64,000 nucleotides of DNA from Pedosphaera sp. (GTDB taxonomy: Bacteria > Verrucomicrobiota > Verrucomicrobiia > Limisphaerales > SIBH01), in NCBI GenBank assembly GCA_031414955.1, contig JANOQV010000240.1:10771-74770 (forward strand). Reading direction: 5' to 3'. Below are positions 1-64,000 of this stretch, piece after piece. The notes under the pieces are model-generated. The model saw only the letters and a list, made by a program, of their open reading frames with translations, did not search any database and was not told where the DNA came from. The translations under genes and the position numbers were made by a program. The first letter of the stretch is position 1. Each line of letters begins with the position of its first letter.

Positions 1-120
1 GCCGGTCCAGCCGGCGGGCAAAGCGCCCGGCTTGGCCTCGTCGAAGTGGACCGTCGCGGCAAACGCGGCGGTGGTGGTGAACAGGCTCGTCAGCACGAGC
101 AGGGTGGGAAGGGTTTTCAT
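1..120 (-). CDS. Secreted hypothetical protein, N-terminus only (runs off window start)
   Basis: ATG at 120 reads MKTLPTLLVLTSLFTTTAAFAATVHFDEAKPGALPAGWTG, a signal peptide; lies 19 bp downstream of the DUF1259 gene on the same strand. Confidence 0.7.
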   Translation of the reverse strand, partial: MKTLPTLLVLTSLFTTTAAFAATVHFDEAKPGALPAGWTG

Positions 121-139
121 GGCGTGTTTCATTCTGCGA

Positions 140-1387
140 TTATTTCTCAGCGTGATGGCCGGCTTTTTCCCACGCCGCAAGACCACCGTCGAGATTGAAG
201 ACGGACTTGAAACCAAGCCGCGCCAGTTCCGCCGCCGCGATGGCTCCGCGCGAACCGGCATGGCAGTTCACAAGGATGGGTTTCTTCTTGTCGAACTGCG
301 CGGCCTTGGCGGCGAAGTCGGGCGAATGAATGTCCGCATTGAGCGCGCCCGTGACGTGGCCCTGGGCGAACTCCTGCGGGCTGCGCACGTCGAGCACGGG
401 GGCTTTCTTCACCCGGCGCTTCTCGAAATCGGCGGCGTTGATTTCCTTGAAGCCGCCTTCCGCCCGGGCCTGCACCGCCGCCGCCTTGGTCTGTTCACCG
501 CGCGCGGTACGCAGCGCCTTCGCCAGGTCCGCCGCCGGACCTCGTCCCCAGTAGTGCAGAAACACATAGCGCGGCGTCTCGTGAACCATGTGGTGATGGA
601 TCGCGACAATGTTGATCCCCGCGCCGCGCAAGCTCTTGAGCACCGGCTGAAGCTCGTTCTCCTGACACGCGAAGTCGCCGTCCACGATGGCGTTGTCGTC
701 CGCGCCGCCGAAGCTGGCCCAGGTGTTCACGCCCATTTCCTTGCCGAGGGCGCAGCCGCATTCCATCCGGGCCACCCGGCCAAAGACGAACTTCACCATG
801 CCGTCCTTCTCCTGCGGCTTGGCGGTGAACAGATCGGCCAGCGGCGCGGCGCTGATCGCGTTCTTCTCCGGGATGCCGCCGCCGAAGGACTTCGCAGGCT
901 GGGGATGGGCCGCGCGGATTTCCTTCATCTTGGCCAGCGCCGCCTTCACTCCACCGGCCAGCTTCTCGACCGTGCCCTCGCCGCCGATGTGCATGAAATA
1001 AACCTGCGGCTCGGCGTGGAAGAAATGGTTGTGCAGTGCGGTGACTTCGAGGCCTGCGGCGAGCGCCGCGCTCATCACCGGATTTACCTCGTCCTCGAAC
1101 AGCACAAAATCGCCCATGACCATCGCGGCGTCCTGCTTGCCCGCCTGAAACGCGGCCCACGAGGTCAGTCCCATGAAGGGCGGCATCTTCCACTCATCGA
1201 CCTTCACCGCCACTTCGTTGCGCGGTTGGGTCACTTTGAACACGCCCTCGCTTTCGCTCCAGGCACCCTTGAGCGCGGTGATGGCTTCGATGCGGTTGGT
1301 GTCGAGCGACGCGGCGGACACGACCAGCAGCGCGCTGGGGAAAGCGATCAGGCCGCACAGCAACCGGGGCAAAACTCTGGATTTCAT
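140..1387 (-). CDS. Exported tandem DUF1259-domain protein fused to a C-terminal rhodanese domain
   Basis: Signal peptide; two repeats with ALHNHF...YFMH and AIHHHM...FLHYWG motifs; C-terminal LDVRSPQEF...GHVTGA...CHAGSRG...LDGGLAAW rhodanese signature. Confidence 0.85.
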   Translation of the reverse strand: MKSRVLPRLLCGLIAFPSALLVVSAASLDTNRIEAITALKGAWSESEGVFKVTQPRNEVAVKVDEWKMPPFMGLTSWAAFQAGKQDAAMVMGDFVLFEDEVNPVMSAALAAGLEVTALHNHFFHAEPQVYFMHIGGEGTVEKLAGGVKAALAKMKEIRAAHPQPAKSFGGGIPEKNAISAAPLADLFTAKPQEKDGMVKFVFGRVARMECGCALGKEMGVNTWASFGGADDNAIVDGDFACQENELQPVLKSLRGAGINIVAIHHHMVHETPRYVFLHYWGRGPAADLAKALRTARGEQTKAAAVQARAEGGFKEINAADFEKRRVKKAPVLDVRSPQEFAQGHVTGALNADIHSPDFAAKAAQFDKKKPILVNCHAGSRGAIAAAELARLGFKSVFNLDGGLAAWEKAGHHAEK

Positions 1388-1473
1388 TTTCCGAAGATTG
1401 CTCCCCAGGTGCGATTCGGACAATCAGCATTTCGCGCCAATGAACGCGCGCCCAGGTGGGTGCAAGCAGTTCG

Positions 1474-2277
1474 CTACGGTTCGCGCGCGCCGGCCTCGCG
1501 CCGCAGTTCAAGGACATGCGCTATGATTTCCCAGCGTTGATCCTCCGACAACGCGCCGGCAAACGCGGGCATCGGCGTGCCATCGAGGCCGGTGAGGAGC
1601 GTGCGGTAAATATCCTTTGGCTCCGGACCGCAGCGGAGCGGTTGGCGCAAGTCGCTGGGCATGACTGGTTCGTCGAAGGAATCTTTCATCCCGCTGGCCG
1701 CGTCGCCGCGGCCGTCGCCCTTCGGGCCGTGGCACGGTGCGCAGGCCGTGGTGAAGAGGGGCTTTCCACGCTGCGCGCGGCGGGTCAATTCAGCCGGGTT
1801 CCTGAACCAGCTCGGCGTCTTGGAAATCGGCATGGGCAGCACGTAGTTCTCGGCCTGGTTCCATCGAGGCGAAAAGGATTTCACATACGCGATCACGGCG
1901 CGGACCTCCCGTTCGCGCAGGGTCGCGAAGATCGGCATGGCGGTGCCGCTCAGTCCGCCGCGAATTGTGCGCGCCAGATCGTCATCGGTGGGAAGCGTGC
2001 CGGAGGGCGTGGAGCGGAACTTGAACACGGCCGCCCGAAAGTTTCGTGGACGCGGCAACACGGTCAGGCCCATTTCGCCTCGCCCGTCGCCGGATGGCCC
2101 GTGGCAGAACACACAGTTCTTCAGATACACCGCGCGGCCCTGAAGCAAAGTGCTGAGGCTGGCGGCTTGCACGAAATTCGAGGACTCGGCGGCGCAGACC
2201 GCCCCGGCGACGGCGCCGAGCAGCAATAGGAAGAGCGCTCCAGGTCGGACCAGCGGCCGACGTTCCCATGTCTTCAT
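1474..2277 (-). CDS. Periplasmic dihaem c-type cytochrome
   Basis: Two CxxCH motifs (CVFCH, CAPCH), each followed by GTAMP/GTPMP Met ligand; signal peptide; ATG at 2277 overlaps the nnrS stop (ATGA). Confidence 0.9.
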   Translation of the reverse strand: MKTWERRPLVRPGALFLLLLGAVAGAVCAAESSNFVQAASLSTLLQGRAVYLKNCVFCHGPSGDGRGEMGLTVLPRPRNFRAAVFKFRSTPSGTLPTDDDLARTIRGGLSGTAMPIFATLREREVRAVIAYVKSFSPRWNQAENYVLPMPISKTPSWFRNPAELTRRAQRGKPLFTTACAPCHGPKGDGRGDAASGMKDSFDEPVMPSDLRQPLRCGPEPKDIYRTLLTGLDGTPMPAFAGALSEDQRWEIIAHVLELRREAGAREP

Positions 2278-3479
2278 GGCTCGGGATCCGCGCGTAACGT
2301 CTTGGGCAGCACAATCACGCTCCAGATCAACACCCCGATGATCCAGAAGGCTGCGCCGTAGCTGTAGTGCGTGGTGAGGATGCGCGGGAGAAAATCCCCG
2401 CTCATGCGGGTGGCCAGGCCGACGAGCATCAAGCCCACGCTGAGGAAGAGCCAGGCGTTGCGCTGATGCAGGCGCGCGAGCTGGCCGCTGTGGCCGAAGA
2501 CCACCCGCGTCGCGACCACGAAGGTCAGCACGGCGAATCCACCGACCAGGGTCAGGTGGAGCAAACTGACCCGGAAGGCGGGGGAAATGGCGATGGTCAG
2601 AAATCCTGCGCAGAGAACGGCGAGAGCCAGCAGCAGGCAGAGACCCGGCGCGTTCGATCGCGCCACGAGCCGAAAGGGCATTTCGAGCAGGAGATAACTT
2701 GTGGTTGTCACGAAGCGTAACGCGTGGGCCAAGCGAGGGTGGCCACGCGCTTCCAAAATGAAAGAAACGATGACGACCATCCCGGCGGCCAGCGCCAGCG
2801 CCGCCTTTCGCTTCCACACCGGAGAGAGAGCGCGTGATTCGGGCACGGCCTGAGAACTTTCCACTCCGAAGAAGCGGGGCAGCAGAAACGGGCCAATCCC
2901 GAGAATCGGCAGCAGCACGAAGCCCTGGTACACCAGCAGACGTTGCAGCGCGACCCACCAGGAATCCATTTCCACCAGGTGCTGCGCCACGGCGAGCACA
3001 GCCCCGGCCGCCACGCAGACGAAGGCCAAGGCCACCAGAATGAAGCCCGGCGGTGGCGCACCCCGGCGTTTTGGGATCCGCACGGCCAGAGAGGTGACAA
3101 ACGACCCGAGCAACGCCAGAAACAGCACATCGCCAAGGAACAAGTGCGCGGTCGCGAACGATGCGACCATCGCCAGGTGCAGCACCAGCAAGGCCAGAGT
3201 CTGCCCCCAGTGGAGCACCGGGACCGAAAGCAACCGCGGCAGGGCCGTGCCCAGGAAGCCGAAAATGAACGCGCCGAACAACCCATAAGCCATGAGTCGC
3301 GCGTGGTTCTGTCCTGGATACAACTCGACCAAGCCCATGAAGTGGAGCGGCCACAGCGCGACGCCGCTGAGGCCCGCCAGTACTCCCGCCGGGAAGAAGA
3401 CCCGAAACGGTTCACGCCCCAGATCCGCGCGGGAGATACGCGGCGCAGACCGAGGGAAGGTCGAGGTGGTCGTTTTCAT
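2274..3479 (-). CDS. nnrS: NnrS family membrane protein (nitrosative stress)
   Basis: EPFRVFF, HARLMAYG, GFLGTALP, LLHLTLVGG and ATRVVFGHSG motifs; many TM helices. Confidence 0.9.
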   Translation of the reverse strand: MKTTTSTFPRSAPRISRADLGREPFRVFFPAGVLAGLSGVALWPLHFMGLVELYPGQNHARLMAYGLFGAFIFGFLGTALPRLLSVPVLHWGQTLALLVLHLAMVASFATAHLFLGDVLFLALLGSFVTSLAVRIPKRRGAPPPGFILVALAFVCVAAGAVLAVAQHLVEMDSWWVALQRLLVYQGFVLLPILGIGPFLLPRFFGVESSQAVPESRALSPVWKRKAALALAAGMVVIVSFILEARGHPRLAHALRFVTTTSYLLLEMPFRLVARSNAPGLCLLLALAVLCAGFLTIAISPAFRVSLLHLTLVGGFAVLTFVVATRVVFGHSGQLARLHQRNAWLFLSVGLMLVGLATRMSGDFLPRILTTHYSYGAAFWIIGVLIWSVIVLPKTLRADPEP

Positions 3480-3541
3480 TTCAGTCTTGTTCAACGGCCG
3501 ACAAATAGCCCGCGGGCGGGGTGTTGTCAGCGTTCGATAGC

Positions 3542-3555
3542 TTGATCGCAATTCA
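3542..3555. promoter_or_regulatory. Possible Crp/Fnr-family (DNR/NnrR-like) binding site
   Basis: TTGATcgcaATTCA versus consensus TTGAT-N4-ATCAA (2 mismatches), about 65 bp upstream of nnrS and between nnrS and the nirK relic. Confidence 0.4.
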
Positions 3556-3717
3556 TGGGTGGTGATTGGCAGGAAGGGGAGACCGCAGGCTAATCCATTC
3601 TGAAATCAGTTCGCCCTCTCACCGCGTCCGCACGGAACGGGGCCACCTCCTCGTCGCCGAAGCGAGCGCCACCGCGCCGCGCGGCCCGGCCCGGACGCCA
3701 AAGGCGAAGACCGATGG

Positions 3718-3798
3718 ATCTTCGGGGAGGAATCCGCCGTGCTCACATACGCGCCGAACGTCCCGCCGCCCATCCAGCGCACGCAAGGTGCGCGGTGA
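3718..3798 (+). pseudogene. nirK: Relic of copper nitrite reductase (NirK/AniA-type) N-terminus
   Basis: Frame reads IFGEESAVLTYAPNVPPPIQRTQGAR*KLVV, resembling the AVLTxAPxVPPPIxR...KVIV N-terminal motif of AniA-type NirK; in-frame stop and rest of gene absent. Confidence 0.65.
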
Positions 3799-3969
3799 AA
3801 GCTCGTCGTGAGTTGCACGCAAGAAGGAAAATGAGCCATGCAGGTGATGCTTCCAGAGCAAAGGAAATCGGCCGTTCGACCACAGCACCTGACAAATACC
3901 ACCCGCGCGTCGAAGGACATGGAACGCACCCAAATGAAGCAGCCTGAGATGGGGGCGCGGTTCGCTCGC

Positions 3970-4379
3970 GTGAACCGCCGGGCGACTGCGCTGACTGCAC
4001 TGCTGCTAGCACTCGCACCGATGGCGGCAACGATGTCGCCTTCATGAAGCAGGTGTTGAACTGGTATGTGACTCCCGCGCCCGAGACCATCGGGCCCAGG
4101 GGCCGCGGCCAGCCGAATTTCTTCGGCATACACGACCTGCATGGGCTGGTTTGGGAGTGGGTGGCCGAAGCGCCGGTCTCCACGAACGCTGACGCCCGCT
4201 CCCGCAGCCGAGCGCCGGGCGACGCCTTCTGCGGCGGAGGCGCGCAAGGAGCGCGCGACGCCAAGGATTACCCCGCCTTCATGCGCACGAGTTTTCGAAC
4301 CAGCCTCCAGCCGTCCTACTGTGTCCAAAACCTCGGATTTCGCTGTGCCCGTGGTCTGATCGAAGCACCGCGCCCTTAA
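3970..4379 (+). pseudogene. Truncated FGE-sulfatase-domain (NirV-like) gene
   Basis: C-terminal half only (NFFGIHDLHGLVWEWV, FCGGGA, DYPAFMR, NLGFRCA); a signal-peptide-like start (VNRRATALTALLLA) lies in a different frame, consistent with an internal deletion. Confidence 0.75.
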
Positions 4380-4485
4380 ACCAATTGGCCCCACTCCAAT
4401 CCGGCGCGTTATCGCCGCGGCCAAGCGGCTTCCCACATACGGTTTTCCGGGGAAATGCCGATTGACTTCCAGGTGGAAACGCAGG

Positions 4486-4514
4486 TTGCAGCCTGCCGGG
4501 GTGGGTGCTAGTTT
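4486..4514 (+). promoter_or_regulatory. Candidate sigma70 promoter of ftsH
   Basis: TTGCAG-17 bp-TAGTTT with TG extension, 21 bp before the ATG. Confidence 0.45.
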
Positions 4515-4535
4515 CCGCTCGCTTTTCGGCAACTC

Positions 4536-6527
4536 ATGTCAGACGAAAATAAAAAGGAACCTAAAAAAGGCGGCGAGTTCAGGGTGCCGCCGCGGACTTG
4601 GATTTTGTGGATCGCCATTCTCGGCGCGATCCCGCTGCTGCTCCTCTTCAAGGATCCGCGTGAAAACAAGGATCTACTCACCCAGCCCCAGTTCGTGTCG
4701 CTCTTCCGCACCAATGCGATCAAGGAAGGCGTCATCTGGTACAACGTGCAGGATCCATCCATCGCCGAGATCACGGGCCTCTACGTAAAGCCGGATACGA
4801 CCGTGCCGGCGAAGTTCATGGCCAAGGTTCACCTTTACGCCGCCCTCGATCAGGAATTGCATGAATCGGGCAAATTCCAGCCAAACCGCCCGAACACCCT
4901 GGTGCAGAACATGATCTTCAGCCTCCTGCCCATCCTCCTGATCGCGCTCCTGATCTGGTTTGTCTTCATCCGCCAGATCAAGATGGCCGGCAAGGGCGCG
5001 CTCAGCTTCGGCAAGAGCAAGGCCCGCCTGCTGGCCAAGGAAAAGAACAAGACCACCTTCAAGGACGTCGCCGGCATCGAGGAGGCGAAGGACGAGGTTT
5101 CCGAGTTGGTCGAATTCCTCAAAGACCCGAAGAAGTTTCAGAAGCTCGGCGGGCGCATCCCCAAGGGCGTCCTCATGGTCGGGTCTCCCGGCACCGGCAA
5201 GACGCTGCTGGCCAAGGCCATTGCGGGCGAGGCCGATGCGTCGTTCTTCAGCATCAGCGGCTCGGACTTCGTGGAGATGTTTGTCGGCGTGGGCGCGAGC
5301 CGCGTGCGCGACATGTTCGAGCAGGCGCGCAAACACACCCCTTGCCTCATCTTCATCGATGAAATTGACGCCGTGGGTCGCAGCCGCGGCGTGGGCCTCG
5401 GTGGCGGTAACGACGAGCGCGAGCAGACCTTGAACGCGCTCCTGGTGGAGATGGACGGTTTCGACACCCAAGAAGGCATCATCATCATCGCGGCCACGAA
5501 CCGCGCTGATGTCCTCGATCCCGCGCTCTTGCGCCCAGGCCGTTTCGACCGCCGCATCACCGTGAATCTTCCCGATGTGCGCGGGCGCGAGGCGATCCTC
5601 AAGGTTCACGCGCGCAACGTGAAGTTGGATCCCTCGGTCGATCTTTCCGTCACCGCGCGTGGCACGCCCGGCTATTCCGGTGCCGAGCTGGCGAATCTTT
5701 TGAACGAGGCGGCCTTGCTCGCCGCGCGCACGGGCAAGAAAGCCGTGTGTCAGGCCGAGCTTGAGGAAGCCCGCGACAAGGTGCGCTGGGGCCGCGAGCG
5801 CCGCAGTCTCGGCATGACGGATGAGAACAAGAAGCTCACCGCCTGGCACGAGGCCGGTCACGCCCTCGTGAACGTGATGCTCAAGCACACCCACCCGCTG
5901 CACAAGGTCACCATCATTCCACGCGGCCCTTCCCTCGGCTCGACCATGTCGCTGCCCAAGGAAGACATCCTCAATTACCGCAAGAAGGAGATGGACGACT
6001 CCATCGCCATGGCCATGGCCGGTCGCATCGCGGAGGAAATTGCCTCCGGAGACATCTCGACCGGCGCAGGCGGCGACATCCAGCAGGCCACCAACATGGC
6101 GCGGGCCATGGTCTGCCAGTACGGCATGAGCGAAAAGCTCGGCATGGTGCAATACAGCGAGGACGACGAATTCTTCCTCGGTCGCGACATGATGCGCCGC
6201 AAGTCTTACAGCGAAGCCACCGCGCAGGAAATCGACGGCGAAGTGCGCTCGATCATCAAGGCGCAGTATCAACGGGCCTACGACTTGATTTACACCAATC
6301 GCGACAAGCTCGAACTGATCGCCAACTCGCTGCTCGAATACGAGACGCTGGACGGCGCTCAGGTCGAAGAGATTATCCGCACCGGCAAGTTCACGCCGCC
6401 GCCGCCGCCGCCGCCGAGCGTGGACACACCCATGGGCGCGCAAGCCGCCACTCCGTTGCCGGAAGTGATGAAGCCTTCTCCGCCGAAGTTGCCTGGATTG
6501 GGCGACGCCGCCCCGGCTCCGGCCTAG
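4536..6527 (+). CDS. ftsH: ATP-dependent zinc metalloprotease FtsH
   Basis: Two N-terminal TM helices, GSPGTGKT Walker A, IFIDEID Walker [19 protein letters not shown] zinc motif. Confidence 0.98.
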
Positions 6528-6565
6528 CGGGTTGCTGCCTTCCCGTTGCCCCGCAGGGGATCGAT

Positions 6566-9500
6566 TCATGGTGTCACCACCAGTTTTGGGCGTAGCGACT
6601 GCTCTGTCGAATCAGCACTGCGAAACTGATTGAAGTTATTGTTGAAGTACTCGACGGGGCGGAATTGTAGTCCGTGGTTCGGAAGCGATCCGCTTTGCCA
6701 GGCACGGTAGAGGCCGGTGATGTCCACAGTGTACCATTGGCCGGCCATTGGAGTTGGCAGCGCGCCCTCGAACCACAGCGTTGTGGAAGGTCGGTCAGCC
6801 CACCACAGGCGATCCCGGTCGAGGCCGGTTCCTTGCGTGCGCCAATCCCAAAACGCGGTGACACGGTCCAGATACATGGCGGTTCCACCACTGGACTGGC
6901 TGGAGCAGTAGAGGTGTAGAACGGCGGACGCCGCGTTGGTTGGCAACCCGGCCAGATCAAATTGCAGCAGGGAGTAATACTCATCACCCCATCCGCCCAC
7001 CCGAAGATTCTCATCGTTCAGCCCGCCGCCAGATCCGCCGCCGCTAGGCGCGTAGGAATACACGCTGGTCGTCCAGATGTCTTTGCTGTCCAGCGGGCCG
7101 GGCTGGACGGTGATCACCGGTGAGGGCGTGATCACCAGCTTGGGCCTCAGCGCCGGGTTGTTTGTGTAATCCGCGCTGTAAAACTCGTTGAAGTCGTCGT
7201 TGAAGTATTCCGCCGGGCGCAATTGCAGTCCGTGGTTTTGGTACAAGCCGTCTTGCCACGCGTTGTAAAGTTCAGTGACGTTCACCGCATACCACTGGCC
7301 GGCGGCCGGATTTGAAATCGGCTCCTCGTGCCACCGCGTCGTCGCGGGGCGGTCGTTCCACCACAGACGCTCAAAGTCGCTGCCGGTTCCTTGGGTCTGC
7401 CAGTCCCAGGATTGGGTGATCCGGTCGAGGAACATCGGAGTGCCGCCACCGGACTGGTGATGGCAGTAGAGATACAGCACTGCGGAGGCGGCCTTGATGG
7501 GAAGACCGGTCAGGTCAAACTGAAGCAGCGAGTAATACTCATCGCCCCAGCCTCCGACGCGCAATCGATCGTCGTTCAGCCCGCCACCGGGACCGCCGCC
7601 ACCCGGCGCGTATGAATAGACACTGGTCGTCCAGATGTCGTGGCTGTCCGTCGGGCCGGGCTGAAGCACGACCGGTTCCTCAGTCTGGCGCAGGGCACGG
7701 TAAAAACGTTTGCCCTGTCCGCCCATTGGATCAGTAAGGCCAAGCGAACCTCCGACCGGAATCGTGAAAGTTCCGAGTGGTATCCAATCCATCAAGTTCG
7801 AGGAAGCTTGGATGATGAAACTGCCGCTGGCCGGACCGCGCAGCACAAACCGGAAGACACCATTGCTGACGCCAAATCCTCCCAAGTGCGGCACCGGCGG
7901 CACGGCCACAAAGTTTGCTGTGATGCTCGTGTTCGCGCTCATCGTCACCGTCAACGGGTTCAAGCTCCCGCTCGCATCGCCACTCCAGTGGGTGAATTGA
8001 TAGCCGTTGGCCGGCGCGGCGGTCAGCACGACCTGGCTGCCCGAGGTGTAGGCCGCCTGGTCAGGGTTCTTCGCCACCGCTCCGTGGCTCGCGTTGACGG
8101 TGAGTGTGAAGGTCGGTGTGGCCACTCCGTTCACGACGGTCACGCTCAAAGATGCGCTCCTCGTTACGCCACCAAAGCTGTAGCTCGCTGAGACTGTCAT
8201 TGGTGTATCGCCCGCCACTTCTCCCGCACTGAGCAGCCCGAAGATGGAAATGCTGGTTGCTGAAGAATCCTCGCCCCAGGTTGGATTCACGCCTTGCGTC
8301 GAGCCGTCACTGAACGAAGCAGTGGCCGCGTATTGCGCTGTGCTGTTCTCGCTGACTGAGCTTGGCCCGCTGATGCTGAGGGAACTGAGCGTGGGTGGAG
8401 TCGGCACATTGACAATGAGGACATCCTGATTCGCATTGCGTGTCACGCCGCCGATGGTGTGGCTCGCCGAAACCGTCATGATCGTATCACTAACCACTCC
8501 GCCCGCCGTCAACTGGCCCGAACCAGAAATGCTTGTTGCGCTCGAATTCTCCGACCAGCTTGGGGACACCGACTGCGAGGAACCATCGCTGAAAATGGCC
8601 GTCGCCGTGAACTGCCCAGAACTGTTCTCGTTGATGGAACTCGGCCCGCTGATGGCGAGATAGCTGAATGAAGAAGTCGAATTGACGATGGTGATCGGGT
8701 AGTTCAGCGCCGGGAAACCGCCGTAGGTTGCTGTAATCGTCACCGGCGTATCGCTGCCGACGTTTCCGACAGTCAGCAACGCTGAACCAGAAATGGTCGT
8801 GGCACTGGAATTCTCACTCCAACTCGGTGACACAGACTGAATCGAGCCATCGCAATTAACGACAATCGCGTTGTATTGCGCGGTGCTTCCCTCCGCAACC
8901 GAAGTTGGCCCGCCGACACCGAACAGAACCGGCACGACCGGATTAGGCACGCTCACAATGACGCTGACATCGTCCACGCGAAAAGTTGTCGGCCCGCCGA
9001 AATCAGTCGTGGCGGTGAATCGAACCGTGATGGTTTGCCCCTTGTAAGCAATGATGTCGAAAGAACGGAACGCATAGCTTCCGCTTGCGTGCAGATTGGA
9101 TCGTTGATCCAACCCAACCAGTGTGCCGCCTGGCAGCACGAGATTCAGGCTCAGGAAATCGAATGCGGTGACCGTACTGTCCGAACTTGTGATGCGATAG
9201 TTGTAGCCGAGTGTAGCGCTGGTCGCATTCGCGGGAATGGTGATGCTCTGGCTCAACGTCCCGCTGAGGTTGTTGCCACCCGTGCCGTCTGCGTTTGCCA
9301 AGTAAGAATAGCCAGGACAACTGGCACAAGCGGCGAAGCGCGCATCGGCTTGAAAACTCCCTGTGAGCGTCCAGTTGTTTGCATTGTTGGCAAAGTTTCC
9401 GTTCACAATCCGTTCTTGAACGTCGATTCCGCAACTCGCCGAGTTCACGACCGTCACCCCGGCGTTGGCCGTTCTCGTGATTCCGCCCGCCGTATAGCTC

Positions 9501-11305
9501 GCCGAAACCGTCACCGCAGTGTCGCCGCCGACGCTGCTCGCACTCAAAAGACCTGATGAGGAAATCGTCGTGGCACCGGAGTTTTCACCCCAAGTCGTTG
9601 AGCCGGTCACGTTCTGTGCGGAACCATCACTGAACTGCGCCGTCGCAGTGAATTGTCCACTGCCATTCTCAGCGATCAATGCCGGGCCGGACACGGCGAG
9701 CGCGGTCAGTTGCACTCCGCCACTCACGACGTAGAACGTGTACGGCAGTGACTCGACGGCTCCGCTGATCACTTTGACCGTCCAAGTCGCCGCGTCTGGT
9801 CCAACGGCAATGTTGTAGCGAATCTCGGTCGCGCTTCGGTAATCGAGGTGCGCGGGATTCGAGGGATAGGTGGTGGTTCCATCGTTAAATGAGAGCGTCG
9901 AACTGGCATTGAAACCTGAACCCGTGATGGTGATCCATTGCCGTTGGCCCACCGGCATTGCGTTAAGCGTTCTTGGAGACACGTCGCTGATGGTTGGAGC
10001 CGCAGTTGTCGCTGCTTCCACCGTGATTCGCTTGAGGTAATAGTCATAACGCACGCGGTTGAGGTCCACACGCGTGTTCGTCGTTTTCACGCGGATGTAG
10101 TGTGTTCCAACGTCGGCGGCAGTGGGCGTCCAAGAAAAGCCAGTCGAGCCGATGCTGCCAGCAGGACGGCTGATTTGAGTCACGGAGCCGATGTTTGCTC
10201 GTTCACCGTTGAAGGGGTTGGTGTCGCCATCCGTGAAGAACGTGATGGTCTGCTGGGAACTCCGGTCTGCGTAGTAGTAAGGGATGCTGACCGTCTGCCC
10301 GACGGTGACCCGTTCGGGGTAAGTGCCACGTTGGTCGAAACCGACGTTCGGCCAAAACTGGAACGCTGTATCAACGGAAACACGGCTGCCAGTGCCACCG
10401 GCACCGGAGATAAACTGATTCACGCCGGATGCAGGTCTGGCCAAGAGGGAGTTCGTGTAGCGACCAAAGTTGAAACCGGTTTCGTCCCTGGGCAGCGTGC
10501 AGTCGTACCAAGCGGTGACGATATGGTCGCCGTCGATCTCGGTGCCTGAACCTACGGCGATGTCAACCGTGCCATGATAGTAGGTATGTACGTGTCCGTG
10601 TTCTTCTCCTATCCCGATTCCCGTCAGAACAGACGAAAGGTTTTGATTGAATGTTCCGGCAATACTCATTCCTTCAGGCGCGTCGTTCGCTTGGAAATAG
10701 TTATCCGCAAATACGACGTTCAGGAATGTCTCTGGCACCCAATCATTCCCGGGCGGAACATGCCACGGTCTGACTGGATGCGGATCAAGCGTTGTGAGTT
10801 GCTCAACGAGAATTCCATTCGCAGCAAGACTGTAAGCCAGACGGCTGTTCAACGAAGCTCCACGACTGTGCCCAATCAGGTGAATAGGCAACTCAACCAA
10901 ATAATGGCCATTGTGCTGCTGTCCGAACAGGTAATCGAAAAAGAGGTCGGCGACATTCTGAGCTGGATACTCAACGGTTTCATCGCTCGCTGCCGCCCAA
11001 TCTAAGAGGATAATGGCCGCGCCGGAACTCATCATGTCGATGCTCGATGCTCCGTCTTCGAGTTGAATGAGGTCATCTGCCGTAGTGCCGGCCGACTGCT
11101 TGTCGTACCTCACTCGATAAATTGGAATGTTTGCCCCGGTCCGGGCCTTGATGGCGTCCGCCATTTCACGCACCCAAGGTGGCAAATAGGTTCCGTTCGG
11201 CTGAAAGCCGTGCGTAATGATGGTCAGGCCGCAAGATGGACTGGCCGCTTTGATCGAAAGGCCGCACACCAAGGCGACGAGTAGTGAGATGATGCGTGTT
11301 TTCAT
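6566..11305 (-). CDS. Large secreted multidomain protein: alpha/beta-hydrolase (lipase-like) + Ig-like repeats + InlB-B-like repeat + two DNRLRE-like domains
   Basis: Signal peptide; THGF, GHSRG and TLDPH motifs; four GPxxxxE...DGS...W.E.S.AT.IS repeats; FTHWSGD repeat; two DIWTTSVYSYAP...LRVGGWGDEYYSLLQFDL repeats. Confidence 0.85.
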   Translation of the reverse strand: MKTRIISLLVALVCGLSIKAASPSCGLTIITHGFQPNGTYLPPWVREMADAIKARTGANIPIYRVRYDKQSAGTTADDLIQLEDGASSIDMMSSGAAIILLDWAAASDETVEYPAQNVADLFFDYLFGQQHNGHYLVELPIHLIGHSRGASLNSRLAYSLAANGILVEQLTTLDPHPVRPWHVPPGNDWVPETFLNVVFADNYFQANDAPEGMSIAGTFNQNLSSVLTGIGIGEEHGHVHTYYHGTVDIAVGSGTEIDGDHIVTAWYDCTLPRDETGFNFGRYTNSLLARPASGVNQFISGAGGTGSRVSVDTAFQFWPNVGFDQRGTYPERVTVGQTVSIPYYYADRSSQQTITFFTDGDTNPFNGERANIGSVTQISRPAGSIGSTGFSWTPTAADVGTHYIRVKTTNTRVDLNRVRYDYYLKRITVEAATTAAPTISDVSPRTLNAMPVGQRQWITITGSGFNASSTLSFNDGTTTYPSNPAHLDYRSATEIRYNIAVGPDAATWTVKVISGAVESLPYTFYVVSGGVQLTALAVSGPALIAENGSGQFTATAQFSDGSAQNVTGSTTWGENSGATTISSSGLLSASSVGGDTAVTVSASYTAGGITRTANAGVTVVNSASCGIDVQERIVNGNFANNANNWTLTGSFQADARFAACASCPGYSYLANADGTGGNNLSGTLSQSITIPANATSATLGYNYRITSSDSTVTAFDFLSLNLVLPGGTLVGLDQRSNLHASGSYAFRSFDIIAYKGQTITVRFTATTDFGGPTTFRVDDVSVIVSVPNPVVPVLFGVGGPTSVAEGSTAQYNAIVVNCDGSIQSVSPSWSENSSATTISGSALLTVGNVGSDTPVTITATYGGFPALNYPITIVNSTSSFSYLAISGPSSINENSSGQFTATAIFSDGSSQSVSPSWSENSSATSISGSGQLTAGGVVSDTIMTVSASHTIGGVTRNANQDVLIVNVPTPPTLSSLSISGPSSVSENSTAQYAATASFSDGSTQGVNPTWGEDSSATSISIFGLLSAGEVAGDTPMTVSASYSFGGVTRSASLSVTVVNGVATPTFTLTVNASHGAVAKNPDQAAYTSGSQVVLTAAPANGYQFTHWSGDASGSLNPLTVTMSANTSITANFVAVPPVPHLGGFGVSNGVFRFVLRGPASGSFIIQASSNLMDWIPLGTFTIPVGGSLGLTDPMGGQGKRFYRALRQTEEPVVLQPGPTDSHDIWTTSVYSYAPGGGGPGGGLNDDRLRVGGWGDEYYSLLQFDLTGLPIKAASAVLYLYCHHQSGGGTPMFLDRITQSWDWQTQGTGSDFERLWWNDRPATTRWHEEPISNPAAGQWYAVNVTELYNAWQDGLYQNHGLQLRPAEYFNDDFNEFYSADYTNNPALRPKLVITPSPVITVQPGPLDSKDIWTTSVYSYAPSGGGSGGGLNDENLRVGGWGDEYYSLLQFDLAGLPTNAASAVLHLYCSSQSSGGTAMYLDRVTAFWDWRTQGTGLDRDRLWWADRPSTTLWFEGALPTPMAGQWYTVDITGLYRAWQSGSLPNHGLQFRPVEYFNNNFNQFRSADSTEQSLRPKLVVTP

Positions 11306-11508
11306 GGTTGCTGTTGGGTTCGGTTAATTGAGTTTGTTCGTGGGTTAACTGCTTGGCTCCAGTTGGTTCTTGCGGGAAATCTTCTTGCGAATGGCGGAAC
11401 CGAGGCGGGTGAAATAGCACCGCTGTCCAACGGCCGTAACTGCCGGATGCGCCCAGTTGCTTGAATTCTCACTCCGTCGGGCCGGCAAAAGTTTTTCATT
11501 CACCCCTT

Positions 11509-11535
11509 CCAAACGGAGCGGCCGAGAAGCGTGAC
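11509..11535 (-). promoter_or_regulatory. Candidate ECF-sigma promoter toward the large secreted protein
   Basis: GTCAC-N14-CCGTTTGG on the minus strand; same motif and spacing as at 12396-12422. Confidence 0.55.
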
Positions 11536-11644
11536 AAAGTTTTTTTCTGGAAGGTACGATGGCGTCCTGCAATGCCGCGCGGTCCCGCAGTTCGCTTTGC
11601 CGCCTTGCCACGCGGGGCCGGGTTGGGTAGAGACACGGCACCTT

Positions 11645-12373
11645 ATGGCACCCGCGCACGCCACGTCCGCCCAGTTCACCGAGACTCGATGGACGGTCAT
11701 CCTCGCCGCCCAAGCGGGAGGAGCGAACGCGGCGGAAGCCTGGAGCCAGCTCTGCCAGAAAAATTACTTCCCGGTCTATGCCTTCATCCGGCGTCAGGGC
11801 ACGGCTCCGCATGACGCGCAGGATTTAACCCAGGGATTCTTCGCCCATGTGCTCGGGCAGGACTGGCTGGCGAACGTGGATCGCACCAAGGGATTGTTCC
11901 GCACCTTCGTGTTGCGATGTCTCAAGAATTTCCTGTCGAACGAGCGGCAAAAGAGCGGCGCGTCGAAACGAAATCCCGAGCTGCCTTTAGTTTTACTGGA
12001 TGCGACGGATGCCGAGGAACGCTACCAACTGGAACCGCGGGACGGAGCCGATCCCGCCGTGCTGTTTGACCGCCAATGGGCTTCCTGCCTGATCGGGCGG
12101 GTGCTGGCGAAACTTCAGGCCGAGTATGTGGCCAGGAACGCCAGTCACTTGTTCGAGGCGCTGTTGCCTTCGCTGGTGGGCGAAAGTGAGCGTGGAGATT
12201 GGGGACCAGTCGCCGCCGGCCTGGGAAAGTCAGTGGAGGCCGCGAAGACCGCAGGGTCACGTTTGCGCGCCGAATTCCGCGAATCGTTGCGCCGGGAGAT
12301 TGGGGAGACGGTTGATAGTCTCGAGGAAGTGGAGGAGGAGATTCGGGCGCTGTTCCAGCTTTTTGAGCGTTGA
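11645..12373 (+). CDS. ECF sigma-70 factor (Ser/Thr-kinase-associated PVC type)
   Basis: FTETRWTVILAA, LCQKNYFPVYAFIRR, DAQDLTQGFF, FRTFVL, FDRQWA and EEEIRAL motifs; directly upstream of a kinase. Confidence 0.9.
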   Translation: MAPAHATSAQFTETRWTVILAAQAGGANAAEAWSQLCQKNYFPVYAFIRRQGTAPHDAQDLTQGFFAHVLGQDWLANVDRTKGLFRTFVLRCLKNFLSNERQKSGASKRNPELPLVLLDATDAEERYQLEPRDGADPAVLFDRQWASCLIGRVLAKLQAEYVARNASHLFEALLPSLVGESERGDWGPVAAGLGKSVEAAKTAGSRLRAEFRESLRREIGETVDSLEEVEEEIRALFQLFER

Positions 12374-12395
12374 GGCGAATCGGCTCCAATCCTCG

Positions 12396-12422
12396 GTCAC
12401 ACTTCCGGCCTCTTCCGGTTGG
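12396..12422 (+). promoter_or_regulatory. Candidate ECF-sigma promoter toward the kinase gene
   Basis: GTCAC-N14-CCGGTTGG, 6 bp before the GTG start; 19/27 identical to the 11509-11535 copy. Confidence 0.55.
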
Positions 12423-12428
12423 TAATGA

Positions 12429-15400
12429 GTGTGGGCCAGCAAAATTAATGACGTGATAAGCGCCGAACGCAAATGTCCTTCGTGTGGAGACGTGATCCCG
12501 ACCAGCGCGCCGATGGGCCAGTGTGTGCCGTGTCTGTTCAGAACCGGCGTGAGCCGCAAAAAGACTGAACCACCGCCGGACAATTCGTCCTCGACCAAAA
12601 CAAAATTTCCCGAACGCATCGGCCCCTACAAACTCCTGGAGCAGATCGGCGAAGGCGGCATGGGCCTCGTGTGGCGGGCCGAGCAGGAAGAACCGGTGCG
12701 CCGCCGCGTGGCCTTGAAGGTCATCAAGCACGGAATGGATTCCAGCCAAGTGCTGGCCCGCTTTGAGGCCGAGCGCCAGGCCCTAGCCATGATGGAGCAT
12801 CCCCACATTGCCAAAGTGTTCGACGCGGGCCGCGCGCCCGATGGCCGGCCTTACTTCGTGATGGAACTGGTCGAGGGCATTTCCATCACGGAATTTTGTG
12901 ACGAACAGCGACTTTCCATTCGCGAGCGGCTCGAGTTGTTCATCCCGGTCTGCCACGCCATTCAGCACGCGCATCAGAAGGGGATCATCCATCGCGACAT
13001 CAAGCCATCGAACGTGCTGGTGGCGCTCCACGATGGAAAACCCGTGCCCAAGGTGATCGACTTCGGCGTGGCCAAGGCGGTGGAACAAAGGCTCACGGAA
13101 AAAACTTTGATCACGCAATTCGGCGCGGTCGTGGGCACGCCGCAATACATGTCGCCGGAACAGGCCGGCTTGAACGAACTGGACATCGACACGCGCAGCG
13201 ACATCTACAGCCTGGGCGTGCTCCTCTACGAACTGCTCACCGGTACGACGCCTTTGACCGAGGTGGCCGTGAAGACGCCGCCGTTTGACGAGGTGTTGCG
13301 CCGCATCCGCACCGAGGAGCCGCCGCGCCCGAGCACGCGCCTGAACGAGAGCGGAGAACGGCGGTCCGACATCCTGGCAAAGCGGGGTCTCCCCCCCGCG
13401 ACCCTGGCGAAACAGTTGCGCGGCGATCTGGATTGGATCGTGATGAAGGCGTTGGAGAAGAATCGTGACCGTCGTTACGAAATGGCGGGCGGGCTGGCGC
13501 TGGACATTCAAAAGCACCTCCGCAACGAGACCGTTTCCGCCCGCCCACCCACGGTGCGCTATCGAGTTGGGAAACTGATTCGCCGGCACCGGATCGGAGT
13601 GGCTTTGGGAGGGACGTTGCTGCTGGCAGTGACCGCGGCGGCAGGACTGCGCTTTTATCAACGGCAGTCCGCCCGACAGGTGCTGGAGGCCATGCTGCTT
13701 GAGAGCAAACTGGCGCGCATCGACCAGCGGGCGGCGGGCTGGTTCAGCACGAGTTGGACGAAGTTGCAGCGCGCCGCCGCGACGCTCGGCCAGGGCGAAG
13801 TGGCGGGACAGGCCACGGCGGTGCTCTCCGGTTTGGATGCGCGACTGGCCTGGGATTACTTCGACGTGGCGGGAGCGGCGGCGGCGTTTGCCGCAGACGG
13901 ACGCGTGCTGGTGGGCGGGGCGGCCGCCCGAGGCGGCACTCCAGTCCTGATCTTCGACACCAACGGGGTGAAAACCGAATTGATTGTCCGCGGAGACGGA
14001 CGCGTTTGCTGGAGTGCCGAAGGCGTGCCTCTGCACTTCACCGTCTCGAATCACGTCGGCGTGCTGAGGGAAGCGAACACGGGCAAGGTGCGCCGGGAAT
14101 TTCCTTTTCGTGAAGGCGAGGCACCGGTGGCATCCGACTGGCCGGTGGTGGCGGTGTCCGGTGATGGGAGCCTGGTTGCGGCGGCGGTCGCGCGCGCGGA
14201 TGGATCAGCCCGGGTCGTGATTTGGGAAGCCAGGAGAGGCCAGACCTTGGGCGAAGCGCCGATGCGCGCCACCGCCTTAGCGTTCAGCCCTGATGCCTCG
14301 CTGCTGGCGGCGGGTGGTGTGAACGGGCGGACTGAAGTGTACTCGGTGCGAGAATTCGCGCGTCTGGCCGATCTGCCACCGGCCGTGCGCCCAACTCCGA
14401 TCCTCGGCCTAGCTTTTGGTCGGGATGTCCTGACCCGCGATGCGTCCGGCGACCGCGCATTACGCTGGGTGTTGGGCGCGGGCGATCAAGGTGGCATGGT
14501 CGTGGTCTGGGATTTGAATACCCAGGTTCCCCGCTCCTTCTGCCGTGGCTCGGCTTGGAATGTGCAGTCCGTGGCCTTTCATCCCGACGGATTGACCATG
14601 GTGTCTGCCGGCCGGAATGAAGCCTGGCTATGGGACGTGATGACCGGACAAAGCTTGCTTCGATTCCAACAAGGCTCGGGTTCTGACTGTCGGGCCCTGG
14701 CGTTTAATGAGGATGGAACGCGGCTCTTGATCGGCAATGAGCCGCGCAGCAGCAGAAGCTGGGTGGGCCTGTGGGAAATGGAACCACATCACGGGATTCA
14801 TGCCTTGCGCGGTTTTGTGACTACCGCGCGCCAAGTGTGGTTTTCGCCCGACAGTCGGCTCGTGGCTTCCCTGTCCGATGACTGGCGGGTGGCGGTATGG
14901 GAGGCGGAATCCGGAAAACTGCTGCGACTCTTCGAGGCTCCGGTCGGGGACGTGGCGGATAACGCCTCCGGAGTATTCGACGCGCGGAGTCAGCAATTTG
15001 CTTTTGCCACCTGGACGAACGCGTGCCTTTACGATCTGGACTCAGGGCGCGTGCTGCGCCGCTGGCCGTTGACCAACGGTTTCTCGGATCAATTGCAATT
15101 CGACCGTGACGGGAGGCTGTTGCTGGTGCGTCGTGAGCCCCGGCCCGATCATGCCAGCCGCAGATTCTGGCGCTTGTATGAGTTGGGCGCTGGAGATGTC
15201 CCCCGGTTGCTGCACGGACAAAGCGATCTGAACTGGCGCACGGGGGGCACATTTTTTCGACCGGGCGGCGACCGGTTTCTCGTGTGGGGAACGAACTTGA
15301 ACAGCGCCAACTTGCAGGTCAAAGCCTACGACGCCGCCACCGGACGTGAGTTGTGGCATGTGCGCACCGAGTGTCAGGGCATGTTGACCGCGTTTTTGGA

Positions 15401-15740
15401 CCCGACCGGCCAGTGGTTCAGTTACGCGCCTAAGAACACTGAACTTCGCCTGATGCGGTGGTCGGATTTCAGCGAAGTCAGGACGACTGGCACGGGTTAC
15501 GAAGCCATCAGTCCATCAGGTGAAGATTTCGCGGGCAATGGGTGGCTGGCCTGGGATCACCGCGGCGCGACGCACAGCGTTCCGTTCGGTGCTGATTCAC
15601 ATCACTCCAGCGTTCCTCCACGTTTCAGCCCGGACGGACGATATCTCGCGCGGGCCACAGTCAACGGTTTCATCCAGTTGGTTCATCGCGACGAAGTGCG
15701 GAAACGATTGGAATCACTCGGGCAGCCGCGTGGCCAGTGA
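12429..15740 (+). CDS. Hanks-type Ser/Thr protein kinase with TM segment and WD40 repeats
   Basis: N-terminal CxxC...Cxx[38 protein letters not shown]; hydrophobic segment; AFSPDG-type WD40 repeats. Confidence 0.95.
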
Positions 15741-15886
15741 CGGAGACTTGTCACCACCGCGGCAGCCCAGGCGCACCGCAATTTGTGGCTGCAATTGTTG
15801 TCAGCCAGTCCAGCCAGGTGTGATCGGTCCAGGTTGGGGTACGACGAGTTTGACGCGGCGTGGCCTGCTTCTCTACCTTCCCGCGA

Positions 15887-16084
15887 ATGATTATTGCGCC
15901 CTCGCTGCTTGCCGCGAACTTCGGACGCTTTGCCTCCGATGCGAAGCGCGTCCAGAGCGCCGGAGCGGAGTGGCTGCACCTCGACATCATGGACGGCCAC
16001 TTCGTGCCGAACATTTCCTTCGGGCCGGAGGTGGTGCGCGTGGTGCGGCCCGTGGCACGCCTGCGGCCGGGCCGCCATTCCTGA
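15887..16084 (+). pseudogene. rpe: 5' fragment of ribulose-phosphate 3-epimerase
   Basis: MIIAPSLLAANF...WLHLDIMDGHFVPNISFGPEVV is the Rpe N-terminus; the ORF stops after 65 codons whereas Rpe is about 220 aa. Confidence 0.85.
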
Positions 16085-16199
16085 CTCGGAATTCGGGTTT
16101 AATCAGCGCTTCCCTTGAGATGGGTCTGGAGTCGGGCCGCTCTGGTTCTGCGGAGGCAAGGGAGGGAGGACCAGCCACGACCGACCGGAGGTGGGCGCA

Positions 16200-16227
16200 C
16201 TCGACTCTCGACCCTCGACCTTCGACT
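16200..16227 (+). repeat. Heptamer tandem array (YTCGACY x4)
   Basis: ctcgact ctcgacc ctcgacc ttcgact directly upstream of purB. Confidence 0.75.
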
Positions 16228-16243
16228 TCTTAGCCTGTGGCCC

Positions 16244-17578
16244 ATGATTACGCGCTATTCGCGCCCCGAGATGCGGGCGATTTGGACGGACGAAAACAAG
16301 CTCAAGCTCTGGCTGCAAATCGAGCTACTGGCCAGCGAGGCCTTGGTCAAGGAACGCATCGTGCCCGCGAAGGACTTCGCAAAGATCAAAGCCGGCTGCA
16401 ACCAGTGGTTCGCCGATCTGCCCGGCCTCGTGGCCCGCCAGAAGGAGCTGGAGAAGGTGCTCAACCACGATGTCATCGGCTTCACCACCGCCGTCGCGGA
16501 AAAGATCAACGATGACGCCAGCCGCTGGTTTCATTTCGGCCTGACCAGCAGCGACGTGGGCGACACCTGCTATGCCATGCAAATGGCGCAGAGCGCGGAC
16601 ATCCTCATCGCCGACGTGAAGAAGCTGCTTGTGATCCTCAAGCGGCGTGCGAACGAGTTTAAGTTTACCGCCTGCATCGGTCGCAGCCACGGCATCCACG
16701 CCGAGCCGACCACCTTCGGACTGAAGCTGGCGCTGATGCACGATGAGTTCGCCCGCGCGCTCGAACGCCTCCAGCGCGTGCGCAAAGTAGTCGCGGTCGG
16801 TAAAATCTCCGGCGCGGTCGGCACCAGCGCGCACCTGTCGCCGCGCGTCGAGGCCTACGTCTGCCAGAAGCTCGGCTTACGTGCCGCGCCCATCGCCACG
16901 CAGGTGGTGCAGCGCGACATTCATGCTGAGTTCCAGCTCACGCTCGCGCTGATCGGCGCGAGCATCGAACGCTGGGCCGTCGAGTTCCGTCACCTGCAAC
17001 GCACCGAAGTGCTCGAAGCCGAGGAGCCTTTCACCAAGGGTCAGAAAGGCAGCAGTGCCATGCCGCACAAGCGCAACCCCATCACCTGGGAACGTCTCAC
17101 CGGCCTGTCCCGCGTGCTGCGTGGCAACGCCATGGCCGCGCTGGAAAACGTCGCCCTCTGGCACGAGCGCGACATCAGCCACAGCAGCGTCGAGCGCATC
17201 ATCTTCCCCGACTCCTGCACGCTGCTCGACTACATGTTCGGCCTGCTCAAGCGCATGATGGATGGGCTCACCGTTTATCCCGAGAACATGAAGCGCAACC
17301 TCGGCCTCTCGCTCGGCATGTGGAACAGCCAGACCGTGCTGCTCGCGCTCATCCGCAAGGGCCTGACCCGCGAGGCCGCCTACCAGCTCGTGCAGGACGC
17401 CGCCATGCGGACTTGGGAAGTCAAACACGCCGGCCGCGACGACGCCGATTTCGTCGAGCAGTTGCTCGCCGATCCCGCCGTCGCGAAACATTTCAAGAAG
17501 GGCGAACTCGACCGGCTCTGTTCGCTCGACTTCCATTTCAAGGAAGTGAACAGCCGGTTCAAGAAACTGGGACTTTGA
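16244..17578 (+). CDS. purB: Adenylosuccinate lyase
   Basis: MITRYSRPEM, HFGLTSSDV, GRSHGIHAEPTTFG, GSSAMPHKRNP signature, ERDISHSSVER. Confidence 0.97.
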   Translation: MITRYSRPEMRAIWTDENKLKLWLQIELLASEALVKERIVPAKDFAKIKAGCNQWFADLPGLVARQKELEKVLNHDVIGFTTAVAEKINDDASRWFHFGLTSSDVGDTCYAMQMAQSADILIADVKKLLVILKRRANEFKFTACIGRSHGIHAEPTTFGLKLALMHDEFARALERLQRVRKVVAVGKISGAVGTSAHLSPRVEAYVCQKLGLRAAPIATQVVQRDIHAEFQLTLALIGASIERWAVEFRHLQRTEVLEAEEPFTKGQKGSSAMPHKRNPITWERLTGLSRVLRGNAMAALENVALWHERDISHSSVERIIFPDSCTLLDYMFGLLKRMMDGLTVYPENMKRNLGLSLGMWNSQTVLLALIRKGLTREAAYQLVQDAAMRTWEVKHAGRDDADFVEQLLADPAVAKHFKKGELDRLCSLDFHFKEVNSRFKKLGL

Positions 17579-17613
17579 CCTGCCCTCCCGTCTAGCTACT
17601 GTCCGTTAAGCCA

Positions 17614-18855
17614 ATGATAACGAGCGTCACCATTGAAGGCTTCAAGAGCTTCGGCAGTCCGGCCAAGCCGGTCGAACTTGGCCCGCTCAATTTCATTGTC
17701 GGAGCAAATGCATCAGGGAAAACGAATTTTGTATCTGCGCTCAGATTCCTCCACTTGGCGATGACGGAAGGCTTGGAGCGAACGGTCGCACGCCCTGAAT
17801 TTGACGGCCTTTGGGGAATCCGAAACTCCATTGTCTTTTCCAAGAATCGCTCCACCAAAGGGCGCTCCAAGCCACTTGCCATTTCGATTCGGATTCAGGG
17901 GCCATTCCCAGAACAACCTTCGTCGGGCACTCAAACATTCCACGTCGAATCAGCTTATTATCGTTTGGAGATTGGCTTCGATGACAAGACCTCACGTCCG
18001 TTTGTCAAAGCCGAGACGTTTGAGGCACAAATTCGAACCTCCACGGCGGTCAGTGCCGCCTACGCGCTCAAGCGGAGTGAAAAATCCTTGGAGATCACAG
18101 ATCCTCTAAACAGCGAACGACCCAAGCATACTGCTCAAGTTCCGGTCAGTGTGCGGACTCGATTGTCAGTCGAGGAATGGTCGTTCGGATTGCCGGCTCT
18201 GTGGTTTCATCAGTGGGTTTCGCACTGGCGCTTCTTTGGAATCATTCCCAATGTCGCGAGAGCTGTGGCGCGTGAATCGTCGCAGGTCGAACTGGGTTCG
18301 GAGGGTGAAAACCTGGCCGCCATACTGCACCAGATTGAGAAGCAAAACGGCCAAGGATGCATGCCGGCCATCTTAAGCGGTCTGCGTGGCGCGGTTCCCG
18401 ACATCCAGCGTATCAAAACGCTGCGGCTGGAGTCCGGCGATCAATGGACGTTTCAAGTCATGGAGAAACATATCCGCGCCTTGAGTCCCGCCTCGGTATC
18501 GGACGGTACTATCCGCCTGCTTGCGCTCATGGTGGTGCTTTGCTGGAGTTCGAAAGCCGCATCCCTTCTGGTGATCGAGGAACCAGAAAACAATCTACAC
18601 CCGCATTTGTGTGAGCAATTGGTCGCGACGTTCCGCGCTGTATCCGAAGAGCGGCAGATCATCGCCACAACCCACAGCCCGGGCTTTCTGGACTATCTGG
18701 AGTTGAACGAACTGCTCATGTGCGAGCGCGATGCTACGACGCACTTCACCGTTTTGATTCCCGCGGCCAGCAAGGAAAACGTGGAGATTTTCCGGCGCAA
18801 GTTTTCATTGGGCGAACTATGGGTACAGAGCCTGTTGGGAGGCGTTCCACAATGA
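17614..18855 (+). CDS. ABC-type (AAA_21/AAA_15-like) ATPase, putative defence sensor
   Basis: GANASGKT Walker A, VSDGT signature, LLVIEEPENNLHP Walker B/D-loop, TTHSP H-loop, LGELW tail. Confidence 0.9.
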   Translation: MITSVTIEGFKSFGSPAKPVELGPLNFIVGANASGKTNFVSALRFLHLAMTEGLERTVARPEFDGLWGIRNSIVFSKNRSTKGRSKPLAISIRIQGPFPEQPSSGTQTFHVESAYYRLEIGFDDKTSRPFVKAETFEAQIRTSTAVSAAYALKRSEKSLEITDPLNSERPKHTAQVPVSVRTRLSVEEWSFGLPALWFHQWVSHWRFFGIIPNVARAVARESSQVELGSEGENLAAILHQIEKQNGQGCMPAILSGLRGAVPDIQRIKTLRLESGDQWTFQVMEKHIRALSPASVSDGTIRLLALMVVLCWSSKAASLLVIEEPENNLHPHLCEQLVATFRAVSEERQIIATTHSPGFLDYLELNELLMCERDATTHFTVLIPAASKENVEIFRRKFSLGELWVQSLLGGVPQ

Positions 18856-19448
18856 TCAGGATTGGCATCGGCGTAGAAGGCCCATCGGATAAGGCGTTTT
18901 GGGAGAAGGTTTTACACCGCAGTTTCCCCGGTTGCTTATTCAATATCGCCACCCTTTCCGGTAGAACAACTCTCGCTCGGATCGCGCCGGATGTGGCCGA
19001 AGGGTTCCGCAACTCGGGCCACGCCGCTGCCTTCTTCTTGCTAGATGCCGACAAAATGCTCTGCGCTTCGTCCGTGCTGGGACTGTTCGACGAATCGTTT
19101 CGTGCTGAGGCTTTTCGACAGCCCGCGCCAAGCCGGTTCGCCCATATCGCTGTGGCGATTCGCGAACTGGAGTCGTGGGTGCTGGCCGATGAAAAATGCA
19201 TTTCCGAGTTGTTCGACTGCCCCGGATACAAAGCTCCAGACAGGAAAGACAAGCCGGCGGGCAAGGCCAAGTTTCTGCGGCTCTGCCGGGATCGAAACGC
19301 CACGCTCGGCGGCCTAGATGATCGGGAACTGGCCGGTCGCGCTGGTAGTCGATTCAACCCGGCCCACGCACGAAAGCATTCAACCTCGTTTGATTATTTT
19401 TGGAATCGGCTAACGGCGAGAATTGAAACGGCTCGCGCGTCGCAATGA
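18852..19448 (+). CDS. TOPRIM-like DUF4276-type protein, partner of the ATPase
   Basis: IGVEGPSD, LLDAD and RELESWVLAD motifs; ATGA overlaps at both ends. Confidence 0.8.
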   Translation: MIRIGIGVEGPSDKAFWEKVLHRSFPGCLFNIATLSGRTTLARIAPDVAEGFRNSGHAAAFFLLDADKMLCASSVLGLFDESFRAEAFRQPAPSRFAHIAVAIRELESWVLADEKCISELFDCPGYKAPDRKDKPAGKAKFLRLCRDRNATLGGLDDRELAGRAGSRFNPAHARKHSTSFDYFWNRLTARIETARASQ

Positions 19449-20902
19449 ACCACGCCCTTTCCGCCAGTCTCTTTCGCGAAGTCGGGAAGAATTTCTTCGG
19501 CGTTCTGGCCGGGCCGTTGGCGCGGCTTTATGTGGATGCGCTCGACACACTGGAGCGCGAGGCGGGACAGCGGAATCAGGGAATCGACCGCGAGGAGGCG
19601 CTGGCCTTGGTGGAGCAGGTCGTGGAGCAACACGAGGATTTGGCGGACGTGGGCGATGAGTCGGTTTCTCAAATCGCCACGAGCCGCGAGCGGGCGCGGA
19701 CTGTGCTCGAAACGCTGCGCACTGCTGGTTGGTTGCAGGAAGAAGCACGCACGGACTGGCAGCGGCTCGTGTTCTTTGATGCCAAAGGCACCCATCTGCT
19801 GCACGCGCTCCGTAAGATCGCGTTCCCTGAAGCAGCGTTCTTTTCCGACAAGCTGGTCAACGTCTGCGTCACGCTCGCACGAGGCGGCGAGTTGAACCTG
19901 GACGCGCTCCAGGATAATCCGTGGGCGCAGATCGAGACGAGCGTTGAAAACCTCCAAGCCGGTCTCACGGAGCTGCGCGGGATGCAAAAGTCCATCGAGC
20001 GCCACACCAAACAGCAGCTCGCGGCCACCACGCTCCAGGAAAACCTCGAGCTGTTTCTCGACCAGTTTGCTGAGCGCATCGGGCGCACCTGCTACGCGCA
20101 ACTCGTTCACGCGCGCCTGCCCTCGAGGCTCGCCGAAACGCGCCGGGCCTTGGAAAGCCTGTCTTCCCACGCCGACCTCACGACCAAGATGCAGTCCGAA
20201 GTCATGCGCCGCGAGCCGGCCCTCACGGCGGAAGCGGCGATGGCGCGCGTGCGTCTGCGGATCAACGATCTGGAGGAGATGTTGCATCAGGTCGAGCCGC
20301 TGGCCGATGCCATTGACCGGCGCACGGCGGAATTCGCCCGCCGTTCGCAAGGGCGCTTCCGCTACTTGCAGGAAACGACGAGCGAGAACCGCGCCCGTGT
20401 TCAGACGTTCTTCGAGACGCTCAACCGCCATTTCGCCGGCCGGCGCGTCGCCGATGTGGACGCCCTCGGCCTGGAACTCCCCGCCTTGCGCCTGCATGAC
20501 GCGCGGCTGTTCGGCGGGCTAGAATCGCTCTACACGCCGCGTCTGCGCCGTGCCGCCGGAGAGATTGAACCGCTGGAGGATGCCGACCCACGGCAAGCCG
20601 ACCGCGCGCTCGCGCAACTGGGGAACAACATGCGCGACTCGCTCACGACCAGCCGCGCCAACCGCTTTGTCGCCACGCTGCCGGGTGAACGCGGTGCGAC
20701 ATGGAGTTCCGCCGACCTCCTGCGCGAGCACGTCCACAACGACGAGGACGTGGCCAGCGTCATCGCCTGCCTGCTGCACGCACGCTCCACGGACGCGCGC
20801 TTCGAGGTGGGCGTGCCGCGCCGCGATTCGGAGGCGGACGCCGGGGACTTCGATTCGAAATTCCAATACCGCGTCGAGAGGTTCACGCTGGTGAAGAAAT
20901 GA
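19445..20902 (+). CDS. jetA: Wadjet JetA (kleisin/MukF-like)
   Basis: 485-aa largely helical protein with N-terminal FFGVLAGP...LY and L...GW wHTH-like motif; first of four coupled genes with the SMC ATPase and TOPRIM nuclease. Confidence 0.85.
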   Translation: MNHALSASLFREVGKNFFGVLAGPLARLYVDALDTLEREAGQRNQGIDREEALALVEQVVEQHEDLADVGDESVSQIATSRERARTVLETLRTAGWLQEEARTDWQRLVFFDAKGTHLLHALRKIAFPEAAFFSDKLVNVCVTLARGGELNLDALQDNPWAQIETSVENLQAGLTELRGMQKSIERHTKQQLAATTLQENLELFLDQFAERIGRTCYAQLVHARLPSRLAETRRALESLSSHADLTTKMQSEVMRREPALTAEAAMARVRLRINDLEEMLHQVEPLADAIDRRTAEFARRSQGRFRYLQETTSENRARVQTFFETLNRHFAGRRVADVDALGLELPALRLHDARLFGGLESLYTPRLRRAAGEIEPLEDADPRQADRALAQLGNNMRDSLTTSRANRFVATLPGERGATWSSADLLREHVHNDEDVASVIACLLHARSTDARFEVGVPRRDSEADAGDFDSKFQYRVERFTLVKK

Positions 20903-21573
20903 CGGACCTCGGCTCACCCTCCCAACCCGGCGGCCTCCTCGCCCGGCTCGACCCGCACGACCGTGAGCGGCTGGGCGAGGCGCTGCGGGAGCTGCTCGCC
21001 CACGGGTCCATTCTCGGCTTCGAGCCGGCGCAGAACGGGCTCTATCACTGGAGCCACCAGAACCGCCCGTGGGTTGAGGAGTTCGCCGGCCTGCTCGACC
21101 TCAAGCTCCATTGGGACCACCAGGAACGCATCGTGCAGGCCGTGCCGCAGGGCCGCGCCTTTCTGCTCACCCTCAAGCTCGACGCCACGCTCGTCTTGCT
21201 CACGCTCTGGTATGAGTTCGACACCGCGCTCCGCGACCGGGGTGAGTCCCCGCCGGTCGAGCTGACCGTGCAACAGCTCAACGATTCGCTCGCCGAGAAG
21301 TTTGAGCCACTCCGCAAACATCTCCCCAGCCAGACCCGGCTGCGCGAGATACTCTCCCTCGCCCAGCGGAAGAATCTGCTGCGCCACACCTTCGACCCCG
21401 CCGCGCCGGAGCGCTCCACCATCCAGATATTCCGCACGCTCCACCGCGCCATCGAGTTCCAAAGCATCGAGGAGTGGAACAAGCATGCGGAGCGCTACCT
21501 AGCCGGGCTCAAGGAGCCAGGCGCTGAGGCGGCACCGCTCACCGAAGCCGGTGGAGACGACAAAAGCGAATGA
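20899..21573 (+). CDS. jetB: Wadjet JetB (kite/MukE-like, DUF4194-type)
   Basis: About 224 aa; LKLDATLVLLTLWYEF motif; ATGA-coupled between jetA and jetC. Confidence 0.85.
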   Translation: MTDLGSPSQPGGLLARLDPHDRERLGEALRELLAHGSILGFEPAQNGLYHWSHQNRPWVEEFAGLLDLKLHWDHQERIVQAVPQGRAFLLTLKLDATLVLLTLWYEFDTALRDRGESPPVELTVQQLNDSLAEKFEPLRKHLPSQTRLREILSLAQRKNLLRHTFDPAAPERSTIQIFRTLHRAIEFQSIEEWNKHAERYLAGLKEPGAEAAPLTEAGGDDKSE

Positions 21574-24500
21574 CCCCCACGATTCGACTCACCCGCATCC
21601 ACGCGCTGAACTGGTATGGCTACAAGGACACCATCCCGGTCGAGGGCAACCTCCTGCTCGCGGGCGTGACCGGCTCGGGCAAGTCCATCCTCATGGACTT
21701 GATTCAGCTCGTGCTCGTCGGCGACCAGCGGCTCGTGCGCTTCAACCAGTCCGCCACCGGCGACCGCTCGGACCGTTCGCTCAAGGGCTACTGCCTCGGC
21801 GACACCAAGCAGGAGGAAAACGGCGTCACCCAATACATGAGGCACAGCGCCATCACCTACGTGGCGCTCGAGTTCACCTGGCCGAACGGCAAGCGCGTCG
21901 AGACGTGGGGACTGCGCATCGAGTTCGCCAGCGCGGCGGAGACGCGGGGGACGGTCACGCCGTTCTTCATCCCGGCCGCGCTAGCGCGCAGCGACTTTCT
22001 CGACGCGGAGAAGCGCCCGCTGGACTCCACCGCGTTCAAGGCGCTGACTGAATCGCACGCCGCCCGCGACGGCACGCGAGGGCGGATTTATCCCGAAGGT
22101 CTCCAGGCCTACCTGCGCGATATGGCGCAGCCGACGCACTTGAATTTCGACCGCGAGGTGTTGAGCGCGCTGCTCCCCACGGCGATGTCCTTCACCTTCC
22201 TCAAGAGCTTCAACGACTTCGCCCGCCAGTTCATCCTGCCCGCCGACAAGCTCGACGTGAGCGACGTGACGGCGAGCTACCGCACGTTCCTCGGCTACGA
22301 GCGCGACCTGACGGAACTCAACGACCAGTTCCAGCGGCTCAAGGCCATCCGCGACACCTTCACTCGCCTGACCGAACTTCGCCGCGACCGCGCGCTGGCC
22401 CGTTATCTCGAAGCCCAACTCCGCCACGAATACGCCGGCGAGCAACTGCAAGACGACGAAGCCCGTCTCGCGAAACTGCGCGAGGAATACGCCGGGGAGG
22501 AGCAGCGGCTGAAGGAACTCGACGAAGCACTGCCTGAACTTCAGCGCCAGATTGACGGACTGAAAGCCGCCATCAACGAGACGCCGGACGGCCGACTCTA
22601 CGCGGATTTGAAGTCGCGCAACGAGAAGCTCGCCCGCCAACTTTCCCAACTCTCCGACACCGGCAACTCCCTCGAACAAGCCCTCGCCAACCGCATCCGC
22701 AACGCCCGCGCCTGGCTCAAAGACCTCCGCGCCCTGCCGCTCGAACTCGATGCCGTCTCCGTCGGCTCCGTCGAGCGCGCCCTCACCGCCGTCGTGGACG
22801 GCCGCGTGGGCAAGGCCGGCGAGACGCTGCCCGCGCTGGGCACGGCCGCGCAGACCGCCGCCATCGCCGCCAGCCGCGCCGCCGCCCCGACCCAGAAACG
22901 GCTCGGCGAAGTTCGCCAGCATCTCGGCCAGCTTCGCGACGAGATTGCCACGCTCAAGCTGGGCAAGCTGCCCGGCGGCAACTCGCGCCTGCTCGACGCG
23001 CTCAACGCCAGCCTGCTCACGCACGGCCCGGAGCTGCCCGCGCAGCCGTTGTGCAAGCTGTGCGAGGTCATGGATGAGCGCTGGCGTCCAGCCATCGAGA
23101 CCGCCTTCACGCGCAAGTTCGCCATCGTCGTCCCGCCGGAGCATTACGACCTGGCGGAGCAGACCTACCACGGTTTGAAGGCGGCGAACCTCGGCGGCGA
23201 GTCGGGGCGCGAATCGCTCATCAATCCGGTGAAGGCGCTCCGGCTCAAGAAAACCATCCGCCCCGGTTCGCTCGCGGAGAAGTTGCAGACCAGCCATCCG
23301 GTCGCGGCGGCCATCGTCAGCCACTTGTTCGGCGACCTGATGTGCGTCGAGCGGCGTGAGGCGTTGCGCGAGCACGACTACGCCATCCTGCCCGACGGCT
23401 TCATGACGCGCGGCGCGTTTGTGGAGCGCCCGCGCTTCTACGACGGCAACCCTTTCGTCGGCCAACGCGGGCTGGAGCAGCAGCGCGTGTGGAAGGAAAA
23501 GCAGCGCGACGAGCTGGAGGCCGAGGAGCGCAAGCTGGCCCCGGTCGAACGCGCCGTGCAGGCCTTGAACGACGGCTGGCGCGAGCATTTCGACATCGCC
23601 CCCAGCCTCTACGGCGACCTCGCTCGGGCGCAGGAGCTGCCGAAATTGAAGGCCGAGTTGGACGAGAACATCGCCAAGCTCAAGACCATTGACCGGGCGA
23701 AGTTCGATGAACTGGCGCAGGAGCAGTCGAAATGGGAGGCGAGCTTGAAGGCGATGGAGGAGGAACGCCGCGCGCTCGACCGCAGCGAGAAGCGAGTCGA
23801 GCTGCGGCGCTTGGAAAGCCACGCTGAACTGACTCGTGGCGAGGTGAAGAAGCTGGCGGAGAAGTTCGAGCAAGTCCGCAACGAGACCGACATCTCGCCG
23901 TGGTTGCCGAGGCTGGCGGAAGTGCGCGCGGAGATGCTCGGGCGGTTCCCGGCAAAGGACATCGCGGCAAACCGCCTCAACGACCAGTTCCACGACTGCA
24001 CGGAAAAAGCTGCCGCCGCGTGGGAGGACGTGAAGGCCAAACGCCGGGAACTGGCGATGGCTCACCCCAAGTTCGACGACCTGCCTATCGAGGCGGAGAC
24101 AAACACGGCGCACGACCAGCCACTGGCCAAGCTGGGCGACTACATTCCCGACTACAAAGCCAAGTCAGAGCGCGAGCGCCAGAACTGGGAACATCTCTTC
24201 CGCACGCAGATTTTGGAGAAGCTCCACAGCGCGCTCATGGATGTCCGCGACCGGATTTCCATCCTCACCACGGAACTGAAGAAGCGCCCCATCGGAACCA
24301 ACACCTACGAACTTCGACTCCGGCGCAATCCCGATTACCAGCTCTACCATGAGTTGCTCGAAGCCAGCGCGTTGGCCCGTGGTGACGACCTGTTCTTCGC
24401 TTCCGCCGACGAGCGGTTCCGAAATGCCATCGCGCACTTCCTCAAGACCCTCACCGAAGCTCCGGACGGAGCCGAGGCCGCGCGCCTGCTCGACTACCGG

Positions 24501-24941
24501 CACTACTACGAATACGACATGGAGGTCGTCGAGGCGGACGGGCGCAAGACGAGCGTGGACCGGCACTCCGGCAAGTTCAGCGGCGGCGAAAACCAGTCGC
24601 CCTACTTCATCGCCATCCTCGCCAGTTACCTGCGCGCCTATCGTCGCTACAGCAATTCGCGCAAACAGGAGCCGTCGCTGGGACTGGTGCCGATTGACGA
24701 GGCGTTCTCCAAACTCAGCGGCGAGCGCATCAAGGACTGCATCACCGCGCTCAAGGCGTTTGATTTGCAGGGCGTGTTCTCGATGAGCACGGGCAACATC
24801 CCCTACGCCTTCGAGCACTGTGACTGGCTGGTGGTGGTGTCCAAAGAAGAACGTCGCCTCGGCAACCGGACGGAAATTCGCAACATCCCGGTGAGCCTCG
24901 CGCGCGATTCCGAGGACGCGCGGCAGCTGTTGAACGAGTAA
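21570..24941 (+). CDS. jetC: Wadjet JetC (SMC-family ATPase)
   Basis: LNWYGY, GVTGSGKS, FNQSA, RSLKGY; long coiled coils with central hinge; LLDYRHY, FSGGE, IDEAFSK. Confidence 0.95.
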   Translation: MTPTIRLTRIHALNWYGYKDTIPVEGNLLLAGVTGSGKSILMDLIQLVLVGDQRLVRFNQSATGDRSDRSLKGYCLGDTKQEENGVTQYMRHSAITYVALEFTWPNGKRVETWGLRIEFASAAETRGTVTPFFIPAALARSDFLDAEKRPLDSTAFKALTESHAARDGTRGRIYPEGLQAYLRDMAQPTHLNFDREVLSALLPTAMSFTFLKSFNDFARQFILPADKLDVSDVTASYRTFLGYERDLTELNDQFQRLKAIRDTFTRLTELRRDRALARYLEAQLRHEYAGEQLQDDEARLAKLREEYAGEEQRLKELDEALPELQRQIDGLKAAINETPDGRLYADLKSRNEKLARQLSQLSDTGNSLEQALANRIRNARAWLKDLRALPLELDAVSVGSVERALTAVVDGRVGKAGETLPALGTAAQTAAIAASRAAAPTQKRLGEVRQHLGQLRDEIATLKLGKLPGGNSRLLDALNASLLTHGPELPAQPLCKLCEVMDERWRPAIETAFTRKFAIVVPPEHYDLAEQTYHGLKAANLGGESGRESLINPVKALRLKKTIRPGSLAEKLQTSHPVAAAIVSHLFGDLMCVERREALREHDYAILPDGFMTRGAFVERPRFYDGNPFVGQRGLEQQRVWKEKQRDELEAEERKLAPVERAVQALNDGWREHFDIAPSLYGDLARAQELPKLKAELDENIAKLKTIDRAKFDELAQEQSKWEASLKAMEEERRALDRSEKRVELRRLESHAELTRGEVKKLAEKFEQVRNETDISPWLPRLAEVRAEMLGRFPAKDIAANRLNDQFHDCTEKAAAAWEDVKAKRRELAMAHPKFDDLPIEAETNTAHDQPLAKLGDYIPDYKAKSERERQNWEHLFRTQILEKLHSALMDVRDRISILTTELKKRPIGTNTYELRLRRNPDYQLYHELLEASALARGDDLFFASADERFRNAIAHFLKTLTEAPDGAEAARLLDYRHYYEYDMEVVEADGRKTSVDRHSGKFSGGENQSPYFIAILASYLRAYRRYSNSRKQEPSLGLVPIDEAFSKLSGERIKDCITALKAFDLQGVFSMSTGNIPYAFEHCDWLVVVSKEERRLGNRTEIRNIPVSLARDSEDARQLLNE

Positions 24942-24944
24942 GCC

Positions 24945-26096
24945 ATGAAAGCGTCTTCGCCCGTGCTCGAAGCTCTGGCCCGCCGTTATGATCTCACGCA
25001 GGCAGGGCGAACGGGAGAAGCCAGTCGCGATGTGTTGCTCCAGATCGAAGGTTTGCTGAAGGAAGCCGGCTCCCATGAAGGAGAAGCGCGCGCCGTCGCC
25101 GAGCAACACCTTCAGGAAGCGCAGCGAACCGGAATTCTCACCATCGAGCCGTTGCACAAACGCGACCGCAAGTCGTTTGGGCAAATTCGTTTTTCACCCT
25201 CCAACGAAGCCCGGCTTTACGAGCGACTGGGCCGCAACTCGCCCACGCAACTCCGCATCGCACTCGCGGGGCAGTTCACCGCTGCCGAGTCGTCCGAGAT
25301 TCCCGACCGCTGGCGCAACAACTGGCGGGACTGGTGCGAGCGCATGCGAACGGCGGCGCTGACCGGCGGCTCGACCGCACCGTTTGACCGGCATTCCAGC
25401 GAGGAGAACACAGAGTTGCTCACGCTTCTGCCCAAACTGCTGGCGTGGGAAGGCGAGTCGCTGGTGCGCTTCGCGAGCTGCGTGCTCTGCTGCGGCTCTA
25501 AAAAGATTGAGGCCTCAAAAAAGCTGGAGGCATGGGCGGCGAAGGAGGAACAGGGAGAATTCGCCGGACGCCTGCGCGGAAAACTTGGACGCCTGCTGGA
25601 GGACATCACAAGTGGAGAAATCAAGACGCTCGACGACCTGGGAATTTTGCCCAACCCGCGCTTTGCCCTCGTCCACGGCCCGTTGCGATTGCGGCTGGAT
25701 GGCGAATGGCTCGACCTCGGACGGTTGCACGGCGCGTTTCGCCTCGCGCTGACCGACATCGAACGCGCCGAAGAAATCACCACCAGCGCCCGCCGCTGCC
25801 TGACGGTGGAGAATGAAACCTCCTTTCACGAACTCGCCAAACTCCGCAGTGGCGAGCTGTTGCTTCAGACGAGTTATCCTGGCTCCGGCACGCTGGCGTT
25901 ACTGCAACGGCTGCCCGCCAACCTTGAGTTCTGGCACTTTGGCGACACCGACGAGGACGGCTTCAAGATTCTGCGATGTCTGCGGGAGAAAACAGGGCGC
26001 GACTTCCAACCACTGCACATGGAACGGGGCCGCGCCTCTCTTGAGCAGGAGTCGCTCGGACGCCCTACGCGGAAAGATTGGCCATTCTATGATTGA
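24945..26096 (+). CDS. jetD: Wadjet JetD (Topo VI-like TOPRIM nuclease, DUF2220-type)
   Basis: LTVENETSF, HFGDTDEDGFKI and LEQE motifs; 3 bp after jetC. Confidence 0.9.
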   Translation: MKASSPVLEALARRYDLTQAGRTGEASRDVLLQIEGLLKEAGSHEGEARAVAEQHLQEAQRTGILTIEPLHKRDRKSFGQIRFSPSNEARLYERLGRNSPTQLRIALAGQFTAAESSEIPDRWRNNWRDWCERMRTAALTGGSTAPFDRHSSEENTELLTLLPKLLAWEGESLVRFASCVLCCGSKKIEASKKLEAWAAKEEQGEFAGRLRGKLGRLLEDITSGEIKTLDDLGILPNPRFALVHGPLRLRLDGEWLDLGRLHGAFRLALTDIERAEEITTSARRCLTVENETSFHELAKLRSGELLLQTSYPGSGTLALLQRLPANLEFWHFGDTDEDGFKILRCLREKTGRDFQPLHMERGRASLEQESLGRPTRKDWPFYD

Positions 26097-26128
26097 AAAA
26101 GTCTGCGGATTCACCGGATGTAAACGAT

Positions 26129-26464
26129 ATGGCAACGCAACGGGCCACGATTGATTTTCTGCTGGAGAAGCTCCGCGAGCCGAAGCGCTTTTCCGCCCGC
26201 GCCATGTTCGGCGAATACGCGCTCTACGCCGACGGTCGGGTGGTGGCGCTGGTTTGCGATGACCGCCTCTATGTGAAGCAGCTTCCGGCCAGCCGGGTGC
26301 TCGAACCGCTCTGCGAGCAGGGCCATCCTTATCCCGGTGCGAAGCTGCATTACATCGTGGAGGAGGGACAACTGACCAGCTTGCCAATGCTGGCCTCGAT
26401 CCTGTTCGCACTGGCGGCATCGCTGCCCGAGACGAAAAAGCGCCGCCCGACCGGGAAGCGGTGA
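26129..26464 (+). CDS. TfoX/Sxy N-terminal-domain protein
   Basis: RAMFGEYALYADGRVVALVCDDRLYVK and PYPGAK motifs. Confidence 0.85.
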   Translation: MATQRATIDFLLEKLREPKRFSARAMFGEYALYADGRVVALVCDDRLYVKQLPASRVLEPLCEQGHPYPGAKLHYIVEEGQLTSLPMLASILFALAASLPETKKRRPTGKR

Positions 26465-26712
26465 GCCGACGGCTTTCGACTCCAAACCAACCCCCCAGCG
26501 GATGTCCGAGTGCCGGCACCGGCGGGATTCAATTGGGCCGCGGCGGCCAGCCGGAAGCGACAGGCCATCGCTCGTCCGGCACCGGAGAAAACGACTCCCT
26601 GAAATTCGCGGCCAGAGGGGGTCCGCTGATTTGCCCCGCGACATTTGGTGAAGAGCAGTCGGCCATTGCCCGTCTCTTCTGCCCCGTGGTATTCCCACGG
26701 CTCTCACAAATT

Positions 26713-29700
26713 ATGAAACGACAAATGCGTTTGGTGCTCCTCGGTTTTTTTGTGTTGCTGAAGGCAACGTCCGGCGTCGCGGCGGACAAGCTGGAACTCA
26801 AGACCGGCGATCACGTCGCCATCATCGGCAACACGTTGGCCGACCGGATGCAGCACTCCGGTTGGTTCGAGGCGCTCACTTACGAACAGTTGCCCAAGCA
26901 CCAGCTCGTCTTTCGCAATCTTGGCTACGCCGCCGACGAGTTGGTCACGCGTCCGCGGTCGGAGAATTTCGGCTCGCCCACTGACTGGCTTACGCGCGCG
27001 CAGGCCGATGTGGTGCTGGCGTTCTTTGGGTTCAATGAGTCATTCAAGGGCGCGGACGGGCTGGCCAAGTTCCGCGAAGATCTCGAGAAGTTCATCAAGG
27101 AGACGCGCGCCGCGAATTACAGCGGCAAGGGTGCGCCGCGCCTCGTGATCCTCTCGCCCATCGCCGCCGAGAAGCACCGCGATGTGAATTTCCCTGATCC
27201 CGCCCCGATCAACCGCCAGCTTGCGCCCTACGTTCAGGCCATGCGCGAGGTCGCGGCAGCAAACGGCGTCCAGTTCGTCGATCTGTTCGCGGCTTCGCAG
27301 AAGGCTTACGCGGCGGCCAAGACCTCGCTGACCATCAACGGCGTTCACCTGAGCGACGACGGCTACAAGGCGCTCGCGCCCGCCATGTTCGCGGAAGTGT
27401 TCGGCAGCAAAGCGCCGGCGATGGACAGCACGGGCTTCGAAAATCTCCGCGCCGCCATCAACGACAAGAACAAGGTCTGGTTCTCCCGCTATCGCACCGT
27501 CGATGGCTACAACGTCTATGGCGGACGCTCCGCGCTGGCCTATGCGCCGAACAAGGGACCGTTCATCACCGACCGCAACGCGCCCGAGCCGCACATCTCG
27601 AATTACAAAGTCATGCAACAGGAGATGACGCAGCGCGACGTGATGACCGCGAACCGCGATGCGCGCATCTGGGCCGTGGCGCAGGGCGGCAACCTCGCGG
27701 TGAAGGACGACAATTTGCCGCCCGTGACCGAGATCAAGAGCAACAAGCCCGGCCCGAATCCCGACGGCTCGCATCCCTTCCTCGGCGGTGCGGAGGCCAT
27801 GCAGCACATCAAGGTGCCGCCGGGCTGCAAGCTCCAGTTCATTGCGTCGGAGAAGGAATATCCCGAGTTGGTCAAGCCGGTGCAGATCGGCTTCGACACG
27901 AAGGGACGGCTGTGGGTCGCGGCCTGGAAGAATTATCCCGAGCGCACTCCGACGAGCCAAGACGGCGACAAGCTGCTGGTGTTCGATCTCAACCCCGACG
28001 GCAGCGTGAAGAAGATGACGACGTTCATCGACGACTTGAACTGCCCGACCGGCTTTCAGTTCTACAAGGACGGCGTGCTGCTCATGCAGGCGCCGGACCT
28101 GTGGTTCATCCGCGACACGGATGGCGACGGCAAGGCCGACTCGAAGGTGCGCGTGTTGAACGGCATGGACTCGGCGGACTCGCACCACACGGCGAACGCG
28201 ATCTGCTACGAGCCGGGCGGCGCGATTTATTTGAGCGATGGCACCTTCCATCGCACCAGCGTAGAGACGGCGCAGGGACCGGTGCGCAACATCAACGGGG
28301 CCATCTATCGTTTCGAACCGCGCACGAGCAAGTTCTACCGCCATGTGCCTTACGGTTTCGCCAACCCGCACGGGCGCGTCTTTGATGCCTGGGGCAACGA
28401 CTTCATCACCGACGCCACGGGCAACGCCAATTACTTCGGTCCGGCTTTCAGCGGTTATCTCGAGACCGGCAGTCATTCGGGCATGAACACCTATTGGAAG
28501 AACCCCTCGCGCCCGTGCCCTGGCACGGCGATTCTGAGCAGCCGCCATTTCCCCGAGTCGATGCAGGGCGAGTTCCTGAACATCAACGTCATTGGCTTCC
28601 AGGGCATCTTCCGCGCGAAGAACACGGAGGAAGGTTCCGGCATCCTCGGCACCACGGTCACGCCCCACATGCTCGACAACGACAACGCGAAGAATCCGAA
28701 CTTCCGTCCCATCGCCGCCGACGTCGCACCGGACGGCTCGCTCTACGTGCTCGACTGGGCGAACTCGATCATCGGCCACATGCAGCATCATCTCCGCGAC
28801 CCGAACCGCGATCAGATTCACGGCCGCATTTACCGCATCACCTATCCCGAGCGCCCGTTGCTCACGCCGAAAAAGGTCGACGGCCAGCCCATCGCGGCGC
28901 TGCTCGATCTGTTGAAGGAGCATGAGGACAACGTGCGCATCCGCGCCAAGATCGAGTTGGACAAACACGACTCGAAGCAGGTCATCGCCGCCGTGCAGAA
29001 GTGGGCCAAGCAGTTCGACCCGAAAAAAGTTGCAGACGCGCATCACCTGCTCGAAGCCCTGTGGGTCCACCAGTGGCACAACGTGGTGAACGAGCCGCTC
29101 CTCCGCACGCTGCTCGCCTCGCCCGACCCGCGCGCCCGCGCCCAGGCCGTGCGCGTGGTTGGCTATTGGGGCGACCGCGTTTCGCAGCCGCTGCTCGCCG
29201 TGAAGGCCGCCGCCAACGATTCCGCCCCGCGCGTCCGTCTCGAAGCCGTGCGCGTGGCCAGCTTCTTCGAGGGCAACGACGCCATGGAAGCCGCCTACCA
29301 GATCACCAAGTACCCGACCGATTACTACCTCGACTACACCTTCAAGGAGACGACCAAGCAGTTGAGCAAGTCCGCGAAGGGTTTTGCGCCCAAAGATCCG
29401 GCGCTCGTCGCCGCCGTGGTCAACCGCATGACCGACCAGGAACTGCTCGCCGCGCCCAAGACGGAGCCGGTGCTGCTCGCCCGCCTCGAACGCAAGACCT
29501 CGGACGTGAACACGCGCAACGCCGCGCTCGAAGACTTGGCCAAGCTGCGCAAGACCGACCGCGTCACCGAGGCCGTGGCCGCGCTCACCCGCCTCGACGA
29601 ACCCGGCACGCCGCTCCAGTCCATCAACGATCTCGCGCTCCTGCTCACTGCCCGGCCCGACGGTCTGGCCAAGGTGCGGCCGGAGTTGCAGCGCCTCACC

Positions 29701-30705
29701 TCGGACACGCACCAGCCCGCCGTGCGCCGCGCCGCCTCCGCGGCGATTGTGGCCGCCGATGGCAAGCCGGACGCCGCTTGGGAGAAGACCGCCGACAACG
29801 CCGGCACGCGGGTCATGCTCATCGAGTCCATCGTCATGCTCGCCGACCCGACGTCGCGGGCCGCCTTCCAGCCGCTGCTCGCCGCCGCCGTCACGGACAA
29901 GGGCACGCATCCGCAGGTGCGCGCCGCCGCGTTGCGGTCGTTGCCCCTGATGGGCACGGACCACGCCGCGAAGAACTTCGGCCTGCTGGCGTCGCAATTG
30001 AAGACCGGCGCCGATGTGCCCTCCGCCGCCGGCGCGATTCGCAAGCTGCCCCGCGACTCCTGGGCCAAAGACCAGGCCGCGCCGCTCTCGGACGTGATCG
30101 TGAACTGGGCCAAGGCTGTGCCTGCCGCACAGCGCACCGAGCAGCGGTTCGTCGAGACCGTGCAGGTCGGCATGGACCTGGCCACGCTGCTGCCCACCGC
30201 CGATTCCACCCGCGTGCGCAGCGCACTGCTCGACCTGGGCGTGAGTGTGTTCGTGATCAAGACCGTGCGCGAACAGATGCGCTACGACGTGGGCCGGATC
30301 GTGGTCGTGGCCGGCCAGCCCTTCGAGATCATCTTCGAAAATGACGACATGATGCCGCACAACCTGGCCGTGGTGCAGCCTGGCGCGCGGGAAGCGATCG
30401 GGGCCGTGGTGGACAAGATGCAACCCGCCGTGCTCGACAAGCAGGGCCGGGCCTTCATCCCCACGGACCGGCTCCTCGCGGGCAAGATTCTCGGCGCGAC
30501 CAAGCTCGTGGAGCCGGGCCAGAAGGAAACGCTCAAGCTCACGGCGCCCAATCGCCCCGGCACGAATGAATTCGTCTGCACCTTCCCCGAGCACTGGAAG
30601 GTGATGTTCGGCCAGCTCGTGGTGGTGAAGGACAAGGCCGCGCTCCTGCAAGCCAGCGCCGAGCTTCCGCCCCAACAGCGCGCGGACGCGGGGCATGGGC
30701 ATTAG
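26713..30705 (+). CDS. PVC-type putative membrane-bound dehydrogenase: SGNH domain + beta-propeller + HEAT repeats + C-terminal azurin-like cupredoxin
   Basis: GNTLADRM/GFNES/NGVH SGNH-like part; FDTKGRLWV, RDTDGDGKAD, NPHG, RDQIHGRIYRI; HEAT repeats; MPHNL...CTFPEHWKVM type-1 copper site. Confidence 0.88.
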   Translation: MKRQMRLVLLGFFVLLKATSGVAADKLELKTGDHVAIIGNTLADRMQHSGWFEALTYEQLPKHQLVFRNLGYAADELVTRPRSENFGSPTDWLTRAQADVVLAFFGFNESFKGADGLAKFREDLEKFIKETRAANYSGKGAPRLVILSPIAAEKHRDVNFPDPAPINRQLAPYVQAMREVAAANGVQFVDLFAASQKAYAAAKTSLTINGVHLSDDGYKALAPAMFAEVFGSKAPAMDSTGFENLRAAINDKNKVWFSRYRTVDGYNVYGGRSALAYAPNKGPFITDRNAPEPHISNYKVMQQEMTQRDVMTANRDARIWAVAQGGNLAVKDDNLPPVTEIKSNKPGPNPDGSHPFLGGAEAMQHIKVPPGCKLQFIASEKEYPELVKPVQIGFDTKGRLWVAAWKNYPERTPTSQDGDKLLVFDLNPDGSVKKMTTFIDDLNCPTGFQFYKDGVLLMQAPDLWFIRDTDGDGKADSKVRVLNGMDSADSHHTANAICYEPGGAIYLSDGTFHRTSVETAQGPVRNINGAIYRFEPRTSKFYRHVPYGFANPHGRVFDAWGNDFITDATGNANYFGPAFSGYLETGSHSGMNTYWKNPSRPCPGTAILSSRHFPESMQGEFLNINVIGFQGIFRAKNTEEGSGILGTTVTPHMLDNDNAKNPNFRPIAADVAPDGSLYVLDWANSIIGHMQHHLRDPNRDQIHGRIYRITYPERPLLTPKKVDGQPIAALLDLLKEHEDNVRIRAKIELDKHDSKQVIAAVQKWAKQFDPKKVADAHHLLEALWVHQWHNVVNEPLLRTLLASPDPRARAQAVRVVGYWGDRVSQPLLAVKAAANDSAPRVRLEAVRVASFFEGNDAMEAAYQITKYPTDYYLDYTFKETTKQLSKSAKGFAPKDPALVAAVVNRMTDQELLAAPKTEPVLLARLERKTSDVNTRNAALEDLAKLRKTDRVTEAVAALTRLDEPGTPLQSINDLALLLTARPDGLAKVRPELQRLTSDTHQPAVRRAASAAIVAADGKPDAAWEKTADNAGTRVMLIESIVMLADPTSRAAFQPLLAAAVTDKGTHPQVRAAALRSLPLMGTDHAAKNFGLLASQLKTGADVPSAAGAIRKLPRDSWAKDQAAPLSDVIVNWAKAVPAAQRTEQRFVETVQVGMDLATLLPTADSTRVRSALLDLGVSVFVIKTVREQMRYDVGRIVVVAGQPFEIIFENDDMMPHNLAVVQPGAREAIGAVVDKMQPAVLDKQGRAFIPTDRLLAGKILGATKLVEPGQKETLKLTAPNRPGTNEFVCTFPEHWKVMFGQLVVVKDKAALLQASAELPPQQRADAGHGH

Positions 30706-30725
30706 TGAGGATCGCATAGAATGAC

Positions 30726-30793
30726 GGAGCGCCGAGCATTGCTCGGCCCGAAGTAGCGGCGTTCCACTCTTGCCGAGCAATGCTCGGCGCTCC
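30726..30793. repeat. REPIN-like inverted repeat (22-bp perfect arms, each internally palindromic)
   Basis: ggagcgccgagcattgctcggc (30726-30747) and exact reverse complement (30772-30793) between convergent genes. Confidence 0.85.
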
Positions 30794-30845
30794 TTCGGTA
30801 GACACGCATTGCCCGAGTCTCAGTAGAAACGTGAGCCAGGCCCGT

Positions 30846-32360
30846 TCAGGCGGGTTTCAAGCGCAGATTGCCCCGGAAAACAACCGGCTTGGAAACCGTC
30901 GCCGGTTTGCGGCAAATGCCTCCATTGAGGGCGATGCACAATCCCAGCGGTGCCACCAGTTGGGGCAAGTCAGAATAGAGAGAGCCGAAGACGCTGAAGA
31001 AAAAGATGATTTTCGTGAGGAAGAAGGCGAAAAAAAAGCGGTTGGTCTTTTCCAGCGCCGGATTCCCATAGCGATAATTGAGGGAGAGGGCGCGAAGACC
31101 CGCGCCCAGGAAGGCCAGGAACGCCAGGCAGCCAAAGGAACCGAAAGGAATGTACACGGAGAGCGGCCCATTGTGGTAGTCGCCCGCAGCCAGGGATCCT
31201 GAATGTTGCGCGGCTCGGCCCCGCAACGCCGCCTGCTGGGCCAGATAAAGGTCGGTGGGATTGACGGAATAACCTTTGCCAATCCAAAAATACTTGGGCA
31301 GCTCCGGGAGCGTGGCCTGCCACATGGTCACCCGCCAATCGACTGATCCATCGGCGTCACGACGGACGAGCGGATCGATTTCGATCGGCAAAAAGCTCAA
31401 GGTCCGTTGCATGGCCCTCGGGAGACGGGTGGCGAAAGGGGTGAGGGCGAGCAGGCCGAGGGCGCCAACGAGGACCAGGGCCGGGAAGAGCGGAGATCGC
31501 AGCAGACCCTCCAGCACGAACAACACGGCGAAAAGGACCAGGAACAGGAGAAGAAAGGAGCGGAATCCGGCCATGGTCCCGAGGACCACCACCGCCAGCA
31601 GGAGCATCCACCGCCAGCCTTTGGCCAGCACTCCTCGCACTCCAAAAACGGCCAGGAGGTAATGGATCACGGCGGCGGCCGCAGGCCAGACACCGGCAAA
31701 ACGCACCCCCGCCAGGCTGCCTTCGGTGCTCGCCTGATAGCTGGCGAAACCAACCGGAAACAACAGATAAAGGAAATAGAAAGGCTGCCCGGCGAAGTAG
31801 ATCAGCGTGCTGCCCAGACTGAAGATCACGACGGGCAGAAAAAACAGGGCGAGGTAGAACCGGGCTTTTTCCAACGGGATCGGCTGACTGACCAGTCCAA
31901 AATAGGCGAGGATGGCCCCGATGATGAAGTAATAGCCCTTGCCCCCATAGCTGGTTCCACCCATGGCCATGACGCTGATTCCGCCCGTGAACTTCGCGGT
32001 GATGACCACCACCAGCAGCAGGGCCAGCAGCGTGAACGTGATGGACGGCGCGGAGAGGAAGGCCCGCCTCTTTTGCATGACCCGAGCCAGCACCGCGAGG
32101 CCGAAATTGATGCCGCCCATCAACATCCAGAGCGTGGGTTTGCCGGGGAAAAAAAAGATGGTGATGGAGGAGTTCAAACTGAAGACGAGGACGGCGTAGT
32201 GCCACTTGAGCAGGGCGGGCAGGAGCAGGATGAAGCCAATCGCCGCCAGGACGGCAAAGGAATTCCGGGTCAGATCACCCGAGAGCGTGTAGCCAATGAA
32301 GACCGCCAGCGGCAGGATGATGCCGTAGATGATCAAAGTTCGCAGCGCGCCAAAATTCAC
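30846..32360 (-). CDS. O-antigen ligase/polymerase (Wzy/WaaL-like) membrane protein
   Basis: Many TM helices; GFRS, periplasmic WRVTMW...GKGY...YHNGPL motifs; borders glycosyltransferase genes. Confidence 0.8.
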   Translation of the reverse strand: MNFGALRTLIIYGIILPLAVFIGYTLSGDLTRNSFAVLAAIGFILLLPALLKWHYAVLVFSLNSSITIFFFPGKPTLWMLMGGINFGLAVLARVMQKRRAFLSAPSITFTLLALLLVVVITAKFTGGISVMAMGGTSYGGKGYYFIIGAILAYFGLVSQPIPLEKARFYLALFFLPVVIFSLGSTLIYFAGQPFYFLYLLFPVGFASYQASTEGSLAGVRFAGVWPAAAAVIHYLLAVFGVRGVLAKGWRWMLLLAVVVLGTMAGFRSFLLLFLVLFAVLFVLEGLLRSPLFPALVLVGALGLLALTPFATRLPRAMQRTLSFLPIEIDPLVRRDADGSVDWRVTMWQATLPELPKYFWIGKGYSVNPTDLYLAQQAALRGRAAQHSGSLAAGDYHNGPLSVYIPFGSFGCLAFLAFLGAGLRALSLNYRYGNPALEKTNRFFFAFFLTKIIFFFSVFGSLYSDLPQLVAPLGLCIALNGGICRKPATVSKPVVFRGNLRLKPA

Positions 32361-32475
32361 AAGGCGGTCAGCCTAGACCAAGCCAGGGGGGCAAGACAAA
32401 AAAAATGTTGGCCGCAGTGAGTATCCACGTTCAGCTTGGTCACGGCTCCTTGGAAACCAGGGGGCCTCGGCTGAT

Positions 32476-33483
32476 ATGCGCGTTTTATTCGACCATCCAT
32501 CTCCGTTCGCCCTGGCGCACGGCGGGTTCCAGATCCAGATCGAGCAAACGGCGGCGGCCCTGCGCTCCCTCGGCGTCGAGGTCGAGTTCCTTCGCTGGTG
32601 GGATGACACCCAGCGTGGCGACCTGATCCACTACTTCGGACGCCCGGCCGAGGACTATGTCCGGCAGGCGCAACGCCACGGCCGCAAAGTGGTCATGGCT
32701 GAATTGCTCACCGCCCTCGGATCGCGGAGTTCGTTCCAACGTCTCGGCCAAAAGGCGGTCATTTCCCTGGCGGAACGCCTCCTCCCTGAATCCTTTACCG
32801 CCCGCATGGCCTGGGATTCCTACCGGTGGGCCGATGCGGTCGTGGCCCTGACCCCTTGGGAGGCCAGGTTGATGCAGGAAATGTTTGGTGCTCCCGCCGC
32901 CCGGACTCATGTCGTGCCCAACGGCGTGGAAGAAACCTTCCTCCGCAGTGAGTCGCGCCTGCGAGGACCGTGGCTCGTCTGTACCGCCACCATCACCGAA
33001 CGCAAGCGCGTGCTGGAACTGGCCCAGGCGGCGGCCCTCGCGCAGACGCCGGTCTGGATTCTTGGCCAGCCCTACTCAGACTCCGATCCTTACGCCCTCC
33101 GCTTCGAGCAACTGGCCCGGGCCCAACCCCGGTGGATTCGTTACGAAGGCCCGGTGCGGGATCGCGCGCGACTGGCGGAGATTTATCGCGAGGCCCGTGG
33201 CTTTGTGCTCTTGAGCAGCATGGAAAGCTTGAGCCTGTCTGCTTTGGAAGCTTCGGCGTGTGCATGCCCGCTGTTGCTCACGGACCTGCCTTGGGCTCGA
33301 ACCGTGTTTGGACCGGGTGCCACCTATTGTCCGATCAGTTCCACTGCTCAAACGGCGGAGGCGCTCCGTCGGTTTTACGCCCAGGCGCCCAGCCTTCCGC
33401 CGCCGCCCAAACCCCACGGCTGGAAGGAAATCGCCACCCAGTTCAAGTCTCTCTACGAAGGTCTGTTGAGCACTTCCCGGTAA
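32476..33483 (+). CDS. Glycosyltransferase family 4
   Basis: VVPNGV, RKRV, ESLSLSALEASAC GT-B motif. Confidence 0.9.
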   Translation: MRVLFDHPSPFALAHGGFQIQIEQTAAALRSLGVEVEFLRWWDDTQRGDLIHYFGRPAEDYVRQAQRHGRKVVMAELLTALGSRSSFQRLGQKAVISLAERLLPESFTARMAWDSYRWADAVVALTPWEARLMQEMFGAPAARTHVVPNGVEETFLRSESRLRGPWLVCTATITERKRVLELAQAAALAQTPVWILGQPYSDSDPYALRFEQLARAQPRWIRYEGPVRDRARLAEIYREARGFVLLSSMESLSLSALEASACACPLLLTDLPWARTVFGPGATYCPISSTAQTAEALRRFYAQAPSLPPPPKPHGWKEIATQFKSLYEGLLSTSR

Positions 33484-34604
33484 ATCGCCAGATGCCGGCG
33501 GGCCATGGCCTCCGGGTGATAGCGTTCCCGGATAAACGCCGTCGCCTCGCGCGGGCGGGGGTGTCCCTGCGTGATCCACTGGCTGATGGCCTCGGTCAAT
33601 GCGCCCCAGTCATCCTGGGCAAATAATTCTGCGGCGGGCGCGTGCTGCGCGATGTCCCGGATGCCGCCCAGCGCCGTTCCGAAGAATTTCAAGTTCCGCG
33701 CGAGCGATTCGATCACGACATTGCCGAAGGCCTCTTCGGTTGGGAAATGAACCAGACTGGACGCGGCATCAAAGCAACTGACCAGCCGGGATTCTGGTTG
33801 TGGACCCAAGAAGCGCGCGCAACCCTTCTCCTCCAGCGGTTTGATCCGACGGAGAAATTCATTCGCATACGCGTCCTGCGCGGACGGAATGAATCCGATG
33901 AAGCGAAACTCAAACTTGAACCCCCGCGCGTGCAGCGCCTCCGCCACGTCCAGCAACTCCAACTGGCGCTTGCGCGGCGAGATCACGCCCGCGTTGAGCA
34001 GCACACAGGGACGAGGGCGGTCATCCGGTGGCGGATCGAAAAAGGCCAGCCGCAAGGCATGCGGCACCAGCCAGGTCCGGCCCGCGCGCGACCGCACCGC
34101 CTGCTCCGTGTAGGTGGAATTACAAAACACCCCGCCGGTGCGGCGCAGGGCGAAATTCTCCACCCGCGTCTGGAGCCAGGCGTACGATCCTACGCCCGCG
34201 CCGAACTGCCGGGCCTGCGCGCTCATCAACCCGTGAATGGTAACCAGATTAGTCCCGCCAGACAGGGCGGCGCTGAGGCCGCATTCGCGTTCGGTGCCGT
34301 GCCCATGCACCAGGTCCGGTTTGAGTTCCCGCACCTTTTTCCGCACCGCGCGGACGCAGCCCTGGTAGCCGGTGCGCAGCCAGCCGAGCTTCGGCACATG
34401 CAGACTGTGGAACCAGATATTCACCGCCAGTTTCTCGGGCGAGCGCAGGGGGCGCTGGGTGCAGGAGACGACGTGGATTTCAATTCCCGGCGTGCGCGCG
34501 AAGCCTTCCAGCAGCGCCTGATGGCCGGCGCAAAAGCGTGGCGTGGTCTCCTCGTAGGTCCGCTCGTGCTCGCGATTGTCCGTGGTGACGATGACAACTC
34601 TCAT
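33453..34604 (-). CDS. Glycosyltransferase family 4
   Basis: VHGHGTE, TIHG, RKRQ, EAFGNVVIESLA. Confidence 0.9.
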   Translation of the reverse strand: MRVVIVTTDNREHERTYEETTPRFCAGHQALLEGFARTPGIEIHVVSCTQRPLRSPEKLAVNIWFHSLHVPKLGWLRTGYQGCVRAVRKKVRELKPDLVHGHGTERECGLSAALSGGTNLVTIHGLMSAQARQFGAGVGSYAWLQTRVENFALRRTGGVFCNSTYTEQAVRSRAGRTWLVPHALRLAFFDPPPDDRPRPCVLLNAGVISPRKRQLELLDVAEALHARGFKFEFRFIGFIPSAQDAYANEFLRRIKPLEEKGCARFLGPQPESRLVSCFDAASSLVHFPTEEAFGNVVIESLARNLKFFGTALGGIRDIAQHAPAAELFAQDDWGALTEAISQWITQGHPRPREATAFIRERYHPEAMARRHLAIYREVLNRPS

Positions 34605-34617
34605 GGGGCCAAGACCC

Positions 34618-35397
34618 TCAACGGTGCAGAAAGAAGGAGCACACGCTTTCCTCCTCGATGATGAAACCCAGGGCTTTGAACCGCTCCAGAAACTGCTCCT
34701 GCGACATCTGGCCGAGGGGATCATCGTGCAGTTCCAGCGCGATGGCGGAAACACTTTCCCAGGCGGCCGGAGGCGTGCCGCGCACGAGATCGAACTCCGC
34801 GCCCTCGATGTCGATCTTGGCCAGGGTAATTTTCGACCCGAGCGCAGCGACCACGTCGCTAAAGGCGCGGATAGTCACGGGAAAAGATTTCCCCGTGGTT
34901 CCGTAGAGGCTCGAACCGCCCGGATTCTCCTCGTCAAAGAACCAGTTCACGGTGGCGTTGGCTCCGGCGACGGCCTCGCGGTGCAAATGAATTCGATCAC
35001 CATGGGCCGGATTGGCCAGCCGGTTCATCTCGAAGAGCCGATAGTTGGGCGGACCGGGTTCATAGGCATGAACCTCCACTTCGGGACCCTGGGCCGCCGC
35101 CAGCAGGCTGAACAGTCCGATGTTCCCGCCCAAATCCAAAACGGTCGCCTTGCCCTGGGTTGCCCGGACATGCGCGAGCGCGCGCCCATAACTCCCGGCG
35201 AAGAGAAGTTCATGCACCACATCCCAGTCCCGGGAGCCGGCGCGGCAAACCACATTCAGACCATCGCGGAAAGAAAGGAGGCGCAGGCCGGCATGATGTT
35301 GACGCAACCGCATGCCCACCGCCGTGGGCCAGTTCTCGATCCGCCGGACGATGTCGAGGCACGTCTTGATTTTGTTGCGTTGATACTGCGCTGCCAT
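34618..35397 (-). CDS. FkbM family methyltransferase
   Basis: LDLGGNIGLFS, AYEP, KIDIEGAE, ELH. Confidence 0.92.
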   Translation of the reverse strand: MAAQYQRNKIKTCLDIVRRIENWPTAVGMRLRQHHAGLRLLSFRDGLNVVCRAGSRDWDVVHELLFAGSYGRALAHVRATQGKATVLDLGGNIGLFSLLAAAQGPEVEVHAYEPGPPNYRLFEMNRLANPAHGDRIHLHREAVAGANATVNWFFDEENPGGSSLYGTTGKSFPVTIRAFSDVVAALGSKITLAKIDIEGAEFDLVRGTPPAAWESVSAIALELHDDPLGQMSQEQFLERFKALGFIIEEESVCSFFLHR

Positions 35398-35506
35398 TTG
35401 CGCGCATTAACGGCGAGGGTCCGGTCTTTGTCCAGCGCGTGAAGATGCAGGGTGAGATTGAAAGTGGCGGGCCACCACGGGCCGGGGCCGGGGAGGCTCT
35501 CGGGCC

Positions 35507-35615
35507 GGAGTGCGCCCGTCCCGGGCGCAGCCACGTCCGCGCGCACGATGCCTTGGGGAAAACCCCAGCCTCTCGCCACGCTTCACCTTGCTGCGCCCGA
35601 GGACGGGCGCACTCC
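35507..35615. repeat. REPIN-like inverted repeat (family shared with 51962-52077)
   Basis: ggagtgcgcccgtcccgggcgcagc ... gctgcgcccgaggacgggcgcactcc. Confidence 0.85.
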
Positions 35616-35704
35616 AGGCCCGCCACGATCAATCCCACCCACGATGCAGTTGCTTTCAACTCTGGATTCCCCAAACTACGGGCGCGTCCTGTGTCGTGCC
35701 GAAA

Positions 35705-36853
35705 ATGAGAATTGCCCTGTGCCTGGAATACCCGCTCGCGTACCAAGGCGGGGTCAGCGTGCTCTGCCAGGCTCTCGCCACCGGCCTTTCCGCCCGGCAC
35801 GAAGTCGTGCTCGTCTCGCCGGACGGCCCGGAAGAATTTGCCCGGCTGCAAAAAATCCTCCCGCTGCACAGCCATGTGCCTTGGAATCCGAACACCGTCG
35901 GCCCGGGGCCATCGCGGACGCTCGCCACCGCTTTGAAAGAGCGGGGCGTGCAGTTGGCGCACTTCCACTTCGGCGGCAACTTTGGCTGGGGCAGCCGTTT
36001 TTCGGGTCAATCACCGATCCCTTATGTGGCGCGGGCTGGGATCAAAGCGGTCAGCACCGTGCATCTGGTGGTCGGCCCTCTGGATGGCTATTGCGGACCC
36101 GAGAAGCCGCTCTGGTTCAAGCTCGCGCTCTGGCCGGTGGCGTGGCTGGGCAAGATGAGCGTGCTGCGCCACCTGCGCGCCGAGCTCGTGGTGTCCAAGT
36201 TCGGCACGCGCTGCCTGCGCCGTTGGTACTGGCCCAGGCGTGACCGCTTCCGGACGATTTATCACTCCCGCGTCTCCGAGCAATCCACCCTTCCTCCTCC
36301 AGGTGGCAGGGAGAAGATGGTTCTTTATGCGGGCCACCTGGCGGTGCGCAAAGGACAGCACATCCTCGCCGAGGCGTTCGCGCAAGTTGCTCTCCGGCAT
36401 CCCGACTGGAAGCTCGTGCTTCTGGGTGAAGGCGAGAAGGAGATCGAGGATCGCATCGGCCGCCTGATCGTCGAACATTCCCTCCAAGGCCGGATCGAGA
36501 TGCCCGGTGCGCGCCTGGATGCGATGGAGTGGATGCGCCGGGCGGAAATCTTCGTCCAGCCTTCCTTCTTTGAAGGCCTGCCGCTGGCCTTGCAGGAAGC
36601 GATGTGGTCCGGCTGCGCCTGCCTCGCCACGGACATTCCCGGCAACAACGAAATCATTTCCCACGAGATGAATGGCTTGCTGGTCAGCAAGGGCGATCCT
36701 GATTCCATGGCGGCGGGATTGGACCGTCTGATGGGCGACAAGACCTTGCGCGCCACGTTCCGCGAGCAGGCGCGCGCTTCCGTCTTGCGCCAGGGAATGA
36801 GTGTGGAGCAAATGATCCGTCAGCATGTTGAACTCTATGAGTCCTGCGTTTGA
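35705..36853 (+). CDS. Glycosyltransferase family 4
   Basis: GGVS, RKGQH, EGLPLALQEAM. Confidence 0.92.
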   Translation: MRIALCLEYPLAYQGGVSVLCQALATGLSARHEVVLVSPDGPEEFARLQKILPLHSHVPWNPNTVGPGPSRTLATALKERGVQLAHFHFGGNFGWGSRFSGQSPIPYVARAGIKAVSTVHLVVGPLDGYCGPEKPLWFKLALWPVAWLGKMSVLRHLRAELVVSKFGTRCLRRWYWPRRDRFRTIYHSRVSEQSTLPPPGGREKMVLYAGHLAVRKGQHILAEAFAQVALRHPDWKLVLLGEGEKEIEDRIGRLIVEHSLQGRIEMPGARLDAMEWMRRAEIFVQPSFFEGLPLALQEAMWSGCACLATDIPGNNEIISHEMNGLLVSKGDPDSMAAGLDRLMGDKTLRATFREQARASVLRQGMSVEQMIRQHVELYESCV

Positions 36854-38054
36854 GTCCGTGGATGGCCGGCGGTTTGCCGTGGCGGGCATCGCCCGTTGGG
36901 ACGGCGACTACAACGCCCGCGCCCTGGCGGCCCACGACCTGTTGCGCTTTTGCGCGCTGGGCACCCGGCGCGGCACCGCCGGGGTGCCGATGGAACTGAC
37001 CCGGCTCAATCCCAAGATTGGCCTGGTCGCTTACCTCGGTGCGCGGACCCTGCCGCCCTTCTACGGCGAGGCTCTGCGCCATCGACTGCACCCGTGGCTC
37101 GACCGCTGGGTGGATTCAATGATGACGCCGGGCGATCACATTCTTTCGAGCTTCGGCTTCACCAACCGGGCTTTCGCCCGCACGCGGTCGCAGGGCGGCA
37201 AAACTTTTTATTCCGCGGGCAGCTCCCACCCGGAAGACTACTGGGCCATCGTGGAAGAGGAGCACAAGCGCTGGCAGTGCCCTTACCCGCCGCTGGCGCA
37301 ATTCCAACACCGTCGCGTGATGGAGATGATGCCGCTGGTGGATTACGTCCTGTCGCCCAGTTCATTCGTCACGCGCTCCTACCTCGCGCACGGGTTTCGC
37401 CCCGAGCAGATCCTGCGCAATGTCTATCCCATCGATCTTTCCTGCTTCACCCCGCCCACGGTCCCACGCCCGAAGAACCGGCCGCTCTCGGTGGTCTCGA
37501 CCGGCTGCCTGACTTTCCGGAAAGGCACGCCTTACCTGCTGGATGCCTTCCGACTCGTGCTGAAAAAAATTCCCAACGCCCGGCTTCTGCTCACGCGGGA
37601 CATCCTGAGCGGCATTGCGCCGGTCCTCGCCCGTTACAACGATCTCCCCATCGACTGGGCACCGGCCCTGCCGCATCCACAACTGGCCGAGCGCCTGCGC
37701 CATGCAGACATCTTTGCGCTGCCCTCGGTGGAAGATGGATTCGCGCGCACCGTGACCGAGGCGCTGGCTTGCGGCCTGCCCGTCATCGTGACCCCGAACA
37801 CCGGCGCGTCCGACCTGGTGCGCCCCGGGGTGAATGGAGAGATCGTTCCCATCCGAGACCCGGTGGCCTTGGCCGAGGCGATCCTGAAGTGGGCGGATCG
37901 GATACTTGGCCCGGATGAAACCGCCCGGCCCGAGTTCGATCTCAGCCTGGTCTCCGCCGCGAGCTTCGAGCGCGGATTCCTCGAACAACTGGCCACCTTG
38001 GGTTTGGTGCGTCGGGCAAAAGCGGATGTCGCCTCCGCCCCCGACCCTTGCTAG
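36837..38054 (+). CDS. Glycosyltransferase family 4
   Basis: PSSFV, RKGTPYL, DGFARTVTEALACGLPVI. Confidence 0.92.
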   Translation: MSPAFESVDGRRFAVAGIARWDGDYNARALAAHDLLRFCALGTRRGTAGVPMELTRLNPKIGLVAYLGARTLPPFYGEALRHRLHPWLDRWVDSMMTPGDHILSSFGFTNRAFARTRSQGGKTFYSAGSSHPEDYWAIVEEEHKRWQCPYPPLAQFQHRRVMEMMPLVDYVLSPSSFVTRSYLAHGFRPEQILRNVYPIDLSCFTPPTVPRPKNRPLSVVSTGCLTFRKGTPYLLDAFRLVLKKIPNARLLLTRDILSGIAPVLARYNDLPIDWAPALPHPQLAERLRHADIFALPSVEDGFARTVTEALACGLPVIVTPNTGASDLVRPGVNGEIVPIRDPVALAEAILKWADRILGPDETARPEFDLSLVSAASFERGFLEQLATLGLVRRAKADVASAPDPC

Positions 38055-38079
38055 CCTGCGCCTTGGAACAACTGATTTC

Positions 38080-38850
38080 ATGAGCCAATCCAATCTCAGC
38101 AAAGTCGCGCGGCTGGCCGGACGCCTGATCAAGATTGCCCTCCGCAATCCCCGCGCGCTGCGCGAAGTCTTCGGCGTGTCGCTGGCCCTCTCCGAACAGC
38201 TCACCGACCCGGAGGTGGACGTGACCGTGCTGCCCAAAGTGGCGGTGGAAGACATCCTCGGCGACACCAGCGGGGATCATGTCCTCGCCCTGTGGGCCGT
38301 GCCCCAAGTGGCCCGCTCGGTCAGTCTCCACGAAGCGGTGTGCCTCGGTACCTTGATGAAACTGGCCCAGGCGCGGCGGGTCTTTGAGTTCGGCACCTAT
38401 CGCGGCGTCTCGACCACTCAACTGGCTTTGAACCTTCCACCCGACGGACAGGTCTTCACCCTCGACCTGCCCGTCACCAATCTGAAAACCAAGTTTGAAC
38501 TAGACACCACGGGCGAGGTGGAAGTCGTGGAGGACGCCCGCAAAGGCGAGCTGGTCCCGGCCCACCTCCGTCCGCGCATCACGTTTATCTCGCAGGACTC
38601 CGCGCTGTTTGATCCGACCCCGTTCGAGGGCACGATGGATCTCGTCTTCGTCGATGGCGCGCACACGGCGGAGTATGTGAAGAACGATTCGGAGAAGGGC
38701 TGGCGGATGTTGCGCCCCGGCGGAGTCATCTGCTGGCACGACTGCCGGTTCAACAGCGCCTCGGTGATCAAATTCCTGCGCCAATGCCGCTATCAACCCC
38801 GGCGGATCACCGGCGGCTCGGTCGCGTTTGCGGTGAAGCCCGGCGCGTGA
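38080..38850 (+). CDS. Class I SAM-dependent methyltransferase (Methyltransf_24-like)
   Basis: FEFGTYRG, DLVFVDGAH, LRPGGVICWHD. Confidence 0.9.
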   Translation: MSQSNLSKVARLAGRLIKIALRNPRALREVFGVSLALSEQLTDPEVDVTVLPKVAVEDILGDTSGDHVLALWAVPQVARSVSLHEAVCLGTLMKLAQARRVFEFGTYRGVSTTQLALNLPPDGQVFTLDLPVTNLKTKFELDTTGEVEVVEDARKGELVPAHLRPRITFISQDSALFDPTPFEGTMDLVFVDGAHTAEYVKNDSEKGWRMLRPGGVICWHDCRFNSASVIKFLRQCRYQPRRITGGSVAFAVKPGA

Positions 38851-38860
38851 GGCGAGCTGC

Positions 38861-40417
38861 TCAACGCTTCAGCATGGAGCGAAGCACGGCCAGTTCGGAA
38901 CCCAGTATTTTCCTGCTCATCCCGGCCAGGACACCGGTGACGATCAGGAGCACGACGTAGGAAACCAGCAGGAGGCCGAGGTGCGAGAGGGATGATCCGG
39001 GCAGATAGAATTTCAGCACCCCGGCAGTCAGCACCACCGCCAGCGGCAGAAGCCAGCTCCGCGCCGACCATCGCGCCGCAGACAAGCCGAGATGCCGGCA
39101 CGCGTACCAGCCCAGCCACAGGCTCAAGATGGAGTGCGCGATCACGGTCGCCACGGCGACGCCCGTGATGGAACCAAGGCGCATGGAAACAATGGAAAGT
39201 AGGACGTTGATCAAGCCGGTGCAGATGATCACCAGCCCGCTCACTTTGATCCCTTTGTCGCCGCAACGCGTGGCGAGTTGAATGCCCGTGTCGCCGCCGG
39301 TGGCCACGGCGAGGTTGCAGGCGAAGGCTAGTTGCCACGCCAGCGGACCCTGGCTGTCCGCGCCCAGCCAGAAGCGGATGAACAGATCGTTCAGTGCGAG
39401 AAAGACCAGCGCCGCGCCGGTGCCAAGCATGATTTGAAACAGGTTCAGGCGACCGGCCTCCAGGAGCAGCCGCCGGCGATCCGCCTCTTCTTGGCTGGAA
39501 ATCCATTGCGTGATTTTCGGCAGGCTCACGAAGCTGGCGGAAAGAATCAGGATGACGGCCAGTTCACAGGCTTTGTAGTTCGCCGTGTACATGGGAATGA
39601 TTTCGGAACCGAACCCGGCTTTGAGCACCAGCCGGTCCGTGGTGTGGTAAATCACGCTGCCGAGAGTGCAGAGGTAAAGCCAGCCGCTCGTACGCGCCAG
39701 CATCCGCCACTGCGCGCGATCTATTTTCAGCGGCCACAGATCGCCCAGCCAAGGGTGCGACCATTTGAGCATCCGCCAGGCGAGCCAGCCGGACAAAATC
39801 GACGCGGCCAGGTAAGGCGTGGTTTGCAACCACAGCGGCGCGCCCGTCCGCGCCAGCAGCCAGTGCAGCAGGGGTGCGAGCAACGAGCCTATGATCAGCG
39901 ACGGCAGGATCGGCCAGGTCACCGTGCCGTGGGCGTAGTTCAAACTTTGGAAATAGCCGCCCAGGATCATGGCCGACGCGCTCGCCCCGCCCCAGAGGAA
40001 GAGCACAGTGTAGGAACCCGCGCCGGCCACGTTCTCGAACTCCAGCCAGCCCGGCAGCCACGGCGAGAGCACGGCGAAGAGCACAAAAAGCGCCGCCGCC
40101 AGAAGCAGAAACAGGGTGCGCGCCGCCGCCAGCAAGGCGCGCAGTTCCTCGTGCTCGCCGCGACCCAGCAGGAGTCCGCCTTTGATCGAGATGACGCCGG
40201 TGATGCCCAGATCGCCCAGGCCGCCGAGCCGGGCCACGGATTGGAAGACGAGGAACAGGCCGAAGAGCGCGGCCCCCATCGAATCGAGGAACAGCCGGAA
40301 AAAAAGCAGCGACAGTAGCGCGCCCGCCGCCATGGCGGCGGCGCGCAACAGAAAGGCCAGCCGCACGGAGGTCCGATCCGGCAGGAGCAGGGCGCGCAGT
40401 TTCCCAGTGGCGCTCAT
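38861..40417 (-). CDS. Polysaccharide flippase (Wzx/MOP family)
   Basis: Many TM helices; LGDLGI, TDRLVL and FIRFWLG motifs; last gene of the glycan operon. Confidence 0.8.
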   Translation of the reverse strand: MSATGKLRALLLPDRTSVRLAFLLRAAAMAAGALLSLLFFRLFLDSMGAALFGLFLVFQSVARLGGLGDLGITGVISIKGGLLLGRGEHEELRALLAAARTLFLLLAAALFVLFAVLSPWLPGWLEFENVAGAGSYTVLFLWGGASASAMILGGYFQSLNYAHGTVTWPILPSLIIGSLLAPLLHWLLARTGAPLWLQTTPYLAASILSGWLAWRMLKWSHPWLGDLWPLKIDRAQWRMLARTSGWLYLCTLGSVIYHTTDRLVLKAGFGSEIIPMYTANYKACELAVILILSASFVSLPKITQWISSQEEADRRRLLLEAGRLNLFQIMLGTGAALVFLALNDLFIRFWLGADSQGPLAWQLAFACNLAVATGGDTGIQLATRCGDKGIKVSGLVIICTGLINVLLSIVSMRLGSITGVAVATVIAHSILSLWLGWYACRHLGLSAARWSARSWLLPLAVVLTAGVLKFYLPGSSLSHLGLLLVSYVVLLIVTGVLAGMSRKILGSELAVLRSMLKR

Positions 40418-40419
40418 CG

Positions 40420-41223
40420 TCACTGGCCGCGCCCGCGGATTTCGCGTACCCACTGTCGCAGATATCCAAGGAGTGGAAATTGCCACCGCTCATGCCACGC
40501 CGTCAGGCCAAGGTCGCTGACGAACCGCAGTTTTTCCCGAAACGTCTGCCGCCGTTTGCCCGGCAGCGTGTCCGAGAAGCGCGCTGCGTGAATGAGAAAG
40601 TGGGCGCAGGCGCGCGGCACGCCGAAAGCCCCGTTGCGCGCGGCCAATTTGCAAAACAACAGGCTGTCCGCGCAAATCGGCAGGGTGGGTTCGTACCCGC
40701 CGGAGCGCAGGAAAGCCTCGCGCGTGTAGGCCGCCACACTGGGCGGACCGAACTGCATGCCGAAGCGCATCACCACGTCCTGCATCTCCTCGGGCGTGAA
40801 GAATCGCCCCGTCCACTTGCCGATGGTGGTCCGGGTTTCGTCCCCGCGATGATAATGATAGCCGCAATAGACGTAAGCGCAGCGCTGCTCGCCCGCCGCC
40901 ACCCCGCGCACGGTGGCGATGTAGTCCGGCTCCAGCGAGTCGCCCGCGAAGAGCGGTTTGAGCCAATCGGCCTGCGACTGGTAGTGCAGCCAGTTCCAGT
41001 GCTCGACGCGGCCCAGTTCCGACGGCGGCTGAATCTTCCGCGCGGCGATGCCCGCCGCCGCCAGCACCGTCAGCGCGTTGGAAATGTGTTCGTGGCCGGA
41101 TGTGGAAAAATTGTCGCTGACGAGCACGGAGAAATGCTTGTCCGTCTGCGCGACCAGCGAGGTGATCGTTTTCCCGAACACGTCGGTGGCGTTGCGCACC
41201 GGGATGAGCACTTCGAGCGTCAT
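40420..41223 (-). CDS. Glycosyltransferase family 2
   Basis: VLIPVRN, SLVAQT, VSDNFS, GRVEHWN. Confidence 0.88.
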   Translation of the reverse strand: MTLEVLIPVRNATDVFGKTITSLVAQTDKHFSVLVSDNFSTSGHEHISNALTVLAAAGIAARKIQPPSELGRVEHWNWLHYQSQADWLKPLFAGDSLEPDYIATVRGVAAGEQRCAYVYCGYHYHRGDETRTTIGKWTGRFFTPEEMQDVVMRFGMQFGPPSVAAYTREAFLRSGGYEPTLPICADSLLFCKLAARNGAFGVPRACAHFLIHAARFSDTLPGKRRQTFREKLRFVSDLGLTAWHERWQFPLLGYLRQWVREIRGRGQ

Positions 41224-41993
41224 GTCGAAGCAGGAATCCGGGCGCCGCAGTAGGAGGTGGTTTTGAAAAACTCCAAATCTTCCGGAATCCCCAGCCCGTA
41301 CATGCCGTCGTACTCGCGGCCCGTCTTCATGGTCACGACGTTGGCACACTCGGCAATCAGTTGGTTATAGGTGGGTGCCACGTAGAACTCGTTGTTTACG
41401 CGCAGATTGGCCGCGATCATCGCCTCGGCGGCGCGCACGTAGTCGCGACCGGCGCGGAAATTGTAGATGCCCACGGTCGCCTCGTTGCTCACCACCTGCT
41501 TCTCGACCACCTCGCTCACGGTGCCGTCGGGCCGCATCCGGCAATAGGACCACTTGGGATGATCGGACCAGAAGGTCATGATCAACCCCGCCACCTCGGG
41601 TGCGTCGCCAGCGGCGAGGTAATCGTCGATGTTCAAGTCTACGATTTGATCGCTGTTGGCGATCATGAGCGGGTCGGCGTTGTCGATGAGTCCCTTGGCG
41701 AGCAGGACCGTGCAGGCGGCGCCTTCCGTCACGGTCCTGACCGGAATGATTTCACATCCAGGGCAGAGCCGGCGGATTTCAGCGGGCACTTCCGGATACA
41801 ATTCGAGATGTTCGCCAAGACAGAGAAAGATGAAGCGGTGCGCGCGCCGGGGACGGATGTTCTCGATGACCCATTGAATCATGGGCCGGCCGCCCACGGG
41901 AATCAGAGGCTTGGGCGTGGTGAAGCCGGCCTGGGCGAAACGCGAGCCGCGCCCGGCCATCGGCACCACAATTTGCAGGGTGTTCAGTATCAT
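41220..41993 (-). CDS. BcbE-like sugar nucleotidyltransferase (paralogue 1)
   Basis: PMAGRGSRF, PKPLI, TEGAACTV, ANSDQ, EFYVAPTYN, LGIPED. Confidence 0.85.
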   Translation of the reverse strand: MILNTLQIVVPMAGRGSRFAQAGFTTPKPLIPVGGRPMIQWVIENIRPRRAHRFIFLCLGEHLELYPEVPAEIRRLCPGCEIIPVRTVTEGAACTVLLAKGLIDNADPLMIANSDQIVDLNIDDYLAAGDAPEVAGLIMTFWSDHPKWSYCRMRPDGTVSEVVEKQVVSNEATVGIYNFRAGRDYVRAAEAMIAANLRVNNEFYVAPTYNQLIAECANVVTMKTGREYDGMYGLGIPEDLEFFKTTSYCGARIPAST

Positions 41994-42034
41994 TTTCTTG
42001 TACCTTCCCGCCTGAATGCCAAGTCAGGCATTCA

Positions 42035-42724
42035 TCAAGATGAGGTTTGTTTCGCGAACCACATCCGCCGCAGCCCGCTACGGAACTGTTTAGAGTTCGT
42101 GACGGGCCAGTCGTAGGTGTGAAAGTCCCAGTTGCAACGCGCATCCGTGATTTGTGTGAAGGAGAATTTTTCTTCCTTGAGGACGCGCTCCAGAAAAGCA
42201 GGCGAAGGACGTGAGCCTTGCCCCACCAAGGATTGGTCGTATCTATACGCGTGTTCCTTCACGTTTACCACCAACTCTGGATCATCCGAGTCGGCGACCT
42301 CCGTCTCCAAGATCAAGTGCCGGCACCGTCGGCAGGCTGCACGCAACGCCGCTTCCGGATCGGGCAGATGGTAAAGGACTCCCATGTGAATGATGACATC
42401 GAACACTTCCTGACCGGGAAGGCCACTGCCCAGATCGTGCTGAATCGCTTTGAGGAAGGGATAGCGATTTCGAATCACCCGCACATTGGACATGCGACCT
42501 TCCAGGCAGGTCACGTCGGCTCCGAGGGCGGAGAGGGTGGCTCCAATCGCACCAAAGGCTGCCCCCACTTCCAGGACGGTCTTACCGTCGAAGAACCGGT
42601 GACCGTAGTGATCGAGCGTCGCCAAGATTCGTCGGGCCCGCCAGACGGAATAATGGCCTTCGAACTTCTGCTCGCCCAGTTGGCCGAGTTTCCACTGCAA
42701 ATATGTTTTGATTCCTAAACCCAT
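42035..42724 (-). CDS. Class I SAM-dependent methyltransferase
   Basis: VLEVGAAFG, LEGR, FDVIIHMGVLYHLPDP. Confidence 0.88.
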   Translation of the reverse strand: MGLGIKTYLQWKLGQLGEQKFEGHYSVWRARRILATLDHYGHRFFDGKTVLEVGAAFGAIGATLSALGADVTCLEGRMSNVRVIRNRYPFLKAIQHDLGSGLPGQEVFDVIIHMGVLYHLPDPEAALRAACRRCRHLILETEVADSDDPELVVNVKEHAYRYDQSLVGQGSRPSPAFLERVLKEEKFSFTQITDARCNWDFHTYDWPVTNSKQFRSGLRRMWFAKQTSS

Positions 42725-42922
42725 AGTGTCTTGGTTGGTTCGCCCGCTTGATTGAATCCGCACTCGGCGCGCGGAACGCAAGCATGGGGTGAAATGTTTT
42801 GGATGACCTTCTGCAATTCCATCCACTCCCCCTTCCGCAGGGTCGCCGGCCGGCCAGTCCGGGTAGGCTGCCAGTGCCACCCATTTGTCCTGAGAATGCT
42901 GATCCCGCTAGTCATGGGATGT

Positions 42923-43873
42923 TCAATCGGTTCTCCGCATCCAAAAGGAGGCCGGACGGGTCGAGCCTTGCGGCAACAACCGGTTGAGCGCCGCGCGATG
43001 ATCGATGGAGAGGTAGTAGACCGGCAGAATCACTTCCAGCGCGCGGCTGTGGGTCAGGAGACATTCGAGGGCGTATTGCTCGTTGAACGGGCGCAGATGA
43101 TCGAGCAGCCACTCGCTGGGGTAATCGTACGGAGTGAAGATGTCATGGACATGCACGAAGACGCCGGGCTTAAGGCTGGGAATGATTTCCAGCAGTTCAT
43201 AGACGCAGTCGCTCTGCGCCTTGACGATATGCGTGGTATCGATGAAGAGCACGTCGTTAGCTTCGAGGCTGGTGAACTCGGCCAGCGGGACGTCCTGGAT
43301 TTTCTTTTCGATGAAGCGGCCGGGCGGCGGATTGCGACGGATGGACTCGGAAGGATAAGGCTCGATGAAAACACAGTCGCAGGGATGCTGCTCGGCGGCG
43401 TTTTTCCGGCAGGCTGCGGCCGCCACGCGCGAACTGTTTCCGCATCCCACCTCGATCAATTTCCGCGGCTTCAAGGACCGCAGCATCGAGTAGTAAGTGA
43501 TCGCGTCGAAATCCTCGAAGCCTCCGTTGTGCAGCCAGAACTCCGCGCCGGGAGCCGGCTCCACCGGCGTGCCGGCAAACTCCCGGGCAAACGGCTCCAG
43601 CCGGGTCAGCCACTCCGAGAACACCTCCTGGCGAAGCAGAATGCCGGGCAGATTCCGCCGCTGGCGCAGCTTCGCCACGTCCACGTCGAAGCGCGTTGGG
43701 CTGGCGGATTCAAAACGATACGGCTCGACGTGGTAACCAAGGTCGTCTTGCACGCGGGGCTGCTGCCAGTAGCTCTTCAGGATTTGCCGGACGAGCGGCT
43801 TTGGTAGAACCCGAACCAGGCGGTTGGCCAACTGCCGGCCATGCAGGCGGAATGCATCCGAAAGATTGCTCAT
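42923..43873 (-). CDS. Class I SAM-dependent methyltransferase (Methyltransf_24-like)
   Basis: IEVGCGNSS, IEPYP, LFIDTTH, VHVHDIF, NEQY. Confidence 0.88.
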   Translation of the reverse strand: MSNLSDAFRLHGRQLANRLVRVLPKPLVRQILKSYWQQPRVQDDLGYHVEPYRFESASPTRFDVDVAKLRQRRNLPGILLRQEVFSEWLTRLEPFAREFAGTPVEPAPGAEFWLHNGGFEDFDAITYYSMLRSLKPRKLIEVGCGNSSRVAAAACRKNAAEQHPCDCVFIEPYPSESIRRNPPPGRFIEKKIQDVPLAEFTSLEANDVLFIDTTHIVKAQSDCVYELLEIIPSLKPGVFVHVHDIFTPYDYPSEWLLDHLRPFNEQYALECLLTHSRALEVILPVYYLSIDHRAALNRLLPQGSTRPASFWMRRTD

Positions 43874-44018
43874 TTTTTGAAATAAAGCGTGGTCGGACGG
43901 TCTTTGACAGACCGCGAACTGCGCTCAGCCAGGAAAATGACGATCGGCGGCTTACTCATTCAACACTTTATCGTTGTCCGGCGCGCTGAAGCTAATGTCA
44001 TGCAAAAACCACGGCAAA

Positions 44019-45215
44019 TCATTTTCCAGTCGTAGGCCCGGAACTGCGCCAACGCACCAGGAGCGCGTGGCCGGCGCGCAGGCACGGCTTTTCCACCAGC
44101 GAGTAAGCAGCCCAACTCCAAAGAAGGATCAGGCCCAACACCAGCGTCGGCACCACGACGAAGAGCACGACGCTGGTTTGCGGCAAACCAAGGCGATCGA
44201 GGTAGTGCAGGATGCGACCGATCAGGGGATGATGCCACAGATAAAACGAGTAGCTCCACACCCCCACCGGAACCAACCATCTTTCCCACCGGGCCAGCGG
44301 CGCGGTGCAATGAAGGCAGGCTTCCATCAAGCCGGCGAACATGAGCGATGCCAAGGTGAAGCTGAACACGCGAGCCGGCTGCCAAAGCGTCGCCGCCACG
44401 AACGCGACCCCCAACCACGGCGCGCTGCGGGTCAAGCCGGGCCAGCGCAAGCCCGCCGCCCATTTCTCGGCCAGCACCGCCCCCAGCATCCAATCGAACA
44501 GCAGAATCAGCGGAGAGCTCCACAACGCCTGGTTCTCCGGCTGGTTCCAGTCCTGCACCAGCGCTGCCACCAAACGCACCACCAGACTTAGGCCCAGCAC
44601 CGCCGCGAACGCCCCGCGCATTCCCCAGCGGCGACGCAACCACAACACGGCCGGATACAGGAGGTAAAATTGCCACTCAACCGCTAGACTCCAGAACACT
44701 GCGGCGATGGCCATGTGGGTCGCGGATGAAAAGTTGTGCCCGAGAAACACATGCAGCCAGAAGTTGGACGCCGAGGGTGCATTGCCGTGCCGTGCCTCCA
44801 GCCAGGAGAAGACAACCAGTGCTAGCAGGTAGGGCGGATAAATCCGCCAGAACCGCCGCCAAAAAAATTCCCGAACGAATTTGCCAAGAGCAATTCCACC
44901 AGGCGCGGCGCGCTCTTGTTTGAGGAACGAGCAATGAATGCAGAAGCCGCTGATGACAAAGAACAACGACACCCCAGACCAGCCGAGATACAAGGGATAC
45001 AGCCACCAAGCCGACATCCCCAAGCCGCTGACCGGTTTAACCCAGGATTCGTTCCACTTGAGATCAAATCCTCCGGACATGAAGGGCAGCGCGTGGCAGA
45101 AAAAAACCAGCAAAATCGCCACCGCACGCAGTACATCAATGCGGTCGAGATGTCCGAGGCGTGGCGCAAGAGTCGCGCTCACAGAACCTCCAGCTGCCTG
45201 ATGAGGAGAGATCAT
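44019..45215 (-). CDS. Acyltransferase-3 (OafA-like) membrane O-acyltransferase
   Basis: DVLRAVAILLV, GVSLFFVISGF, RRFWRIYPPY, WSLAVEWQFY, SYSFYLWH, VEKP. Confidence 0.93.
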   Translation of the reverse strand: MISPHQAAGGSVSATLAPRLGHLDRIDVLRAVAILLVFFCHALPFMSGGFDLKWNESWVKPVSGLGMSAWWLYPLYLGWSGVSLFFVISGFCIHCSFLKQERAAPGGIALGKFVREFFWRRFWRIYPPYLLALVVFSWLEARHGNAPSASNFWLHVFLGHNFSSATHMAIAAVFWSLAVEWQFYLLYPAVLWLRRRWGMRGAFAAVLGLSLVVRLVAALVQDWNQPENQALWSSPLILLFDWMLGAVLAEKWAAGLRWPGLTRSAPWLGVAFVAATLWQPARVFSFTLASLMFAGLMEACLHCTAPLARWERWLVPVGVWSYSFYLWHHPLIGRILHYLDRLGLPQTSVVLFVVVPTLVLGLILLWSWAAYSLVEKPCLRAGHALLVRWRSSGPTTGK

Positions 45216-45291
45216 GTCACAACCACCAAGGCACCAAGCGGCGAGTTCAGCAGGTTCGCGGTGCAGTGGAAAAACTCGCGTAAAATGCCGT

Positions 45292-46044
45292 TCACGCGGG
45301 CGAGTGACCAGCCGTGTGACCGGCGAATTCCTTGAGGAACAGCTCGTAATCCTCCGGCGTGCCGAGGCTGTGCATCGTGCCTTCCGGCAGGTGGTGCGTG
45401 GTGACGGTTTTGCCGTCGAGAATCAACTCGTTGTAAACCGGGCAGACGAAGAACTGCCCGCTGGTGCTGAGTCCTTTCAAAATCATCTTCTCCGCTGCCG
45501 CCATCAAATCACCAGCCCGGCGGAAGTAATAAAGTCCCGCCGTGGCCTGCTTGCTGATCGGGCGCTTCTCGGCGACGGCGGTGACCCGTCCGCGCTCGTC
45601 CGTCTTCGCGAATGACCAGCGCGGGTGGGTGGCGGTGAAAGTGAGTATGCAGCCGTCGATGTCCGGCTTCCGGCAGGCTGCGTAGAATCCGGCCAGGCCG
45701 GCATCAATGACCTGGTCACCGTTGGCCACCAGCACTTCATCCTCGAGTGCGATCTGATCCATCGCCAGCAGCACCGAACAGAGGGCGCCGGCGGTCTCGT
45801 TCTCCAGGGCGAGCACGCGCGAGTCCGGTGCGATGAGCCGCAGCATGTCGCCGAGGTAGAACTGGGTGACCTGTTCCTTGCGGCAGACGAAGGTAAAGCG
45901 GGCGGGCGCTGGCGGCGCGAGGTTTTTCAACACCAGCTCAACCATCGACTGATTGCCGATCTCGAGCAGCGGTTTGGGGAAAGTGTAGCCGCGCTCCTGG
46001 AAGCGCGTCGCTTTGCCGGCCATGGGAATGATGACTTGCAGCAT
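45292..46044 (-). CDS. BcbE-like sugar nucleotidyltransferase (paralogue 2)
   Basis: PMAGKATRF, PKPLL, TAGALCSV, ANGDQ, FFVCPVYN, LGTPED. Confidence 0.85.
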   Translation of the reverse strand: MLQVIIPMAGKATRFQERGYTFPKPLLEIGNQSMVELVLKNLAPPAPARFTFVCRKEQVTQFYLGDMLRLIAPDSRVLALENETAGALCSVLLAMDQIALEDEVLVANGDQVIDAGLAGFYAACRKPDIDGCILTFTATHPRWSFAKTDERGRVTAVAEKRPISKQATAGLYYFRRAGDLMAAAEKMILKGLSTSGQFFVCPVYNELILDGKTVTTHHLPEGTMHSLGTPEDYELFLKEFAGHTAGHSPA

Positions 46045-46048
46045 AGCG

Positions 46049-46669
46049 TTATCCGGCGCTTTCAATCGCGCGCCGCACGCGCGCGTAATCCACTTCGCCA
46101 AAACCGCTGACCTGGCAGACCAGCGCGCCGCTTTGCCGCGCGGCCTCCAGCCCGTGCGGCGCGTCCTCCACGATGATGGCCTCCGACGGTTTCACACCCA
46201 GCAATTCGCAGGCGCGCAGATACATCTCCGGATGCGGCTTGGCGTTCTTCACGTCCTCGTTGCTGAGGAGAAGATCAAACAAGTCGATGATGCCGCTGCC
46301 GCGCAGCATCAACTCGACGCTGTCACGGATGGAGTTGGAACAGACGGCCAGCTTGAAGCCATCGCGCTTGAGCTGGTGGATCATGAACTCCTTCTCGAAA
46401 ACCGGCGTGCAGCGGCGCAGGATTTCCTCGCGCGTGTACTTCTGTTTGATCTTGTTGACCAATGAATGCAGCCCACGCGGAAAGCCTTTCTCCACGGAAA
46501 GCATCTCCAGCTTCTGGCGCGTGGGCAGCCCGTTGTAGGTCGTGAGGTGCTCGTAGCGCGAAATGGTGTAGCCGAACAGGCCGAGCGCGCGGTTCAGCGC
46601 CTCGTAGTGCCATTCGGTGGCATCCACCAGCACTCCGTCGAGGTCGAAGAGAACGGCTTTAATCCTCAT
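46049..46669 (-). CDS. HAD-family phosphatase
   Basis: FDLDGVLVD, CSNS, KPHPEMY, IVED. Confidence 0.92.
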   Translation of the reverse strand: MRIKAVLFDLDGVLVDATEWHYEALNRALGLFGYTISRYEHLTTYNGLPTRQKLEMLSVEKGFPRGLHSLVNKIKQKYTREEILRRCTPVFEKEFMIHQLKRDGFKLAVCSNSIRDSVELMLRGSGIIDLFDLLLSNEDVKNAKPHPEMYLRACELLGVKPSEAIIVEDAPHGLEAARQSGALVCQVSGFGEVDYARVRRAIESAG

Positions 46670-47031
46670 CGCTTGCCTGAGGTCGGCGCGGCCCCGGCGG
46701 CTGGGTCGCAAAGATATTTGTCGCCCTTCACACACGGCAGCTTCACCACCACGGTCGTGACTTCGGTCACGGCCTCGAAGTCCGCCGCAGTGCCGGGAGG
46801 GATGCGGATAATCTCTCCCGCGTGCAAATCCTCGCCGTTCATGCGCGCGAGGCCGGACACAATCAGGGTGAGTTCCGTAGCCACGCGGTGAACGTGCTTC
46901 GGCTCGTGCGTTCCCGCCTGGTAGCGTTGCACCGCTACTTCGGCGGCGTCGGTCGGTATCAACGTGGGGGAAAAGTTCCCCACGAACCAGCCTCGCGTGA
47001 AGTCATCCAGCTTGTGTCGTTCCAGCGGCAT
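46666..47031 (-). CDS. Cupin-domain protein
   Basis: GWFVGNFSP, HVHRVATE, VVVKLPCVKGDKY. Confidence 0.8.
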   Translation of the reverse strand: MPLERHKLDDFTRGWFVGNFSPTLIPTDAAEVAVQRYQAGTHEPKHVHRVATELTLIVSGLARMNGEDLHAGEIIRIPPGTAADFEAVTEVTTVVVKLPCVKGDKYLCDPAAGAAPTSGKR

Positions 47032-47038
47032 CTTGTTT

Positions 47039-47725
47039 TCAACCAAAAAATTCCCGTGCTTCGAGGGCGTAATCTGTGCAAAGCCCGTCGATGTGCCAAT
47101 GCTTAAAATCCGCCCAGCGCTTTTTAGTGGTGGCACGGTCGAAGCCGTGAATCTCCGGCGAGATGATGTAAAAGAGCCGGCCGGCCGCCTGCACGGCGCG
47201 GACCTCGCGCTCGGTCAGCCAGAGCGAATCGAATTCATCGGCCCAGACGATCTCCGCCGGGATGCCGAGGCACTGCGTCAGGGTTTCCCCGCGATCGCTG
47301 AGCCGCGAGGCCAGCCTTACGGAGGCACCTCCAGGCAGCCTCCGGATTTTTTCCTGGGCCGCGCCCGGGGCCTCCGGCTCCAGCAGCTCGAAATCGAAAT
47401 AAAAGCCGCGTTCACCCAGACGACGGTCCTGGGCCAGCCGGAATAGCTCGGCCTCGTAGCCCAGTTCCTTCGCGTTAATGGCCAGTTCCGCGTTGGGGAA
47501 TTTGGCAAACAAGGCGCTGAAGTGCTCCAGGCAGTTGGCCGGCGTTCGGGGCACGGCATCATGGCTGATATAGAACCGGCCGGCCGGATCGCGGCGCAAA
47601 TCCGTCTCCAACCCGAAGCCCGCCTCCAAAGCGGCGGCGCACGCGGCCAAGGAATTCTCCTCCACGGACTTTGGCCCGGTCAGGTTGGCCCGATGGGCCA
47701 TGATGGTGATGGTGCAGCGGCGCAC
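47039..47725 (-). CDS. Glycerophosphodiester phosphodiesterase (GDPD/PI-PLC)-like protein
   Basis: AHRAN...ENS, GFGLETDLR, ISHD, INAK, ISPEIHG, GLCTD. Confidence 0.75.
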   Translation of the reverse strand: MRRCTITIMAHRANLTGPKSVEENSLAACAAALEAGFGLETDLRRDPAGRFYISHDAVPRTPANCLEHFSALFAKFPNAELAINAKELGYEAELFRLAQDRRLGERGFYFDFELLEPEAPGAAQEKIRRLPGGASVRLASRLSDRGETLTQCLGIPAEIVWADEFDSLWLTEREVRAVQAAGRLFYIISPEIHGFDRATTKKRWADFKHWHIDGLCTDYALEAREFFG

Positions 47726-47741
47726 GGCTTCGGCTGTTCGA

Positions 47742-47942
47742 TCAGAAGAGCGTGTAAATAAAGGGCGCGGCGGCCGTCGAGCCGAGAATAATCAGCACGC
47801 CGAAAGCCAGTAGGATCAGCACCAGCGGGAGGAGCCAGTACTTCTTGTTTTCCTTCAGCATGGCCAGGAACTCGCGCAGCAGGCCCGGGTCCTTCTCCTC
47901 GCCGGAGGCCTCGAAGGCCGTTTGCTTCTTCTCGTCTTGCAT
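47742..47942 (-). CDS. Small single-TM protein, DUF5989/SxtK-like, ending in FIYTLF
   Basis: ENKKYWLLP-hydrophobic helix-AAPFIYTLF*; downstream of the SxtJ-like gene. Confidence 0.85.
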   Translation of the reverse strand: MQDEKKQTAFEASGEEKDPGLLREFLAMLKENKKYWLLPLVLILLAFGVLIILGSTAAAPFIYTLF

Positions 47943-47953
47943 GGATTTCAGAA

Positions 47954-48391
47954 TCAAAACTGGCGGTAATAGCGCTTGGGATCAATCCCCTTCTCCGCGT
48001 CCCGCCAGTAGGTCGGCGTAGAGCGGTCGAACTTCCGGCGCAGCGGATCGCGTCCGGCCAGGCGCATGACGAGGCCCATCGGCGTCAGCAGCAGGTAATA
48101 AAACGCGGCGAAGAGGACGTTGCCCAGCACGATACCGACGCAGCAACCGAAGAAATACCAGACGGCGTAGAAGGGCCGGGCAATTTGCGGAACCAGCCAG
48201 AGCACCACGCCGACGGCCAGGCCGATCACGCCGAGCCAGAGGAAGAAGGGCTTCCAGCTTCCCGCCGTCAGGCGTGCGACGGTTCCCATGATCAGGGCGA
48301 TGACCGGGAAGCCGATGACGAGGCTGAGGGCGAATTTCTTCCGCTCGGCCCGGCCGGGGTTCCAGTTGACGTCTTTGAAGGGGTTGAGCAT
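47954..48391 (-). CDS. SxtJ family membrane protein
   Basis: RKKFAL, hydrophobic segments, FYYLLLTPMGLVMRLAGRDPL, TYW, YYRQF*. Confidence 0.88.
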   Translation of the reverse strand: MLNPFKDVNWNPGRAERKKFALSLVIGFPVIALIMGTVARLTAGSWKPFFLWLGVIGLAVGVVLWLVPQIARPFYAVWYFFGCCVGIVLGNVLFAAFYYLLLTPMGLVMRLAGRDPLRRKFDRSTPTYWRDAEKGIDPKRYYRQF

Positions 48392-48396
48392 GGGGA

Positions 48397-50244
48397 TCAG
48401 TCGAGGGAAAAGCTGCCCAGATATTTTTCGCGCTCGGCGGCGCTTTGGGGCGGCTGCTCGGTCTTGTAGAGCAGGCAGTTCTCGAGCACGAGCACGTCCA
48501 TGTCCGAGGCCAGGAAGCAGCGATAGGCGTCCTGCGGCGTGCAGACAATCGGCTCGCCGCGGATGTTGAAGCTGGTGTTGATGATCACGCCGCAGCCGGT
48601 CTGTCGCTTGAACTCGCGAATCAGCCGGTAGTAGCGCCCGTTGCGTTTCTCATCCACGGACTGCACGCGCGCGGACATATCGACGTGCGTGATGGCGGGC
48701 AGCTCCGAGCGCTTCACATTGACGCGCTTGCGCAGATCGGGATCGCGCATGGCGGCCTGCTGTTCGGCGGTGAGCGCGCAAAGCTTCTCCTTTCGCACCG
48801 GGGCCACGAGCAGCATGTAAGGCGACTCGCGATCCAACTCGAAGTTCTCCGCCACGTCTTCGGCCAGCACGCTGGGGGCGAAGGGACGAAAGCTTTCGCG
48901 GAACTTGATGCGCAGGTTCATCTGCGACTGCATCTTCTCGCTGCGTGAATCCCCGATGATGCTGCGCGCCCCGAGAGCGCGCGGTCCGAACTCCATGCGG
49001 TCCTGGAACCAGCCCACGACCTTCTCCTCGCGCATGGCCTCGACGGTCCGGCGCAGCAACTCTTCCTCGTTCGCGTGGAAGTGGTACTTCACTTTCTGCG
49101 CATCGAGGAACTGGCGGATCTCTTCGTTCGAGAACTTTGGCCCGAGCAGCGAGGCCCGCATCAACGAGTCCGAGCCATTGGGCTTCCGCTCATTTTCCAG
49201 CAAATGAAAGTGGACAAACATGGCCGCACCCAAAGCGCCGCCAGCGTCGCCGGCCGGGGGCGGAATCCAGATGTCCTCGAAAATCTTCTCGCGCAGAAGG
49301 ACGCCATTGGCCACGCAGTTCAGGGCCACACCGCCGGCCAGGCACAGGTATTTGGAGCCAGTAAGTTTCTTGGCCGTGCGCGCCATGCGGAGCACGGCTT
49401 CCTCGGTCACTTTCTGGATCGACGCCGCCAGATCCATCTCACGTTGCGTGATGTTCGATTCGGCGCCGCGCGGTGGGCCGCCGAAGAGCTGGTCGAACTC
49501 GGGACTGGTCATGGTCAGACCCTGGCAGTAGTTGAAATACCGCATGTCCATGGCCATGGAGCCGTCGGGCTTCAGGTCGATGAGATGGTTCAGAATCAGA
49601 TCGACATACTTCGGCTCGCCGTAGGGCGCGAGCCCCATGAGTTTGTATTCCCCTGAGTTGACACGGAAGCCGGTGAAGTAGGTGAAGGCGGAATAGAGCA
49701 GCCCCAGCGAATGTGGGAAGCTCATCGTCTTGAGCATCTGGAGCTTATTGCCCTGGCCGTGCCCGATGCTGGCCGTGTCCCACTCGCCCACGCCGTCCAG
49801 GGTGAGGACGGCCGCGTCGTCGAAGGGCGAGGGAAAGAAGGCGCTGGCCGCGTGCGACTCGTGGTGGCCGGTGAAGACGATGCGCTTCTTGTAGCGTCCG
49901 CCGAGAGATTTCCGGATCTCCTTGGGCAGATGCAGCTTGGTCTTCAGCCACAAGGGCATGGCCATGAGGAACGACGGCAGGCCTTGCGGCGCGAAGGCGA
50001 GGTAGGTTTCCAGCAACCGCTCGAACTTGAGCAACGGCTTGTCGTAGAAAACCACGTAATCCAAATCCTCGGGCTGGAGGCCCGCCTCGCGCAGACAGTA
50101 ATCAACCGCGTGCTTGGGAAAATTGTGATCGTGCTTCTTACGAGTGAACCGCTCTTCCTGCGCCGCCGCCACGAGCCGGCCCTCCACCATCAACGCCGCC
50201 GCGCTGTCGTGGTAGTAAGCAGAAACACCCAGGATTTTGGACAC
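48397..50244 (-). CDS. O-carbamoyltransferase (NodU/CmcH/TobZ/SxtI family)
   Basis: ILGVSAYYHDSAA, QEERFTRKKH, HHESHAASAF, DGVGE, GEYKLMGLAPYG, GGVALNC, EFGPRALGARS, FRPFAP, NTSFN. Confidence 0.96.
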   Translation of the reverse strand: MSKILGVSAYYHDSAAALMVEGRLVAAAQEERFTRKKHDHNFPKHAVDYCLREAGLQPEDLDYVVFYDKPLLKFERLLETYLAFAPQGLPSFLMAMPLWLKTKLHLPKEIRKSLGGRYKKRIVFTGHHESHAASAFFPSPFDDAAVLTLDGVGEWDTASIGHGQGNKLQMLKTMSFPHSLGLLYSAFTYFTGFRVNSGEYKLMGLAPYGEPKYVDLILNHLIDLKPDGSMAMDMRYFNYCQGLTMTSPEFDQLFGGPPRGAESNITQREMDLAASIQKVTEEAVLRMARTAKKLTGSKYLCLAGGVALNCVANGVLLREKIFEDIWIPPPAGDAGGALGAAMFVHFHLLENERKPNGSDSLMRASLLGPKFSNEEIRQFLDAQKVKYHFHANEEELLRRTVEAMREEKVVGWFQDRMEFGPRALGARSIIGDSRSEKMQSQMNLRIKFRESFRPFAPSVLAEDVAENFELDRESPYMLLVAPVRKEKLCALTAEQQAAMRDPDLRKRVNVKRSELPAITHVDMSARVQSVDEKRNGRYYRLIREFKRQTGCGVIINTSFNIRGEPIVCTPQDAYRCFLASDMDVLVLENCLLYKTEQPPQSAAEREKYLGSFSLD

Positions 50245-50271
50245 GCGGAAAACGTAGGGTGAAATTCAGCC

Positions 50272-51618
50272 TCAAGGCAACTGTACGCTCGCGCGAGGCG
50301 GAGGGTAAAAGGCGCCCGCGATGGCTTCCGCGGCCAGGCGATGCCCCGCTTCCGAGAAATGGCCGGAACCATTCGAGAGGTAAAGCGTGCGAATCTGTTC
50401 GGTCGTCAACTGCCGCCGCTTCATTTCATCGCCCAGGGCCAGGAGCGGCAGGCGACGGCGACTGGCCCACAAAGCGAGTTGCCTTTCGGGAGCAAGAAAG
50501 TCGTATGCGCCCAACTGTCCGTTCCAGTTCGTGCCCTTGGTCGCGTAAAAGTCCTGGGGGAAAAAGGGCACCGTGACCAGGCGAAGGCTGATGGCGTTGC
50601 TTTCGGCGAAGTGCGCGGCCCGGTCCAGCAAGGCTTCCATGATTTCCAAGCCTTCGCGCGCCGCCGGAGAAGGCTGCCGGGCGAACGGCTCGGCTTTCAA
50701 CCCCAGCCGTGATGTTTGGGCTTCAAACCCGGCGTGGTGCGTGAGGTCCGCCGCCAGTTTTCTGCGCAAGGCCAGGGTGTTGCGGACGCTGATCGGCACC
50801 TGGGCCAGCAGGCAATGGCTCACCGCCAGGCGGGGCAGGAACAACCCGGACGGCCGGTGCGAAAAGTCGATCGTCTGCGCATATCGGAACCGGCTCGCTT
50901 CTCCGGTCGCGTCCAGTTGCAATTCGCCCGCCGCGCCGGGCGTGTAGTAAATGAACGAGGCGGGATCGTGGAACTGCAGGCGCGGCGAGCAGTCCGTGAT
51001 GTCATTCCCCAGATACAGAACCAGGATGGCCTCCTGCACGGCGAAACGGCGGTGCGCGTATCGAAGCACTTCCAAATAATGAGCGGGGCCGGTGCCATGG
51101 TTGCCCAGTCCCAGCACGGTCCGGGAAACCTCCTGCGCGCCCAGCTTCCCGCCCAGCATGGCCGCCAGGTTGCGCGTGCGATGCACCTCGACCGCCTCGA
51201 CAAAACTATCCCCAATCACCGCCGTGCGGTTGGTGCGGCTGAGATCGAACTCGGGAAAGTACCAGCCCTGGCGATTGCGAATGGAATTACCCAGACCCTC
51301 AGCGGTCCAATAGACCCGACCCCAAGGCAGGCGCTCCTTGGTGTTCACGGCGGGCAGGATTCCCAGCCAGGCGCTGGCCTGGAGCAACACCTCCACCAGT
51401 CCGCAGCCACACACCACCACAAACAGCTTTACCAGGGTGGCGGGCCGGCCCCACCCGCCGACCGCTGCCGCCGCCAAGCCGGCGGCGATAAAGGCCCAGA
51501 AGCTTTTTCCCTCCCAGGCCCGGAGCCCCAGCGCGTGCAACTCCAGCGCCAGCACCGCGCCGAGGAGCGCGAACCCCAGCCCCATGGTCCAAAAGAATCG
51601 GCGAATAAATCGTTCCAT
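50272..51618 (-). CDS. Membrane-anchored SGNH/GDSL protein (AlgJ/DltD-like fold)
   Basis: N-terminal TM helices; GDSF block I, G block II, GND block III, SGHFSEAGH block V. Confidence 0.85.
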   Translation of the reverse strand: MERFIRRFFWTMGLGFALLGAVLALELHALGLRAWEGKSFWAFIAAGLAAAAVGGWGRPATLVKLFVVVCGCGLVEVLLQASAWLGILPAVNTKERLPWGRVYWTAEGLGNSIRNRQGWYFPEFDLSRTNRTAVIGDSFVEAVEVHRTRNLAAMLGGKLGAQEVSRTVLGLGNHGTGPAHYLEVLRYAHRRFAVQEAILVLYLGNDITDCSPRLQFHDPASFIYYTPGAAGELQLDATGEASRFRYAQTIDFSHRPSGLFLPRLAVSHCLLAQVPISVRNTLALRRKLAADLTHHAGFEAQTSRLGLKAEPFARQPSPAAREGLEIMEALLDRAAHFAESNAISLRLVTVPFFPQDFYATKGTNWNGQLGAYDFLAPERQLALWASRRRLPLLALGDEMKRRQLTTEQIRTLYLSNGSGHFSEAGHRLAAEAIAGAFYPPPRASVQLP

Positions 51619-51788
51619 GCCTGTGTGATGGCGAACCGTAGGGGGCGGGGCGAACCCAGCCAAGCGCGAACCCAATCATGGCCGTGGCGCTCGTTCCATC
51701 CAGGCCCAGTTCCGCGCCGACGCAAGGCGGCTCCAGCGTGGGCCAATCGTCTTAACGTCGAACCTCAGCTCGGCCCGTGGCCTGGCTC

Positions 51789-51895
51789 CGGCGCGCGAGT
51801 TTTCCACCCGCCGCGCGTGGCCGGGGCGGAAGTCGCCGGAACTATTTCGATCCTCGGCCTAAGCGGCTTGCGGCGGGTGGAAAACCCGCGCGCCG
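51789..51895. repeat. REPIN-like inverted repeat (26-bp arms, 1 mismatch)
   Basis: cggcgcgcgagttttccacccgccgc ... gcggcgggtggaaaacccgcgcgccg. Confidence 0.8.
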
Positions 51896-51961
51896 ATGAG
51901 GGATGCGGCCCGCCCTTCCCGCCTCGGAATTCGCGCTTGATGCACATGGCTGAAAATCAGG

Positions 51962-52077
51962 CGGACGGACTGCGCCCGTCTCGGGCGCAGAAACTTGAAA
52001 AGGTCGAAGGCGCTGGAAAAATCCACGCCGGCCGCGGTTCGTGCGTCGCTGCGCCCGAGACGGGCGCACTCCGTCCG
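51962..52077. repeat. REPIN-like inverted repeat (29-bp arms, 1 mismatch)
   Basis: cggacggactgcgcccgtctcgggcgcag ... ctgcgcccgagacgggcgcactccgtccg. Confidence 0.85.
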
Positions 52078-52225
52078 GATCTGGTGCCACCGGATTCTGG
52101 AATTTCAGACCGGCTCTTACCCGGAACGAGGCAATAGCAAAGACCCTGGGTCTCGCGAAGGAGGCGAAGGGCGCGAAGGAGGGGCGGTCCTGGCGTCCGA
52201 GGATTTGAGAGTTGGACGGGGGAAC

Positions 52226-53362
52226 TCATTTGGAGTTTGGATTTTGGGATTTGATGTTGCGCCGCTTCCACTCCGGATATTCTTTCTCCAGCAAAACCTG
52301 CGGCCAGTAACTGAGCCACGTGTAGCCCGTGCGGCGCTCCCGCTCGATCTCGGCCAGCGAATACTTTTTCACGCCGTCGCGCCCGGAGAAGATCGGCCGG
52401 CCGGTTTCAATCTCGTAGAAGCGCGCCCACATCGCCGGGGCGGCGGCATCCTTCTCGACCACCTTGTCCTTGGCCCCATTCGCATCCTTTTTCTCCATGA
52501 CTTTGATGCCGGGAATCTTGGCTGACTCGAACCAAGCCATCGCCGCCTCGACGGAGCGGACGATCTCCGGCTTGGGATGCTCAATGCTCAGCAGCAGGCG
52601 CGTCAGGCCCACCGACTCGGAACCGCTCAGGGAGGCCAGTTCGAAGGTGCGCGCCGGGCGTGGGCTTAAATCCACCTCATCATGTTGCGCACACCAGGCG
52701 GTGAGCTTGCCGTTCACGTTGACCTGGCATTTGAGAATGCAATCCACGCCCCGATCGAAGGCGAGCTGCGCGGCGGAGCGCTGGCCGGCTTCGACAAATC
52801 CGAAGCGTTGGTCCGTGGCCACTTCGCGCAGGAAAATCATCAGCCGCGCCATCGAGTTATCGTTGAACGTGATGTGCCGGTGATACTTGCTCACGGGCGG
52901 AGGTGAGTACTGCGGCCAGCCGCCGTTGGGATATTGCGCCTGGAGAATATGAGCCAGACCGCGCGCAAAAGCCTTCGAGGCGGCACGCGCCGGTCCGGGC
53001 GCCGACGCTCCGATAAGGCGCGCGCAGAAACGCAGTTCATCGGTCGTCGCGCTGTTGTCGAAGGTGCCCTGTAGCCGGGCGCGCTCGCCGGAATACGGCC
53101 TGGTGGTATCAGTGTTCTTGGGCCAGCCGCCTTCGGGTGCCTGCCAGGACAGAATATTCTCCGCGACGCGCGCGGCTTCGTCGGACTGGAACCAAGCTTC
53201 AGACTGGCCCAGATGGTCACGCACGGCGGCGGCGGCGGAATTAAAACATCCAGATCCCAACGCCAGGCTCCAGACAAGCACCCGGCACCCAGCGCGAAAT
53301 CCCGGAGTGAAGAGCCGTCTTAACCTGCCTTGAGAGGATGCCATTAGACTTGGATCAGTCAT
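52226..53362 (-). CDS. Pectate lyase, PL10 (PelA/Pel-15E) family
   Basis: GGWPKN, TFDNSAT, AQYPNGGWPQ, ITFNDN, WCAQH, PARTFE, WARFYE, IERERRTGY; start uncertain. Confidence 0.92.
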   Translation of the reverse strand: MTDPSLMASSQGRLRRLFTPGFRAGCRVLVWSLALGSGCFNSAAAAVRDHLGQSEAWFQSDEAARVAENILSWQAPEGGWPKNTDTTRPYSGERARLQGTFDNSATTDELRFCARLIGASAPGPARAASKAFARGLAHILQAQYPNGGWPQYSPPPVSKYHRHITFNDNSMARLMIFLREVATDQRFGFVEAGQRSAAQLAFDRGVDCILKCQVNVNGKLTAWCAQHDEVDLSPRPARTFELASLSGSESVGLTRLLLSIEHPKPEIVRSVEAAMAWFESAKIPGIKVMEKKDANGAKDKVVEKDAAAPAMWARFYEIETGRPIFSGRDGVKKYSLAEIERERRTGYTWLSYWPQVLLEKEYPEWKRRNIKSQNPNSK

Positions 53363-53568
53363 AAGGAAGTGAACCCTGACCTTCGTTCTCCGGAATTTGG
53401 TTCATGCCGCCGAGTGGTGATCCGTGAGGAAGTGGTCCAACTCACCGCCCAGTTGCTCCACGGTGCCCAGGCCACCCGCCGTGGCTGACCGAATTTCGAC
53501 TCGTTCTGCGATGATTTCGACATGGCATTCGGTGGCTGATTTCTATGTTGCTGGTGGTGAAAGCCAGC

Positions 53569-54363
53569 TCAAACCGCAATCGGCGCCTTGATTCCGGGAT
53601 GCGGGTCATAGCCTTCGAGGGCGAAGTCCTCAAACTGGAAGTCGTGGATGTTCTTCACGGCGGAATTCAGCCGCAGGACTGGCAGCGGGCGCGGCTCGCG
53701 GGTGAGTTGCAGTTTCGCCTGTTCGAGATGATTCGAGTAGAGGTGCAGGTCGCCGAAGGTGTGGACAAAGGTGCCGGGTTTGAGTCCGGTAACTTGCGCG
53801 ACCATGAGCGTGAGCAGGGCGTAGCTGGCGAGGTTGAAGGGCACGCCGAGGAACAGGTCTGCGCTGCGCTGGTAAAGCTGGCAGCTCAACTCGCCGTCCT
53901 GCACGAAGAACTGAAACATCGTGTGGCAGGGCGGCAGCGCCATCTGCTCGATCTCGCCCACGTTCCACGCACTCACCATCAGGCGACGGCTGTCGGGGTT
54001 CTTCTGAATCTGCTCGATGACTTGATCAATCTGGTTGATCGAACGGCCGTCGGCGGTCCGCCAGTCGCACCATTGCGCGCCATAGACGCGGCCGAGGTCG
54101 CCCTGCGCGTCGGCCCACTCATTCCAGATGGTCACGCCGTTTTCGTTGAGCCACTTGATGTTGGTGTCGCCGCGCAGGAACCAGAGCAACTCGTAGATGA
54201 TGGACTTGAGGTGGAGCTTCTTGGTGGTGAGGAGCGGAAAACCGTCGGCGAGCGGAAAGCGCGCCTGCGCGCCGAACACGGAGTGCGTGCCGGTGCCGGT
54301 GCGGTCGGCCTTGAAGCGGCCCTGCTCCAGAACAAGCCGCAGCAATTGCTGATACTGAATCAT
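53569..54363 (-). CDS. thyA: Thymidylate synthase
   Basis: [53 protein letters not shown]. Confidence 0.98.
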
Positions 54364-54600
54364 AGTTTCGCGGGCGCGGAACGATGCAACGAATGCCCGA
54401 CTGCGCCAAGGAAAAGCTCCGAAAGACGGCGCGGCTTGTCGGCGCAAACGATCAGACTCGAAAACTGGACCAGCACGCCCGCGACAGGGCGAGCCGGCCG
54501 ACCAGAAGTCCAAACCTCGGGTCAATTTGGCCTGCTCCGTAGCAGCGCGCGACGGCAAGTTCTTCGTTGAATCTCCAGCAAGCGCTGTTACGACTTTCGC

Positions 54601-55056
54601 GTGAAATATCTGGCTTGGTGCATGGCGGCGGGGCTGGTTCTCTGCGGCTGTTCCGCCTTTGATTACGAGTGGCGGCAGGCGGCACGGCAGAGGGTTCCGA
54701 CGGAGGGCATCACCGGGCGCTGGGAAGGACGATGGATCAGCCAGGCCAACGGTCATAACGATGGGTTGCGGGCGCTCATCACCGCCGTGGACTCGAACCA
54801 CTACGACGTGAAGTTTCACGCCGCCTACAAACAGTGGGTTACCGTTTACTTCGGCTACACGGTGCGAATGGAAGCCAAGCCGGGCGCGGATGGCAGCGTG
54901 CTCTTTCGTGGCTCGGAAGATTTGGGTGCGCTCGCCGGCGGTGTTTACAGCTACGAAGGGCAAGCAGATCGGACGAATTTTTTCTCCACGTACAAATCGA
55001 AATACGACCACGGCACTTTCGAGATGCAGCGGCCAGCGGGGGAAAGTAAACAGTAA
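54601..55056 (+). CDS. Hypothetical lipoprotein
   Basis: Lipobox LCGC after a short signal; beta-strand-rich GRWEGRW...DHGTFEM. Confidence 0.75.
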
Positions 55057-55129
55057 TCAGTGGGGCAGTGATCCTGCGGACTGTCGGGTGCCGCTGACGG
55101 ATCACTGATTCACTGATTACTGATTTACT
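55045..55129. repeat. Inverted heptamer-type array (ACTGATT family)
   Basis: cagtaatcagtg (55051-55062) pairs with cactgattactg (55111-55122), inside short tandem tcactga/ttactga units. Confidence 0.7.
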
Positions 55130-55158
55130 CCCCGCTCCCCAGTCGTTAGCCTCGCGCC

Positions 55159-55563
55159 ATGTCTGAAATAGCTGATTTCCTGAATCACGGTGCCGCCTAC
55201 ATCACGCCGTCCGTGGTGGACAAGGTTCTGCGGGAGCTGCCGCTCTGGAAAGTTGAATTCACCCAGATCAATGCCCCGAAATTTCCACACCTGGTCGATC
55301 AGCTGGAATTCCTGGCGGACGTGGTCGAGGACGTGGCGGAGGGTGCCTACAAGGAACTGCCCTACGTGGCGTTCTCCCGCGCCGTCTTCGCCGTCATGTA
55401 CGCGCACAAAAAGGTGAACATCATCCCCGACATGATTGGCGGCTTCGGCCGCGCGGATGATTCGAGCATTGTGCGCGCCGTGCTGATCCAGAACGAGCTG
55501 GCCTTCGCCCGATACGCCGGTTCCCAGGGGGTGGACTGGAAGCAAATCACCAGCAAGCCATAG
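55159..55563 (+). CDS. YkvA/DUF1232-like protein
   Basis: FAVMY...NIIPDMIGGFGRADD motif. Confidence 0.8.
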   Translation: MSEIADFLNHGAAYITPSVVDKVLRELPLWKVEFTQINAPKFPHLVDQLEFLADVVEDVAEGAYKELPYVAFSRAVFAVMYAHKKVNIIPDMIGGFGRADDSSIVRAVLIQNELAFARYAGSQGVDWKQITSKP

Positions 55564-55628
55564 CCGCCGGGGCCACGACCGAGGGTGGGAACGCGGGGGT
55601 GGTCAGGACCGCTACGCGACCTTCACCG

Positions 55629-55940
55629 CCGGCCTACAAGCACAACTTCAGTTTCGCCGGCGACGGCGCGCGCGCCGACATCCACCAGGGCGTGCTGGAT
55701 TTTTATCTCGTCTGGAAGTTCGACCGGAGCCGGCAGTGGTTCACGCTCGATCCGACTTTTCTGCTCGATTACGAGAATCACCGCTACGACGCCGCCACCG
55801 TGCGCCTGACCTACGGGCGGGTGCTGGGCAAGGTCGGCGAGGCCGTCCTGAGCGGCTTCATCAAGCCTGGCGTCGGCATTGGGCGCGACCGGCCGAACGA
55901 CTGGAGCCTTGAGGCCGGCGTGACGCTCATTGGATTTTGA
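55629..55940 (+). pseudogene. 3' fragment of an outer-membrane beta-barrel/transporter-like gene
   Basis: Alternating beta-strands ending DWSLEAGVTLIGF*; no signal peptide or N-terminal part upstream. Confidence 0.55.
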
Positions 55941-55983
55941 TGGCTCCGATCTCCACTGCCAACGCTGCGGGCGGTGACGATTT

Positions 55984-56093
55984 TGGACTGCGGTGGCAAG
56001 CGAAGCGCGACACCGCTTTGGGAGGACGCGGAGCGTCGGGGCTGTCGAGCGCGCGCGACAGCGGCGTGGCGCCGTGCTTCCCGCCGCAGTCCA
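55984..56093. repeat. REPIN-like inverted repeat with compensatory changes
   Basis: tggactgcggtggcaagcgaagcgcgacaccgc ... gcggcgtggcgccgtgcttcccgccgcagtcca. Confidence 0.75.
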
Positions 56094-56200
56094 TGACGTC
56101 GTGGATTCTCCGGCAAGGTTGGGCGTGGCGAACGTGGTGCCAAGCGTGGGGCTGATGCTTTTGTTTGACCGCCAAACACCAAACCCAAAAGCTCGCGCCC

Positions 56201-57598
56201 ATGCACCTGAAGACCATTCTCACCACCGCCATTGCCGCGCTGCTCGGTGCGCCCGCTTTTGCCCAGAACACGCCGGACTCCGTCACGCTGTTCAACCACG
56301 TCCGCATCTTCGATGGTAAATCCGCCGCGCTTTCCGCGCCCGCCAACGTGCTCGTGCGCGGCGACAAGATTGAAAAAATCTCCGCGCAACCCATCGCCAC
56401 CGACCGGCGCGGCGACACGAAGATCATTGATGGCATGGGCAAGACACTGATGCCGGGGCTGATTGACAATCACGTCCACCTGTTCATGGCCGGCAGTTCC
56501 GAGAAGGAGATGATGGACCCCAAGGCGACCGTCGAGGGACTCGAAGCGGTGGCGGCCGAACAGGCGCGGCTCATGTTGCTGCGCGGCTTCACCTCGGCGC
56601 GCGATGTGGGCGGGCCGGTGTTCGGCGTGAAGCGGGCGATTGATTCCGGCAAGAACATCGGCCCGCGCATTTATCCGAGCGGTGCGATGATCTCGCAGAC
56701 TTCCGGCCACGGTGACTTTCGGATGCCCAAGGATCGTTCGCGGCGGTTCGGCGGCCAGGTGACGGCGGGTGAACTGATGGGCATCGGCTTCATCGCCGAC
56801 GGCCGCGACGAAGTGCTGACCGCCACGCGTGAAAATCTCCGCGCGGGCGCGACGCAGATCAAAGTCATGGCCGGCGGCGGCGCGGCCTCGGTTTATGACC
56901 CGCTCGACGTGGCGCAATACACGCTGGACGAACTCAAGGCTGCCGTTGAAGCAGCGGACGACTGGGGAACGTATGTCACCGTTCACGCCTACACGCCCAA
57001 GGCCGTGCGCCGCGCGGTGGAAGCGGGCGTGAAGTGCATCGAGCACGGGCAACTGCTCGACGAGCCGACGATGAAGCTGCTGGGCAAGAAAGGAATCTTC
57101 CTGAGCCTGCAAGCCCTCGACGAAGCACCGCCCACGCAGACCGAGGCAGTGAAAGCCAAGAAACATCAGGTCGTGCAGGGCACGGACAACGCCTTCAAAT
57201 GGGCGAGGAAGCACAAGGTCAAACTCGGCTGGGGCACGGACCTGATGTTCTTCCCCGCGCAGATGAAAAACCAGAACAGCGACATTCTCAAACTGACTGC
57301 GTGGCTCACGCCCGCCGAGACGCTCAAGTTGGTCACGCACGACAACGCGCAACTGCTCGCGCTCTCCGGCCCGCGCAATCCCTATCCCGGAAAGCTGGGC
57401 GTCGTTGAGGAGGGCGCGCTCGCAGACCTGTTGCTTGTGGACGGCGATCCTGTCGCGAATCTCAATCTCGTCGCCGATCCGGAGAAGAACTTCCTCGTCA
57501 TCATGAAAGACGGGAAGGTGTTCAAGAACACGGTGAAGCAGGCGTCTCAGGGCGCTGAATCCCATGAAAGCCAAGGGCGCGCCACGATGATTCGGTGA
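56201..57598 (+). CDS. Exported metal-dependent amidohydrolase (Xaa-Pro dipeptidase-like)
   Basis: Signal peptide; MPGLIDNHVH, GFTSARDVGG, IKVMAGGG, VHAY, IEHG, WGTD, ADLLLVDGDP. Confidence 0.92.
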   Translation: MHLKTILTTAIAALLGAPAFAQNTPDSVTLFNHVRIFDGKSAALSAPANVLVRGDKIEKISAQPIATDRRGDTKIIDGMGKTLMPGLIDNHVHLFMAGSSEKEMMDPKATVEGLEAVAAEQARLMLLRGFTSARDVGGPVFGVKRAIDSGKNIGPRIYPSGAMISQTSGHGDFRMPKDRSRRFGGQVTAGELMGIGFIADGRDEVLTATRENLRAGATQIKVMAGGGAASVYDPLDVAQYTLDELKAAVEAADDWGTYVTVHAYTPKAVRRAVEAGVKCIEHGQLLDEPTMKLLGKKGIFLSLQALDEAPPTQTEAVKAKKHQVVQGTDNAFKWARKHKVKLGWGTDLMFFPAQMKNQNSDILKLTAWLTPAETLKLVTHDNAQLLALSGPRNPYPGKLGVVEEGALADLLLVDGDPVANLNLVADPEKNFLVIMKDGKVFKNTVKQASQGAESHESQGRATMIR

Positions 57599-57599
57599 T

Positions 57600-57632
57600 T
57601 GAGTTTTCTAAAGTGGGACTTTAGGAATCTCA
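57600..57632. promoter_or_regulatory. Palindromic candidate operator upstream of the AAA ATPase
   Basis: tgagttttctaaagt-ggg-actttaggaatctca (13/15 complementary), ending 3 bp before the GTG start. Confidence 0.55.
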
Positions 57633-57635
57633 TTT

Positions 57636-58811
57636 GTGAAATACGTTCATCGCGAGCTGGAACAGCAGTTGGCCCGGGCCGCGCGCCACTTTCCCGCCGT
57701 GGTTCTCACCGGCCCGCGCCGGGCGGGCAAGACGATGCTGCTGCGCCGGACTTTCCCCAAGGCGGGCTACTTCCTGCTCGAAGATCCCGACGTGGTGGCC
57801 CGGTTGCGCGCCGATCCGCACGGCTTCCTCGACGCGGTGAAGACGCCCGTGATTCTCGACGAGGTGCAACAGGTGCCGGAAGTGTTCGCGTTCGTCCGGG
57901 CGCGCATCGACCGCCAGCCGCGCCGCACGGGGCAGTGGCTGTTGACCGGCTCGCAGGAATCGCCGCTCATGCGGGGCGTGACGGAATCCATGGCCGGCCG
58001 CGCGGCGGTGCTGCAACTGCTGCCCCTGTCCGTGCGCGAGTCGGCGAAGGTGAGCCTGCTGCTCGGCGGTTATCCCGAAGTGGTGGCGCGTCCTGGCGGC
58101 GCGCGGCTGTGGCTGTCGTCGTATTTGCAGACGTATCTGGAGCGGGACGTGCGGGCGGTCACGGCGGTGAAGGATCTCGCGCTGTTCCGCCGTTTTCTCG
58201 CGCTGCTCGCCAGCCGGCACGGGCAGGTCTTGAACAAGACGGACCTGGCCGCGCCGCTGGGCGTGAGCGTGCCGACCATCGCGCAATGGCTCGGCGTGCT
58301 GGAGACGACCGCGCAAATTTTGATCGTGCCGCCGTTCTACGAGAATCTGGGCAAGCGGCTGATTAAATCGCCCAAGGTGTATATCGCCGACTCCGGCCTC
58401 GCGTGCCACCTGCTGGGCATCGAGACGGCGGCGGAACTGGATCGGTCGCCGTTCCTCGGCGCGCTGTTCGAGGGTTTCATCGCGGCGGAAATCGTCAAGG
58501 GGCAGGTCAACGCCGGCCGTCGCCGGGAGCTGTATTATTTTCGCGACGAGCAGGGACTGGAAGTGGACTTCCTCGTGCCCGGACGCAGCGGTGCGGTGGC
58601 GCTGGTGGAATGCAAGGCGGGCCGCACCGTGACGCCGGCGATGGCTGCGCCGATGCAGCGGCTGGCGGAGGCATTGAAACGGAAGCGCCCCGAGGCGACG
58701 CCCGTCGCGCAGTTCCTGGTGCATCGCGAGCCGAAGGCCGGGTCGCCGACCCACGCCGTCGCTCCCGGCGTGCGAGCGCTGCCGTGGCGGAGATTTCTCG
58801 AAGAACTGTGA
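57636..58811 (+). CDS. AAA_14 ATPase with wHTH and DUF4143 (PD-(D/E)xK-like) domain
   Basis: GPRRAGKT, LDEVQ, LTGS, ESMAGR, GGYP, YLERDV, KSPKVYIADSGL, EVDFL...VECK. Confidence 0.93.
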   Translation: MKYVHRELEQQLARAARHFPAVVLTGPRRAGKTMLLRRTFPKAGYFLLEDPDVVARLRADPHGFLDAVKTPVILDEVQQVPEVFAFVRARIDRQPRRTGQWLLTGSQESPLMRGVTESMAGRAAVLQLLPLSVRESAKVSLLLGGYPEVVARPGGARLWLSSYLQTYLERDVRAVTAVKDLALFRRFLALLASRHGQVLNKTDLAAPLGVSVPTIAQWLGVLETTAQILIVPPFYENLGKRLIKSPKVYIADSGLACHLLGIETAAELDRSPFLGALFEGFIAAEIVKGQVNAGRRRELYYFRDEQGLEVDFLVPGRSGAVALVECKAGRTVTPAMAAPMQRLAEALKRKRPEATPVAQFLVHREPKAGSPTHAVAPGVRALPWRRFLEEL

Positions 58812-58863
58812 TTGTTCCGCAGACTGGATGAATGGAACAGCGACAAAGCTTGGCACAGGCACA

Positions 58864-58917
58864 AACTTCCTCGTCATCATGAAGGATGGAAAGAATTTTA
58901 AGGACACGCGGAAGTAG
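58864..58917 (+). repeat. Diverged duplicate of the amidohydrolase 3' end
   Basis: Encodes NFLVIMKDGKNFKDTRK* versus NFLVIMKDGKVFKNTVK at 57488-57538; first 20 nt identical. Confidence 0.8.
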
Positions 58918-58961
58918 TTTCGTCATCCTTGTGCAGAAACCAAAACCAACAAAGCAAAAGC

Positions 58962-59405
58962 ATGAGAACAAACACATCACTCAAAAACTTGGCGGTCATT
59001 CTGGTGCTCGGCCTCGTCGCGCTGCTGGCCGCGCCGGCCAACGCACAAAAGAAAGTCACCCCCAAACCCGGCCTCCCCGGCAGTTGGCAGCTGATCGGAA
59101 CCACCCAGGCCGGTCACACGGCGGACCACGATGCCATCATCGTGAAAGGCCCGTTTGACGACTTCCGCAAGATCAAGTTCAAGGTGACCGATGCGCCACT
59201 GGAGATGCACCGCATGGTGGTGACCTACGACAACGGTGTGCCGGACAAGATAGATGTCCGCGAGAAAATCAAAAAGGGAGGCGAGAGCCGGGTGATTGAT
59301 TTGCGCGGCGCGGGCAAACGCAGCATCCGCAAGATCGAGTTCTGGTATGAGACCAAAGGACTCCTGAACGGCAAGGCGGATGTGAGCGTGTTTGGGATGA
59401 AATGA
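58962..59405 (+). CDS. Exported DUF2541/YaaI-like protein
   Basis: Signal peptide; WQLIG...DHDAI, VTYDNG, SRVIDLRG..RSIRKIEFWY. Confidence 0.75.
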   Translation: MRTNTSLKNLAVILVLGLVALLAAPANAQKKVTPKPGLPGSWQLIGTTQAGHTADHDAIIVKGPFDDFRKIKFKVTDAPLEMHRMVVTYDNGVPDKIDVREKIKKGGESRVIDLRGAGKRSIRKIEFWYETKGLLNGKADVSVFGMK

Positions 59406-59465
59406 TGAGCCGCCCGCCTTCACGGGCGGGGTCGCATGCTGCCGCCGGCGTTTTTTGGAATCCTT

Positions 59466-60536
59466 ATGAAGATGATGTCGGGGAAAGTGTGTTGCCTCAT
59501 TGGCTTGGTTTGCGTCGGCTTGGCCGCGTCAGGCTGCCGAAGTCTTGGGCCGCGCACTATCCCGAAAGATCGCGCGGATTACAGCGAGGCGATTGGTGAT
59601 TCTTGGATGCGCCAGACGCTGCTCAACATTGTCAAGCTGCGCTACAACACGGCACCGGTCTTTGTGGATGTCGCCTCCATCGTCGGCGGTTACTCGACGG
59701 AATCGGAAGTGGGCGGGGCGTTGAATTTTTCGTGGCCGAACGCGGCGGACGTCGCAAATATCAATGGCAAGCTGCGCTTCACCGACCGCCCCACCATCAC
59801 TTACACGCCGCTCACCGGTGGCAAGTTCATGCGCAGCCTGATCACTCCCATCCGACCAGAGGAGTTGTTCTTCACCATCCAATCAGGCTGGAACGCCGGA
59901 GCCATCCTGACCGCAGGCGTGGCTTCGATCAACGGCGTGCGCAACCGCGAACAGTCCCCGGAGGGCGCAACTGCGGCGGACCCTGATTTCATCCGGGTCG
60001 TGCAACTCATGGGGAAAATCCAGCAATCTGGCTGCGTCGGAATCCGCATCGTACTGGATCAACAGAAACACCAGACGACACTGCTCACGTTTCACAATGA
60101 GAACATGCCGCCGGAAGTGCGCGATCAGATCGGCGAGTTGCGCCGGTTGCTCCGTTTGGACCCCGATGCAAAGGAATTCCGGCTTGTCTATGGCAACGCG
60201 GCATCCAGCAACACCGAGATCGCCGTGCGCAGCCGTTCGCTCATTCAAATCATGAGTCTGATGTCCGCAGAAATGGAAGTGCCCGAAGCCCACATCAAGG
60301 AAGGCCGGACGACTCCGGGGCCGCAGCACGGGGCAAAACCACTGGCGCGCATTCGTTGCTCGCCCGACAAGCCGGACGATGCACTCGTCGCGGTAAAGTT
60401 CCGCAATCACTGGTTCTGGGTGGATGATCGTGACGTGCCCTCCAAGCGCGGTTTCAGTTTCATCATGTTGTTGTTCACGCTCGCCGATGCGGGCGAACAG
60501 CAGAATCTCCCGCTCATCACCATCCCCGCGCAGTGA
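59466..60536 (+). CDS. Hypothetical lipoprotein
   Basis: ASGC lipobox; LLNIVKLRY, PTITYTPLTG, WFWVDDRD, PLITIP; start uncertain. Confidence 0.8.
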   Translation: MKMMSGKVCCLIGLVCVGLAASGCRSLGPRTIPKDRADYSEAIGDSWMRQTLLNIVKLRYNTAPVFVDVASIVGGYSTESEVGGALNFSWPNAADVANINGKLRFTDRPTITYTPLTGGKFMRSLITPIRPEELFFTIQSGWNAGAILTAGVASINGVRNREQSPEGATAADPDFIRVVQLMGKIQQSGCVGIRIVLDQQKHQTTLLTFHNENMPPEVRDQIGELRRLLRLDPDAKEFRLVYGNAASSNTEIAVRSRSLIQIMSLMSAEMEVPEAHIKEGRTTPGPQHGAKPLARIRCSPDKPDDALVAVKFRNHWFWVDDRDVPSKRGFSFIMLLFTLADAGEQQNLPLITIPAQ

Positions 60537-60620
60537 AAACACCGGGCTTGATTCGCGTTGGCCAACACCCCAAAGATGCAAAACACGTTCCAATGAACCT
60601 CAAATCGAAGGGCGCGTCCG

Positions 60621-60669
60621 ATGTTGCTCTTTGACCGATAGCCAAAAAACAATCCTCAAACCCATGAAA
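60621..60669 (+). repeat. Direct repeat of 62094-62142 (antiporter 3' end + intergenic + next start codon)
   Basis: 46/49 nt identical: atgttgctctttgaccgatagccaa...caatcct.aaacccatgaaa. Confidence 0.9.
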
Positions 60670-60972
60670 TCAAAACTCCTGTTCACGACCACTGTTGCAG
60701 TGCTGCTCGGCGCGACCACCTTCGCGCAGGACGCGCCCAAGTCCGTCACGCTGTTTTCCAACGTCCGCATCTTCGACGGCAAATCCGCCGCGCTCACCGC
60801 ACCCATGAACGTCCTCGTGCGCGGCAGCAAGATCAAGAAGATGTCTGCCGCACCCATCGCCACCGACAAGTGCGGCGACACGGTCATCATTGACGGCGCG
60901 GGCAAGACGCTCATGCCGGGGCGGATATTCTTACTGCCATCAAAGTGCGAAGTGCGTAGCGTTAATGGATGA
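60664..60972 (+). pseudogene. 5' fragment of an amidohydrolase paralogue
   Basis: SVTLFSNVRIFDGKSAALTAPMNVLVRG...DGAGKTLMPG closely matches the 56201 protein, then breaks off just before the HxH metal motif. Confidence 0.85.
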
Positions 60973-62114
60973 CCACAAGCCAAGGGATCACTCGCGAGCC
61001 GGACAACAACGACCGGCAAGATTCTTGGCGGCGTGAATGGCCGCTGGTGCTGGCCGTCGCTACTCTGGTTTCGGCGTGGCTGGGCAAAGGCTGGATCGCC
61101 AGCGCGCTTAACCAGCCGGGGTTGCTGATCCTTCTGCTTGCCGTTCTCTGCGGCGTGGTTCTCACAGCGGCCATCGCCATCGTGCGGCACGCGGATGAAC
61201 TGGCGCATCGGTTGGGTGAACCGGCGGGAACATTGCTGCTCACGCTGGCGGTCACCGGATTGGAGGTGGCGATGGTGGCGTTCGTCATGTCCACCGGCGA
61301 GGCCAAGCCGATGCTTGCGCGCGACACGATGTTCGCGGTGGTCATGCTGGTGCTGAATGGTTTCTTGGGCTTCGCGCTGCTGCTGGGCGGGCTGCGCCAT
61401 CGCGAACAGCCTTTCAATCTTCAGAGTGCGAATGCGTTTCTCCTGATGATCGTGCCGCTGACTGTGCTCGGCCTAGTCCTGCCAAACTTCACGCGCGCGA
61501 CACCCGGTCCGACGCTCTCGACGTTTCAAATGGTTTTCCTCTCGCTGATGTCGGTTGGCATTTATTCGGCTTTTTTGTTTGTGCAAAACCGGCGGCATCG
61601 CGGCTTCTTCACCATGCCCGAAGAGGCGGGCCATCCGGCGGAAGCGGCGGTTCATTCCGCGCGGCCAACCTTCTATCACGCCGTGATGCTGGGGCTATAC
61701 GGGTTGCCGCTGGTTCTGCTCGCCAAGCAAATGGCCGCGCCGCTCGACGCGATGGTGCTCAAGCTCCACGCGCCGCCAGCCATCGGCGGTTTCATCATGG
61801 CGCTGCTGGTGCTCGCGCCCGAATCCATCGCCGCCATCCGCGCCGCACTGGCCAACCGCCTTCAGCGTTCGGTGAACATCCTGCTTGGCTCGGTGCTCGC
61901 CTCCATCGGGCTAACCATTCCTCTCGTCATCACGGTATCGCTCGCCACCGGACGCCCGCTTGTGCTCGGGCTGGATGGCACCGATACGGTGATGCTCCTG
62001 CTCACGCTGGTGACCAGCATCCTTACCTTCTCCCTGCCGCGAACGAACGTGCTGCCCGGCTGCGTCCATCTGCTGCTGTTCGGCGCGTATCTCATGTTGC
62101 TCTTTGACCGATAG
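60969..62114 (+). CDS. chaA: Ca2+/H+ antiporter (CaCA, ChaA-like)
   Basis: HADELAHRLGEPAGTLLLTLAVTGLEV, LARDTMFAVVM, LAPE, LQRSVNILLGSVLASIGLTIP. Confidence 0.88.
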   Translation: MTTSQGITREPDNNDRQDSWRREWPLVLAVATLVSAWLGKGWIASALNQPGLLILLLAVLCGVVLTAAIAIVRHADELAHRLGEPAGTLLLTLAVTGLEVAMVAFVMSTGEAKPMLARDTMFAVVMLVLNGFLGFALLLGGLRHREQPFNLQSANAFLLMIVPLTVLGLVLPNFTRATPGPTLSTFQMVFLSLMSVGIYSAFLFVQNRRHRGFFTMPEEAGHPAEAAVHSARPTFYHAVMLGLYGLPLVLLAKQMAAPLDAMVLKLHAPPAIGGFIMALLVLAPESIAAIRAALANRLQRSVNILLGSVLASIGLTIPLVITVSLATGRPLVLGLDGTDTVMLLLTLVTSILTFSLPRTNVLPGCVHLLLFGAYLMLLFDR

Positions 62115-62136
62115 CCAATATACAATCCTGAAACCC

Positions 62137-63435
62137 ATGAAACTGAAATCAAACTTCCTGTCCATGTCCGCCGTTGCCGCAACGTCCGCGCTGGCGTTTC
62201 AGATGGCCGCTTTCGCCGCTGAACCGGCGACGGTCATTTCAACCACCGCGCCAGCGCCCGGCTGGCTGGAGCGCGACACGCTCACCGGGGATTGGGGCGG
62301 CGGGCGCACCTGGTTGCAGGAACACGGCGTCAGCCTCAAGCCCCGGCTCACGCAGTTTTATCAGGGACTGACCTCCGGCGATGGCGATCACGGTTTTGAA
62401 TACGGCGGCAAGCTGGATCTGTTGCTCAATGCCAGTCTCAGCAAGCTCGGTCTGTGGGACGGGCTTTCGCTGACCACGCACGCGGAATACAACTTCGGCG
62501 AGAGCGCCAACGGTCGCGGGGGCACGCTGCTGCCGGTCAACACCGCGCTGCTTTTCCCAGGGTTGGACGGCGCGGATGCGTTTGACCTGTCGAGCGTTTT
62601 TCTCGCGCAGAAGTTCAGCGACTCCGTTTCCCTGATGTTCGGCAAGATCAACATGGTGGACATCGCCGCTGGCAAGCCATTCATGGGCGGCGCGGGCATT
62701 GATGCGTTCCAGCACATCGCCTTTGCCGCGCCGCCCAGCGGGATTGTGCCGCCTTACATTTTCGGCGGCATCCTTAGCGTGCAGACCAAGCCCGCCAGTT
62801 TCACGTTTATGATCTTTGACCCGGTGAGTGCCGTGAACCGGTCGGGGCTTGAACATCCGTTCTCCGAAGGCGTCACATTCCGCGCGAGTGTGGATGTTCC
62901 TGTGACCATCGCCGGTCGCAGCGGACATCAAGGACTCGCTGCCGCTTACAGCACGCAGGACGGCACCGATCTGTCGAGCCTCGGCGACATTATCTTGCCG
63001 CCACCCGGCGGCGGAACGGTCGGTATCAAGAACGACCGTTACCACTTCGCGTATTCGTTCGACCAATTTATCTACCAGTCGAAAGAAAATCCCACGGAAG
63101 GCTTCGGGCTGTTCGGCCAGGTCGCAATCTCCGATGGCAATCCCAATTCGCTGGACTGGTCGGCCATCGCGGGCGTGGGCGGCACGGGCCTGATTCCGGG
63201 CCGGAGTCGGGACAAGTGGGGTGTCGGCTTTTTTCACTACTCGGTGAGCGGTGCCTTGAAGCGGTCACTGGCTCCCGCCGTCGCCATTGATGACGAACAA
63301 GGCGTGGAAATTTTTTACAACGCCGCGCTCACGCCGTGGTTTCATCTGGGAGTGGACGTGCAAATCATTGACCCTGCGCTTAACCAAAACGACACAGCGG
63401 TATTTGCCGGACTCCGCGCCGTCATCAAATTTTAA
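62137..63435 (+). CDS. Carbohydrate-selective porin, OprB family
   Basis: Signal peptide; LTGDWGGGRTWL, GKIN, EIFYNAAL, DVQII, terminal Phe. Confidence 0.88.
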   Translation: MKLKSNFLSMSAVAATSALAFQMAAFAAEPATVISTTAPAPGWLERDTLTGDWGGGRTWLQEHGVSLKPRLTQFYQGLTSGDGDHGFEYGGKLDLLLNASLSKLGLWDGLSLTTHAEYNFGESANGRGGTLLPVNTALLFPGLDGADAFDLSSVFLAQKFSDSVSLMFGKINMVDIAAGKPFMGGAGIDAFQHIAFAAPPSGIVPPYIFGGILSVQTKPASFTFMIFDPVSAVNRSGLEHPFSEGVTFRASVDVPVTIAGRSGHQGLAAAYSTQDGTDLSSLGDIILPPPGGGTVGIKNDRYHFAYSFDQFIYQSKENPTEGFGLFGQVAISDGNPNSLDWSAIAGVGGTGLIPGRSRDKWGVGFFHYSVSGALKRSLAPAVAIDDEQGVEIFYNAALTPWFHLGVDVQIIDPALNQNDTAVFAGLRAVIKF

Positions 63436-63463
63436 TGCGATAAGAAAAATGGAAATCAACCTC

Positions 63464-64000
63464 ATGAAACCAAACACCATGCTCAAAAACACCCTCTCCG
63501 CCCTGTGCGGGCTGCTACTCATCACCGGCTGCGATCAAAAGCCGGCGACAACAACCGAAGCAAAGCCCGGCACTGCTGGAATTGCCGACACCATCTACAC
63601 CGGGGGCAACATCATCACGATCAATGACGCCGCACCGTCCGCCGAGGCGCTCGCGGTGAAGGACGGAAAAATTCTCGCCGTCGGCGCGAAGGCCGATGTG
63701 CTCAAGACGAAAGGCGGCGCGACGAAGCTGGTTGATCTTGGCGGCAAGACGCTCGTTCCCGGGTTCGTGGACGGGCACAGTCATTTCGGCGGAGTCGGGT
63801 TTCAGACTGTCGCGGCCAACCTGTTGTCGCCGCCCGACGGGCCGGTGAAAAACATCGCAGAGCTACAGCAGGTCATGCGCGATTACATGGCGGCTTCGCC
63901 GTTGGTGAAGGCGCGCGGCGTCGTCATCGGCATGAACTATGACGATTCGCAGCTCGCCGAGCGCCGCCATCCGACCCGGCAGGATCTGGACGCGATCTCC
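63464..64000 (+). CDS. Lipoprotein amidohydrolase-3 (YtcJ-like), partial (runs off window end)
   Basis: LITGC lipobox; ADTIYTGGNIITIN, AEALAVKDGKILAVG, DLGGKTLVPGFVDGHSHF; in-frame ATGs at 63449, 63464 and 63479. Confidence 0.88.
   Translation, partial: MKPNTMLKNTLSALCGLLLITGCDQKPATTTEAKPGTAGIADTIYTGGNIITINDAAPSAEALAVKDGKILAVGAKADVLKTKGGATKLVDLGGKTLVPGFVDGHSHFGGVGFQTVAANLLSPPDGPVKNIAELQQVMRDYMAASPLVKARGVVIGMNYDDSQLAERRHPTRQDLDAIS

Follow-up and report, generated by a model that had tools for sequence, protein, structure and literature searches.

What does a 66-residue membrane peptide do beside a carbamoyltransferase at the head of a polysaccharide operon? The question is raised by a four-gene block in the 64,000-nucleotide stretch of Pedosphaera sp. 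DNA analysed here (the window). On the minus strand, genes for an SGNH-fold, membrane-anchored protein (50272..51618; 448 aa from ATG), a NodU/CmcH-family O-carbamoyltransferase of the SxtI/GvgF-type clade (48397..50244; 615 aa), an SxtJ-family membrane protein (47954..48391; 145 aa) and a DUF5989 (SxtK-like) peptide (47742..47942; 66 aa) lie in a row with gaps of 27, 5 and 11 nt, and the next gene starts 16 nt past the last of them. The co-oriented genes downstream (38861..47725, minus strand), the likely source of the acceptor polysaccharide, encode an unassigned 228-aa protein, a cupin, a HAD protein, two nucleotidyltransferases, a stand-alone AT3 acyltransferase (44019-45215), two methyltransferases, a GT2 and a multi-TM protein without a Pfam match, putatively a Wzx-like flippase; beyond them lie a glycosyltransferase (GT) block on the opposite strand and a Wzy_C gene. 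The four adjacent genes of the original prediction are borne out, as is their place at the head of a polysaccharide operon.

We consider it probable that the four genes constitute a carbamoyl relay. The carbamoyltransferase, in the cytoplasm, would load the group onto Tyr63 of the DUF5989 peptide, from which it would pass to Ser138 of the SGNH protein on the outer side of the membrane; the SGNH would set the acceptor and attach carbamoyl to it at the cell surface, the acceptor here probably being the polysaccharide of the adjoining operon. That the block passes carbamoyl outward is likely because its small protein ends in an acyl-relay tyrosine motif. The peptide (PF19451, E 4e-19), the predicted shuttle, consists of an amphipathic helix, a Lys-rich stretch, one TM segment and a C-terminal PFIYTLF, in which the hexapeptide FIYTLF (47745..47762, minus strand; Tyr63 codon 47754-47756) has the same register as FXYXXF, printed as the C-terminal motif of the DltX/PatA acyl-tyrosine shuttles (PMC12148441). 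The DltX-like ending that had been proposed is upheld by this comparison of C-termini: Tyr occupies position -4 in 120/120 close DUF5989 homologues and in all 68 complete peptides found by HMM in the phylum, 64 of which have the full FxYxxF. The 80 homologous loci selected by APFIYTLF were left out of this count because they had been chosen on the motif itself. The motif exceeds chance, given that only the MBOAT protein ends in FxYxxF among 19,434 six-frame ORFs of at least 100 aa in the genome. The DltX Pfam profile does not match the peptide, for which DUF5989 is the only match at E up to 0.05. DUF5989 is found in 68/301 genomes of the phylum and in many other phyla, and is named in no paper of the literature searched, a set outside which falls the original DltX report, which could list it. 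Carriers include Sinorhizobium meliloti (pSymB) and Methylosinus. Fusions of DUF5989 hinted at by long open frames proved to be artefacts of upstream read-through.

Lys and Arg are more numerous before than after the TM segment in 69/69 phylum peptides (2.65 vs 0.03), in line with the Lys-rich segment and outside C-terminus originally proposed, and the predicted topology is N-in/C-out, a call based on charge bias and hydropathy only. A basis of this kind would also accommodate a re-entrant peptide and a relay confined to the cytoplasmic face, against which the unanimity of the charge bias argues; we regard as improbable both this variant and its counterpart, taken up below, in which a true tyrosine relay serves a protein, a lipid or a small molecule as acceptor.

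The carbamoyltransferase, the predicted cytoplasmic donor, matches PF02543 (E 2e-101) and PF16861 (E 2e-71) and carries a C-terminal [FY]xLD extension; H12, H127, H131, D150 and D333 are invariant across 94 aligned carbamoyltransferases. Against the NodU equivalog NF041651, it scores 127 bits, below the curated cut-off of 1000. Enzymes of the NodU/TobZ family activate carbamoyl phosphate in the cytoplasm at the expense of ATP, and known members of the TobZ/GdmN/NovN type transfer the group directly to their own acceptors. The window enzyme shares the two-domain fold of these O-carbamoyltransferases by sequence (PDB matches, E ~1e-90 to 1e-82) but differs in the N-domain residues typical of its own clade and in its Tyr-peptide partners, in a tree that does not include the PDB enzymes. 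Peptide-linked, tail-bearing and GvgB-type enzymes group together in a single clade (support 0.999), and 22 of the 26 residues typical of it are located in the N-terminal domain.

How the tyrosine might be loaded is suggested by the membrane-free members of this clade. In one clade of soluble enzymes, an xVYT[LF][LFVI] ending follows a divergent linker in 94/106 cases, and an SGNH-carbamoyltransferase fusion nested among the peptide-linked enzymes has a similar tail at its end. GvgB-like peptides are TM-less and Lys-rich and end in [IT]YP[LM]x, with Tyr at -4 and mostly with Arg or His, not Phe, as the last residue; since a comparison of profiles did not link them significantly to DUF5989 (probability 0.1), the two kinds of peptide share ending and layout, their common ancestry being unproven. 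Because the membrane-free versions thus have Tyr(-4) on an enzyme tail or on a TM-less peptide, we infer that the enzyme likely loads the peptide tyrosine directly. The relay as originally conceived, with carbamoyl passing via SxtJ, therefore keeps its peptide tyrosine and SGNH partner, and direct loading by the enzyme takes the place of that step. SGNH anchoring tracks peptide anchoring: an N-terminal hydrophobic segment is present in 65/67 peptide-adjacent SGNHs and absent from those beside tail-bearing enzymes (L132, L133 and L211, the last of Streptomyces type) and GvgB-like peptides (L214, L216, L218, L223, L228), so that the topologies of the two partners match. At one locus, which has an SxtJ-SGNH fusion (L140), loss of the enzyme goes with loss of both the SGNH nucleophile and the Tyr tail, a single case; at a different locus, L131, an in-clade enzyme accompanies an SGNH, and a Tyr peptide was not found nearby.

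Alternatively, the peptide could itself be the final product of the pathway, like a ribosomally made natural product: it would be carbamoylated on its tail, which the SGNH would then clip off in the manner of CgnD in crocagin biosynthesis. NodU-family enzymes are reported to modify peptides in the crocagin and std pathways, and CgnD is among the PDB matches of the SGNH profile (E 8e-4). A tail that is near-invariant across phyla and that forms the enzyme's own C-terminus in one clade is, however, unlike a consumed substrate, and other peptide-modifying genes do not recur among the neighbour clusters, which makes this explanation very improbable.

With a tyrosine predicted to lie outside and an enzyme in the cytoplasm, the relay bears the burden of a crossing step, for which SxtJ is the candidate aid. 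The protein (PF19588, E 2e-10) has helices at 14-43, 48-66 and 68-111 followed by a basic tail, and ends RYYRQF*. Under the proposed relay, the basic tail would dock the enzyme at the membrane, and SxtJ would let the 13-residue peptide tail, whose Tyr lies ~10 residues from the helix end (some 35 A if extended), swing between the membrane faces; SxtJ would replace the MBOAT tunnel and bear no covalent group. The RYYRQF ending that had been pointed out is present, but its use as a second tyrosine shuttle was rejected, as Tyr is at -4 in only 4/94 SxtJ homologues (at -5 in 46/94) and the tail is not conserved as an FxYxxF-like motif; SxtJ is thus predicted to be a dock or crossing aid rather than a tyrosine carrier. 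In the L140 fusion, a TM segment between the two parts puts the SxtJ tail inside. No PDB structure matched SxtJ in a fold search (E up to 0.001), and an Atlas search recovered SxtJ clusters only.

The predicted final transferase, the SGNH protein, matches Lipase_GDSL_2 below the Pfam cut-off (E 0.0018), and the PDB matches of its profile include AlgJ (4o8v, the best, E 9e-7), TesA and AlgX. Sequence and alignment place the block I, III and V residues at Ser138 (GDSF; codon 51205..51207, minus strand), the predicted nucleophile, Asn205 (GND) and His420 (GSGH; codon 50359..50361, minus strand), the predicted catalytic base. Block V indeed reads SGH and not DxH, as noted at the outset: the Asp of DxxH/DxH is absent and GxGH is the subfamily consensus, whereas many other peptide-adjacent SGNHs retain DxH. 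Ser138 is conserved in fewer than 70% of 113 aligned subfamily rows. The protein bears N-terminal hydrophobic helices, and the two family relatives that share its SGNH subtype also have it next to DUF5989.

The association of SGNH with the peptide extends beyond the window. With a profile trained on other loci, SGNH genes were found within 500 nt at 32/61 peptide loci of the phylum vs 4/33 peptide-less carbamoyltransferase loci, kin among the surveyed loci not being independent, and in 1.35% of random blocks from the same genomes; the 4 peptide-less loci all belong to the peptide-linked clade, and the other 29 have no SGNH within 5 kb (0/29). The count of 34/80 at the APFIYTLF-selected loci is circular because these loci served to train the SGNH profile. 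Peptide and enzyme genes are separated in 10 genomes of the phylum, and SGNH was found at 0/9 of the enzyme loci fetched from them. Overall, SGNH is adjacent at 66/141 peptide loci and absent within 500 nt at 75/141, polysaccharide clusters L051-L053 and L080 among them. A Pfam scan of 35 neighbours at SGNH-less loci revealed no hidden SGNH, and no alternative acceptor enzyme recurs in 131 clustered or 35 scanned neighbours. MBOAT genes occur at only 3/141 peptide loci (single-sequence search), where all three products have a tail of their own, and the single MBOAT of this genome, with its own FIYWQF tail, is on another contig; the arrangement is MBOAT-free, as had been thought.

The same counts bear on a competing explanation, which we consider unlikely, namely, that SxtJ and the peptide only anchor and activate the enzyme at the inner membrane. 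The enzyme would then itself carbamoylate an acceptor that is cytoplasmic or linked to a lipid, the tail would serve for non-covalent docking, and the SGNH would be a dispensable editor stripping off carbamoyl or acetyl groups. The enzyme-SxtJ-peptide trio is the constant part (enzyme and SxtJ adjacent at 114/141 peptide loci), with SGNH next to it at fewer than half, and in print the small TM proteins of the known systems are seen as facilitators of the enzyme and SxtL as a decarbamoylase. But docking alone would give no reason for a hydroxyl to be kept without exception on the opposite face of the membrane, the anchoring of the SGNH follows that of the peptide, and loss of gvgA, as reported, abolishes the product instead of altering it.

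Another assignment would tie the SGNH to the AT3 acyltransferase of the downstream operon, in O-acetylation unrelated to the carbamoyltransferase. AT3-SGNH pairs are known (PMC12148441), and the AT3 gene is in the same operon. In a genome of the same genus (G716), however, the enzyme, SxtJ and peptide genes keep their SGNH neighbour, and an AT3 match is absent from the 17.6 kb fetched; AT3 occurs at 3/66 SGNH-adjacent loci, two of these being AT3-SGNH fusions (single-sequence search). We hold this to be the least probable of the explanations considered.

The identity of the acceptor is less tightly constrained by the neighbourhoods. Expected co-occurrence was borne out for enriched SGNH and rare MBOAT, but glycan genes are not universal: GT genes occur more often where an enzyme lacks the peptide (20/29 loci) than at peptide loci (41/100), and they are rare at SGNH-adjacent loci of the phylum (5/26). 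The absence of a GT gene from many peptide loci and the location of soluble versions in small-molecule clusters would fit a protein, lipid or small-molecule acceptor. Within the genus, by contrast, rearrangement has not parted the block from the Wzx-type operon, in which it lies either internally or in front; in G716 it remains linked to operon genes whose order has changed. A polysaccharide remains the probable acceptor in this organism.

Two natural-product systems have the same composition. SxtK, from its size and position, is presumably a DUF5989 protein. In cyanobacterial saxitoxin clusters, sxtI-sxtJ-sxtK-sxtL, with consecutive accessions, encode a carbamoyltransferase, SxtJ, the 54-codon SxtK and a GDSL lipase, the same four types, and the cited texts give SxtJ and SxtK as unknown and propose that SxtL removes carbamoyl groups (PMC2684587, PMC2679770). 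In Pseudomonas fluorescens WH6, gvgA, gvgB, gvgF and gvgG (esterase, Lys-rich peptide, carbamoyltransferase and small TM protein) are positional counterparts of all four window gene types, and deletion of any of them is reported to abolish FVG (10.1101/080572, PMC8064604, PMC8067088). The window, where the four gene types that define such sxtIJKL/gvgABFG-type modules occur together, differs from sxt in its upstream SGNH and glycan-gene neighbours, and from gvg, which has a soluble SGNH, a TM-less peptide and a small-molecule product. As to the remaining saxitoxin biosynthetic genes, the 11 flanking genes scanned in the window match glycan or housekeeping families or nothing. The Sxt proteins were compared by description, and GvgB and GvgG of WH6 were equated with the fetched ORFs by position and description. 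At gvg-like loci, a TM ORF matches SxtJ positions 77-129, and a search of 401 genomes of one proteobacterial order found only one gvg-like cluster. Since the name and known steps of FVG contain no carbamoyl group, the genetics show need, not chemistry. The expectation that the relay would give a function to sxtI/J/K-like genes outside toxin clusters has to be modified, in that the GDSL/SGNH gene sxtL, according to the saxitoxin papers, follows sxtI/J/K.

The DltX-DltB-DltD and PatA-PatB systems likewise combine a single-TM microprotein ending in FXYXXF with a membrane-anchored SGNH partner, and in them, as in the carbamoyl system, the motif is printed as free-standing or fused to the donor enzyme (PMC12148441). 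By contrast, the window lacks an MBOAT and has a soluble NodU-family donor, a putative carbamoyl group and the additional SxtJ protein; a carbamoyl-tyrosine relay was not found described in the literature searched. More tentatively, at somewhat under even chances, the whole NodU-family clade may carbamoylate a Tyr(-4) carrier, be it the enzyme's own tail, a GvgB-like peptide or DUF5989, with the SGNH as the true transferase and the DUF5989-form tail crossing via SxtJ. This wider reading would yield an MBOAT-free route of surface carbamoylation and account for sxtJ/K/L and gvgA/B/G, genes that are essential yet lack an explanation. The membrane-free versions offer a cheap test of the relay idea.

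If correct, the relay would add both a chemical group and a type of donor enzyme that are new to the acyl-tyrosine shuttle, and would carry an activated group through the membrane with neither an MBOAT nor an AT3 to provide the tunnel. In several natural-product clusters, the genes now taken for esterases would be reassigned from hydrolases to transferases.

The operon of SGNH, carbamoyltransferase, SxtJ and peptide genes recognized in the original prediction is real. On the minus strand lie genes for an SGNH-fold protein (51618-50272), a NodU/CmcH-family carbamoyltransferase (CT; 50244-48397), SxtJ (48391-47954) and a DUF5989 peptide (PF19451; 47942-47742), separated by 27, 5 and 11 nt. A co-oriented run starting 16 nt past the last of these encodes a cupin, a HAD protein, two nucleotidyltransferases, a stand-alone AT3 protein, two methyltransferases, a GT2 and a multi-TM protein without a Pfam match, which we read as Wzx. 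In the same-genus genome G716, the four genes lie within this polysaccharide operon, and no AT3 match was found in the 17.6 kb examined there. Also kept with the operon in G716 is the block at 41220-47725, which encodes two nucleotidyltransferases together with the HAD and cupin proteins and a 228-aa protein that has no Pfam match; it may be the source of an unusual sugar or phosphate substituent. Elsewhere in the window, four co-oriented genes at 19445-26096 (products of 485, about 220, 1123 and 383 aa, the 1123-aa one being SMC-like) may represent a Wadjet/JetABCD-like defence operon, preceded by what we take to be an AAA ATPase pair at 17614-19448, and the start of an amidohydrolase-like gene (56165-57598) recurs as a short truncated copy at 60664-60972, just before a gene at 60969.

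The peptide ends in PFIYTLF, matching the acyl shuttle motif of DltX and PatA, FXYXXF, in which the Tyr is described as invariant in the available text of PMC12148441. PF19451 matches were found in 68 of the 301 genomes of Verrucomicrobiota (70 rows, of which 69 were examined, a single weak match whose frame contains a stop being excluded; one further row is cut by a contig end). All 68 complete peptides have Tyr four residues from the end, Tyr(-4), and 64 carry the full FxYxxF, with the proviso that the profile includes the tail, so that retrieval somewhat favours tail-bearing peptides. P-F-I-Y and the last F are kept in 120/120 homologues (the best 120 of 722, hence close relatives). Among 19,434 own-genome ORFs of at least 100 aa, the FxYxxF ending occurs only in an MBOAT on another contig, which served as the positive control of the search. 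Thus, the proposed DltX-like tail with a conserved Tyr is borne out. Lys/Arg residues average 2.65 before the TM segment versus 0.03 after it, with an excess before it in 69/69 phylum peptides, so that, as for DltX, an N-in/C-out topology is predicted, in agreement with the external C-terminus envisaged originally. Passage of carbamoyl via the SxtJ C-terminus (RYYRQF in the window), also implied by that proposal, is rejected: Tyr is at -4 in 4/94 SxtJ tails (at -5 in 46/94) and the stretch from helix 3 to the tail is the most basic segment measured, so that this tail is not a shuttle and is probably inside. The SxtJ model has three helices, one of 44 residues; no PDB matches for SxtJ were found.

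We examined wide flanks of 61 phylum peptide loci and the best 80 of 584 confirmed loci from other phyla, the latter selected by their tail pattern. The peptide gene has both CT and SxtJ as neighbours at 48/61 and 66/80 of these, respectively, and the commonest neighbour family across this set is SGNH. With SGNH profiles derived from other-phylum loci, from the subfamily of the window protein and from generic own-genome SGNHs, an SGNH gene was located within 500 nt at 32/61 phylum peptide loci versus 4/33 CT loci without a peptide match (Fisher p 1.2e-4, kin not being independent; random-block background, 1.35%). This control set comprises 33 of 34 such rows, a contig-end fragment being omitted, and includes L151, where the CT is broken and the peptide is encoded elsewhere in the genome. 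An N-terminal hydrophobic segment is present in 65 of the 67 peptide-adjacent SGNH ORFs, and MBOAT genes were found at 3/141 peptide loci of the same set, each with its own FxYxxF tail. The window's SGNH subtype occurs in 2/13 family relatives searched, both times beside DUF5989. Hence, co-occurrence with SGNH in the absence of MBOAT stands, but the expected link to glycan genes is not general: GT2/GT4 genes are present at 41/100 peptide loci of at least 14 kb (background, 10.4%), below the 20/29 of peptide-less CT loci, and at only 5/26 SGNH-adjacent loci of the phylum. A glycan acceptor is plausible for the window locus but not across peptide loci. Furthermore, 75 of these 141 loci have no adjacent SGNH, and peptide and CT are unlinked in 10 phylum genomes, which argues against a universal rule; no substitute family recurs among the neighbours of the SGNH-less loci that were clustered (131) or scanned (35). 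Loci L162-L180 come from 10 phylum genomes, mainly of a single family, in which the DUF5989 gene is solitary and SxtJ-carbamoyltransferase is located elsewhere. The solitary gene is often flanked by an MscS-like gene on one side and by ftsZ or a gene of the metallo-beta-lactamase fold on the other; no SGNH was found next to DUF5989 or SxtJ-carbamoyltransferase. Peptide matches occur in 47 plasmid records, 38 of them from Sinorhizobium or Ensifer; on Sinorhizobium meliloti pSymB (L238:6811-11044, strain Ak57), SxtJ-DUF5989-carbamoyltransferase is accompanied by a divergent, unannotated SGNH gene split into two ORFs.

The window SGNH has S138, N205 and H420 and, as noted originally, lacks the block V Asp, a trait of its subfamily that many partner SGNHs do not share. 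Ser138 is kept in less than 70% of the 113-row subfamily alignment and in at least 90% of a 66-row set. Peptide-adjacent SGNH-TPR proteins occur at L031, L046-L050 and L202; a pattern search found no canonical block I motif in them.

Membrane-free forms surfaced among the four SGNH-bearing loci of the control set. At L133, a CT ending SVYTLF adjoins a TM-less SGNH, whereas L132:6856-10197 (G262:C40) encodes a natural 1113-aa SGNH-CT fusion without TM segments and with its own Tyr(-4) tail, SVYVMF, possibly a complete relay within a single polypeptide. A search with the C-terminal 60 residues of the L133 CT yielded 105 matches; with the query included, 94/106 sequences have a divergent linker followed by a terminal Y-x-x-hydrophobic. 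The same CT type is found with a soluble SGNH within an NRPS cluster on a Streptomyces plasmid. According to the available parts of the reports on Pseudomonas fluorescens WH6, FVG production needs gvgA (esterase), gvgB (27 aa, Lys-rich, no TM), gvgF (CT) and gvgG (47 aa, TM) (10.1101/080572, PMC8067088, PMC4010436, PMC8064604), and small TM genes accompany such CTs, SxtI included (10.1101/080572). At gvg-like loci, which we liken to the WH6 genes by published description rather than by sequence, a Lys-rich ORF with [IT]YP[LM] follows the SGNH stop in 8/8 loci extending past it, several of them closely related; seven of these ORFs end with Tyr at -4, the L217 frame running on. The small TM ORFs that follow the CT align with SxtJ positions 77-129 (6/6 tested); profile comparison of GvgB-like peptides with DUF5989 was not significant. 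In the saxitoxin cluster, a GDSL gene, sxtL, comes after sxtI, J and K and carries a decarbamoylase annotation (PMC2684587, PMC2679770), and the aldgamycin/chalcomycin cluster carries gvgA, gvgC, gvgF and gvgG homologues with no assigned role (PMC8064604).

In a tree of 106 CTs (FastTree, midpoint root), 44 peptide-linked, 8 gvg-type and 20 tail-bearing CTs form one clade with L131 and L140 (support 0.999), and the other 32 fall outside; no SGNH was found within 5 kb at the 29 remaining control CT loci. The L132 fusion nests among peptide-linked CTs, apart from the other tail-bearing clade, with moderate support, suggesting that the fused Tyr tail arose a second time. Most clade-typical positions (22/26) lie in the N-terminal domain, which binds the acceptor in TobZ. 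The window CT has a C-terminal extension ending [FY]xLD (48397-48440), common to peptide-linked and gvg-type CTs and absent from most others, a possible SxtJ or membrane contact. L131, with a CT and a soluble SGNH near which no Tyr peptide was found, is an exception to the pairing. The module at L140:7969-11525 (G008:C552) is degenerate, with SxtJ fused to SGNH and all frames still open: the CT has lost 43/122 conserved positions, conserved His residues among them, the block I Ser is missing from the SGNH and the Tyr tail from a nearby peptide-like ORF, and the role of the module is perhaps non-catalytic.

All three forms are most simply explained if CTs of this clade carbamoylate Tyr(-4) of a carrier tail, from which the SGNH would take the group and hand it onward. 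In the window (Tyr63, Ser138), peptide and SGNH are both membrane-anchored and predicted to face out, so that the peptide tail must reach the cytoplasmic CT; SxtJ is a candidate dock and passage. The four-gene set is real, and we consider such a relay reasonably likely. It probably works like DltX/DltD and PatA/PatB but, lacking an MBOAT, is not a member of that class. Our literature search found no paper naming DUF5989 or joining acyl shuttle, carbamoyl and tyrosine, the related literature being that on sxt and gvg. Thus, the proposed carbamoyl-tyrosine relay is likely new in the literature searched, with a working principle known from DltX/DltD and PatA/PatB.
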